Shown piece by piece: positions 1-64,000 of a stretch of DNA of 64,000 nucleotides (its first letter is position 1; each line of letters opens with the position of its first letter). The notes beneath the pieces were generated by a model. It saw nothing but the letters and a program-made list of their open reading frames with translations, had not been told where the DNA came from and ran no database searches. The stretch spans positions 10,790,001 through 10,854,000 of the forward strand of contig CM075995.1 of NCBI GenBank assembly GCA_038087875.1, given 5' to 3'. The position numbers and the translations under genes are program-made. The DNA comes from Malacoraja senta (lineage: Eukaryota).

Positions 1-310
1 AGTTTGGAAACATCGAAGACTGAAGGGCATAAATTTAAGGTGAGAGGGGCAAAGTTTATAGAAGATTTGGCAAGATAAATATTTTATACTGAGAGTGGTG
101 GGTGCCTGGTTTACACTGGTAGTGGTGGAGGCAGATACGATAGTGACGTTTCAGAGATTTTTAGATATGCACATGAATATGTAAGGAATAGAAGGATGGG
201 GGAGTTGGTTCACGTACAGGCAGAAGAGATTAGTTTAACTTGGCATCATGTTTGGCAAAGACAGTGTTAGCTGGAAGACTTGTTCCTGTACTGTTCGATG
301 TTCTGTTTGA
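1..310 (+). mobile_element. Degenerate CR1 LINE 3' fragment
   Basis: Resembles the GH(x)(F/L)KVRG..F ORF2 C-terminus and 3' UTR of the CR1 copies elsewhere in the window. Confidence 0.7.
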
Positions 311-844
311 GCCGTGTCCCTTTAAATCCACTAAATGATGCACCCTTTATTCTTTATCTGTGATCTGTGGATGGCATGATTTGTAACCACGTATAATATT
401 TTCTTTGATTGGATAGCATGCAGGCAATCTCTTATCACAGTACCCCCGGTACACATGGCCATACCAAGCTACACTAAACTGTAGTTTGGTGTGGCCATGT
501 ACCCGCCTAAGTACATTTAAACTTTTAAATTGTACCCACCTCTACTACCTCCTCCAGCTGCTCGTTCCACATATCCACGATAATCTATCCGAGGAGAGGT
601 TTTGCGGAACATAGGCCAAACGCGGGTAAATGGGACTAGCATGGATAGGGCATCTTGCTCGGCCAAGGACAAGTTGGGCTGACGGACCTGCTCTCATTCG
701 AATATACCAATTCACTGCTCTGCCTCCCACACATCCACAGCTTCCTGTCCGACCCCCTCACGTTCTCTCTCAGTCTCCTGGTCCAACCCACCCCCACCCC
801 CAGTCTCCCAGACCACACACTCCTTCCCCTCAATCTCAAATTTC

Positions 845-1545
845 ACACAACAGAACAGCACAGGAACAGGCCCTTCAGCCCACAATGTCCTGTACTGAAC
901 ATAATGCCAATCCCTTATCTGCATGCACGTGATATATCCCTCCATTCCCTACCTATCCATGTGCCTATCCAAATGTCTCTTGATACCACTACCGTACCAG
1001 CCTCCACCACCCCTGGCAGCACATTCCAGGCACCCATCACTCTCTGCGTCAAACGTTATCCTCTCGTCATTGACACCCCCCCCCCCCCGGTAAGCGGTTC
1101 GGACTGTCTATACCTCTCGTTATTTTTTAGACCTATCAGATTTTCCCTGAACTTCGTGTTCCTGAGAAAATAATGCACGTTTGCCCAACCTCTCCTTATA
1201 GCTGTGTTGGAAGGAACTGCAGATACTGGTTTAAATCGAAGATAGACACAATATGCTGGAGTAACACAGCGGGACAGGCAGCATATCTGGAGAGAGGGAA
1301 TGGGTGACGTTTCCGGTGGAGACCCTTCTTCAAACATTCTCATTACGTGTCTGAAGAAGCGTCCCGATTCCAAACGTTTTTTTACCCATATTCTCCAGAG
1401 ATACTGCTGGTCCCGCTGAGTTACTCTAGCATTTTGTGTCTATCTCCTTATAGCTAATGCTCCCTAATCCAGGCAGCATCCTAGTGAACCTCCTCTGCAT
1501 ACTCTCCAATGCCTCTATATCCTTTCTGTAATGGGGCGACCAGTT
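845..1545 (-). mobile_element. Degenerate CR1 3' fragment, interrupted at 1204-1442
   Basis: Minus strand reads WSPHYRKDIEALESMQRRFTRMLPG and continues across the insertion. Confidence 0.75.
1204..1442. mobile_element. Short non-autonomous Penelope-derived element: inverted pair of pLTR/hammerhead-like units with 13-bp TSD
   Basis: TCTCCTTATAGCT duplicated at 1191-1203 and 1443-1455. Two inverted arms, each similar to the 3' end of the Penelope fragment at 22590-22726. Confidence 0.7.
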
Positions 1546-1989
1546 GCACGCGAACGGGCCATTCGGTCGGTGATTCTTATCTACCGATTCCGTTATATCG
1601 AGCCGCCACCATGGGCTTTCGGTTTGTTTTATGTTTACAGGCACATATCCTCCAAATGCAGCCTAACCAAAGCTTCAAATGACTTCCAGATTCTAAGAGG
1701 CAGGTGAGATAGTGGTGGAGTATGGGGAGCCTTGTGCTGTTCGAGAGCTCTTCCCACTGGCAGAGAGAGTCTGAAGTCTGAAGAAGGGTCTGAAAAGGGG
1801 TCTCTAATGAGTCTGGAGAAGGAAGGGTCCTCGGCCCGAAACGTTGCCTATTTCCTTCGCTCCATAGATGCTGCGTCACCCAGTTTCTCCAGCATTTTTG
1901 TGTACCTCCAGATTCTAATAAATAACCCCCCTCCTCCCAGTTTCCTGCCCCCCCCCCCATTCCCAGACCACAGAGACCAATAAGGTCTG

Positions 1990-2530
1990 GTAGGCTCCAC
2001 GCCGGGATCGGTATCTAAGCTCCCCACCTCGCCTGCCCCCACCCCTCGGGCCCCGGGACTCTGCCTCGGCCGCTGACCTCATGGCTCGGTGTAACGCTGC
2101 CCGGACTGTGACGCCGACAGCCCCTCACTTCAGGGTCCGGGGGGGGGGGGGGAGGGGAGATATGGGGGTGGACGGCCGGAGATCGACCGGCGGCGGAGCG
2201 GCGCATGATGTCCAGCCAGCGGCTCAAGGAGTGAACGCAAGTACAGGGGCCCCGAGGCCATCGAAGGGTTGGCGGAGCGATCCAGACCCCACTCCCAGCC
2301 AGAGCCCGACTCGCTCCCGGCACTCGCCAGCTGCGGAGCACAGCTGAAACCGCTGGCCGGGAACGCAGCTCAGGCAGCCATTCCCAGCGAGGGAACACTG
2401 AGGGAGCGCCGCACTGTGGGAGGGGCGGTACCGAGGGAGCGCCGCACTGTGGGAGGGGCGGTGCGGAGGGAGCGCCGCACTGTGGGAGGGGCGGTGCGGA
2501 GGGAGCGTCACACTGTGCGACACTGAGGGA
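1990..2530. promoter_or_regulatory. GC/CpG-rich island, candidate promoter
   Basis: Dense CpG in an otherwise CpG-poor window, with several GGGGCGG boxes. Confidence 0.4.
2400..2525. repeat. 33-bp GC-rich tandem repeat (~3.7 copies)
   Basis: Unit GAGGGAGCGCCGCACTGTGGGAGGGGCGGT(A/G)C(C/G). Confidence 0.9.
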
Positions 2531-2734
2531 GTGGGTTGCACTGAAGAAGTCCCCTACACCCCTTTTCTGCCATCTTTCCCCTCCCCTGTCCCCTTCCACC
2601 CAGATCTCTCCTGTTTTACATTTCACTCCTCTCCTTATCTGCCCCCCTTTTATCTCATTTTCACATCTCGTCTCGTCTTCCTCCGCCCACCTGCCAACCA
2701 CCCTCCTGCACTCATATATATCCAGCTACCACCA

Positions 2735-2930
2735 GAAACTACGAACTGCAGATGCCGGTTTACAACAAAAAAAATACACAAAGTGCTGGAGTAACAGCGG
2801 CTCAGACATCATCTCTGGGATAACAAGGATAAAATGACGTTTCGAGTCGGAACCCTTCTTCAGACGAGAATGTGAAAGGTCCCGACCCGAATAGTCCCAG
2901 AGATGCCGCCTGATCTGCAGAGTTACTGAA
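2735..2930. mobile_element. Second Penelope-derived inverted pLTR/hammerhead-like unit
   Basis: Minus strand at 2835-2865 reads GTCTGAAGAAGGGTTCCGACTCGAAACGTCA. A partial inverted arm follows at about 2871-2927. Confidence 0.6.
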
Positions 2931-2964
2931 CACCACCATGGGACTGCGTAAAAAATAGTCAGTC

Positions 2965-3405
2965 CAACAGCGTGGAAATAGACCCTTCAGTCCAACTTGC
3001 CTACATCAACCACCATTCCCCATCTACACTAGTCCCACCTATCTGCCGTTTGGCCCATATCCATCTAAACCTATCCTATCCATGTGCTATCCAAATGTAT
3101 TTTAAACGTTGTGATAGTACCTGCCTCAACTCCTCCTCTGGCGTCTCGTTCCATACACCCACCATCCTCTGTGTAATAAAGTTGCCCATCAGGTTCCTTT
3201 CTTTCACCCCACATCTGAAACCTATGTTCTCTGGTTCTCGATTCCCCTACACTGGGTAAAAGACTCTTTGCATTCACCCTATCTATTCCTCCTGATTTTA
3301 TACCCCTCCATAATATCACCCCTCATCCTCCTGCGCTTCAAAGAATCGAGTCCTAGCCTGTCCAACCTGTCCCTATATCTCAGGCCCTCGAGCCCTGGCA
3401 ATAAC
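2965..3405 (-). mobile_element. CR1 3' fragment
   Basis: Reads ..SLLPSVGESRTREHRF.. followed by a CR1-type 3' UTR. Confidence 0.75.
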
Positions 3406-4534
3406 CTTCAATAGCTGACAAGCCCGATCTGCTTCTGATGACAGCCACGCCCGAGAGAATGCAGTTATTACAGAAACGTGTACGGAGAGAGCGACATGAC
3501 TGACAGCTCAATCATCGCGGCACAAGCCCTACAAGATTGAGAGAGGTGGGGTTACAGCAGATGGGTGCTCCTTTTTAATTGGAGAGACAATCAGGGTGGT
3601 ACTTAGGCTATTTCAAGGGGGCGAGTGAATCTGAAAAGTAAGAAAGAAAATAATAGGAAACTGAGAGGCAACTTTTCAACCCTGAGGATGGTGGGTATGT
3701 AGAACGAGCTGCCAGAGGAGGTATTTGAGGCAGGTACAATAACAACATTTAGAATTACATTTGGGCAGGTACATGGATAGGAAAGGTTTAGAGGGATATG
3801 GACCAAATGCGGGCAAATGGGATTCGCGTGGATGAGACACAAAATGCTGGAGTAACTCAGGGAGACAGGCAGCATCTCTGGAGAGAAGGAATGGGTGACG
3901 TTTCGGGTTGAGACGCTGAGTAGATGGGACAAGTTCGCCGGCATGAATGAGGTGAGCTGGTGCCTGTTTCTGTGCTATATGACTCTGTGATTCTATTGGC
4001 ATGTCGCTTTAAGAGTTCCCATTCAAGCAGTGTGCACATTTTACACAGAGCTGCCAATAGGAGGAGCTCTCGAACAGCACAAGGCTCCCCATACTCCACC
4101 ACTATCTCACCTGCCTCTTCCTCCCGACAACCCAACTATCTAACCCTTCCATTTCCTTTCTCCCCCATTGATCTCCTCCCCTCCTTTTCCTTTGTCCCTC
4201 TCACCATCCTTTAACCTCTTCTCACCCTTCTTTACCCCCATTTCTGCATCTTCTTCTGCTTCAAAGGAGAGGCGGAGGAATTTATTCAGTCAGAGAGTGG
4301 AGATTCTGTAGAATTCATTGCCACAGAAGACTGTCAAATTATATTTTTAAGGTGGAGATAGACAGATTCTTGATTAGAACGGATGTCAGGAGTTATGGGG
4401 AGAAGGGCAGAGGAATGGGGTTGAGAGGGAAAGATAGATCAGCCATGATTGAATGGTGGAGTCGACTTGATGGGTTGAATAGCCTAATTATGCTTCTAGA
4501 ACTTGTGAACTTCTTCTCAGCTCTTCCCCTCACA

Positions 4535-4825
4535 GGTGGCACATCTGGTAGAATTGAGGCCTCAGAGTACCAGGCACATGGGTTCCATCCTGACCGTGGG
4601 TGCTGTCTGTGCAGAGTTTGCACATTCTCCCTGTGATGTGGATTCCTACCACATCCCAAAGACGTGCGGGTTTGTAGGTTAATTGGTTTCTGTAAATTGT
4701 CCCTAGTGCCTAGGGAATGGATGCAAAACTGGGATAACATTGAACTTGTGTGAATGGGTGATCCATGGTCAGTGTGGACTTGGTGGGCCGAAGGCCCTGT
4801 TTCCATGTTGTATCTCTAAATTTAA
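4535..4825 (+). mobile_element. tRNA-derived V-SINE (HE1-like)
   Basis: tRNA-like head (GGTGGCACA..GGTAG; GGTTCCATCC), V-domain-like GTCTGTGCAGAGTTTGCACATTCTCCCTGTG, and CR1-type tail GGGCCGAAGGCCCTGTTTCC. Confidence 0.75.
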
Positions 4826-5301
4826 TTACACTAAAAGTTCACTGAAGTTGGTGACACGGGTAGACAGGGTGAAGAAGGTGGCATTTGCATGCTTGCTGTG
4901 TTGGAAGAATGTCATTAAACTGGAGAGGGTGCACAAGAAATTTGCTGAGTCACAGAGACATACAGCACAGACACAGGCCCTTAGGCCCAACTAGTCCATG
5001 CTGACCAAGATGCCCCATTTAAGCAGCCCCATTGCCCACATAACCCTCAAAATATTTCCCATCCATATACCTGTCCAAGTGTCTTTTAAATTCTATGATA
5101 CTACCATGTTTCACCACAATGTTACGGTGATTGGAGAGCTTGAACAATAAGGAGAAGCTGGATAGACTGGGACTGTTTTCCCTGGAGCGAGGTGGCTGAA
5201 GGGTGACCTTAGGCAGAGGGATGTACAAAATTATGAGGGGCATAGAGAAGGTGAGTGGTCACACGCTTTTCCCTAGCGTAGAGTATTTTAAAGAAGAGGG
5301 C

Positions 5302-5501
5302 NNNNNNNNNNNNNNNNNNNNNNNNNNNNNNNNNNNNNNNNNNNNNNNNNNNNNNNNNNNNNNNNNNNNNNNNNNNNNNNNNNNNNNNNNNNNNNNNNNN
5401 NNNNNNNNNNNNNNNNNNNNNNNNNNNNNNNNNNNNNNNNNNNNNNNNNNNNNNNNNNNNNNNNNNNNNNNNNNNNNNNNNNNNNNNNNNNNNNNNNNNN
5501 N
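5302..5501. other. Assembly gap (200 N)
   Basis: Run of N. Confidence 1.
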
Positions 5502-5579
5502 CTTTCAGTAGGAGTTTCCATTGCTTTCTCAGCCTTAACTGGTGTTGTGTTCTTTGCTGCTGATGTTTCTCTTCCCCAG

Positions 5580-5716
5580 GGTCATCCATCTGATATCTAC
5601 AGTGGCAGCTGCCAGCTGCAAACCTTCAAGAAGGTTCTGTTCGAAATGGGTCCCAAGTGCTCGGGTGTGCTGGAGTTAGTGTCCTTTAACTCCGTGTCCA
5701 CGGGACACATTGGGGA
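5580..5716 (+). CDS. GPT2-like: Alanine aminotransferase-like gene, internal exon (137 bp) covering the PLP-lysine loop
   Basis: Polypyrimidine+cag acceptor ending at 5579 and GA|gtaagt donor. Translates GHPSDIYSGSCQLQTFKKVLFEMGPKCSGVLELVSFNSVSTGHIG(E), colinear with the ALT segment VYQDNVY..SFKKVL.EMGP....ELASFHSTSKGYMGE. Confidence 0.9.
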
Positions 5717-6094
5717 GTAAGTCACACTGTTCTCTTCCTCTGCTCAGTGACGTGAGAATGGCAGTGTTATTCTGGTGAACACAAGATGCATTCCCATCCC
5801 ATCGTGGTTCAGCCATAGCTCTGCACACGGCCACAATGGGAGAGACTTGTGGATGTTGTCCAGTCTACCACATAGGCCAACCACCCCACCTCCCCAATTG
5901 ACTCCATCTACACTTCACGCTGCCAAAATAATCAAGGACCACTCACACCCCAAGCATTCCCTCTTCTCTGCTCAGAAACGTGGAAATTCAGGAACAGCTA
6001 CTTCTCACTGTTATCAGACTGCAGAACTGTGCTGCCGTAAACTAGGATGTAGTTCCAAACTTCCAACCGACATCATTATGAAAATCTGCATTTT

Positions 6095-9000
6095 AGTTAT
6101 AGTGATACAGTGTGGAAACAGGCCCTTCATCCCAACTTGCTCACACCAGCCACGTCTCAGCTACACTAGTCCCACCTGCCTGGGTCTGGTCCATATCCCT
6201 CCAAACCTGGTCCTATCCATGTAACTGTCTGTTTCTTTAACCTTGGGATACTCCCAGCCTCAAGTACCTCCTCTGGCAGCTTGTTCCATACACCACCACC
6301 CTCAGTTACCCATTAAATCTTTTCCCCTTCACTTTAAACCTAAGTCCACTGGTCCTTGATTCACCAACTCTGGGCAAGAGACTCTGTGCATCTACCCGAT
6401 CTATTCCTCATGATTTTATACACTTTTATATGATCATCCTTCATTCTCCTGTGCTCCAAGGAATAGAGTACGAGCTTACCCAACCTCTTCCTATTGCTCA
6501 GACCCTCATGTCCAGGTAAATCTTCTCTATACCCTTTCCAGCTTGACATCATTTTTCCTACAACGTGGTGCCTGGAACTGAACACAGTAAACAATAGACA
6601 ACAATAAACAATAGGTGCAGGAGAAGGCCACTCGGCCCTTCGAGCCAGCACCGCCTTCTCTGTGATCATGCTGATCATCCATGATCAGTACCCCGTTCCT
6701 GCTTTCTCCCCATATCCCTTGACCCGTTATCAAACTCTCTCTTAAAAATCATCCAGAGAATGGCCTCCACTGCCTTCTATCAACATATGACAGTCCAGCC
6801 ATTTGCAGAAGGACCTCTTTGCTCCAATACTCAACTCTTTTTATGGAAGGCCAAAATGCCATTAGCTCTCTTCATCGCCTGCTGTACCTGCATGCTTACT
6901 TCAGTGACTGATGAACAAGAACCCCGAGATCTCGTTGTATTTCTCCTTTTCCTAACTTGACCACCATTCAGATAATAATCTGCCTTCCTGATCTTGCCAC
7001 CAAAGTGGATAACCTCACATTCATCCACATTAAACTACATCTGCCATGCATCTGCCCACACACCCAACCTGTCCAAGTCACCCTGCATTCTATTAGCATC
7101 CTCCTCACACTGCCACCCAGTTTTGTGTGCAAATTGCTAATGTTACCTTTAATCCCTTCATCTAAATCATTAATGTATATTGTAAATAGCTGCGGTACCA
7201 GCAACGAGCCTTGTGGTACTCCACTAGTCACTGCCTGCCATTCAGAAAGGGACCAACCAATTTTCTAATCATGTCAAATGCTTTCTGAAAGTCCAGGCAC
7301 ATTACGTGCACTGGCCACTCCTTGTCCATTTTCCAAGTTACATCCTTAAAAATTCCAGAAAGTTAGTCAAACATGATTTCCCCTTCATAAATCCTGTTAC
7401 TTCTATCCAAATGTGCTGCTATTTCATATTTTATAATTGACTCCAGCATCTTCCTCACCACCGATGTCAGGCTAACTGGTCTATAATTCTCTGCTTTCTC
7501 TCTCCCGCCTTTCTTAAAAAGTGGGATAATATTAGCTACCCCTCCAATCACAGGAACTGATCCTGATTCTATAGAACATTGGAAAATGATCACCAATGCA
7601 GCCACGATTTCTAGAGCCACTTCCTTAAAGTACCCTGGGATGCAGACCATCAGGCCCTGGGGATTTATCAGCCTTCAGTCCCATCAGTCTACCCAACACC
7701 ATTTCCTGCCTAATGTGAATTTCCTTCAGTTCCTCCATCACCCCAGATCCTCTGACCACTAGTACATCTGGGAGATTGTTTATGCCTTCCTTGGTGAAGA
7801 CAGATCCAACGTACCTGTTCAACTTGTTCCCCATAATAAATTCACCTGTTTCTGTCTTCAAGAGTCCAACTTTGGTCTTAACTCATTTTTTCCTCTTCAC
7901 ATACCTTATGAAGCTTTTACTATCCTCGTTTATATTCTTGGCTAGTTTACCTTAGTACCTCATCTTTTCTCCCCGTATTGCCTTCTTCTGTGCACTTTAA
8001 AATGTTCCCAATCCTCTGGGCTTCCCGCTCATCTTTGCTATGTTATACTTCTTCTCTTTTATTTTTATACTGTCGTTGACATCCCCTGTCAGCCACAGTT
8101 GCCTCTTACTCCCCTTAAAATCTTTCTTCTTCTTTGGCATGACCTGATCCTGCACCTTCTGTATTATTCCCACAAATACCTGCCATTGTTGTTCTACTGT
8201 ATTCCCTGCTAGGGTATCTTTCCAATCAACTTTGGCCAGCTTCTCCCTCAAGGCTCCATAGTCCCCTTTGCTCAACGTCCGATTTTCCCTCCTCCCTCTC
8301 AAATTGTCAATTAAAACTTATCATATTATGGTCACTACCTCCTAATGGCTCCTTTACCTCGAGTTCTCTTATCAAATCCGGTTCATTGCACAAGACCAAA
8401 TCCAGAATTGCCTTCTCCCTGGTAGGCTCCAATACAAGCTGCTCTAAGAATTCATCTCAGAGGCACTCCACAAACTCCCTTTCTTGGGTCCAGTACCAAC
8501 CCGATTTTCCCAGTCTACCTGCATGTTGAAATCTCCCATAACCACCGCAACATTATCTTTGCAAATGCCAATTTTAACTCTTGATTCAACTTGCACCCTA
8601 TATCCAGGCTACTGTTTGGGGGCCTGTAGATAACTCCTACTAGGGTCTTTTTACCAATACAATTCCTCAGTTCTGTCATACTGACTACATCTGATTCTAT
8701 GTCTAAAACACAATACTCTAAATATAGCCTCACCAACTTCTTATACAACTGCAACATGACCTCTCAAATTCTATACTCAATTCTTTTAACTCATGAAGGT
8801 CAATGTTCCAAAAGCCTTTTTGACCACCCTATCTACCTGCAACTCCACCTTCAAGGAACTATGCATCTGCACTCCTAGAACCCTCTGCTCTACAACATTC
8901 CCCAAACCCCGAACATTGAATGTTTCGGTCCTGCCCATGTTAGACTTTACAAAATGCAACACCTCACATTTCTTTGTATTAATTTTCATCAACCATTTCT

Positions 9001-10020
9001 CAGCCCACCTGGCCAATCGAGCAACATCCTGCTGCAATCTTTCACAGCCGTCTTCACTATCTGCAAATACTAATCTTGCCATGCATGTTCTCATCTAAAT
9101 CATTGATATAGATGACAGACAGTAATGTCCCCAGCAACGAACCCTGAGGCACACCACTATTCACGGTGCCCCAGTCTGAGAAGCAACCTCTCCCCATCAC
9201 CCTCTGCATCCTTCCACAAAGCTGATTTTCTATCCATTCAACTGTCACCCCTTGCATCCCATGCACCCTTGCATCCCACCTCTTTGACCATAACAGATTG
9301 CTCTCAAGACATTTCAATTGACTGCCCCTAGTTCCTCCATCCTCCTGTCTTTCTCCTCGGTAAATATAGAGGAGAAATCTCATTGAGGACCTTGTCCATC
9401 TCCTATGGCTCCAAACAGAGGTGTTTGATTCCTGAGGGGACCCACTCTCTCTCTAGCTACCTTTTCCCCTTATGTATTTATAAAATCTTTTGGGATTGTC
9501 CTTAATGCTATCTGTAAAAGCTACTGAATCTCCTGGCCCCTTATTGCCCTAATTTCATTTTTTAGTTTACTCCTTAGTTCCCAAAATTTCCTCCAGGGAT
9601 GCATTTGATCCCAGCTGCCTATACCTGTCCATGAATCCTTCTTAATCTTGATCAATGCCCCAATTTCCCTTGTCAGCCAAACTTCCTTATATTTGCCTGC
9701 CTTACCTTTCACTCTAAAAGGGATGTGCATATGCTGAGTTTTGTCAGCACACTTTTAAAAACATCCCACTTGCCTGATGTTCCTTTCCCCTCAAATAACC
9801 TGCTCCAATCAACCTGAGCGAGACCTTCTCTCATGTCCTCAAAGTTGGCCTTACCTCAATTGAGCATTTTAACATATGGGCATCCTCTGTCCTATTAATA
9901 ACTATCTTAAACCTAATCGAACAGTGGCCACTGGTGCTAAAGGGCCCCTCCCTGGAATACCTCATTTACTTGCCCTCCCCAATTTCCAAGTGTTGCCCTC
10001 TCACTTGTGGGGGCCTCTAC
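6095..10020 (-). mobile_element. Degenerate CR1 LINE, host of a nested CR1, intronic in the ALT-like gene
   Basis: RT motifs SGVPQGS..G.LL..IYINDLD at about 9060-9180. 3' end at about 6095. Confidence 0.75.
6590..8706 (-). mobile_element. Nested, internally deleted CR1 LINE
   Basis: Short-repeat tail at 6590-6615, fragments of APE (YRPPNS), KSPGPDG and RT (SGVPQGS), and imperfect TSD AACACAGTA/AACACAATA at 6581-6589 and 8707-8715. Confidence 0.75.
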
Positions 10021-11150
10021 ATATTGCATTTCACTTTAAATTGTAACACAGCAATGCTATAATCTTCACGCTGGTATTTTCTTCTTTGGAATACCTGTTG
10101 TACATGTGTGTGACTTGATTGTACTCGTGTTATAGTATGACTTGATAACACACAAAACCTTTCATTGCATCTTGGTACATGTGACAATAATAAAGTAAGA
10201 CCAGTACCTCGATCCCAATCCCACTGGCAATCTCACACCGACTCTCTTATTGCCCCATCACTGTGCCCCAGCTCATCTCCTCAGTCTCACCTCTATGGTC
10301 CCATCACTCTGTGCCCTCCGCTTCCCCCACATGTCCTCTACACTTCGATATTTCCATCCTGGGAAAAAGTTTCTGTCTACCCTACCTATACCTCTCATAA
10401 TTCTCCCTGCAACCTCTGCCGTTCCAGAGAAAAACAATCCCAGTGTGTCCAACCACTCTCTTTAGCTAATACCCTCTATTCTAGGCAACATCCTCGTAAA
10501 CTAGTGGGTAAGTCTTGGACCTAGAGGGCACAGCTTTGGAATAAAAGGACATACTTTTAGAAAGGAGATGAGGAGGAATTTCTTTAGTCAGGAGGTGGTG
10601 AATCTGTGGAATTCATTATCACAGACAGCAGTAGAGGCCAAGTCATTGGGTATTTTTAAATTGGAGATTGACAGATTCTTGATTAGTAAGGGTGTCAAAG
10701 GTTAAGGGGAGAAAGCAGAATGCTGTTAAGAGCCATGATTGAATGGCAAAGTAGACTAAATGGGCCAAATGGCCTAATTCTGCTCCCATGACTTATGAAC
10801 CTCTTCTGTACCCTCATCAAAACATCCACATATTTCCTGTAAGGAAGTTGATCAGAACTGCCGCATTACACCATGTGCAGCCGAACCATATGCAGTCAGT
10901 GGGTTATGGACTTGGACCTCTGTTCATCAATGCTATTAAGAATCATGCCTTAATTGTATATTTTCCCCTTACATTCAACCCCCTAATGTGCAACACATCA
11001 CACTGGCTCAGATTAAACTTCATCTGCCATTTCTGTAGCTGATCTACATCTCGCTGCATACCTTGACAGCCTTCTTCAGACTACACAAGCCCCACCAATC
11101 TTGGTGTGGTCTGGAACCAGACTGATGTATTTCTCTCCGGCCATTCATAG

Positions 11151-11325
11151 GTCCGGCGCACGGGGATGTTTCATGGAGGTGCTGAACATGAGTCCAGCGG
11201 TGCAGATGTACATCGGACTGATGCTCTCCGCCTTTCACTCCACCTCGGTGACAGCGCAGATCGCCATCGACGTCGCCACCCGGCCACCGCAACCTGGACA
11301 CCCGTCCTACCCTCTCTTCCAGGCT
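11151..11325 (+). CDS. GPT2-like: Alanine aminotransferase-like gene, internal exon (175 bp)
   Basis: tag| acceptor and |gtgagt donor, with phase 2 matching the previous exon. Translates (E)SGARGCFMEVLNMSPAVQMYIGLMLSAFHSTSVTAQIAIDVATRPPQPGHPSYPLFQA, vs ALT ECGxRGGYxEVxN...PPxPxDPSxxQF. Confidence 0.9.
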
Positions 11326-11789
11326 GTGAGTCCGAGGCGCAGAAGGGCAGAGAGTCACAGAGAGACAGCACAGAAACAGACCCTGTGGCACACCTGGTCT
11401 ATGTCGGCCAAGTTAGCACTTTGGGCTTGTCCCATGTCGACATTTGACATATCCTTTAAACCTTTTGTATCAATGTACCTGTCCGAATATCTTTTTAAAT
11501 GTTGTTAATGTACCTGCCTCAACTACTTCCTCTGGCAGATCCCTACATATACCACTAGCAACGGAGTGAAAAGGTTGCCACTCAGGTTTCTATTTAATTC
11601 TTTCTCCTCTCACAGTAAACCTATACTCTCTGGTTCTTGATTTCCCTACCCTGGGAAAAAGACATTCACCCTATCTACTCTCTTCGTGACTTTATATAGC
11701 TCTATAAGATTACTCCTCAGCCTCCTACGTTCCAAGGAATAAAATCCTAGCCTGCCCAACCTCTACCTATTCCTCAGGCCCTCGAGTTC

Positions 11790-14700
11790 TTTCAATGTGG
11801 AATGCTAATTATCAAATTCAAGTGGGGTTGTTGGAGGGATCTTAAGGAATTGGGAGGGGCAATTGGATCAAGTGTTCATGGATGAGCCTTTTGGGATGAC
11901 CGACCACTGCATTATTTGGTTTATGATAGTAATGGATCGCGACAGGGTGGGGCCCGCATATTAAAATTCAAAAATTGGAGCAAGTCCAACTTTGAAGGTA
12001 TTAGGAAACTAGCTCGTTGATTGGAGCCAGTTGTTTGGAGGAAGAGGAACATCTGGAAATTGTGATGTTTTAATAGTGTGCTGACAATAGTCTAGGGCAT
12101 GCATGTTCCTGTTAGAGTGCAGGACAAGGCAGGTGGGCAGAAGGAAGCTTGGATGACAAGATAAATTGAGGCTATGGTCAAGAATTAAAAAAATAAATGA
12201 GGCAGGTACATGCACCTGGGTTCAAGTGTATCCCTGGAGGAATTTTGGGAACTGTGGAGCATGCTAAGAAGGGAAATTAGGAGGGCAAAAAGGGGACAGG
12301 AGATGGCTCTGGCAGATAATCCCAAGAGATTCTATAAATACATAAAGGGGAAAAGGTACGATCAGCCATGATCACAATGAATGGCGGTGCTGGCTCGAAG
12401 GGCCGAATGGCCTCCTCCTGCACCTATTTTCTATGTTTTCTATGTAACCAGAGAGAGAGTGGGACCCCTCAGGAAACAAAGCTGTCAACTCGGTGTGGAG
12501 CCACGGGAGATGGGGCAAGATCCTCAATGAGTTTTTTCTCCTCTTTACCGTGGCGGAACACATGAGGACCGGGGAACTTTGTGGCAGTCAATGGAATTGT
12601 CGAGGCCAGTCAGTATTACTGTCGAGGAGATACTGAAGGTCCTACACATATGAAAGTAGACAAATCTCCCGGACCTGATCAGATCTATCTAAGGACACTG
12701 TGGGGAAGCTAAAGAGGAAATTGCAAGTGCATTGGCTAAGATATATGGGTCATTATTAAATACAGATGAGATGCCAGAAGACTGGAGGGCCTCTATTTAA
12801 GAAGGGATGCAAGGAAAAGCCAGAGAACTACAGGCCAATGAGTCTAACATCTGTGGTCACAAAGTTACTAGAGATCTGAGGGATAAGATGTACATGTTGT
12901 GACAGTGCCCCCTCCCTTCGAGGCCGCTCTAATCCCTATCACTAGCTGATTGATCAGAGAGTCCAATCCCCAGCGCTATTGGTAACACCTGGGTCTAATT
13001 AGCCACTTGAACGTCAGCCTACTTCCTATAAAACTCAGGCATTCTCACCGTAGAGAGAAGGATGAAGGAAGAAGGAAGAGAAAGAGAAAGTGTTGGGCCT
13101 CCATGTGCAGGTGTTCCCGTCGCAGCTTCGAGGAAGACTGAGTCACTGGGGGACAAACCAAGACCACCAGCACCACTATGTGGTCAAGACTGGACTGCCA
13201 GGAAGAAGCCCTAGCCCTGTACCTGAGGTGAAAGCTGAGTGGGCCGAGGCAAGCCTGAGACACAGAGTATCCTCCCTGCCCATGGACTAGGATGGACTGC
13301 GCCCACACACAGAGGCAAAGTCTGAGCTACCAGGATAATCCAGAGACCACCAGCAGTGCTTGTTCAAGTCCAAATCTGAGCTGCCTGGATAAACCTGATT
13401 GCCTGATGTACTGTAAGATCAACCTAACTAACTAACTGACAATTACTGCTGGAAATGTGAACATAAAATTGTGAGATACTAATAAAAACAGAACTTTGTA
13501 TGGAATTTTAAAAAATCTCTCTCCTTCACGAGAGAGAGAGGAAGGGAGAGAAAGTTGGGCACCTCCTTGCTACTAGCTGTGTGGTCGCAGGTTCAAGGAA
13601 GACTGAACCACTGGGACAATTCCAAGACCACCTGTGCCACTGTGTGGTCAAGACTGGACTGCCAGGGAGAATCCCCAGACAGCTAGCCCTCTACTTGAGG
13701 CGAAGGCTGAGGAAAGCCTGAGACGCCAGAGCCTCTTCCTGCCATGGGCAACACTAGACTGCGCCCACACACACAGGCAAAGACTGAGCTACCAGGATAA
13801 TCCAGAGACCGCCAGCACTGTCTGTTCAAGCCCAAAGTTGAGCCCCCAGGATAACCTGAGACTGCCAGCGCCTCCTCTCGAGGCAAGGGTGAACTGCAGG
13901 GAGAAGCCTGAGATCACTGTGTCTCCTCTTTTGAAGACCAGGGACTGAGCTGCCTGGACAAGCCCAAGATCGCCAGCGACATCGCACATGTGCCCAGATG
14001 GCGAGGGGCAGCACCCTTATGCCATCCTGGACTTTCTTAACACTGTAACATAGCGTTACTCTTTAAAACATAGAAACAGATATGGAAATAAAATATATCA
14101 CGCGAGTTCACCCTACCGTAAGTGTCGGTATGGTCACTGCTGAACCTGCCGCCACAGTGCATTTAATTAGACGGGCTGATTAGGGAGAGTCAGTTTTTTT
14201 GAAGATGTGACTAAAATGGTTGAGGGCAGACCCAGGTTGTAGACATTGTATATATAGATTTTATTAAGGCATTTGACAAGATTCCATGGTAGGCTGCTCT
14301 GGAAGGTTAGAACACATGGGATCCAAGGAGAGATAGCTGAATGGATAGCAAATTGGCTTCATAGAAGGAAGCAGATGGTGATGGTGGAAGGTTGCTGTTC
14401 GGACGGAAGGCCTGGGACTAGTGGTGTGCGTCAGGAGTTCAGTGCTGGGACCATTGCTGTTCGACATCTATATCAATGATTTAGATAGTAAGTTTGCAGA
14501 TGACACTAATGTAGGTAGTACTGTAGATAGTGAAGATGGTTGAAAAATTGCAGCAGGATTTTGAGAAGAATAGATTGGGTAAATGTATAAAAGTATTTTA
14601 CCCAGAGTAGGGGAATCAAGAACCAGAGGACATAGGTTTAAGGTGAGGAAAAGATACTTTGAGGCAATTTTTTTTAATACCACGGGGGGTAGGTGTATGG

Positions 14701-14900
14701 AATGAGCTGCAGAGGAGGGAGTTGAGGCAGGTGCTATCACATTATTTAAAAGATATATGGACATGTACATGGATAGGTATACATGTTTACAGGCATATGG
14801 CCAACACGGATGGTGAGACTAGTGTATCTGGAGCATGTTAGTCAGCATGGGCAAGTTGGCTCCAAGAGCCTGTGATATGCTGTATGACTCCATGGATTAA
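11790..14900 (+). mobile_element. Highly decayed CR1 LINE split by a solo LTR
   Basis: KSPGPD, ENYRP.SLTSV and HGRLLWKVRTHGIQG fragments. Sequence is continuous across 12898-14156. Confidence 0.65.
12898..14156 (+). mobile_element. Putative solo LTR (~1.26 kb)
   Basis: TGTGAC...GCCACA termini, TATAAAA near 13027, AATAAA near 14087, an internal ~300-bp duplication, and clean interruption of a CR1. The TSD is degenerate. Confidence 0.6.
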
Positions 14901-15695
14901 TAAAATAAGGCAGATTGTTAATTCAGGTTCACTGATGACATAATGAGAATTTATGGTGGATTGTGATGAAGAGGTCAAAGAGTTAATGTCTGGTTGTTAC
15001 TGCATTAAGGTTGAGTGCTGAGGTAAATCGTTCGTTTGCTGGTCAAAAGTCCACCCAAAGTAAATAGAATGGGAATGAACGCATAAAGTATGCTTGCCTT
15101 CACTAGTCGAGGCATTGAGTGTTATTAGCCAGGAAGTCATGATGCAACATTATAGGACTTTGGTTAGGTAAATAAGGAGTATTCTGTGCAGTTCTGCTCG
15201 TCCCATTGCAGGAAAGATGCATAAGGTTTGCATAAGGTTTGGAGAGAGTGCAATTTATCAGAATTATGCCTGGATTAGGGGGTGTTAGCTCCCTTAGTGG
15301 CTGGGAGAGTTTGTACAGGCTTGGATTGTTTTCTCTTGAACGTTAGAGGTTGAGGAAAAGCCTGATAGAAGTATATACAATTATGAGAGATATAGATAGG
15401 TTAGGGTTTTTCCCCATGGTAAAAATATCAGACTACCTTTAGCTTTAAAGACTAACCTCTCTCACCTTAAAGCTAGTTTTTGATATTTTTTTCCCAGGGT
15501 AGAAATATGAAAAGTAGCTTTGTGAGAGGGGCAAATTTTAAAGGGAATGCTCTTTTTTAGTGTGATGTGGGCCTGGAATGCTCTGCCAGGGCTGGTGGTG
15601 GAAGCAGATACGATAGTGGTGTTGGTAGCACATTGTGGGCCAAAGGGCCTGTTCCTGTGCTGTACTGTTCCTGTGTTCTGTGCTTTATTTGACAG

Positions 15696-15851
15696 GAAAA
15701 GCAGGAATCACTGAGGATGTTGGCTGAACAGGCACGTCTGACAGAGGAAATGCTGAATACCATTCCCGGCATTAGCTGTGCGGTTATCAACAGCGGGACG
15801 TTTGCCTTTCCCCGAATTGAACTTCCGGACGGAGCCATGGAGGCAGCTGAG
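15696..15851 (+). CDS. GPT2-like: Alanine aminotransferase-like gene, internal exon (156 bp)
   Basis: cag| and |gtaaac boundaries. Translates EKQESLRMLAEQARLTEEMLNTIPGISCAVINSGTFAFPRIELPDGAMEAAE, vs ALT [40 protein letters not shown]. Confidence 0.92.
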
Positions 15852-15994
15852 GTAAACCCAGTGTCCCAGGGGGAAGGCTGTGGTGTGAACACATGCCCTG
15901 ACCGGCCCTTCAACCATCCCCACTGTCATCTGACCACCTGCGTGATCTTAAGCCCACAATGAATCTGACCCTGCCTCTGATCCTGTGCCCACAG

Positions 15995-16107
15995 ACCATG
16001 AACCTGCGGCTGGATACTTTCTACAGCCACCGACTGCTGATGGATACAGGCTGCCTCCTGGCTCCCGGTGGGGACTTCGGTCTGCAGGACGGGCCCTGGC
16101 ACTTCAG
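15995..16107 (+). CDS. GPT2-like: Alanine aminotransferase-like gene, penultimate exon (113 bp)
   Basis: cag| and AG|gtaatg boundaries. Translates TMNLRLDTFYSHRLLMDTGCLLAPGGDFGLQDGPWHF(R), vs ALT ..[31 protein letters not shown]. Confidence 0.92.
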
Positions 16108-16715
16108 GTAATGTCAAGCAGATGTCCGCTTGGCCAGGAGAGGAGCCCTTATGCCCATCACACCCGCATTAGTCAGAGCAACTTCCACACTGACTCATTG
16201 ACCAGGCCGTGGTCTGCGGCCTTGGATATCCTAGAATTCCCTCCACATCCCCAAACACCCTCTTGGGCGGGAAGTTCTTGACTCCCACTACACCTGGGGA
16301 AACCATGCCCACCCCAGATCCCTTTGAAACATTCCACCTCTCTGTCTGCCCATGTCCTCTCTTGCCCCCTCGCGCACCTCCTCCACCACCACCATCCCCC
16401 TCCTGCAGTGCTCTCAGTACCGCATCCTCACCAGCACTCCCCCGGCACCCCTCCAGTTCTGCCCACACCACATGACGCTCAGTGCCACCCTCCCACAGTG
16501 CGCCCTCAAGGTGAGTTTCTCATGTGTCTGACCCCTGCTGCCCTTGTCCCGGGAGTGTGTGTAACAGGGCATCACACGTTGTTAGCTGCTAGGTACTATG
16601 GCTGGTGTGGTGTTGACCTGCCTTCAGGGTGTCAGTGTGTGCATTGTATGCAGAGTGAGGGCTGCAATGTGTGGAAGGGGCACTGGTGGGAGAGGTGTGT
16701 CCCGACATTGTCAGT

Positions 16716-17037
16716 TTCGTTTTGAGGTACAATGTGGAAACAGGCCCATCGACCCTTTGAGTCCACACCCTTCATCGATCATCCATTCGCAGTAGCTCTA
16801 TGTTATCCCACTTTCTCATCCACTCCCTACACACGATAAGTAATTTACAGAGGCCAATTAACCTACAAACCCGAACGTCTTTGTGATGTGGAAGGAAAGT
16901 AGAGCACCCAAAGGAAACCCAGGCGGTCACAGTGAGAATGTCCAAACTCGACAGAGACAGCACCGGAGGTCAGGATTGAACCTGGGTCTCTGGCGCAGTG
17001 AGTCAGCTGTTCTTTTAGCTGCGGCACTGTGCCACCC
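16716..17037 (-). mobile_element. tRNA-derived V-SINE (HE1-like) in the last ALT-like intron
   Basis: Minus strand GGTGGCACAGTG...GACCCAGGTTCAATCC head, V-domain and CR1-like tail. Homologous to 4535-4825. Confidence 0.8.
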
Positions 17038-17093
17038 TTCAACACTCTCGGTGTAAAAACGCTGGCCACTTATTTTCTTTCTCCTCCTCCTAG

Positions 17094-17184
17094 AATGAAC
17101 TTTCTCCTGCCCATCGACAAACTGAAGCTGACCCTGGAGAAGATCATGGAATTCCACAGGAAGTTCACGGCAGAGTTTTCCTGA
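17094..17184 (+). CDS. GPT2-like: Alanine aminotransferase-like gene, terminal coding exon
   Basis: Long pyrimidine tract + tag acceptor. Translates (R)MNFLLPIDKLKLTLEKIMEFHRKFTAEFS*, matching the ALT C-terminus RMTILPP.EKL..LLEK...FH.KF..EYS* including the stop position. Confidence 0.92.
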
Positions 17185-17329
17185 GTGTTGGAAGCGGTGG
17201 CCTGGTGTCACCAGTAACCCATGGAAGTGAGCAAGGGCGAGCTTCTCTCCACATCGCTCAACACCTGAATCAGGAATACCCACAGTAAATACAATGACAA
17301 AGTAATTTGTGTGTCGTTGTTTATTACCC

Positions 17330-17905
17330 AGGGATTGTAAGATGATGGTGAGGCTACACTTGGAGTCCTGTGTTCAGATCTGATCACTCTGCTGTAGGGA
17401 GGATGTCATTAAGCTGGAAAGAGCACAGAGAAGATTTACAAGGATGTTGCCAGGACTCAAGGGCCCAAGTTATATGGAGAGGTTGAGCAGGCTATAGAGC
17501 ACAATATTCATGGAGTGCAGAAGGCTGGGGGGTGTTCTTATGGATATATACAAGAGCATAAAGAGAATGGATGGGGTAGATGCACAGTCTCTTACCTAGA
17601 TTGGGGGAATCAAGAACAAGAGTGCATAGGTTTAAGATGAAAGGGCAAATAAATGAAATTGGTACCTAAAGGGTAACTTTTCCACAGATATGGTGGTTGG
17701 TATATGGAATGAGCTGCCTTAGGAGGCAGTTGAGGCAAGTACTATAACAACATTTAAAAGATACTTGGACAAGTACTTGGATAGGAAAGGTTCAGACGGA
17801 AATGGATCAAACATGGGCAAATGGGACATGCTTCGAGGGGGAATTTTGGTCAGTGATTTTGGTCAGTTGGACCAAAGGGCCTGTTTCTGCACTGCGTAAC
17901 TGTGA
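17330..17905 (+). mobile_element. Degenerate CR1 3' fragment
   Basis: Decayed VRLHLE.CVQ.W and RRFTRMLPGL-type coding remnants plus 3' UTR. Confidence 0.7.
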
Positions 17906-18169
17906 AAAGCATTAACTACAAGATTTTTTATTGATGCGAAAATTGAAAGAACATTCAGCAGGTTTGGCAGCAGTTGCGGAGAGGGAAAATTGGATAGAGA
18001 ATCTGTGGCCTCAGTACCGCCCGCCCCACAGCATGGCGCTCCTGCATACTGCCCCTCTCACAGTGGACGTGCAGGTATCGGAGCTCTTGCGGAAATCACA
18101 CAAATTTGTTGTTTCAAACATCTGTGGGACGTTGGATGAGGTACAGCAGTACTTATAAACATATCTTTC

Positions 18170-19500
18170 CAAAAGGGCTGCTGCCTTCAAGGAGGTACGC
18201 GGATACTGGTGGTGGGCGTCAGCCGTGCTGTCCTGCTGGGGATGCCCGGCTTCTACCGGGACCTGCTGAGAGTCTGGAACCTGGTTGCCGTCGACCGGGC
18301 CCCCCTCAGCCGGCGGAGGGTGACACCCTGGTCGTGAGAGCGGCCGGCCCTTGTCCCGCCCCACCGGGTATCGGGGAGGCTTGAACTTGTGGAGTACTCG
18401 CGGTTGAGCAAAACCCCGCTCAGCCACAAGTACTCATCAGACCCAGGCGCCGTAATCCTTCTCGGGAGCTGGTCCTACACAACATGAGCCGCCATTCCTC
18501 GACACCCTTCATCTCCCTCCGAGACACAGGGAGGCGTGTCCTGTACGGGCTCCTCCTCAACACCTGCATTTCCTCGCCCTGGTCCACATTCCGGCACAAA
18601 ATGGTGGTCGGTTGCCTTTTGGTCGCGAAGGGGCCTTCCAGTGGGGTCCCTCTATGCAGGGATTCTCCCCCTCTACACCGGGGGACCTGGGGTGGAGAGT
18701 GCTGCACTGAGGAGTTCCCTGCAACCTGTTTCTCTCGCAGTTCACAGACTCGCCAGCTGCCTGCCACTTTTGTGGGTTGGAAGAGTCTGTGTACCACGTG
18801 TATATGGAGTGTGTGAGGTTGCAGTCACTGTACCAACACCTAAAGGGGCTGCTCCTTGCCTTCTGGCTGAACTTCACACCCATCATCCTCATCTTTGGAC
18901 ACCCTGTGCGTAGGGGAGAGGGTAGGGCTGAAGATGTCCTGGTTGGGATGTTCCTTTAAAAAAAAATATTTTACCAAAAATAATTTAATCAATTATTAAA
19001 AATTATATTTACAGTACAATATAAAACAAAACAAAACCCACCAGCATAATACGAATCAAACAAAATACTAAATTAACTACCATATCACAATCCACATCGA
19101 CGGTGACTTCCACCCCATGCGCTGCCCAACGGTCCGGAAATCCCCCAGGGTGTCCCTGGACAGCGCGTTCTCCCTCTCTAGTGCCACCCGGGTGTGGACC
19201 TGACCCTGTAGAAGGGGCCTAGGAGCAACCCAACCAGGACATCTTCGGCCCTACCCTCTCCCCAGTTTGGGTTGCTCCTGGACCTGGCCAAGCTGGCCAT
19301 CCGCGAGTCACGGCACTAGGCAGATAAGGGCTCTGTCCAAGCTGGCTGCCTGCCCCTTTTCCTGGGTTACGTCCGCACCCAGGTGGTACTAGAGTGGGAC
19401 TACGCGCTGCCCACGAGTGCCATGGGGGATTTCCGGGATAGCTGGGCACCGTGGGGGGTGGAGTGTGTCCTGAATACGGAGGGGAAAAGAGTTATCTAAT
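18170..19500 (+). mobile_element. Tx1-like (L1 superfamily) LINE ORF2 3' remnant
   Basis: FYRDLLRVWNLV, GDLGWRVLH, C..CG..ESVYHVYMECVRL (zf-RVT-like) and LLGLAKLAI motifs, frameshifted. Confidence 0.7.
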
Positions 19501-20199
19501 GTATTTCAGAATATTTGTTTATTTTTTATTATGGTGGCGGGTTTGTATGCATTTTTGTTGGTAAAACCGAAACATTGCAGAGCTCGGAGGTGCGAGAATC
19601 AGTGCTCTTGTGGAAATGACACAATTTTGGTGTTTCAAACATCTTTGGAGGAGGAGGAGGTACAGCAGTACTTATAAACATCTTGTGCATCGCTGCAACT
19701 CTGCAGACATGTCTTTTAAGACGTTTCTGCATGTTTTGGGCTGTATGCGGTGTTATCACCACACTGTAGCTCCCACTACTGTCGCTGGCAGCCTGCCTAA
19801 AACAATCGACCTAAAGAAAAGGAGAGAACAACGTTTCTGGACTTTACACCTGTGTCCAGAACAACCCCTCCTTACTGCCTCATCATTACTGACAGGGCCG
19901 GTGTGTTTCGTGTGGTGTGGGAGGATTTCTACACCATCTCGACTTTCTGCGGCCTTGAAAGCTGGAGCTGATGAAGCCTCCTTTCTCTCGGCAAGAACAG
20001 CGGCGATAAGGGGATTCCAGCAACACAGACAGCAGAAATCCCCTTCGTTGCTGCAGGAACAGTGAAGACCAGCTGGGGTTATCTGCGACATTCCGCAGCT
20101 CGCCGAGGAACGCCGGAGAGTCGGGAAAGCCGGGCTGAAGAGGTGCTGACGCAGCAGGTTTGGGAGTTGCCATAACCGGACACTTTCATCATCCGAGGC

Positions 20200-23100
20200 A
20201 ACACCACTCATCTCCCTCCCTCGAACTGTCCCTTGTTTGTGTTTGGGCACTGGCTTCATGTCTGCTGTCCTACTAAGCCTCTGGTGAGTGAATTTATACA
20301 CCTGGTTGAGTCCTTAAATCTGACTCTACTCACCACTGGACCCACTCATAAGCTTGGCCATACACTGGACCTGGTGCTATCGTCCAGTCTCCCAATTTGT
20401 AATATAGAAATTATTGATGCCTGTCTGTCAATCATAGTGCAATTATATTTGATGCATCGCTGCCTTTCTCTCCCTCAAAATCCCATCTCCCTGTTCACTA
20501 CTCCTGCTACATAAACTCATTGATTGCCAGTAACTTATCTGCGGCTCTCATAGCCGCCCCGGACATTTGCACCATCGAGGCTTCTCCCCCCCATTCTCAG
20601 CACAGACAATCTCATTTTTTTATACAATACCACTTGCTCTTCCATCCTGGATTCTGTTGCTCCTCTTAAAATGAAAAAGCCTAAGCCTAAAGGCTGGCCC
20701 TGGCTCAATGACACCACCAGAGCCCTAAGAAGAGAGTGCAGAAAATCAAAACGGAAGTATAAACGTGATAAGCTTCAAATTTCCTTTGAACGTCTGAGAA
20801 ACAATCTTCTCAAATACCAGGAGGCAGTAAAGTCTGCGAGAACACAATACTTTTCTGACCTTGTTTCCAAAAACGCTCAAAACTCCAAAGTCCTATTTAG
20901 TACTATTACCTCTGTCATATGTCCTGCCCCCAGTGCCAGCTTAGCTGGGTCCCCTGCCAGGTATGAAGAATTCTCTACTTTTTTCACCAGTAAAGTTGAG
21001 AACATTAGAACGAATATTTCCCCTCCCACCCGTGACCTAGCTGTCTCTTTGGTATGTTCTTCTAAATTAGACTGTTTCCGACCCGTTACTCTATCCTCCC
21101 TTGTAAAGCTCGTCTCCACTATGAAACCTGCAACCTGCCCCCTTGACGTTCTGAAGGATGTCTTTGCAATAGTCGGTCCCAGTAACCTCTCTATCATCAA
21201 CAGTTCTCTGGCCACTGGCACTGTTCCAACCTGTTTCAAGCACGCGGTGGTCCAGCCCCTCCTGAGATAACCTAACCTAGTCCCCACCTTGCCTAATAAC
21301 TACAGACCTATTTCCAAACTGCCTTTCCTTTCAAAAGGTAATTCTAGACCAACTAATGCCCTATCTACACCAAAATTGCATCCTGGAAAGTTTCCAATCA
21401 GGTTTCAGGGCCCATCACAGCACAGAGTGTGCCTTGTTGAAGGTACACAACGGCCTGCTTCTCGCCATCGACTCGAGCGACTGTGCAATCCTGCTCCTTC
21501 TCAACCTCAGGGCAGCATTTGATACAGTGGACCACACCATCGTAATTGACCGTCTCCGGTATGGGGTTGGTATGGATGACACTGCCCTGAGCTGGTTCGT
21601 CTCCTACCTCAAAGGTAGGAGTTTCTCTACCAACATAGGCAACTCTTTCTCTTCCCCAGCTAGCTTTTTCTGCGGGGTTCCACAAGGCTCCATCCTAGGC
21701 CGCATTCTCTTCTCTCTGCATATGCTCCCCTTAGGCCAAGTCATCCAAAGGCACGGAATTTCTTTCCATTGTTATGCAGATGACACACAGCTCTATCTCC
21801 CCCTGAAACCCAACAACAGGTCTAATTTAATCAGCCTCATGCATTGCCTCGATGATTTAAAATGTTGGATGGCTCAGAACTTCCTCCAACTTAACGAGGG
21901 TAAGTCTGAGGTCGTCCTACTCGGCCCCTCCTACTCCATCAAAACGATAACAGGCAGCCTTGGAAGCCATCTGCCCCCATGTCTGCCTTCCGCAAAGACC
22001 GTTCCCTCCGTAACTCCCTTGTCAATTCTTCCCTTCCCTCCCATACCACCCCCTCCCCTGGTACTTTCCCTTGCAACCGCAAGAGATGCAACACTTGTCC
22101 CTTCACCTCCCCCCTCTACTCCATTCAAGGACCCAAGCAGTCATTGCAGGTGCGACAGAGGTTCACCTGCATCTCCTCCAACCTCACCTATTGCATCCGC
22201 TGCTCTAGATGCCAGCTGATCTACATCGGTGAGACCAAGCGGAGGCTTGGCGATCGTTTCGCCGAACACCTCCGGTCGGTCCGCAATAACCAACCTGACA
22301 TCCTGGTGGCTCAGCACTTCAACTCCCCCTCCCATTCCGTATCTGACCTCTCTGTCCTGGGTCTCCTCCATGGCCACAGCGAGCAACACCGTAAATTGGA
22401 GGAAATGCACCTCATATTCCGTTTGGGCAGTCTACATCCTGGGGGCTTGAACATTGAATTCTCCCAATTCTGCTAGCCCTTGCTGTCCCCTCCCCTTCAT
22501 CAGCCATCCGGTTGTCTCCTCCCCTCCCCCAGCCCTCGGGCTCCTCCTCCGCCTTTTTCCTTTTTTCATTTCTTCTCCCCACCCCCTATCAGTCTGAAGA
22601 AGGGTTTTGGCCCCAAACGTTACCTATTTCCTTCGCTCCATAGATGCTGCTGCATCCGCTGAGTTTCTCCAGCATTTTTGTGTACCTTCGATTTTCCAGC
22701 ATCTGCAGTTCCTTCTTTAACACTAAAGCCTTGGAAGCCTAATGTTCTTAGTCAAACCACACGTCAAAAACCTTGGCGTGATATTTGACTCCGCATTAAA
22801 GTTTGACAAGCAAGTCAACTCTGTGGTAAAAGCTGGTTTCTTCCAGCTTCATACAATAGCTAAAATAAAACCATTCCTCAAATTCGATGACCTTGATAAA
22901 AATCATCCACACATTCATCTTCTCCATCCTTGATTACTGCAACTCCCTGTACACTGGCATCAGCCAATCATCCCTGTCCCGCCTGCAATTGGTCCAAAAC
23001 GCCGCAGCAAGACTTCTGACGGGTACCCGTAAAAGAGACCACATCACCCCAATTCTGGCCTCTCTCCACTGGCTCCCAGTAGGGTACAGAATTAACATCA

Positions 23101-23400
23101 AGCTCCATTTATACGTATACAAAGCCCTTAACGGGCTTTCCCCCCTTATATCAAACATCTTCTAACCCACCATTCTACCTCCAGGTCCCCCAGGCCGGCC
23201 GACTTGGGGCTACTGATTTTCCCACGGTCTAGGTTTAAGCTCGGGGGTGACCACGCTTTTGTGGTTGCAGCATCCCGCTCCTCATCAGAACTGCCCCCAC
23301 CATCGACTCCTTTAAGTCACGACTCAAAACTTATTTCTACTCCCTAGCATTTTTGGGCCCCTCTGATGGGGCGCTGTAAACAGTTTACGTATGTATTGTT
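20200..23400 (+). mobile_element. L2-clade LINE ORF2 (APE + RT), frameshifted, interrupted by a Penelope fragment
   Basis: PTHKLGHTLDLV, NYRPISKLPFLSK, FQSGFRAHHSTE, CGVPQGSILG, HCYADDTQLY, LDYCNSL and LHWLPV motifs. Confidence 0.88.
21969..22726 (+). mobile_element. Penelope-like element 3' fragment (GIY-YIG endonuclease + pLTR)
   Basis: ORF 21979-22476 with C..C..C..C, Y.I.C..C..IYIGETKRRL..RF.EH and P.GLN motifs. 13-bp TSD AGCCTTGGAAGCC at 21956-21968 and 22727-22739. Confidence 0.88.
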
Positions 23401-24968
23401 GACAAGGTTCCTCACGGAAGGTTGGTTAAGAAGGTTCAATGGTTGGGTATTAATGGTGGAGTAGCAAGATGGATTCAACAGTGGCTGAATGGGAGATGCC
23501 AGAGAGTAATGGTGGATGGTTGTTTGTCAGGTTGGAGGCCAGTGACTAGTGGGGTGCCACAGGGATCTGTGTTGGGTCCACTGTTGTTTGTCATGTACAT
23601 CAATGATCTGGATGATGGTGTGGTAAATTGGATTAGTAAGTATGCAGATGATACTAAGATAGGTGGGGCTGTGGATAATGAAGTAGATTTTCAAAGTCTA
23701 CAGAGAGATTTATGCCGGTTGGAAGAGTGGGCTGAAAGATGGAAGATGGAGTTTAATGCTGATAAGTGTGAGGTGCTACATCTTGGCAGGACAAATCAAA
23801 ATAGGACGTACATGGTAAATGGTAGGGAATTGAAGAATGCAGGTGAACAGAGGGATCTTGGAATAACTGTGCACAGTTCCATGAAAGTGGAATCTCATGT
23901 AGATAGGGTGGTAAAGAAAGCTTTTCGTGTGCTGGCTTTTATAAATCAGAGCATTGAGTATAGAAGTTGGGATGTAATGTTAAAATTGTACAAGGCATTG
24001 GTGAGGCCAATTCTGGAGTATGGTGTACAATTTTGGTCGCCTAATTATAGAAAGGATGTCAACAAAATAGAGAGAGTACAGAGGAGATTTACTAGAATGT
24101 TGCCTGGGTTTCAGCAACTAAGTTACAGAGAAAGTTTGAACAAGTTAGGGCTTTATTCTTTGGAGCGCAGAAGGTTAAGGGGGGACTTGATAGAGGTCTT
24201 TAAAATGATGAGAGGGATAGACAGAGTTGACGTGGATAAGCTTTTCCTACTGAGAGTAGGGAAGATTCAAACAAAGGGACATGACTTGAGAATTAAGGGA
24301 CAGAAGTTTAGGGGTAACATGAGGGGGAACTTCTTTACTCAGAGAGTGGTGGCTGTGTGGAATGAGCTTCCAGTGAAGGTGGTGGAGGCAGGTTCGTTTT
24401 TATCATTTAAAAATAAATTGGATAGTTATATGGATGGGAAAGGAATGGAGGGTTATGGTCTGTGCGCAGGTATATGGGACTAGGGGAGAATACGTGTTCG
24501 GCACGGACTAGAAGGGTCGAGATGGCCTGTTTCCGTGCTGTAATTGTTATATGGTTATATGGTTATATGGTTAAGGGGGGACTTGATAGAGGTCTTTAAA
24601 ATGATGAGAGGGATAGACAGAGTTGACGTGGATAAGCTTTTCCCATTGAGAGTAGGGAAGATTCAAACAAGGGGACATGACTTGAGAATTAAGGGACAGA
24701 AGTTTAGGGGTAACATGAGGGGGAACTTCTTTACTCAGAGAGTGGTGGCTGTGTGAAATGAGCTTCCAGTGAAGGTGGTGGAGGCAGGTTCGTTTTTATC
24801 ATTTTAAAATAAATTGGATAGTTATATGGACGGGAAAGGAATGGAGGGTTATGGTCTGAGCGCAGGTATATGGGACTAGGGGAGAATACGTGTTCGGCAT
24901 GGACTAGAAGGGTCGTGATGGCCTGTTTCCGTGCTGTAATTGTTATATGGTTATATGGTTATATGGTT
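23401..24968 (+). mobile_element. Young 5'-truncated CR1 (RT ORF 23422-24483) with tandemly duplicated 3' end
   Basis: [11 protein letters not shown] and SKYADD motifs. (GGTTATAT)n tail appears twice. 24570-24968 repeats about 24173-24569. Confidence 0.92.
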
Positions 24969-27900
24969 GCATACCATTGCCGGGCAATGCATGTGCCATC
25001 CCCCTTTTCCATGTGAGTCTGTCCATGAGCTAGGCGGGACAGGGGCAAAATAGGCACCTGGGGCAAACTACCCGACCATCAGGGTGGACCCAGACAATGG
25101 GGTCTTGATAACACCCTGCTTTGCTCCAGGAATTGTTTTCCTGAAGTGATGCAAGGCTCTGGGCATCATGTAATTGGGCTTCATCAATGCTACTCGGGAG
25201 CTTTCTTTGTGCTGCAGACTTAATCTTAACTGCTTGTAATTGCAGGGTTTGCCTCAGGGCAATCTGTTTGGCTACATAATCAGCTGATCTGTTTCCCCTT
25301 GATACATCATCATCCGATTATGTATGAGCTTCACATTTGATAACTGCAATTTGCCGTGGCAATTGAATAGTATCCAATAAATTTAAGACCAGTTGATCAT
25401 GCTAATTAGTCTTTCCTGTTGATGTGATGAATCCTCAATTTTTCCAAAACTGCCCAAAGTCATGTACAACCCCAAACGCATAGCGAGAATCGGTGTAGAT
25501 ATTAGCACTTTTATCTTTTGCCAATATACAGGCATGAGTCAGGCTGTGCAGCTCAGCTGCCTCCGCGGATGCTCCAGATGGTAAAGCGTACGCGTCCAGC
25601 ACTTGGTGTGGTGTGACCACCGCATATCCTGTTAATAATCTGTCATCGCTAGGTCGGTGTGAAGAGCCAGCAGTAAATAGGACCAGATTAGGATCATCAA
25701 TCGGATGACTGTAAATCCAGCCAGGGAGTAACAACGGCTTCTACAATCAATAGACAATCATGGTCACAATCTTCTTCTGGCAGTGTTACAAAGATAGCTG
25801 GGTTTATAGCAGGTGATCGCTGATATGTATAGTTCGGATGTGATAAAAGGATCTTTAGATTTCTAAACACCTGTTCTCTTTCTGCAGTCCATACTACTCT
25901 GGAGCGCTCAGTCTGCAAGGTGGCTGAACGCAATGCTGCATGTAGTTCCCTGCAGTCATGGATCCACTGTCTGCAGTAACCCACCATGCCTAAGAAGGAG
26001 AGAATGTCCTTCTTTGTCTTCGGGACCAGGATGTTCTCTATTGCTTTTATTCTGTCTCTTTCCAAATCTCCTTCTGTCTTCCTGCATCTGGAATCCCAGA
26101 TACTGTACACTAGGCTGGCAGAATTGTCATTTTCCCAGGGATACTTTATGCCCTCTTCCTGCCAAATGTTGCAGCAGTTTAATTGAGTACAATCAGGACC
26201 TGTCACAGAGGCTACTAAAAGGTCATCGATCAAAGTAGACCTCCCTGATAATTGACATTCTTCTAGATTATTTTCCACTGCTGCTGCATATATGGCTGGG
26301 CTTTCAGTATACCCTGGGGTAGCCTGGTCGAGATGTTTGTTGATCTTTGTAGGTAAATGCAAACAGGAACTGGCTGTCTTTATGCAGGGGTAAGGAGAAA
26401 AAGGCTAAACATAGGTCAATTACTGTAAAGGTAACGGCTTCTGCCGGTATAGATGACAGAATAATATTAGTGTCAAGTATTAAAGGAGCAATAGGGATCA
26501 CTATTTATTTTTATTTTAATTTTTTTAAAAGCTCTCAGGTCTTAGACGAAATGCCATTCATTACGTCTTCCCACTTTTGGGATTGGCAGAATAGAAGTAT
26601 TACATGGGCTTTGCATTTTCACTAATACTCCTTTTTGTAATAAAGATACTATGACCATAGCTATCCCTTCTTCAGCCTCCGGGGCCAGTCAATATTGTTT
26701 TAAACATGGCAAGGCTGCACCTTTTTTAAAGTCACTTTATGTTCAGGGGCTGAATGCACTCGTCCTTCATGATTCTTATGCTTTGCCCATGGTTCAGAGG
26801 GTACGTGGACCAGAGCCATTGGTAACCTTGGCGGATCCTCAGTAGGCGGCTGTTGCCTATCAAAAATAGTGTCCCATTTCTCTCTGACCAATGTGATCTT
26901 TCCTTCTGTATCATTGACAACTTTAAATCATGAATTGACTGTTTGTCCTTCATCCTTTTTATCATCTCTCCTATTGCCATTGCCATTGCTGGAGGTCTAG
27001 TAGCTACAGTCAAGTGTGACAGAGGTGTCTCCCATTTAAAATCGATCCCTTTGGTTTTGTGAGAGGTGGACCATCATTCCCAATCCCGGGACCCCAAAAA
27101 ACAAATAAGGGGTCACTGTTAATTGTTTGAGTTTATTCAACCAGGGGAAGACTCTACCCTGGTATCCGGGATTAGGGAGGCACGTATATAATTCAGTGCA
27201 ATGCGTTCGCTTATCTTCTTGGCTGGTTTCAACAAGATACTGTAAATACTGGCCTTTTGGATCCTGCACTCTTTACAGAGCACAATGGATTTGATTAACC
27301 AACTGACTGTACGGATTGCTACTTAATTACCAACAATATAAAATGGGCATCTTTTGCCCTTGTTCTTCCTCCTTAGTTACATTTAACAATTGATGTGTCT
27401 GCATTTTAGGGAGTTCCATAAACATACCGTCTGCAGTACAGTATAAGACTGGTCCCAGTTTGCACGGAGCCTGTCTTCCCAGTAACGGGAGTGGGGTTGT
27501 TCTAGTGATTATAAAAGTGCAGCAAGGGACTAGACACCCTCCCTATAACCATATAACCATATAACAATTACAGCACGGAAACAGGCCATCTCGACCCTTC
27601 TAGCCCGTGCCGAACACGTATTCTCCCCTAGTCCCATATACCTGCGCTCAGACCATAACCCTCCATTCCTTTCCCGTCCATATAACTATCCAATTTATTT
27701 TTAAATGATAAAAACGAACCTGCCTCCACCACCTTCACTGGAAGCTCATTCCACACAGCCACCACTCTCTGAGTAAAGAAGTTCCCCCTCATGTTATCCC
27801 TAAACTTCTGTCCCTTCATTCTCAAGTCATGTCCCCTTGTTTGAATCTTCCCTACTCTCAGTGGGAAAAGCTTATCCACGTCAACTCTGTCTATCCCTCT

Positions 27901-28740
27901 CATCATTTTAAAGACCTCTATCAAGTCCCCCCTTAACCTTCTGCGCTCCAAAGAATAAAGCCCTAACTTGTTCAACCTTTCTCTGTTGGGCGTTCCCTTA
28001 TTGTAACTGTGGGGAACATCTGCAATCTCGAGCCCAATGCTCTTTCTTACCACATCTCCAGCATGTACCTTGTGTTGTATCTTTTAATTGCCATTGTCCC
28101 CTTTCACTGTCATGTTCACAAGCACTGTGATCACATTCTCCCCACGGCTAATTTTGCCAATTTAGGTTTACCAATTTAAAGGCTTCAGCCTGTCGGGGCA
28201 GCAAACAATTTAGTAGTGTGAACAGCTAGAGGCCCATTTTGAGCTAGGGCTCTGACATGTTCCTCCCACTTAAATAGGGCTATAAAATCTGGGATCGTCT
28301 CATCTTTGTGTTGCAAGCATTGCACCACCTCTCCTATATCACTATGTTTTCTCGCTCCCCCCATTATAGCCTCCCCTCCTCTGTGGGCCAACCAGTGAGT
28401 GAGGGACTAATTTCCCTGAGCCTGCTGATCATCATCTTGCTGCCACTTGCTTTGGTATAATAGGCACAGGTCCCTCATTTCCCTCTTTCTGCTTAACACC
28501 TTCCTCCTCCTCTAGGGGCTGGTATTTTTTCTGCAACCCAATCCATCTCCTTATTATATCCATCAATTTTAAAGTTACACTTACCACTCCAACTATCACG
28601 AATAACACTTCCATGGCAAATATTAATTGTGCTCCCATCTTGCCAACCCATTTCTTTTTTTTTTAGAGATAAGTAGGACAGAGATAGCTTAAAAAATTCC
28701 CTTATCTTGCCAATTTCCATTTAATTGATCAGCTACATTA
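24969..28740 (-). mobile_element. Endogenous retrovirus remnant (gag-pro-pol, class I/epsilon-like), degenerate, no LTRs seen
   Basis: RT FTVIDLCLAFFSLPL..SQFLFAFTY, GYTESP, DDLLV, FLGMVGYCRQW. RNase H SAEAAEL..LT.AC..A....ANIYTDSRYAFGVVHDFG. Integrase start AHGQTHMEKG. Confidence 0.75.
27544..27985 (-). mobile_element. CR1 3' fragment inserted in the ERV
   Basis: Near-identical to about 24130-24565, with the same GGTTATAT tail. Confidence 0.9.
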
Positions 28741-30959
28741 CCATGAAGATTTACTGGACATTGGTCATCTGTACTTTTTTATTACCGCATTTGCTGGCGA
28801 TCCCAGTGGTGACAGGCAAGATTAGAGGAATGGAGTACTTCAGAGTGAGCGGAGTCCAGGACAAATTATTTATTGTGGGTCCAGAACCAGAATCGGGGTG
28901 TTGATGCTGGGCATTGCGGACTGTGGTCTCGATCTCCCAGGTGATGTAGCCCACCAGGCAGGTGGGAGGCAGAGTTGGTTTGTGGGAATGGTTGTCCTGG
29001 TCGGAATTGAACTGGTAGAAGAGGGAGTCGGGCTTGACATTCTTGGACCCAGGGCGGTAACACAAGGTGAAGTTAAACCGGGTGAAAAACAGGGCCCACC
29101 AGGCTTGACGGGGGTGAAGTCGCGTCGCCGAACGCAGGTACTCCAGGTTCTTGTGGTCCATCCAGACTTGGAATTGTTCCTCAGTGCCCTCCAACCAATG
29201 CCTTCACTCCTCCAGCACCAGCTTCACTGCCAGCAGCTCCCTGTTGCCGATGTCATCATTCCTCTCAGCCTGGAGGCGGCGGGAGAAGGAGGCACAGGGG
29301 AGCATCTTCTGGTCCTTGGAGGAGCGTTGGGAAAGCACCATCCCAACTCCAACATCAGAGGCATCAACCTCCTCCAAAAACTGACGGGCCGGGTCAGGAT
29401 GCTCCAGGATGGGGGCGGTAGTGAAGTGTTGCTCAAAGTCCAGGAATCCCCTCAGCAGCAGGGGACCAGGCAAACGTGATGGAGGTAGACGTGAAAGAAG
29501 TGGGAGGAGCAGCCAGGATGCTGTAGTTGTGGATAAAGTGGCGGTAAAAAATGGTGAACTCCTTCCTACTGGTAGGCTCAGGCCAATCTACCACCACTCT
29601 CACCTTTCCTGGATCCATCTTGACATGGCCAACAGAGAGGATGTATCTCAGGAAGGACACCATGGGCTGGTGGAACTCACACTTCTCTGTCTTGACGAAC
29701 AGCTGCTTCTCCCATAGCCGCTGCAGGACGAGATGGACATGGCGGGTATGTTCTAATGCAGAGCCAGAGTACACGAGGATGTCATCCAGATAAACGAAGA
29801 CAAACTGGTTCAGCATGTCACGGAGCACATCATTGACCAGAGCCTGGAAGACAGCAGTAAGGCATTACGAGGTACTCGTCATGCCCGCTGGGTGTGTTGT
29901 AGGTCGTCTTCCACTCATCTCCTTCCTTGATGCGAACCAAATTGTACGCATTGCGTAGATCCAGTTTGGTAAACATGGTGGCATGCTGCAGGCAGTTGAA
30001 GACAGAGGAGATGAGTGGCGAGGGGTAACAGTTTTTGACAGTGTCCTTCAGGCCTCGATAGTCAATGCAAGGGCAAAGGTCGCTGTTTTGATATCTGTCT
30101 GCTTATAAAATAAGTAAACTAGTACATAATGTACAGAGAAAGATGACTACACACACACACTCATGTTGGGGTCTAAACAGGAATGATTTATTTCCAAGTC
30201 AAAAGTCACTGACTGATTTACTGAGCATGTGCAAGAATGAGCACAGCTCATATGAATAAATTACAGGGATATCGTCACATCCTTTCCGTTTTGACATTTT
30301 GGGATTACATTTCCGACGATCCCAAAACAAAGTAAACTTAAACACTTTTCATAATATTACACCGTAGTAATATGGTTTAACTTAACAGAGTAAAACAACT
30401 GTTCTGTCTTATTTCACAATTTCAATCATAGTCACACTTGTGACATTTCAATAACATAAACTATTGTTCACATGCTTTCTTCTCATAAGCAGGTAGGTTC
30501 ATCACAGCAAAACACATTACTCCGTGACATACTCGCCGTACCCTACCAGCGGTCTGACAGCTCTACCTGCCCTAGTCTTTGGATGGTGTTTCTTTCAGAA
30601 ATGTCTTTCTTTTCAGTAGGTATATTCTGTGCATCACCTAGTTTCTTCTCTTGTGTTTTTACTTTGATTTCTCTGTGTTAAGAGTTTCACGAGTTGCATC
30701 TTTTTCCGGTGATGCATGTTGTGTTGGTCTTTTCAATGTCAGCTGAGGTTGCAAAGGTGTCCCAGTCTTCTCCACGTCTGGTGGTTTCTCTGGAATTATG
30801 TGTGGAGGTATTTCTCCGGTCTTCTTCAGATCCACTCGGTTACGTCGGATTAGAAGTCCTGACTCTGTCTCGACTTCATATGATCTCTCATCCAGTCATT
30901 TATGAACTGTTGCTCTCTGCCTTCTGGTATCTCCTAGTTTATAGGGTTTGGGTCTTACG

Positions 30960-30995
<36 letters not shown>

Positions 30996-31796
30996 GTTTT
31001 ATTCATCACATACACAATAAAGTGAGGCGAAATAAATTTGCCAGCAGCGGTACAATAAAAAAGAACACACAATACACAATAAAATTGAACACAAACATCC
31101 ACCACAGCATTCTTTACTGTGGTGGAAGGCACAAAGTACAGTCAGCCCTCCTCCATTATTCTCCCGTGGTCGGGGCCATGAACCTCTGCAGTCGCCACTG
31201 CGGGCGGTCAGATGACAGGCACTCTCTTCTTAAAGGTAAGTCCCGAATCGGTGCTTCCCTACCGGAGACCGCGGCTTCAAGATGATGTAGGCCGCAGGCC
31301 GGCGGTCGGAGCTCTTCTCCAGGGATCCCCTGTGAGAGATCCCGCTGGTAGGTCCACACCGCGCCCACAGCTAAAAGCTCCGCAGACCGCGGCTTGAAGA
31401 TGTTGTAAGCTGCGGGCCGACGGTCAGAGCTCTTCTTCTCCGGGGGTCCCCAACAAGGGATCCCAGGCTCTGGACGCTGCGCCCGCGGCGAGAAGCTCCG
31501 AAGACCGCGGCTTCAGACTGAACAGCCAGCGATTGGAAAAAGTTCCCGTTGCTGAAGCTCCGGGCCCGACTCCGGGAAAGGCCGCACCAATTCTTGGTGT
31601 TAGGCCGCGAGGGAGGCGACATGGAAAAAGTCGCGACCGAAAGCGGTTTCCCCCTTACCCCCCCCACACCATCCCCCACACCGAGAGACACTAAAACAAA
31701 CATTTGGATATACTAAAAAATACAAAAAAATGCAAAAAAAGTAGAAATGACTCACACGCTGCTGGCAGGGCAGACGCCTCGCAATGCCCCCACCGG
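30960..31796 (-). mobile_element. Non-autonomous retroposon with (TTGA)n tail
   Basis: AATAAA followed by a (TGAT)n tail on minus, GC-rich internally repetitive body, no ORF. Related to 39205-39930. Confidence 0.6.
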
Positions 31797-32058
31797 AGAT
31801 CACCTTCTTTCAGGATTGGCAGATCCTTGGCATGTCGGTTGTAGATTTTTTACTGTTTTCCTTGCAAATCCTTCACCTTTACCGCTCTTCTGTGAGTATC
31901 TCAGCACCACGTGGTTTGAGGAAGTTAGATGTCGTTGGAAGTGTTGTACTTGTTCACCTTCCATGTGGTCTTTGTGCAGGTACACAAAAAAGCTGGAGAA
32001 ACTCAGCGGGTGCAGCAGCATCTATGGAGCGAAGGAAATAGACAACGTTTCGGGCCGA

Positions 32059-33953
32059 CATAGCACAACAGGAGGAAACAAAATGGGCAATCCGGGCTGA
32101 AAAGATGAAGTATGAAGGGAAGCTGGCCAGGAATATAGAGAAGGATAGTACAAGCTTCTTTAGATATGTTAAGGGAAAAAGAGTAGCAAAGTCAAATGTG
32201 GGTCCCTTGAAGGCAGACACGGGTGAAATTATTATGGGCAACAAGGAAATGGCAGAAGAGTTGAATAGGTACTTCGGATCAGTCATCACTAAGGAAGAGA
32301 CAAACAATCTCCCAGATGTACTGGAGGACAGAGGATCCAAGGGGGTAGAGGAACTGAAAGAAATTTTCATTAGGCGAGAAATAGTATTGGGTAGGCTAAT
32401 GGGACTGAAGGATGATAAATCCCCTGGGCCTGATGGTCTGCATCCCAGGGTCCTCAGGGAGGTGGCTTTAGAAATAGTGGACGCATTGGTGATAATTTTC
32501 CAATGTTCAATAGATTCAGGATCAGTTCCTGTGGATTGGAGGATAGCTAATGTTATCCCACTTTTCAAGAAAGGAGCGAGAGAGAAAATGGGGAATTACA
32601 GACCAGTTAGCCTGACTTCGGTGGTGGGAAAGATGCTGGAGTCAATTATTAAAGAGGTAATAATGGGGCATTTGGATAGCAGTAAAAGGATTAGTCCAAG
32701 TCAACATGGATTTATGAAAGGGAAATCATGCTTGAGACAAGTAAAATGGATGAAGGGGTGCCAGTGGATGTAGTGTATCTAGACTTTCAGAAAGCATGTG
32801 ATAAGGTCCCGCACGGGAGACTGGTGACTAAAATTAGAGCACATGGTATTGGGGGTAGGGTGTTGACATGGATAGAAAATTGGTTGGCATACCGGAAGCA
32901 AAGAGTAGGAGTGAACGGGTCCTTTTCAGAATGGCAGGCAGTGGCGAGTGGAGTGCCGCAAGGCTCGGTGTTGGGGCCGCAACAGTTTACCATATATATT
33001 AATGATTTGGAAGAGGGAATTAGGAGCAACACTAGCAAGTTTGCGGATGACACAAAGCTGGGTGGCAGTGTGAACTGTGAAGAGGATGTTAGGAGGTTGC
33101 AGGGTGACCTGGACAGCTTGAGTGAGTGGGCAGATGCGTGGCAGATGCAGTATAATATAGATAAATGTGAGGTTATCCACTTTGGCGGCAAAAACAAGGG
33201 GGCAGATTATTATCTCAATGGGGTTAGGTTAGGTAAGGGTGCGGTACAGCGAGACCTGGGTGTCCTTGTACACCGGTCACTGAAAGTTGGCGTGCAGGTA
33301 CAGCAGGCAGTGAAGAAAGCTAATGGAATGTTGGCTTTCATAACAAGAGGATTTCAGTATAGGAGTAAAGCGGTTCTTCTGCAGTTGTATAGGGCTCTGG
33401 TGAGACCACATCTGGAGTATTGTGTACAGTTTTGGTCTCCCAATTTGAGGAAGGACATCCTTCTGATTGAGGCAGTGCAGCGTAGGTTCACGAGATTGAT
33501 CCCCGGGATGGTGGGACTGTATTATAAGGAAAGATTGAAAAGACTAGGCTTGTATTCACTGGAGTTTAGAAGGATGAGGGGGATCTTATAGAAACATATA
33601 AAATTATAAAAGGACTGGACAAGCTAGATGCAGGAAAAATGTTCCCAATGTTGGGCGAGTCCAGAACCAGCTTAGGGGAGGTCATTTAAGACTGAGGTGA
33701 GAAAAAAAAATGTCACCCAGAGAGTTGTGAATTTATTGAAATTTCCTGCCACAGAGGGCAGTGGAGGCCAAATCACTGGAAGGATTTAAGAGAGAGTTAG
33801 ATAGAGCTCTGAGGGCTAGTGGAGTCAAGGGATATGGGGAGAAGGCAGGCACGGGTTATTGATAGAGGACGATCAGCCATGATCACAATGAATGGCGGTG
33901 CTGGCTCGAAGGGCTGAATGGCCTCCTATTTTCTATGTTTCTATGTTTCTATG
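32059..33953 (+). mobile_element. 5'-truncated CR1 inserted in a hammerhead-like pLTR unit
   Basis: ORFs 32105-32773 and 32728-33591 (KSPGPDG, SGVPQGS, SKFADD) and (TTCTATGT)n tail. Confidence 0.92.
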
Positions 33954-36853
33954 AAACCCTTCTTCAGACTTCATTCATGGAGAAATTATGTAGGGGTCAA
34001 ATTCCCATTTCCTGGCAAATTTGGCGAACTCCTCTGAGAACTGTGAGAACTGTGTCCCATTGTCGCATTGTGCTGGGAATTTCGTATCTTACAAAGTGGT
34101 TCTTGAGTTTCACACTGATTGTCCTGCTGGTCAGGTCGTACAGTCTATCTATCTCCAAAAAATTAGATAGATAGTCCACTGTGATTAAATAGCGCTTTCC
34201 CTCAAGCTCAAACATATCGGTTCCCATTTTCTCCCATGGTCGATCTGGGAGGTCATGGGGCATCAGAGTTTCTTTCTGATTCCGTTGTTTGTATGTCCTG
34301 CAGGCTTCAATGTTTAAAATGAACTGCTTCACATTGGTGTTCATTCCGGGCCAGAAAATGCATTCTCTAGCATGTCTGAGGGTTCCTACCACTCCCAGGT
34401 GAGAGGTGTGGAGTGTCTCCTTCATATCTCTATGTAGAGTGACAGGGATTACAACTCTTTCTCCTCTGAATACTAGGCCATCTTGCACACTCAACTCGTC
34501 TCTGACGTTGAAGTACGGTTGAGCTGCCTCTGGGGCATCTGCCTTGTGATCTGGCCATCCGTTTTGGATTACTCTCTTAACTGGTTTGTGGTGTTTCATC
34601 TTCCCTGGTGTGGGCTTGGATGCATTTGACCTTGTCCTCTCCCATGCTCAAGGACTCAACTGATTGATCCTGTCATGTCAGGGAGGTATGCTCGGGAGAG
34701 CAAATCTGCTAGATGCATGTCTTTTCCTTTTACCCATTTGATCTCAATGTCATAGTGTAGCATCCTCATCATCATGCCCTGGAGACGTCTTGGTACTGTA
34801 TGCAGTGGCTTTTTGACTATGACTTCCAGTGGCTTGCGGTCACTCTCAACGATCACTCTCTGTCCATAGGTGTACTGATGGAAGCGCTCGAGGGCAAACA
34901 CTATTGCTAGTGCCTCCTTCTCAATCTGAGCATATCTCTGCTCGGTTGGCGTCAATGCTCGACTCACCTAGGACAGTGGTTGTCCCTTCTGCATAAGTGT
35001 CGCACCTAGACCTGCCTTGCTTGCATCACATTGTATGGTCAGCTGTTCGTCTGATGTGTAGTACGCCAGGATAGGTGTCATTGTCAACAGCTCCTTGATC
35101 TTTGACATTGCCATGTCATGTTCTGATGACCATTCCCACTCTGCATCCTTGTGGGTCAATCTCCTCAAAGGCTCGAATGTGTCCGGCAACCTTGGTAGGA
35201 ATCTTGCCAAGTAGTTTACACTGCCTTGTAATCTTTGGATTTCTTTTGGATTGGTAGGGTTGGGCATCTCTCGGATAGCTTGGATTTTCTTCGGATCTGG
35301 TTTCAGGCCACAATCTGTAATTATATGTCCTGGAAATGTGATACACGTAGTTCTCACTACCGACTTCTTCCGGTTCAGCTTGATGCCTTTGTCTCTGCAT
35401 CGCTGAAGAAGATCTTGCAGTCTTGCATCGTGATTTCTTTCTGCATCTTCTCTGGTGTCCCCTACTCCGAATAGGATGATGGCATCTGCAGCACATTCCA
35501 ATCCCTTTAATCCTTCTAGAGCTTGTTGCAGCTTCTTCTGGAAGTCCAAATGGCAATCTCTTCCAGCGATATCTCCCAAAGGGATGTTCATGGTTGTTAG
35601 GAAACTGCTCTCCTCATCTAGTTCGCAGTGGAGATATCCTGACTTCAGATCGAATTTGGAGACAATCTTCGACTTGGACAGCTCAGCGAGTACGTCCTCT
35701 GTGACTGGTAGTCTGTGGATCCCCTTTTTCAGGACTTTGTTGAGTCTGTGCAGAGTCTATGCAGAACCTCAATTCTGTGCTGTCCTTTTTCTCCGTAACG
35801 ACCAGCCTGCTACACCATTCAGTTGGTTCTTCGACTTTAGTGAAGATGTCCTGCTTCATGAGACCATTCTTGACTTTCTCTTTCATGGCTACAGGTACCG
35901 GCTTTGCTGAACACTGTGATGCCCTAGTTACCAACTTGACCTTGCCAGGCAGTATCCCAGGTCTTTCGTCATCAAAGACATATTTGTATCTCTTGAGTAA
36001 TGAGCCAGCTTCGCTAACAGCATTCAGGATCTTGAAGTTCTCAGGAGCGGTGTGAGCCAGCCTTCCTCTACCACTATGAAATGAACCCGGGACTTCTTGT
36101 TGTTCATCTCGTTCCGGAATACGACTTTCGTCCTACCTTCCGCCAGCAGGTTGGATCCATTATACATCTTTAAGGTGATTTTCTCTTGTCTAATGTCTTC
36201 TTTGTTGGGTACTAGATGCTTGGGAATCACATTAACACTGGCACCAGAGTCAATCTGAAACTTGATGGCTGCTGTGCCGACCTGCGTCTCAGCGAATAGG
36301 CTTGAAGAGGAATTGTTTCCGGCTGCATTGATCTCAATGCAACTCACAGACCCCGTGTTGGAAATGGACGTTGTGTCAGATGTCTCTACGACCTTATGCA
36401 GACCCCGTTTCTGCGTGCTCTCCTTCCTCTGCTTGCAGCAGCAGGTGAAGTGGTTTTGTCGTCCGCATCTGTTGCAGTCCTTCCCATACGCTGGGCATTC
36501 CTCCTTCCTACGCTTGGACGTCCTTGCACAGAACCTGCACTTTACTAGTCCCTGATGCTTCCTCTGGGAAGGAATAGAACCATCTTTTCCCTCGGTTGGA
36601 ATCGTTCCACCTTGTGTATTGTCGGCACTTCGCCGATGACCTGCATTCTTGCTGCTGTTACCTCCGAGGATCTACATATGTCCACAGTCCCCTGCAGTGT
36701 CAGATTCCTCTTTCGAAGGAGTGTCCTCCTAGCTGCAATACCAATGACGATGCGATCTCGTGAGGCTTTCTCTCAGGCACTCACAGAAGTTGCATGTTTT
36801 AGCAAGCTCCTTCAGCTCTGCAACAACTCTCCTTCAATACTTTCCCATGATTT

Positions 36854-37267
36854 GGATCGTTGGAACATGGTCTCACTTTATTGATTATTTAAAGGGTCAG
36901 AATGGTTCAGCACAAGAACCTGACTAACACTCGGGCTAAAGAATGGATGAAATGATATACTCTGATAATTACGAATATATCTCGAACGAAGTTTTTTATC
37001 TTAATACATTTTTCCATTCTTCCCTAACTATCTTTTTTTTTTCTTCTTTTTTTTCTTTCTCTCTCTTTTCTTCTCTCTCTTTTCTTTCTTTACTTCATCT
37101 ATCTTTTTAGTTCTATCTAGTTTAAAAAAAACAAAAAAAGGCAAAAGGTATTGGAGACAATGTAATAATAATTGACAATATTATCAATTTAAAAATGCAA
37201 GACTGGTAATGATGTTAATATGTTATGTACTTATCTCCAATAAAAAATATTTTCAAAAAAAAAAAAA
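36854..37267 (+). mobile_element. L1 3' fragment with poly(A) and 15-bp TSD
   Basis: ACTTTCCCATGATTT at 36839-36853 and 37268-37282, AATAAA + A-tail, and a W..FIDYLK ORF2 end. Confidence 0.8.
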
Positions 37268-38347
37268 ACTTTCCCATGATTTCTCGTCTTTTTATTGAAA
37301 ACGAATCTTTCATATGTTTCATTCGTCTCTCCTATGATGATGGTAGACATCTTGTCGATGATGACTTTCACATCCATCTCATCTGCTCCCGTCTCGAACG
37401 TCAGGGTATTGAAGACTCGCACGCCCTCCGGTCCAACAGTGTGCAGAAATACTACTTTTTGATACTGTTTCCCCTTCTTATCCAGTTCTGTTATCGCTGT
37501 TTAATTTTCATACATTTGTTTAAACATTTTCCACTCTTCCACCCTGTTCTCGTTGAGCTTTAGATTGGGAGGTGGAGCCACGTGGAAACATGGACTGGTC
37601 TGCGCCATTTTGAAATATCAGCGTATTCCCTCGCTCTTACTAGCTTATTTTATCGTTAAGCAGACTTTCACAGCACGTCATTTTAAACTTCGACTCCCAC
37701 AGCACTGATTTACACGCAGCGTCTTATCTTTGTGTGCTCACTGACTTGCATTCACTCGTGCATGCAGCTAGTCCGGTCACTGAGTGTTGAAACAATGATT
37801 TCTGAAAGCTTTTCAAAGCAATTTTTCTAATCATCATAGTGTCCATTTGATTCACAAATGTTCACTTTCACCGCTGCGACCATGTTTTGATATCTGTCTG
37901 TTTATAAAATAAGTAAACTAGTACGTAATGTACAGAGAAAGATGGCTTCACACACACTCATGTTGGAGTCAAAAACAGCAATGATTTATTTCCAAGTCAA
38001 TGGTCACTGACTGATTTACTGAGCATGTGCGAGAATGAGTACAGCTCATATGCATAAACTACAGGGATATTGTCACAGATGCCATCCTTCTTCCTCACAA
38101 AGGAAAATCCTGCCCCGGCGGGAGAGGAGGATGGACGAATTAAATCAGCTGCCAGAGACCCTGAAATGTATCTCTCCATGGAGTAGAGAGTGAGCACAGA
38201 TGACTGCTGGGTGGAGAAGTACCAGATAATAGGCCAATGGCACAATGATAAGGGCGGTGAGGAGGTAAAGAGGTGGCTCAGGACTTGCAAAAAACTCCTT
38301 TCAGGTCATGATACTCGAATGGCATCAGAAGCAACAGACACAGAGGT

Positions 38348-39035
38348 GAGTGGAAGGCATGCAGGTACAGCAGGCAGTGAAGAAAGCTAATGGAATGTTG
38401 GCCTTCATAACAAGAGGATTTCAGTATAGGAGTAAAGAGGTTCTTCTGCAATTGTATAGGGCTCTGGTGAGACCACATCTGGAGTATTGTGAACAGTTTT
38501 GGTCTCCTAATTTGAGGAAGGACTTCCTTGTGATTGAGGCAGTGCAGTGTAGGTTCACGAGATTGATCCCTGGGATGGCGGGACTGTCATATGAGGGAAG
38601 ATTGAAAAGACTAGGCTTGTATTCACTGGAGTTTAGAAGGATGAGGGGATATCTTATAGAAACATATCAAATTATAAAAGGACTGGACAAGCTAGATGCA
38701 GGATACATGTTCCCAATGTTGGGCGAGTCCAGAACAAGGGGCCACAGTCTTAGAATAAAGGGGAGGTCATTTAAGACTGAGGTGAGAAAAAACTTTTTCA
38801 CCCAAAGAGTTGTGAATTTATGGAATTCCCTGCCACAGAGGGCAGTGGAGGCCAAATCACTGGATGGATTTAAGAGAGAGTTAGGTAGAGCTCTAGGGGC
38901 TAGTGGAGTCGAGGGATATGGGGAGAAGGCAGGCACGGGTTATTGATAGTGGACGATCAGCCATGATCTCAATGAATGGCGGTGCTGGCTCGAAGGGCCG
39001 AATGGCCTCCTCCTGCACCTATTTTCTATGTTTCT
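38348..39035 (+). mobile_element. CR1 3' fragment
   Basis: ORF 38350-38946 (VRPHLEYC.QFWSP) and TTCTATGT tail. Confidence 0.9.
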
Positions 39036-39204
39036 AAGCGGAGGGAAGATAATTACCGTGATAATGTTGCCCCCAAGTGGAGATCTTGCCAATGGACCAG
39101 TTAACAGTGGGGTTGTGAGTTGTTAGCCAAGGCCGACCCAGAACGACTGGAACATGAGGTAAGAGCAACTGAATGCTCTCCCGGTGGTTACCTTTAACAC
39201 AAAG

Positions 39205-39930
39205 TTCAAGATTCAAGATTCAATTTAATAGTCACATGTACCAATTAAGGTACGGTGAAATCCAAGTTACCATACAGCCATACTATGTAAAAGAGCAAAA
39301 ATATACACAACACATAAAATATAGTTTAACATAAATATCCACCACAGCAGAATCAACATTCCTCATTGTGATGGAAGGCAATAATGTTCAGTCATCTTCC
39401 TCCTTTGTTCACCCCCTGGTCGGGGCCTTTGAACGGGGCCTTTGAACGGGGCCATTACCGATGGTCCGCTGTTCAAGCCCTCTAGTCGGGATGATCAAAA
39501 CTCCGGTGTTGGGATGGATCGGAACACACTGGAGCACAATGGAGCTCCCAAGGAAGCCGCTCCTTACAGGAGACCGCTGCTTCACGGTGTTGAAATCCAC
39601 AATCCTGGGCAAATGTCCCAGGCTCCGTGATGGTAAGTCCGCGCCGCACCCGCGGCTTGAAGCTCTGGGCTGGTCTCCAGGAAAGGCCGCACCACTCTAT
39701 GTTGTTAGGCCGCAAAGGGGGGGATGGAGAAGTGACACGGAGAAAAATCGCATCTCCGTCGAGGTAAGTGACTAAAAAAAAGGTTTCCCCCGATCACCCC
39801 CCCCCCCACCCCCCACATAAAACATACCAAGAGACATTACAACAAACATTCAAGACATACTTATAAGAATAAAAACAGAGAAGGGACAAGACAGACTGCT
39901 GGCGAGGCAGCCATTACGGGTGCCACCCGG
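39205..39930 (-). mobile_element. Non-autonomous retroposon with (TTGAATC)n tail
   Basis: Shares GGAAAGGCCGCACCA..GTTAGGCCGC and ATCCACCACAGCA blocks with 30960-31796. Interrupts the Gypsy protease region. Confidence 0.6.
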
Positions 39931-41580
39931 AGGTTAAAGAGGTAGAGTAGTGAGTGAAGTCATACCAATGGTTGTACCATCAAGTGCACTGGCTTGGCGG
40001 GGCTCTTCTCCCCTTACTGTGGGAATCTGGAGCTTTTGCGCTGGAGTGATATCAATGAAGCTATCATCTGCCCCAGAGTCAATGAGAGCATCGAGTTTCA
40101 ACAACTTGTTTCCAATGAGTAAAGTGACAGGAATGAGTTTAGAGGAAAGAGGAGGGAAATAAATTTTGCTCACCCATAATCCTTCTCTAACTGGGGAGCA
40201 TTGGCTTTTTCTGGGCAGGCAGCGATGAAATATCCAGGACCTCCACAGTAGAGACAACTCCGTAAATGTATTGTTTGTTTAAATTGCCCCTCGGGGACAA
40301 ATAAAGTGCTTGGTAATTGGTAATTGGTAATTGGTATGCGTCTCAACCGCTTGGCCTCGCTCAGCCTGGTGCGGCCGATCTGCATAGGCTCCCCCTCCAC
40401 TGGATCAGGGCCGGGATGTGTGAGGCTTCTTGCTTCAGAGGGAAGTGGAACAATAGGCTCACTATGACGAGAGGAGTTTGAAGGGTTAGGTGACTGGTAA
40501 TGAGCTGTTGATAGCTTGGCTCGCTTTTGCTCTTGGAGCCGATTATCTAACCGGATGGTTACATCAATCAGCGAGTCCAAATCAGAGGGGAGGTCACAAG
40601 AGGCCAACTCATCCTTCAGGTTCTCGTTGAGGCCATGAATGAAGACACTGAGCAGAGCGGTATCACAACAACCGCTCACTATAACTGTGGTCCGAAAGTC
40701 AATGGCGTAATGAGCAACAGAGCGTGCCCTCTGGTCGAGATGCAGCATCCTCTGGACCGCCTTTCTTCCGACTAAAGGGTGGTGAAAAATCCTTCGCAGC
40801 TCAGCCGAAAAATGGGCAAAGTCCTGTTGGAAATCTTGCTATCTCTCCCAGGCAGCTGTACCCGAGGCTGAAGCACGTACAGACATCAGGGTGATGACAT
40901 AGGAACCTTGGAGCGTTCTGCACTGAAGCATGACGGTTGTAGCTCAAAAAACAAGGAGCACGGGGACAAATCGGACCTGCAGGTAGTTGGAATGCACTGG
41001 TACATCTCCGGGGTGGGAAGAACTGGTTCCGTAATGGACTGGAAAAGGCTCGGGGTGGACGGAGGCGGAGAGGCAGCAGCGGAGTCGGGAGGATCTGGTG
41101 GCGGTGCGAAGTATACCAGGAGCTGGTTGAAACTGGTTGCCAACTGCTGGATGGTATTAGTAAGTTGGTCCACTCGACCAGCAAGTTGGTCCATTCGAGC
41201 CTCATGGGCACTGAGAGTGGAGTCTTGGTGTTGAACAGCCCTGAGTAAATGAGCCAATAAATCCTTAATCTTGAGATTGGGGACACCCAAACTCAGGTCG
41301 GCCTGACCAGGATTGCCTGCCAAGTCTATACTGGCTGACTATTCTGTCAGGAATGGAGAGGACTCGAATGCAGGCCCACCCAGACACGTCCATGAGAAAA
41401 CCAAAATCCAAATGCGAACATAACCGACGGAATACAGAACTGATTAGTCGGCAGAGAGTGAACATAGGTAGCAGGCATATAACACTTGACTGATCAGGGG
41501 AGCAGAGTGAATGCAGGTGTAACTCATGATTAGATCAGGGGAGGAATGTAGAGAGAGTCTCAATTATCTGGAGAGTGACA

Positions 41581-42640
41581 CTCACTGATGAAGGCCAATG
41601 TGTCAAAAGCCTTCTTAACCACTGCATGTACCTGTGATGCCACTTTCAACGAACTATGTACCTGCATTCCTAGATCCCTCTGCTCTACAACACTTCGCAG
41701 AGCTGCTTCTGCCCATGTTAGTGCTCCCAAAATGCAATACCTCACATTTCTCTGAATTAAATTCCATGACCCATTCTTCAGCCCACCTGCCCAACCGATC
41801 ATGATCCTGCTGCAATCTTTGACAATCATCTTCACTATCTGAAAAAGACCCATATAACCATATAACCATTATAGCACGGAAACAGGCCATCTCGGCCTTT
41901 CGTCCTTGCTGAACACTTTAAAAAAAAATTATTATTATTGTTTTTATTTATTTATTTTTTATTTTATTTTTTTATTACTTCCCCCTAGTCCCATCTTCCT
42001 GCACTCACACCATAACCCTTCATTCCTTTCCCGTCCATATACCCATCCAATCTATTTTTAAAGGATAAAATCGAACCTGCCTCTACCACTTCCATTGGAA
42101 GCTCATTTCACACAGCTACCACTCTCTGAGTAAAGAAGTTCCCCCTAATGTTACCCCTAAACTTCTGTCCCTTAATTCTCAAGTCATGTCCTCTTGTTTG
42201 AATCTTCCCTACTCTCAATGGGAAAAGCTTATCCACGTCAACTCTGTCTAACCCGCTCATAATTTTAAAGACCTCTATCAAGTCCCCTCTTAACCTTCTG
42301 CGCTCCAAAGAATAAAGACCTAACTTGTTCAACCTTTCTCTGTAACTTAGTTGCTGAAACCCAGGCAACATTCTAGTAAATCTCCTCTGTACTCTCTCTA
42401 TTTTGTTGACATCCTTCCTATAATTAGGCGACCAAAATTGTACTCCATACTCCAGAATTGGCCTCACCAATGCCTTGTACAATTTTAACATTACATCCCA
42501 ACTTCTATATTCAATGCTCTGATTTATAAAGGCCAGCACACCAAAAGCGTTCTTTACCACCCTATCTACATGAGATTCCACCTTCAGGGAACTATGCACA
42601 GTTATTCCTAGATCCCTCTGTTCAACTGCATTCCCCACTT
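41581..42640 (-). mobile_element. CR1 fragments (older host piece 41581-41847 plus younger 3' fragment 41848-42640)
   Basis: ORF 42108-42638 is nearly identical to the 23422 ORF, with a GGTTATAT tail at about 41848. Confidence 0.85.
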
Positions 42641-43311
42641 TTATGTCATCTGCAAGCTTGCATATGATGGTCCAATGCTGTTTCGACGGTCAACAATGCT
42701 CTCGAGGGTTGGCCCTCCTCACTTTCGGCAGGGAGGACCCCATCAATGCTGGGGGTTCGGGGTTGAGTTTGGACTCTTCGGTGGGCGAACCGTGCCAACC
42801 GGCCGGGTCCTCAGAGCACAACTCCCCGGTCCGCGATGGTCCTGCTGGAGGGCTTGGCTCATGGCTCGCCGGGATACCCATATCCCATGGCCTGGGTTAG
42901 TGGTGAATCGGACAGTACGTTGATTTATTGAAGGACCCTTTACAAGCGTGAGAACAGAGGGAAAAAAAGGTATTCTTGAGTCTGGTGATGTGGCCTTTAA
43001 AAGCTTTGTATCTTCTGCCTGATGGTAATGGGGAGCATGACCGTGATGGGACACGTTTTTGATAATGTTGGCTGCTGTTCTGAGGCAGCGTGGTGCAAAT
43101 GGAGCCAATTGTAAATTGATTCTTTACTATTCTGGAGGACTCCTCACTGCCCTCGATAACAGAAGGAGAATCTATTTAATATCCCCAACGTTTCATTGAA
43201 CTTCAGGACAGAAACCCCATACTGGCCAGGACCACCTCCCCAGTTCCAGGCATTTGAAGAGTGTGGCGTAACAGGCGATGATACTCACCATGTGACTATC
43301 ATATCATTCTG

Positions 43312-43469
43312 CTGTGGAACCATTCAGCAAGTTTCCCACATAATCACCGCCTGATGCAAAGGATTCGTGGGACGATATGTGAATATTCGGATCCCAGGAG
43401 AAAAGAAAACGCTGAATTTGTGCGAAGTGGAAATATTTGGGTCACTGCTCCCGCAAATAAAATCTGCAG
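43312..43469 (+). pseudogene. Decayed F-type lectin (fucolectin/FTP domain) C-terminal exon
   Basis: CGTIQQVSHIITA*CKGFVGRYVNIRIPGEKKTLNLCEVEIFG matches the FTP C-terminal signature C....GRYV.I.IPG....L.LCEVEV.G. In-frame TGA at 43352-43354, G|gtagat donor after 43469, and the expected acceptor reads TCTG. Confidence 0.7.
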
Positions 43470-44450
43470 GTAGATTTACATTCAGGTTTGGGTTTATTTC
43501 TGTTACATGTCCTAATGTGCGCTGAAAGGCTGAAACAAATATTTCTGCGGGCTATCCAGTCAATGTAGTCAAGCCATACACAGTACAACAGGTAGAGTGA
43601 AGGGGTAGCTGTAGAGTGCAGACAATAGAGTTAGTGTTAAGGTGTTACAGTTAAAGGAGATAGTGCAAATAAAATAAGTGCAAAGGTCGCGTTGAAGTAA
43701 CTTGGATGACACCGTAGTTTATGGCAGTACCATTCAAGCCTGATAACAGAGGGAAGTTGTTGCTGATTCTCTTACTTTCAAGCTTAGTGTATGCTGGTAC
43801 AGGGGAGATGAGGGAATGAGTGGGGTGTGAGTGGTCCTTGATTGTGTTGGCTGCAGTGTAGATGGAGTGGGTTCAAATCCAACGCAGGCTCTGGGTGTGC
43901 ACAGCCTTCGGTCATCAGTCTGGTGGTGAGGACCCAAACCTTACCCCATTTCCCTGGCAGATTTAAACTCAGATATATTTCACGCCATGGGCCTCACACA
44001 GCTCTGACAGCTGAGACCTGTGTGAAGTTCTGGTCATCCCATTACAGGAAGGATGTGTAGGCTTTGGAGAGGGTGCAGAGGAGGCTTACCAGAATGGTGC
44101 ATGGATTAGAAGGTAATAGTAAGATTAAACGAGAACTTACCAGTTTGAAGTTTGATCGTTATTTTATGAGGAGTTATGATGAGGGACTACGTGAAGAAGA
44201 CCCCGTCCAGCCGCACGCGCGTCAATCTTCAAAGCAGCGGTGTGAAATCACAGGTAATAGTGACTGAAGTATAATAGTAAGATGAGAGAAGACTAGAACT
44301 ACCAGATGACGTTTATGAGGGCAGGGAGCGGAAGGCACGTAGTCCCTCATAGTATCTCCTCATAAAATAAAGATCAAACTTCAAACCGGTGAGTTCTCGT
44401 TTAATCTTACTATTTTACTTCGGAGTCACGTGAGTGACTACGTGAAGATT

Positions 44451-47400
44451 TCTTTTTTTTTAAATATTATTTTTATTAGAAGTACGGTAAATTACAGTAA
44501 TACACAACACATATATCTTAATACATTTTTTGTACCGCTTCATTTTTTGGAGCTTTAAGAAAAAGATAGAAGTAAGGAAAGTAAAGAAAGTGCGCAAGAG
44601 TCGTGAAGTGCAAGAGAGTGTTGGGAAAAGAAAGCCCCTTAGAAAAGAAGTTAGAGAAGGAAGTAAAGTAAGAAAGTAGACCCTAGAAAAGAAAGAAAAA
44701 GAAAGTAGGAACAATCGCTCTATTATAACATTATACTCCGCAGAAAGGGGACTACCAACCAAGTCTGTTTTTGTTGTTTTACCTCCCATTACCAGGTCCT
44801 GATACCATTTATTTATTTATTTATTTTTTAAATTACTATTGCACCTCATGCTTGTAATAGGTCCAGAAACGTAGACCACGTCTTTTGGAATTGGTCCGCT
44901 TTACCTGCTAAGAGGAATCTCATCTCTTCCAGATGTAATGTTTCAAACATATTTGATGTCCACATTTTTATTGTTGGTGTGGGCGCATTTTTCCAGAATT
45001 TAAGTATGAGCTTTTTTCCCATTATTAGCTCGTAATTGAATAAATTCTTCTGATACACGTTTAATTCAAGGATACCTTCCGATATTCCAAAAATGATCCA
45101 TTCTGGTTTTGGTACCAGTTTTATTTTAATTAATTTTGAAAAAATATCAAATATTTCATACCAGAATTTTTGGATTTTTGTACAAAAAACAAAAGAATGC
45201 GCTATGGTAGCTTCTTGACATAGACATTTATCACAGATTGGTGAAACATTAGGAAAGATTTTATTTAATTTAGTTTTTGAATAATATAGTCTATGTAATG
45301 TTTTGAATTGGATGAGCGTATGTCGTACGTTGATCGAACATTTATGCACCTGTAGTAAATGATTATCCCAGCTCTCTTTTGAAATTTTTATAGCTAATTC
45401 TTGTTCCCAGTCTCTTCTAATTCCATTTGTTGTGGGTATTTCTATGTTTAAAATGATATTATATAAGTATGATATTAGATTAGCTGATTCCGCCTTTGTC
45501 TTCATTGCTTCATCTAGTAAGGCGGAAGGCATATTATGATAGTCTTTTGTGTATTTTTTCCGATAATCACGAATTTGTAGATATTTAAAATATTGGTTAT
45601 TTTTCAAATTATATTTCAGTTGTAGTTGTTGAAATGATAGTAATTTTCCCAATTCATACAGATCTTCGAGCATTTTGATTCCCATTCTTTCCCATTGTAT
45701 AAATAATTTGTCTATGATTGAAGGTTTAAACGATGGGTTATTGACTATTGGTATTGAGAGAGATAGGTTTCTTAATTTTAGATTCTGTTTTATTTGTTTC
45801 CATGTTCTAATTGTGCTATATATAATTGGATTTTTATTATAATTTTTATTATTCAAATTTATTGGAGAGAGAATAATCGCTCCTATATTACTCGGGGAGC
45901 AGTCCCCTTTTTCCATTACAATCCAGTCCGCCTGCTGGGCAGAATTGTCCAGCAGGTGAATCATATTTTTAATATTTACTGCCCAATTATAATACATAAA
46001 GTTAGGGAGCGCGAGACCCCCCAACTCTTTTCGTTTATTAAGGTGTGCTCTTTGTATTCTATGGGATTTATAATCCCATATAAAAAATTTTGAAAAACTT
46101 TTTTGGGAGATATATAGGTATTGATTGAAATAGGTATAGGATTTGTGGTAAGAAAATCATTTTTATAGCATTTATTCTGCCTATTAAGGACATCGGAAGT
46201 GTTTTCCAGAATTTAATCAAATTATTTAATTTCTTAAGTAAGGGATTATAATTGGCTTTAAACATATCCTGGTAATTTCTAGTAATTTCAATTCCCAAAT
46301 ATTTGAATTTTTCTATAGCTATTTTAAAGGGGAATTTCCCGAGGTGTGTTGAGTCTTTTGGTTTTATCGACATAATTTCACTTTTGTTCCAATTTATTCT
46401 ATATCCTGAGAAGGATCCAAAGTTCGCAATTAAATTTAATATATTTGGTATACTAATTTGTGGTTTTGTGATGTACAGTAGTACATCATCAGCATATAGG
46501 GATATTTTGTTATTTGAATATTTTGTATTATAACCGTAAATATCCAGGTGTGTTCTTATTTTTTCAGCAAGGGGTTCAATTACCAAAGCAAATAACAGCG
46601 GTGATAATGAACATCCTTGTCTATTGCCCCTTGATAGTTCAAATTTCGAGGATAATATATTATTAGTTAGTATTCTAGCCGTAGGTTTGTTATATAATAG
46701 TTTTATCCATGCAATGAAGTTCTCTCCCAATTGGAATTTTTGCAATACTTTAATCATATAGTCCCATTCTACTTGATCAAACGCTTTTTCTGCGTCCAGT
46801 GAGATGATAGATAACTCTTGGTCATGAGATTTATGTGAGTGCATTACGTTAAGCAAACGTCTCAAATTATTGAATGAATGTCTCTTAGGTATAAATCCTG
46901 TTTGATCCTCATTTATTAGTCTACTAACATACCTGCTTAGTCTACTGGCTAGTGTTTTCGCTATTATTTTTTGATCCGTACTTAACAAAGCAATAGCTTT
47001 ATATGATCCTGGTTCTTCTATATTTTTATCTTTTTTAAGTATTAATATGATCGTTGATTCTGCTAGTGTTTCAGGTAAGTTTTGCTCTTTAAAAGCATAT
47101 GTATACATTTTCTGTAATCGTGGAGTAACTATGTCGTAAAAAGATTTATAAAATTCATTACTGAATCCGTCTGGTCCTGGTGTTTTTCCATTCTTTAGTG
47201 TTTTTATTGTGTCTTCTATCTCCTTAGAAGTAATTTGTGCTCCCAGTTCCTCTTGTTCCCTCAGTTCTAATTGTGGTAGGTTACAGTTATCTAAAAATTC
47301 TGAAATTTTATTATTGTCTATTAACGTTTTAGATGTGTATAGATTCTGATAAAATTGAGCAAATCTTTTATTGATATCCTTGGGTAATGTTAATAATTCC

Positions 47401-49418
47401 CCTCTGTCTGATTTAATCTTTAATATTACATTCTCTTTTTCCCGTTTTTTCAGTTGGCGTGCTAGAAGTTTGTGGGGTTTGTCCCCGAATTCGAAGTGTT
47501 CTTGTTTTGTGATTTGAAATAATGTTATAACTTTCTCTGACAGTAATTTATTTAGCTTGAATTTCAATAGTAGGATTTTATTATGTTTATCCATAGTTGG
47601 ATCTTTAGCATTATCTGTATCTAATTGTTTTATTTGTTCTTCTAAATGTCTTTGTTCATTCTTATTCTTTTTATTTTGATAAGCTTGAAATGAAATAATG
47701 ACTCCTCTAATAAATGCTTTGAAGGATTCCCATAATAGCGTGGGGCATATATCTGGTGTATCATTTATCTAAAAAAATAGATCCATCTGTTTTTTTAGAT
47801 ATATACTCCCTTGTGGGTCTTTTAAAATTTGCGAGTTAAACCTCCAGAACGATTTATTCATAGACATTCCTTCTAGTTTTAAAACAAAAGTTAACGGAGA
47901 GTGGTCTGAGATCGCATTAGTGTGGTATTTAGGGTTCATAGTGTGCGGAATTAATTTTGTATCCACAAGAAAATAGTCTATCCGTTAGTATGTTTTATGC
48001 ACCGTTGAATAAAACAAATAATCCCTTCCCGTCGGGTTTGCAATCCTCCATACATCTGCTATATTTGTGTTTTCCATATATGTATGTAAAAGTTCACTGG
48101 TTTTAGATTTCATATTACCTTTTTGTTTTTGCATCGATTTATCTAGATAAGGGTCTAAAACACAGTTAAAGTCTCCTCCAATTATAACATTTTGATAATT
48201 AAATTCTGCAATTATATTCAGAATTTTATTAAAAAATTGAGGGTTATCAAAATTGGGCGCATATATGTTTACCAGCGTAATTGGCGTATTATTGATCTCT
48301 CCTGCTACTATAAGGTATCTCCCTTCCTTATCTAAAATAGTATTCTTTGATTTAAATGGAATTCCTTTACGAATAATGATTGCAGTACCTCTTGATTTGG
48401 AAGTGAATGAAGAGTGAAATGTTTGGCCTACCCAGTTCGCCCTCAGTCTCGTCTGATCTTGATGTTTAAGATGCGTTTCCTGTAGAAACAAAATGTCCGT
48501 GTTGTATGATTTCAACTGAGCTAGTATCTTGCCCCTTTTAATAGGTTCATTAATACCCCTTATATTCCAACTACATAGTGTGATTCCTCCCATTTTCTTT
48601 TGATTGTCGTCATACATTTTTACCAATTTTGATGATCTTATTTATTATGGTGCATTCATACCTCAGGACTCTGGTTATTTTGGGGGCATTTCTATTATAG
48701 ACTTCCTTGGTAGTTCTCCTCTGCGATTGTCCTTGAAAAAAAAACACATAGATGTGACGTATTGTGATAAAAAAAAAAGTATATCAAATAAGTTTACGGT
48801 GTCTGAGTTTCCGACACCGTAGTGAGTGGCCCACTCGTCTGTGGGGTACGACATCGATATCGCTTCCGGCGTAGATGTTATGAAGTTAGCCCCACTGCCT
48901 TTATTACCCAAAACCTAGGGGGTCGGTACCGTTTCCAAATCAGTTCTATTTCACCCAGTTGCAGTATATATATATATGTTTCATTCCGACTTAAAATGTA
49001 TTCAGTTACATATCTTCCTCACTCTTTATCTCTTAACTATTTTGAATTGGTTTTAGTATTGTTAAAAGTGAGCTGTTCGCTGAAAGGGTTAACCGGAGTC
49101 AGGCTCCTGGAGTTATGCCAGGTGCCTAGTCTCCTCCCCTCCCCACTCGAGCTGCGGAACATATGTGATTACTGTTGTCTGCGTTATAAAGCAGGCAACA
49201 CATTTTTATCAGTTTCAATTGTTATTTCTATATTAGTATTGTTAATTATTAATTATTATTGATTCTCAATATTTTGTAAAACTATATAAGCCATATATAT
49301 GTTTCATTCCGACTTCAAATGTATTCAGTTACATATATTCCTCACTCTTTATCTCTTAACTATTTTGAATTGGTTTTAGTATTGTTAAAAGTGAGCTGTT
49401 CGCTGAAAGGGTTAACCG
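44451..49418 (-). mobile_element. L1 LINE, 5'-truncated (ORF2 APE-RT-Cys, frameshifted)
   Basis: SWNIRG, LQETH, IYAPN, GGDFN, ISDHSP, KTPGPDG, LDAEKAFD, RQGCSLSP, YADD and C..C..H...C motifs. Poly(A) at 44451. GATT duplicated at 44447-44450 and 49419-49422. Confidence 0.93.
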
Positions 49419-50086
49419 GATTACAAAGCTCTGTGATTTCATGCCGCAGATTCAAATCCCGGCGTCTCACTGCATTGATTGACTCACAATAAGAAATTAA
49501 TCAATAATGCTTCAACCATAACATTGCTTGAAACAAATTAACGGTTTATTTTTATAAAGAAACAATAGTAACCCCTTCTATCCCAGGGGGGAACTATAAA
49601 ACTGAACTTAAAACAGAATCGGCAAATACCCCTGGTTTGGCAATTGGCTTATGATAACATTTTTGGAACATCAGTTCGCTGGACCATCCAGCGGCCGCGA
49701 GGATATGGTCTATTGGGACGTCCATCGCCCTGGCCGCTGAAGTTGATGCCGCCCTGGTGGAATGAGATTTAAAATTGTGTCAATCCCAGCATAAACCATC
49801 ACCTGCTTTAGCCACATTGAAATAGTTTTAACCGACACCTTTCTATACATTTTGTTGTGGCTAATAAATAATGCTGATTCCTCTCCTCTTAGGGTTCTGG
49901 TGGCCTCAATGTAATATAACAAACATGACACTACACACAGGCGGGAATCAGTTGGGGTATGCCAAAAAGATAATCTTACACCATGTCGCCCCTATTCTAC
50001 TCTGCTTGAGCAAATCATAGATATAAAAAGTAATGGCATGTGCTGATACATGCATCGTGTCTAGTCTCAGCTTCTGTGATGACTGC

Positions 50087-53000
50087 ACATAGAAAATAGG
50101 TGCACGAGTAGGCCATTCGGCCCTTCGAGCCTGCACCACCATTCAATATGATCATGGCTGATCATCCAACTCAGTATCCTGTACCTGCCTTCTCTCCATA
50201 CCCCCTGATCCCTTTAGCCACAAGGGCCACATCTAACTCCCTCTTAAATATAGCCAATGAACTGGCCTCAACTACCTTCTGTGGCAGAGAATTCCACAGA
50301 TTCACTACTCTCTGTGTGAAAAATGATTTTCTTATCTCGATCCTAAAAGACTCCCCCCTTATCCTTAAACTGTGACCCCTTGTTCTGGACTTCCCCAACA
50401 TCGGGAACAATCTTCCTGCATCTAGCCTGTCCAACCCCTTAAGAATCTTATAAGTTTCTATAAGATCCCCCCCTCAATCTTCTAAATTCTAGAGAGTACA
50501 AGCCGAGTCTATCCAGTCTTTCTTGATATGAAAGTCCTGGCATTCCAGGAATCAGTCTGGTGAACCTTCTCTGCATTCCCTCTATGGCAAAAATGTCTTT
50601 CCTCAGATTTGGTGACCAAAACTCTATGCAATACTCCAGGTGTGGCCTCACCAAGACCCTGTACAACTGCAGTAGAACCTCCCTGCTCTTATACTCAAAT
50701 CCTGTTGCTATGAATGCTAACATACCATTCGCTTTCTTCACTGCCTGCTGCATCTGCATGCCTACTTTCAATGACTGGTGTACCATGACACCCAGATCTC
50801 GTTGCATCTCCCCTTTTCCTAATCGGCCACCATTCAGATAATAGTCTACTTTCCTGTTTTTGCCACCAAAGTGGATAACCTCACATTTCTCCACATTATA
50901 CTGCATCTGCCATGCATTTGCCCACTCACCCAACCTATCCAAGTCACCTTGCAGACTCCTAGCATCCTCCTCACAGCTAACACTGCCCCCAGCTTCGTGT
51001 CATCTGCAAACTTGGAGATGTTGCATTCAATTCCCTCATCCAGGTCATTAATATATATTGTAAATAGCTGGTGTCCCAGCACTGAGCCTTGCGGTACCCC
51101 ACTAGTCACTGCCTGCCATTCTGAAAAGGACCCGTTTACTCCTACTCTTTGCTTCCTGTCTGCCAGCCAGTTCTCTATCCACATCAATACTGAACCCCCA
51201 ATACCATGTGCTTTAAGTTTGCATACTAATCTCTTATGTGGGACCTTGTCGAAAGCCTTCTGAAAGTCCAGATATAACACATCCACTGGGTCTCCCTTAT
51301 CCACTCTACTAGTTACATCCTCGAAAAATTCTATAAGATTCGTCAGACATGATTTACCTTTCATAAATCCATGCTGGCTTTGTCCAATGATTTCACCACT
51401 TTCCAAATGTGCTGCTATCCCATCTTTAATAACTGACTAGCATTTTCCCCACTACCGATGTTAGACTAACTGGTCTGTAATTCCCTGTTTTCTCTCTCCA
51501 TCCCTTTTTAAAAAGTGGGGTTACATTAGCTACCCTCCAATCCTCAGGAACTACTCTAGAATCTAAAGAGTTCTGAAAAATTATCACTAATGCATCCACT
51601 ATTTCTGGGGCTACTTCCTTAAGTACTCTGGGATGCAGCCAGATTTACCTAACACCACTTCCCGGCTAACCAGGATTTCACTCAGGTCCTCCATCTCATT
51701 TGACCCCCGGTCCCCTGCTATTTCCGGCAGATTATTTATGTCTTCCTTAGTGAAGACAGAACGAAAGTAGTTACAGAATTGGTCTGCCATATCCTTGTTC
51801 CCCATGATTAATTCACCAGTTTCTGACTGCAAGGGACCTACATTTGTTTTAACTAATCTTTTTCTCATCACATATCTATAAAAACTTTTGCAGTCAGTTG
51901 TTATGTTCCCTGCCAGTTTTTTCCATAATCTGTTTTCCCTTTTCTAATTAAGCCCTTTGTCCTCCTCTGCTGGACTGAATTTCCCCAGTCCTCTGATAGG
52001 CTGCTTTTTCTGGCTAATTTGTATGCTTCATCTTTTGTTTTGATACTATCCCTGATTTCCCTTGTTATCCACGGATGAGCTACCTTCCCTGATTTATTCT
52101 TTTGCCAAACTGGGATGAACAAGTGTTGTAGTTCATCCATGCAGTCTTTAAATGCCTTCCATTGCATATCCACCATCAACCCTTTAAGAATCACTTGCTA
52201 GTCTATCTTGGCCAATTCACGTCTCATACCCTCAATGTTACCCTTCTTTCAGTTCAGAACCCTTGTTTCTGAATTAACAATGTCACTCTCCATCCTAATG
52301 AAGAACTCAACCATATTATGGTCACTCTTGCCCAAGGGGCCATGCACAACAAGACTGCTAACCAACCCTTCCTCATTACTCAATACCCAGTCTAGAATAG
52401 CCTGTTCTCTCGTTGGTTCCTCTACATGTTGGTTTAGAAAACTATCCCTCATACATTCCAAGAAATCCTCTTCCTCAGCACCCCTGCCAATTTGATTCAC
52501 CCAATCTAGATGTAGATTGAAGTCACCCATTATAACTGTTTTACCTTTGTTGCACGCTTTTCTAATTTCCTGTTTGATGCCATCCCCAACTCCACTACTA
52601 CTGTTAGGTGGCGCTGTACACAATTCCCACTAGCGTTTTCTGCCCCTTAGTGTTTCGCAGCTCTACCCGTATCGATTCCACATCCTCCAAGCTAATGTCC
52701 TTCCTTTCTATTCCTCTCTAACCAGCAACACTACGCCACCTCCTTTTCCTTTCTGTCTATCCCTCCTGAATATTGAATATCCCTGGATGTTCAGCTCCCA
52801 GCCTTGGTCACCCTGGAGCATTGTCTCCGTGATCCCAACTATATCAAATTCATTAATAACTATCTGCACATTCAACTCATCCACCTTATTACGAATGTTC
52901 CTTGCATTGAGACACAAAGCCTTCAGGCTTGCATTTAAAACACTCTTACCCCTTATACAATTATGTTGAAAAGTGGCCCTTTTTGATTTTTGCCCTGGAT

Positions 53001-53208
53001 TTGTCTGCCTGCCACTTTTACTTTTCATCTTGCTACCTGTTGCTTCTACCCTCATTTTACACCCCTCTGTCTCTCTACTCTTGCTCCCATTTGCTTGCCA
53101 CATTAGTTTAAATCCTCCCCGACAGCACTAGCAAACACTCCCCCCAAGGACATTGGTTCCATTCCAGCCCAGGTGCAGACCGTCCTGTTTGTACTGGTCC
53201 CACCTCCC
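50087..53208 (-). mobile_element. CR1 (ORF1 end + ORF2) inserted in the DIRS recombinase
   Basis: APE and RT fragments very similar to 58376-61560. ACAT at both junctions. The YR reads VSAQHV|QSSQ across it. Confidence 0.92.
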
Positions 53209-54642
53209 ACATGTTGGGCTGAAACCAATGCCATAAGCATGACTACCTTCATGGTGAGTTTGGGCAAAGACAGGGCTGTGACAGCAGTCCACTGACGAAG
53301 GAGCATAAGAACCTCGCTTACATCCCAGATAACCGAATACCTGGGCCTAGGAGGATTGGAATTATAAACTCCCTTCATAAATCTAGAAACTAGAGGATGT
53401 GTCCCCACAGAATATAATTCTGATACCATGGGTAAATATGAGGACAGAGCACTTCTGGCTATATTGATCGCACTATAGCTTAACTTCTGATCGAAATAGA
53501 GAGTTGACAAGATCTCCAGCACGTCTGGGATGCCTGCAGTTTGATATGAAATATTGTGCCGTAAGCAGAACACCTCCCACTTTCTTATCGAGGAGATGTA
53601 CCGCTTCTGGGTACTATCCCTCCAGGCCGCAGTGATAACATCCACGGTGCGATCGGAGAGTCCTCTCCCCAGGTATGGCCTCCTTAGAATCTTCAAATTA
53701 ACAGATCAATACGATCATGTAAAGGATTTTGATCGCCAGTTACCGGGTTCACCAGTAGGTTTCAATGTTTGGGAACAATCATATGAGGCTGAATAGCCAT
53801 CTGCAAAATGAGAGGGAACCATGGCTGAGTAGGCTACTACCAATACTCCTGAAGCAGAGTCCTGCTTGATTTTTTGCAGGCATCAACTGATGAGACAGAA
53901 TGGAGGAAATGCATATAAAAACATACCACCCCAATGCAGCGAGAATGCATCGACTGCTGCTGCCCCAGGATCTGGTTCCCACGAAACGTATTTAGGCAAC
54001 TGGTGGTTTAGTCTAGATGCAAACAAATCAATATCTGGCATCCTGAATCGAGCAACAACATCATTAAATATGTCCTGATTCAACATCCATTCTATGTTGT
54101 CATTGAATTGGCATGACCTTGTGTCTGCCACTATGTTGAATCTACCTGGTAAGTAGATTGCTGAAAGCCAAATGTTTTTGTCAATGCACCAGCTCCAGAT
54201 ATGATTAGCCAACCGGTCACAAGATTCTGACTTAACTCCACCCATGTGATCAACATATGCCACTGCTGTGGTGTTGTCAATTTGAACCTGCACATGCAAG
54301 TGACTCTTGGTAGAGCAATAAGCTTTAAGCCCATAAAAGGTTCCCAAAAGCTCTAAATAATTGATCCCTCGCAATTGCAGAAGGGATGCCTCATCACTAT
54401 TCCATCTGCCTCCACAACTGGAAAATGTATCAGTAGCACCCCAACCTAGAGCACTAACATCAGTCTGTAAGACTATGGAAGGTGGTTCAACCAAAACTTC
54501 CCTGGAACTACTTGAGACATTCATGATCCACCATTGTATTTCAGAAATGGCTTCAGCTTGTAATCCCATGGTTCTTTTGCTCGTTGTAACTGTTGATAAT
54601 GCAGAGGATAATGCACAGCTGGAAAACCAGCCACCAAATTAC

Positions 54643-55481
54643 ATAGAAACATGGAAACATAGAAAATAGGTGCAGGAGGTGGCCATTTGGCTCTTCGATT
54701 GTGATCATGGCTGATCGTTCCCTATCAATAACCCGTGCCTGCCTTCTCCCCATATCCCTTGATTCCATTAGCCCCTAGAGCTCTATCTAACTCTCTCTTA
54801 AATCCATCCAGTGATTTGGCCTCCACTGCCCTCTGTGGCAGGGATTCCATAAATTCACAACTCTCTGGGTGAAAACGTTTTTTCTCACCTCAGTCTTAAA
54901 TGACCTCCCCTTTATTCTAAGACTGTGGCCCCTGGTTCTGGACTCACCCAACATTGGGAACATTTTTCCTGCATCTAGCTTGTCCAGTCCTTTTATAATT
55001 TTATATGTTTCTGTAAGATCCCCACTCATCCTTCTAAACTCCAGTGAATACAAGCCTAGTCTTTTCAATCTTTCCTCATATGACAGTCCCGCCATCCCAG
55101 GGATCAATCTCGTGAACCTACGCTGCACTGCCTCAATCACAAGGATGTCCTTCCTCAAATTAGGAGACCAAAATTGTACACAATACTCCAGATGTGGTCT
55201 CACCAGAGCCCTGTACATCTGCAGAAGAACCTCTTTACTCCTATACTGAAATCCTCCTGTTATGAAGGCCAACATTCCATTAGCTTTCTTCACTGCCTGC
55301 TGTACCTGCATGCCAACTTTCAGTGACCGGTGTACAAGGACACCCAGGTCTCGCTGTACCTCCCCCTTACCTAACCTAACCCCATTGAAATAATAATCTG
55401 CCCCCTTGTTTTTACCGCCAAAGTGGATAACCTCACATTTATCTATATTATACTGCATCTGCCCACTCACTCAACCTGTCT
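54643..55481 (-). mobile_element. CR1 3' fragment inserted in DIRS pol
   Basis: AATTAC duplicated at 54637-54642 and 55482-55487. ORF 54787-55470. Confidence 0.9.
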
Positions 55482-57000
55482 AATTACCAATCAAGCTGGC
55501 CACCTGTCTAATTGAAGGTCTTTGTTCACCAAGGAGCTTGATACAACCTTCAATTAATTGCTGCCTTTTATCACTGGGCAGAGTCACTAACATGTGATCT
55601 GAGTTAATGGTGAAGCCCAAGTAATCAATAACTTTGACTGGTGTTAATTTGGATTTATCTGCATGAATGATCAACCCCAATTGCTCAAAAGTGAGTTTAA
55701 CAACTGAAACAGATGATTCAGCTGCATCCCGAGTCTTTCCTACAATTGAGATATCATCTAAATAGGCCATTACAACATGACCCTGAGCTCGGAGTAGCCC
55801 TAGAACTGGTTTTAACAATTTGGTAAACAATCTAGGAGCTGAGATTAATCCATTACGCAGTGCTTTGAATTGCCATAACTGACATCCAGCTAAACTTCAA
55901 ATAACTCCTATCATCGCAATGAACAGATACTGAGTAATATGCATCTTTAAGATCTATGCTTGCCATATAACACCCTTTGGAAATCAGCTGTTTAGCCGTA
56001 AGAAAAGTCTCCATTTTGAAATGTCTATACTGTACAAAAGGGTTAAGGCTCGTCAGGTCCAGAATGATTCTACATCCCCCATCCTTTTTAGACCTAGGAA
56101 ATATATTTGACACAACCTGGTGGAGTTGACGAATCGACTTCTCAATCACCCCTTTACTGCACAATACCTCAAGTTCTGCCTGTATCTGCATATTCTCTTC
56201 ATGTGAGAAAACGAGTGTCCGACTTGGGACATGCTGAGTGGGTGGACACAAATTAGGGTAGAATGCAATTCGAAACCCTTCTATACTGCACAGCACAAAC
56301 GGATCTGATGTTATCTCCTGCCATTCTTTTAGGAACAAGTGTAACCTGCCCTCAACTTGAAAATATTTCCCACTTAATTTGATTCTATCAGCAGCAAAAC
56401 CACTGATCTGCATGTTGGCCGATCGAATTTGTCGCCCCCTGCTCCTCGTGGGAAAATTCATCCTTGCCCATGTGCCTGTGGCAGGGTGCCAGCTTCGTAT
56501 GTTCGGGAATGAATGGCTCGTCCCTTCATCAGCCCCAGTCATTGCACCCCGTCGATAGGGGAATTACCTCCGAACCATTTTGCTGCTCGTCGGCACTTTT
56601 ATTCACCCCACAGTTTTCGCCTCATCATCAAGTTCTTTAACTCGCTTTGCGAGGTCCTCCCCAAACAGCAGATTAGGCAACTGAACATTGCTAGGTTTGC
56701 AGATCGATGCAAACTTAGGGTGAATATTTGGGCGTATGGCACTCTTTCTTAAGCAGTTCACCTCAAAATGTGGACTGCACAGAAGCCCAAAAGCATCCTG
56801 ATGTGCTTCTGATACGTGCCCCTCGTCCACCATTCTGGCGAACGCAGTAATGCCTGCAGCAAGCAACTTCAGCACCCGCTGGAGTTTTAGCTTTTGTGCC
56901 TGAACTGCAATCCCCATTTGTCCCCATATAACATGGTTAACCACCGGCACCTTCAATAAGGCAGTCAACCGGGGTTTCATACTTCTTTACAGTGTCATCC

Positions 57001-57192
57001 AGGCTGAGGAGCCGTTGGAGCAAGAGGAGGAGTTTCCGGGTGGTGAGTTATAAACTCGAGTGCGGGGCTTTACTCCACAGAGGCTGAGGAGCCGTTGGAG
57101 TGAGAGGAGGAGTTTCCGGGCAGTGAGTTATAAACTCGAGCGCGGGGTTTACTCCACAGAGGCTGAGGAGCCGTTGGAGCGAGAGGAGGAGT
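57001..57192 (+). repeat. ~80-bp tandem repeat (~2.4 copies) at the CR1 5' end
   Basis: AGGCTGAGGAGCCGTTGGAG recurs at 57001, ~57081 and ~57160. Confidence 0.85.
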
Positions 57193-57316
57193 GCCCAATC
57201 TGTAACGTTCCACACTTCAAAGGAAATGTTCTGGTGGAAGCCGCTGATTGGTGGAAGCGGACTAGAGGAAGCAGCTGATTGGGAGAAATCCCAGGTTTGC
57301 ATTTCTGCTTTCTGGT

Positions 57317-57486
57317 TAAGGGGACAGTGAGCTAAGGGGACAGTGAGCTAAGGGGACAGTGAGCTAAGGGGACAGTGAGCTAAGGGGACAGTGAGCTAAG
57401 GGGACAGTGAGCTAAGGGGACAGTGAGCTAAGGGGACAGTGAGCTAAGGGGACAGTGAGCTAAGGGGACAGTGAGCTAAGGGGACA
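57317..57486 (+). repeat. 16-bp minisatellite (TAAGGGGACAGTGAGC) x ~10.6 in the CR1 5' UTR
   Basis: Perfect tandem copies. Confidence 0.97.
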
Positions 57487-60400
57487 ATGCTTTATAGTAA
57501 AGGTACAGTTTAAAGGATTAAGATTTTTATAGTGTGAGTGAGTTAATTTAATTTGGGGGTAAGCCATGTCAGTTGAGATCAGTTGCATGGTTTGCTCATC
57601 CTGCAACATGTGGGAGATCAGAGATATGGTCGGTGTCCCTGGTGACTACGTTTGCAGGAAGTGTGTCCAGCTGCAGCTCCTGGCAGACCACATTGAACGA
57701 TTGGAGCTGCGGTTGGATTCATACTGGAGCATCCACGATGCTGAGAATGTCGAGAATAGCACGTACAGTGAGTTGGTCACACCGCAGGTAAAAGTTAAGC
57801 GGACAGAAAGGGAACGGGTGGCCATTAGCCAGCGTAGCAGTAGGCAGGTAGTGCAGGAGTCCCCTGCGGTCATCTCCCTCCTAAACAGATATACCATTTT
57901 GGATACTGTTGGGGGAGATGGCTCATCAGGGGATGGCAGCAGCAGCCAAGTTCATGGCACCATGGGTGGCTCTGCGGCACAGGAGGGAAGGGAAAAGTGT
58001 GGAAGGGCTATAGTAATAGGGGATTCAATTGTAAGGGGAATAGATAGGCGTTTCTGCAGCCGCAAACGAGACTCCAGGATGGTATGTTGCCTCCCTGGTG
58101 CAAGGGTCAGGGATGTCACTGAACGGCTGCAGAACATTCTGGAGGGGGAGGGTGAACAGCCAGTTGTCGTGGTGCACATTGGCACCAACGATACAGGTAA
58201 AAAACGGGATGAGGTCCTACAAGGCGAATTTAGGGAGCTAGGAGATAAACTTAAAAGTAGGACCTCAAAGCCATGAGTAGAAATAGGAGGATATTGCAGA
58301 TGAATGCGTGGCTTGAAAAATGGTGCAAGGGGGAGGGATTCAAATTTCTAGGGCATTCGAAATAGTTCTGGGGGAGGTCGGACCAGTGCAAACAGGACGG
58401 TCTGCACCTGGGCTGGAATGGAACCAATGTCCTCGGGGGAGTGTTTGCTAGTGCTGTCGGGGAGGATTTAAACTAATGTGGCAGGGGAATGGGAGCATGA
58501 GTAGAGAGACAGAGGGGTGTAAAATGAGGGTAGAAGCAACATGTAGCAAGGTGAATAGTAAAAGTGGCAGGCAGAAAAATCCAGGGCAAAAATCAAGAAG
58601 GGCCACTTTTCAACATAATTGTATAAGGGGTAAGAGTGTTGTAAAAACAAGCCTGAAGGCTTTGTGTCTCAATGCAAGGAGCATTCGTAATAAGGTGGAT
58701 GCTCCTTGCATTGTGCAGATAGTTATAAATGAATGTGCAGATAGTTATTAATGAATACGATATAGTTGGGATCACGGAGACATGGTTCCAGAGTGACCAA
58801 GGCTGGGAGCTGAACATCCAGGAATATTCAATATTCAGGAGGGATAGACAGAAAGGAAAAGGAGGTGGCATAGCGTTGCTGGTTAGAGAGGAGATTAACG
58901 CAATAGAAAGGAAGGACATTAGCTTGGAGGATGTTGAATCGATATGGGTAGAGCTGCGAAACACTAAGGGGCAGAAAACAATAGTGGGAGTTGTGTACAG
59001 GCCACCTAACAGTAGTTGTGGAGTTGGGGATGGCATCAAACAGGAAATTAGAAATGCGTGCAACAAAGGTAAAACAGTTATAATGGGTGACTTCAATCTA
59101 CATATAGATTGGGTGAATCAAATTGGCAGGGGTGCTGAGGAAGAGGATTTCTTGGAATGTATGCGGGATAGTTTTCTAAACCAACATGTAAAGGAACCAA
59201 CGAGAGAACAGGCTATTCTAGACTGGGTATTGAGTAATGAGGAAGGGTTGGTTAGCAGTCTTGTTGTGCGTGGCCCCTTGGGCAAGAGTGACCATAATAT
59301 GGTTGAGTTCTTCATTAGGATGGAGAGTGACATTGTTAATTCAGAAACAAGGGTTCTGAACTTAAAGAAGCGTAACTTTGAGGGTATGAGACGTGAATTG
59401 GCCAAGATAGACTGGCAAGTGATTCTTAAAGGGTTGACGGTGGATATGCAATGGAAGGCATTTAAAGACTGCATGGATGAACTACAACAATTGTTCATCC
59501 CAGTTTGGCAAAAGAATAAATCAGGGAAGGTAGTGCATTCGTGGATAACAAGGGAAATCAGGGATAGTATCAAAACAAAAGATGAAGCATACAAATTAGC
59601 CAGAAAAAGTAGCCTACCAGAGAGAAATGAGTCCAGCATAGGAGGACAAAGGGCTTAATTAGGAAAGGGAAAATAGTTATGAAAAAAACCTGGCAGGGAA
59701 CATAAAAACTGACTGCAAAAGTTTTTATATATATGTGAAGAGAAAAAGATTAGTTAAAACAAATGTAGGTCCCTTGCAGTCAGAAACTGGTGAATTGGAT
59801 AACTGGGGAACAAGGATATGGAAGACCAATTGAATAACTACTGTGGTTCTGTCTTCACTAAGGAAGACATAAATAATCTGCCGGAAATAGCAGGGGACCG
59901 GGGGTCAAATGAGATGGAGGAACTGAGTAAAATCCCGGTTAGCCGGGAAGTGGTGTTAGGTAAATTGAATGGATTAAAGGCCGATAAATGCCCAGGGCCA
60001 GTCAGGCTGCATCCCAGAGTACTTATGGAAGTAGCCCCAGAAACAGTGGATGCATTAGTGATAATTTTTCAGAACTCTTTAGATTCTGGAGTAGTTCCTG
60101 AGGATTGGAGGGTAGCTAATGTAACCCCACTTTTTAAAAAGGGATGGAGAGAGAAAACAGGGAATTACAGACCAGTTAGTCTAACATCGGTAGTGGGGAA
60201 AATGCTAGAGTCAGTTATTAAAGATGGGATAGCAGCACATTTGGAAAGTGGTGAAATCATTGGACAAAGTCAGCATGGATTTATGAAAGGTAAATCATGT
60301 CTGACGAATCTTATAGAATTTTTCGAGGATGTAACTGGTAGAGTGGATAAGGGAGAACCAGTGGATGTGTTATATCTGGACTTTCAGAAGGCTTTCGACA

Positions 60401-62748
60401 AGGTCCCACATAAGAAACTTAAAGCACACGGTATTGGGGGTTCAGTATTGATGTGGATAGAGAACTGGCTGGCAGACAGGAAGCAAAGAGTAGGAGTAAA
60501 TGGGTCCTATTCAGAATGGCAGGCAGTGACTAGTGGGGTACCGCAAGGCTCAGTGCTGGGACCCCAGCTATTTACAATATATATTAATGACCTGGATGAG
60601 GGAATTGAATGCAACATCTCCAAGTTTGCGGATGACACGAAGCTGGGGGGCAGTGATAGCTGTGAGGAGGATCCTAGGAGACTGCAAGGTAGCTTGGATA
60701 GGTTGGGTGAGTGGGCAAGTGCATGGCAGATGCAGTATAATGTGGATAAATGTGAGGTTATCCACTTTGGTGACAAAAACAGGAAAGTAGACTATTATCT
60801 GAATGGTGGCCGATTAGGAAAAGGGGAGATGCAACGAGATCTGGGTGTCATGGTACACCAGTCATTGAAAGTAGGCATGCAGGTGCAGCAGGCAGTGAAG
60901 AAAGCGAATGGTATGTTTGCATTCATAGCAAAAGGATTTGAGTATAAGAGCAGGGAGGTTCTTCTGCAGTTGTACAGGGTCTTGGTGAGGCCACACCTGG
61001 AGTATTGCATACAGTTTTGGTCACCAAATCTGAGGAAAGACATTCTTGCCATAGAGGAAGTACAGAGAAGGTTCACCAGACTGATTCCTGGGATGGCAGG
61101 ACTTTCATATGAAGAAAGACTGGATAGACTCGGCTTGTACTCGCTAGAATTTAGAAGATTAAGGGGGGATCTTATAGAAACTTGCAAGATTCTTAAGGGG
61201 TTGGATAGGCTAGATGCAGGTAGATTGTTCCCGATGTTGGGGAAGTCCAGAACAAGGGGTCACAGTTTAAGGATAAGGGGGAAGTCTTTTAGGACCGAGA
61301 TGAGAAAATCATTTTTCACACAGAGAGTGGTGAATCTGTGGAATTCTCTGCCACAGAAGGTAGTTGAGGCCAGTTCATTGGCTATATTTAAGAGGGAGTT
61401 AGATGTGGCCCTTGTGGCTAAAGGGATCAGGGGTATGGAGAGAAGGCAGGTACAGGATACTGAGTTGGATGATCAGCCATGATCATATTGAATGGCGGTG
61501 CAGGCTCGACGGGCCGAATGGCCTACTCCTGCACCTATTTTCTATGTTTCTATGTTTCTATACCATCTCTTGGAGCTGATGGGAGAGCAAATAATTAATA
61601 GTTGTGGACAACTCCTGCCCGAATGGCTCCCCTGCTTCTGTGGGAATGGCAAATTTTGCAGCCAAATTATGTATTGTGACCTTATGCCCTTCATCCCCTG
61701 GTCTCTGTTCACCCACTGGTTCGGCGTCAGTTTGCCCCTGACCTGTCAAGCTCTCCTCCTCCATGAGGGAGCGATTAAGCAGCCGAATTGCAGGCACTGC
61801 TGGCACAGGCTCTCCATCATCCCGGCGTGGACACCACTCGTCCTCCCGGAGTGCATCCTTTGCGAGTATCCTCTCCAACAGGACCTCAATTTCATTTAGC
61901 CATTTAAAAACGGTCTCCCCTTGCAGAGATGACTCCTCCTGACCCGACTCGGAATCAATGGGCCTAGCAGACTTCGAAGTAGCCTTACGCCCCACCGGCG
62001 CGGCGACGGTGCTCACAGGCAACATGTCTGCAGTCGCTAACCCCCCTGTTAACGATGATATAAGTGAGCAAGGCGGGCACCCCCTGCACTCCCGCGGTCT
62101 TCCAAACTTTTACTAGCGGGTCGCCTCCCCTTCACCTTCGTAGCTTTCTGCATTTTAGACTAGCACTCTGAAAACCAAGCGTACCAACAGAAACCAACCT
62201 CCAAACTAAATTTAGCACTTACCTCGAGGTTTTTTAAACTTACCGCTGGAGGAGCTCTGCTACACCAACCATCGCTGCGCCATGCGTCTGATGTAATGAC
62301 GCGTGTGCGGCTGGACGGGGTCTTCTTCACGTAGTCACTCACGTGACTCCGAAGTAAAATAGCTGGAGGGAGAGCTTGGACAAACCGGGTTTGTTTTCTC
62401 TGGAATACCTGAGGTTGCGGGACCTGATCGATGTATATAGAAAAATAAAAAACGAGAGGAATAGATAGGCTAGACAGTCAGAAACATTTCCTCAGGATGG
62501 AAATATCAAATTCTAGAGGGTATTGCTTTAAGATGAGAGGTGCATGGAAAAGTTTAAAAGAGACTAGACTAAGTTCACACGGGAGGGCTGGTCCCCCAAT
62601 GCAATATTCCACCTCTCCACCAATTTCAATATTGGTGGCCAGTAGGAGGAGGGGGGGGGGGGCTTTCTGGAGTGCTAGTATGGGTGTTGTGGGCCAAAGG
62701 GACTGGTTCCAGAGGGCTAGTATGGACATTGTGGGCCGAATGGATTCT

Positions 62749-62835
62749 TGGGCTGGCAACTCAGTCACTCAGTCCTGGTGGGCTGGCAGCTCAGTCACTC
62801 GGGTCTGGTGGGTTGGCAGCTCAGTCACTCAGGCC
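62749..62835. repeat. 30-bp tandem repeat (~3 copies)
   Basis: TGGTGGGCTGGCAGCTCAGTCACTC.. units. Confidence 0.85.
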
Positions 62836-63054
62836 TGGTGGGCTGGCAGCTCAGAAACTGCCAGAAATTCTGCCCAAAACAGGTGAGAGACTCTGTGAGA
62901 GAGGGTGGAGAATCAATTTTCAGACATTTTTCATCTTTTTCTGCAAATCACAGCAATGAGGGAGGAAAGTCTATCCTGGGCTGGAACTCACAGGGAGCCA
63001 AAGAAGGGAGGGAGAAAAATACTGGGGTGAGGTTGCAGGTGAATTAGTGGTTTC

Positions 63055-63241
63055 AGGCAGGACAAACAACTCATTTCATTTCCATTTTGCATTTCCATTT
63101 CAAGCACAGGGCAGGCCAAACACGTCATGGCATTGTCATTTCACTTCCATTTTGCATTGCAGTCTCAAGCACAGGGCAGGCCAAACAACTCATGGCATTG
63201 TCATTTCACTTCCATTTTGCATTGCAGTCTCAAGCACAGGG
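63055..63241. repeat. 65-bp tandem repeat (~3 copies)
   Basis: CAAGCACAGGG recurs at 63101, 63166 and 63231. Confidence 0.85.
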
Positions 63242-63846
63242 TGTAGCGGCAGATTTTTATGTTGTTCAAGAGATTATTCCCTCTAGGCCGCTAAGTGGAC
63301 TGCATGATTAAAGAGAATGTCGTTATACGCAGGCGAGCTCTCCGTCGGGGAACTTCAGAGCTTCTTCACAGATAAATCTTCATAACACAGTCTTTTGATT
63401 AATATATTCTTTATTGCTGATGAAAAACAATAAGGTACATCCAAACTTCTTCCGACTCATACACTATAATCTTCGTCAAACTCCAGCTTATCGCTTTAAA
63501 GGTTAGAAAACTCCTCGTGTCTCCATTACGCTTCACATGGTCAAAGGGCATACCTTCCCCATGCTGGTCCAAAACTAAACTAAAAACTAAGTTTCTGTGC
63601 AAGATACATAGCTCCAAACATGCCCTAAAATACGTCATAAATCCCACCCACAATATAATGGGCAGTCTAAAGTTTAAAGACACATGCCATCATTAATGAC
63701 ACACAAAACAAGCCAAATGGCCACTATATACTGGCCCCTAATTGTTCCGAGTATATAACGAGGCAATTATTAATAAAAATCCAAAAAGTAGCCATGATAG
63801 CTTAACATATATCAAAAGCAAAAAATCAGGGAACTGAACCCCGTGA

Positions 63847-63918
63847 CTCCTCGTCGGGGAATTGAACCCCGGTCTCCCACGTGACAGGCGGGGATACTAA
63901 CCATTATACTAACGAGTA
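63847..63918 (-). tRNA. trnD-GTC: tRNA-Asp(GTC), variant or pseudogene
   Basis: Minus strand TACTCGTTAGTATAATGGTTAGTATCCCCGCCTGTCACGTGGGAGACCGGGGTTCAATTCCCCGACGAGGAG, 72 nt, with GTC anticodon, A/B boxes and a downstream T-run. Confidence 0.88.
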
Positions 63919-64000
63919 AAAATTAGCATGCACTATATATCCGCAATCAGAATTCTTCATCGACTCTTCCATCTTCACTTTCACCTTCTAGAAGCAAGCA

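Follow-up and report, generated by a model that had tools for sequence, protein, structure and literature searches.

The window analysed here is a 64,000-nucleotide stretch of the genome of the skate Malacoraja senta (assembly GCA_038087875.1, contig CM075995.1, positions 10,790,001 to 10,854,000), whose forward strand carries the last five exons of a GPT1-like paralogue of alanine aminotransferase (ALT). With residues numbered on the 523-aa GPT2, exon 7 (5580-5716, 137 bp) encodes His at the position of the O3'-binding tyrosine (Tyr302), retains Ser338 and Ser340, and has an ACG (Thr) codon at 5700-5702, the position of the catalytic lysine (Lys341) that forms the Schiff base with PLP. Exon 8 (11151-11325, 175 bp) retains the phosphate-site Arg350 and contains a degenerate LSVRLC segment; exon 9 (15696-15851, 156 bp) includes AVINSGTF and a clade-specific Gly at GPT2 position 438; exon 10 (15995-16107, 113 bp) ends in the HFR motif, in which the codon of the carboxylate-binding Arg494 is divided by the intron; and the coding part of exon 11 (17094-17184, 91 bp) includes a TGA at the normal ALT position. 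A possible polyadenylation signal (AATAAA, 17648-17653) lies about 460 bp 3' of this stop, and a scaffold gap of 200 N (5302-5501) lies 78 bp 5' of exon 7. An AG acceptor was found at each of the five exons and a GT donor at each of the four internal junctions, and the joined exons give a 223-aa frame without stops. Their sizes and phases agree with those of the canonical GPT1-type gene of the same genome. The splice sites, open frame and normally placed stop reported in a preliminary description of this locus were all reproduced, and its GHPSD, AVINSGTF and HFR motifs read as described; its claim that the gene is intact holds for the 3' half (exons 7-11), the part that it had shown. An 80-bp candidate exon at 4536-4615 was rejected, as its translation is nothing like ALT and it looks like a repeat.

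No upstream exon was found within 100 kb 5' of the gap at 5302-5501. Exons 1-4 lie on the same scaffold, which is fragmented, at its far end 530 kb away (G000:C19:11328572-11340847), where they form an open frame of 186 codons with a weak donor at exon 4 (AGT/GTACAT). A genome-wide search of the assembly for exons 5-6 of the paralogue returned GPT1's own exons as the sole matches; GPT2 is likewise mostly absent from this assembly. The nine assembled exons of the scaffold copy (1-4 and 7-11) contain neither stops nor frameshifts. A haplotig, C3383, has a stop within exon 3, which is not covered by sequencing run X1; over 2.2 kb it shows 23 gaps, mostly of a single base, against 5 mismatches, a pattern that looks like long-read error. 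The assembled exons do not show the fixed lesions and neutral evolution expected of a pseudogene: the nine scaffold exons are clean, the stop is confined to the indel-rich haplotig, and dN/dS is below one.

The peptide at the end of exon 7 is SFNSVSTGHIGE/SGARG, with Thr in place of the PLP lysine. The ACG codon was confirmed in reads, with no differing letter in any of four runs (X1, X2, X3 and X5). Run X1, which over 5502-5860 is identical to the assembly except for a 1-bp intron deletion, is not independent because it possibly represents the source sample; runs X2, X3 and X5 come from three other organisms of related species, and all of them cover 5700-5702. A sequencing error at this codon is ruled out by the agreement of all four runs, and the Leucoraja erinacea orthologue also has a residue other than Lys here (Ser). 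With Thr at the PLP lysine, the skate copy is therefore predicted to be unable to transaminate. This lysine is described as a prerequisite for catalysis in passages of PMC9309667.

The Leucoraja orthologue (P0001) is full length (522 aa) and identical to the skate gene at 209 of 223 positions in the 3' half and 165 of 186 in exons 1-4; the gene in the window and GPT1 of the same genome share 92 of 222. Members of the paralogue family occur in sharks, rays, ray-finned fish, lungfish, amphibians, turtles and birds, and no mammalian member was found. All trees were quick searches with SH-aLRT as the sole support measure. In these trees, the 31 divergent rows fall on one side of a branch with a support of 99 (mixture model), the clade is nested in the GPT1 group with a support of 91, and its inner order largely follows the species tree. 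Moreover, six alignment columns have a derived residue common to the cartilaginous, ray-finned and lobe-finned lineages that hardly occurs in the 66 canonical ALTs. A separate duplication within cartilaginous fish was not rejected (p-AU 0.074), and long-branch attraction can occur. The rate of evolution of the paralogue is roughly double that of GPT1 (50% vs 75% identity between skate and catshark). GPT1 is located on the same scaffold as the skate paralogue, the RefSeq accessions of the two are consecutive in Scyliorhinus torazame, in a Phyllobates gene model a 5' half resembling the paralogue is fused to the 3' half of a GPT1, and the GPT1 and paralogue records of Spea and of Catharus give the same longest-contig figure. 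It seems likely from these sequences that the paralogue arose from GPT1 once, early in jawed vertebrates, and adjoining it.

In databases, members of this clade are named 'alanine aminotransferase 1-like/2-like' or 'alanine transaminase'. The zebrafish gene ch211-217a12.1 is presumably an orthologue. Within the consulted part of PMC10606920, this name appears in a pathway list only. A literature search, with subscription papers outside its scope, turned up no paper on the clade and no regulatory dead ALT subunit, and the GPT passages of bioRxiv 10.64898/2026.09.05.749567 do not mention the paralogue.

For a census of active-site residues, we compared 29 paralogue proteins with 66 canonical ALTs (full-length, picked from 120 listed), taking residue roles from E. 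coli AlaA and human ALT2 as described in portions of PMC4094517. The fused model P0006 was left out, as were eleven members that are fragments or incorrectly modelled (P0138, P0143, P0160, P0168, P0170, P0173, P0183, P0190, P0216, P0227 and P0231), three of the eleven being restored for the 31-row tree. The PLP lysine is present in 66 of 66 canonical enzymes vs 15 of 29 paralogue proteins, with N, S, R, C, H or T as substitutes. Loss of the lysine is not clade-wide: in the 31-member set, 15 members lack it and 15 retain it, and at least five changes between Lys and other residues are required on the tree. Nor is it an elasmobranch trait, as all three sharks and Mobula retain the lysine and some teleosts, salamanders and a thrush have lost it. 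The suggested link to a ureotelic elasmobranch metabolism consequently has no basis here, because the gene is not specific to elasmobranchs and the loss extends to these other lineages.

The substrate-pocket residues, by comparison with the canonical set, are lost clade-wide. The YAVRG plug and the NIGD motif are absent from skate exons 1-2 and from nearly all members, and the N-terminal plug Arg is found in one of the 22 members having a residue there. Tyr150, Ser338, Ser340 and Arg350 are retained in 28-29 of 29 members, Arg494 in 25 and Asp299 in 24, in agreement with the earlier statement that the phosphate-site Ser/Ser/Arg and the carboxylate Arg are preserved. In batoids, Tyr216, Asn271 and Tyr302 are replaced and position 299 is K, E, F or D; Leucoraja has Ile, Gly and Lys in place of Asn271, Tyr216 and the pyridine-nitrogen-binding Asp299, respectively, and Mobula has Gln at Arg350. 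At the sequence level, alignment of the four lysine-less batoids revealed no compensating lysine common to them. Frogs keep 10 of 11 key residues and pike and salmon 9 of 11, which are close to the sets of working enzymes. Since half of the clade has the lysine and these sets are near complete, loss of activity is not demonstrated for the entire family.

Among skates, 10 non-synonymous changes per 248 sites vs 10 synonymous changes per 85 sites were counted among the differences listed (40 of 98 rows in the second read table), giving a rough dN/dS of about 0.34 (p 0.016-0.048). The constraint proposed earlier thus looks modest in the pooled ratio and is not significant for exon 7 alone (dN/dS 0.47, p 0.20). 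The contrast between exon and intron changes is weak (10/137 vs 14/142, p 0.52), and no frameshifting indel occurs in the exons of the three related species among the differences listed. Open, full-length copies without the lysine are found in skates, electric ray, stingrays, elopomorphs, milkfish, barb, percomorphs and salamanders. In addition, three elasmobranchs have four to five RefSeq isoforms each, an indirect hint at transcripts. Among 24 sequencing runs listed for the locus none is of RNA, which has no bearing on expression.

The Leucoraja orthologue matches Pfam PF00155 (Aminotran_1_2), which places it among the class I/II, fold-type I aminotransferases. Its AlphaFold2 model (pLDDT 87.7) has human ALT2 (3IHJ) as the best match (E 1.6e-47, rmsd 2.1 A, TM 0.90 of target), an ALT fold being favoured in the model because 41 of the 61 alignment rows are canonical ALTs. 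A heterodimer of the catshark paralogue, which still has its lysine, and GPT1 scored 0.93 vs 0.00 for the best control, passing a mark that 51 of 78 solved pairs reach, against 2 of 108 mismatched ones (71 of 105 and 2 of 126 in eukaryotes). At least 96% of contacts agreed between runs, and partner pLDDT was at least 91. This pass likely reflects the resemblance of the modelled pair to solved ALT homodimers. Interface columns were retained no better than other invariant columns (0.66 vs 0.65, p 0.68), and the interface itself includes Tyr150 and Arg350; these results thus point specifically to neither a heterodimer role nor phosphate binding. For the earlier idea of a heterodimeric regulator of ALT there is a passing model, though it passes by likeness to solved dimers, and no special conservation of the interface was found.

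The existence of a real, long-retained ALT paralogue that lacks the Schiff-base lysine and has a fold like that of human ALT2 is supported. We regard it as rather probable that this is a third ALT gene beside GPT1, and that the copy in the skate folds and dimerises as a pseudoenzyme, with ALT1 as its most plausible partner. The skate protein is quite likely a pseudoenzyme; pairing with GPT1 as a dead heterodimer subunit is our leading but tentative guess. The substrate-selecting residues (the N-terminal plug Tyr/Arg, Asn94 and the LSVRLC segment) would have been lost first. Several lineages would then have lost the cofactor chemistry (Lys341, Tyr216, Asn271 and Tyr302) independently of one another, with no loss of the fold, the dimer helix or the Tyr150 contributed to the partner. 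By analogy with the LCB1 subunit of serine palmitoyltransferase, pairing with the dead subunit might leave GPT1 a single working site whose wall is altered.

An unlikely alternative is that the protein works independently of GPT1, as a homodimer that non-covalently binds or buffers vitamin B6 forms (PLP/PMP) or some other phosphorylated metabolite. Such a role would fit the retention of Ser338, Ser340, Arg350, Tyr150, Arg494 and Asp299 in most members; just 19 of 64 polar invariant columns are as well kept as the first four, and the chance of all four being so is about 0.006 for a set chosen post hoc. However, the ring-binding residues are gone in batoids, Mobula has replaced Arg350, and Tyr150 and Arg350, being part of the dimer interface, may have been retained for structural reasons. 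It is still more improbable that the gene encodes an enzyme of changed specificity wherever the lysine is kept and that relaxed selection has left the skate copy as a relic decaying into a pseudogene. The near-complete catalytic sets of frogs, pike, salmon and reedfish, in which change is confined to the substrate pocket, argue for this view, as do the long branches, the exon 3 stop of the haplotig and the weak contrast between exons and introns. Yet lysine-less frames have stayed open in many lineages over times much greater than expected of a dead frame, the haplotig stop lies in indel-rich sequence resembling long-read error, dN/dS is below one, and GPT2 is also mostly missing from the assembly, as are exons 5-6 of the paralogue.

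There is very little probability that the lysine-less protein is still an enzyme that catalyses another reaction with non-covalent PLP/PMP or a relocated lysine. The retained fold and phosphate- and carboxylate-site residues, as well as the Lys that replaces Asp299 in Leucoraja, would be compatible with such activity, but this Lys is not shared by other batoids (E, F or D), no new lysine is common to the lysine-less batoids, and the six different replacements of Lys341 suggest no common chemistry.

The favoured reading, a dead subunit pairing with ALT1, can be compared with several known systems. Antizyme inhibitor and plant PDX1.2 are catalytically dead paralogues of PLP enzymes that are kept as regulators, and their folds and partners are unlike those of the skate paralogue. 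GPT (ALT1) and GPT2 (ALT2; PDB 3IHJ) resemble the skate protein in fold, exon sizes and phases, Pfam domain Aminotran_1_2, phosphate-site residues and Arg494; unlike them, it has no Schiff-base lysine, O3' Tyr or plug Tyr/Arg, its LSVRLC segment is degenerate, and it belongs to a separate clade evolving about twice as fast. Saccharomyces cerevisiae Alt2 is, according to parts of PMC5960717, an ALT paralogue that has persisted, shows no alanine transaminase activity and has no known role, whereas in the skate protein it is the lysine itself that is lost. LCB1 (SPTLC1) of serine palmitoyltransferase, as outlined in sections of PMC3794620, is a PLP-enzyme paralogue without the PLP lysine that pairs with an active paralogue to form one active site. 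LCB1 belongs to another enzyme family and is an obligate, universal subunit. In contrast, mammalian GPT1 functions with no such paralogue, the skate clade has lost the lysine patchily, and pairing comes from a model only.

Few enzymes of vertebrate physiology are measured as often as ALT, and its family is taken to comprise two genes. A third one, kept from sharks to birds and named ALT although its active site is broken, would lead metabolic reconstructions and studies of expression astray in non-mammals, fish among them. Because the lysine has been kept in some lineages and lost independently in others, the clade constitutes a replicated natural experiment in the transition from enzyme to pseudoenzyme. 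In a broader and doubtful scenario, this third ALT would be a GPT1 tandem duplicate more than 400 million years old, lost in mammals, which has undergone at least four independent transitions of this kind and may now serve as a dead, ALT1-pairing subunit that adjusts the flux between alanine and pyruvate in fish, amphibians, turtles and birds.

Re-reading of the window bore out the five exons of the preliminary description, their splice sites and the open frame of 223 residues, together with the ACG at 5700-5702; they correspond to exons 7-11 in a gene of GPT type. The scaffold also carries the canonical GPT1-type gene, whose exons are of equal size and which retains the lysine. When the lysine codon was checked in reads, as had been proposed, contigs of four public runs (one possibly from the source sample and three from other organisms about 3-6% apart) covered it without any other letter. 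The nearest named protein to the window's frame is a full-length Leucoraja erinacea model of 522 residues (209/223 identical) with Ser at the lysine position. Because this orthologue has Ser at the same place, a read error is ruled out as the source of the lysine loss. In place of the S-K-G of most ALTs, the skate GPT1 (G000:C19:11191241-11191377, L013) has S-K-C, a variant that it shares with the GPT1 proteins of several ray-finned fish.

Paralogue exon 7 begins 78 bp after a 200-N gap, and no ALT-like sequence was found in the 100 kb upstream of it. Exons 1-4 were located on the strand of exons 7-11, at the scaffold's far end (C19:11328572-11340847). Their borders are GT-AG, and of the 186 codons in their open frame 165 are identical to Leucoraja; exons 5-6 were looked for in the assembly and not found. 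Since the scaffold has four gaps within the region read and GPT2 is present only as its first exon (G000:C2:193829911-193830156, minus strand, L110), next to another gap, its remaining exons not being found in a search of the assembly, we infer that the split reflects misordered contigs in an incomplete assembly. On the scaffold exons 1-4 are open, whereas exon 3 contains a stop codon in haplotig C3383. Over 2.2 kb, 23 gaps and 5 mismatches, most of them of one base, separate this haplotig from the scaffold, an indel-rich pattern that suggests long-read error. In addition, the exon 1 region has a tandem copy (G000:C19:11310765-11314512, L053; 97.6%, with an in-frame 21-bp deletion), and each copy of exon 1 is preceded, at a distance of 2.5 kb, by a shorter duplicate that comprises the first 28 codons. 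In skate exon 1 (G000:C19:11328572-11328796, L055), the N terminus is extended by about 50 residues rich in arginine. This extension, which is open in both skates and absent from most other members, folds poorly in the model and appears to resemble a mitochondrial targeting peptide.

Elsewhere in the window, broken LTR-retroelement pieces with reverse transcriptase, RNase H, gag and zinc-knuckle frames occupy 26500-41300 (minus strand). A short open stretch at 43352-43450 (plus strand; GRYVNI...LCEVEIFG), which we take to resemble the final exon of an F-type lectin, matched nothing in Pfam, and a motif search found no partner exon for it. Some 75 kb downstream from the paralogue lie NACHT and leucine-rich-repeat exons of a gene of NLR type (G000:C19:10884627-10907977, minus strand, L085-L087).

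When the Leucoraja protein and a clade profile were used as queries, the matches included, besides ordinary ALTs, divergent proteins in rays, sharks, lungfish, reedfish, bowfin, sturgeon and many teleosts, as well as frogs, salamanders, turtles and birds, with no mammalian member among the named matches within the best 150 representatives and a ceiling of 8000 candidates. The gene is a real paralogue without the lysine, as first described, and its group is wider than was thought, spanning sharks to birds; its presence in ray-finned fish, amphibians, turtles and birds does not bear out the suggested tie to elasmobranch urea metabolism. In a mixture-model tree, a branch inside the GPT1 group (SH-aLRT 99, no bootstrap) sets the 31 divergent rows apart, and their order largely matches the species tree. 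Six alignment columns hold derived residues common to all three main lineages; long branches count against a single origin, and the topology test does not reject a separate duplication in cartilaginous fish (p-AU 0.074). The paralogue adjoins GPT1: the two share a scaffold in M. senta, have consecutive accessions in Scyliorhinus torazame and sit on contigs of equal size in Spea and Catharus, and in a fused Phyllobates model one half is paralogue-like (75% to the Hyla paralogue) and the other is GPT1 (92%). Two further ALT-like proteins, P0149 (Coccinella septempunctata) and P0204, also lack the lysine (S-D-G and S-Q-G); they apparently fall outside the vertebrate clade and are possibly independent cases of its loss.

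Eleven key active-site residues, numbered on the 523-residue GPT2, were scored. Lys341, the Schiff-base lysine, is present in 66/66 canonical ALTs, and all eleven residues in 64/66. Among 29 paralogue proteins, 15 have Lys341; N, S, R, C or H replaces it in the other 14, and the window's copy adds T. Among the tree rows, it is present in 15/31 (all three sharks and Mobula included), absent in 15/31 and gapped in one, requiring at least five changes, so that the clade-wide loss considered earlier is not borne out. Near-universal losses affect the plug residues Tyr62 and Arg65 as well as Asn94 and the 369-376 segment, and patchy ones Ser188, Tyr216, Asn271 and Tyr302. Tyr150, Ser338, Ser340 and Arg350 are retained in 28-29 of the 29 proteins and Arg494 in 25, in agreement with the initial reading for the phosphate-site residues (Ser338, Ser340, Arg350). 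What the corresponding residues do in E. coli AlaA and human ALT2 is described in PMC4094517, and the requirement of the PLP lysine for the enzyme's chemistry in PMC9309667. As for a compensating lysine, no new lysine common to the lysine-less batoids occurs in the alignment. The paralogues of frogs, pike, salmon and reedfish have 9-10 key residues and, on their sequences, may have stayed enzymes with a different specificity; that the skate copy is likewise a changed enzyme is less likely.

Sequence change is faster in the paralogue than in GPT1, with 229/458 and 333/443 residues, respectively, identical between skate and catshark. Among skates, the differences listed for exons 2, 3 and 7 comprise 10 distinct non-synonymous changes at 248 sites and 10 synonymous at 85 (dN/dS about 0.34; p 0.016 to 0.048 versus neutrality). 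By this pooled value, the constraint originally proposed would be modest; exon 7 alone, the one exon with a complete table, gives 0.47 (p 0.20). Exon and intron change rates do not differ significantly, and the sole exonic indel among the differences listed is in frame. A stronger argument for constraint than the skate dN/dS is that lysine-less copies have kept an open frame of nearly full length across many distant lineages; a decaying relic is a less likely account of the skate copy.

An AlphaFold2 model of the Leucoraja protein (pLDDT 87.7) best matches human ALT2, its input alignment being two-thirds canonical ALTs. A complex model of catshark paralogue and catshark GPT1 scored 0.93 versus 0.00 for the best control, with contacts agreeing at least 96% and partner pLDDT at least 91; the mark is reached by 51/78 solved pairs and 2/108 mismatched pairs. 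Since ALT homodimers are solved, the model suggests a still compatible dimer surface and does not show that the pair forms. Conservation in the interface columns is no higher than in the other invariant columns, though the central helix is nearly invariant in the paralogue, as are Gly148 and Tyr150.

The observation is real. The paralogue descends from ALT but cannot be counted as the enzyme. Dead PLP paralogues are a known kind; the closest precedent is yeast Alt2, an inactive protein that nevertheless has its lysine (PMC5960717), whereas the skate paralogue lacks it. The proteins are present in RefSeq under enzyme names, and the literature searched held no description of this clade, its position beside GPT1 or the repeated lysine loss. 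The skate paralogue is predicted to be a folded, non-catalytic, dimer-forming protein. The main rival for its role is a binder of vitamin B6 or phosphate. The leading guess, by analogy, is a dead subunit pairing with ALT1, as LCB1 acts on the site of LCB2 (PMC3794620); the proposed likeness is a subunit of lysine-less type contributing to its partner's site. Such a subunit would give Tyr150 and supply an altered pocket wall to the site of ALT1.
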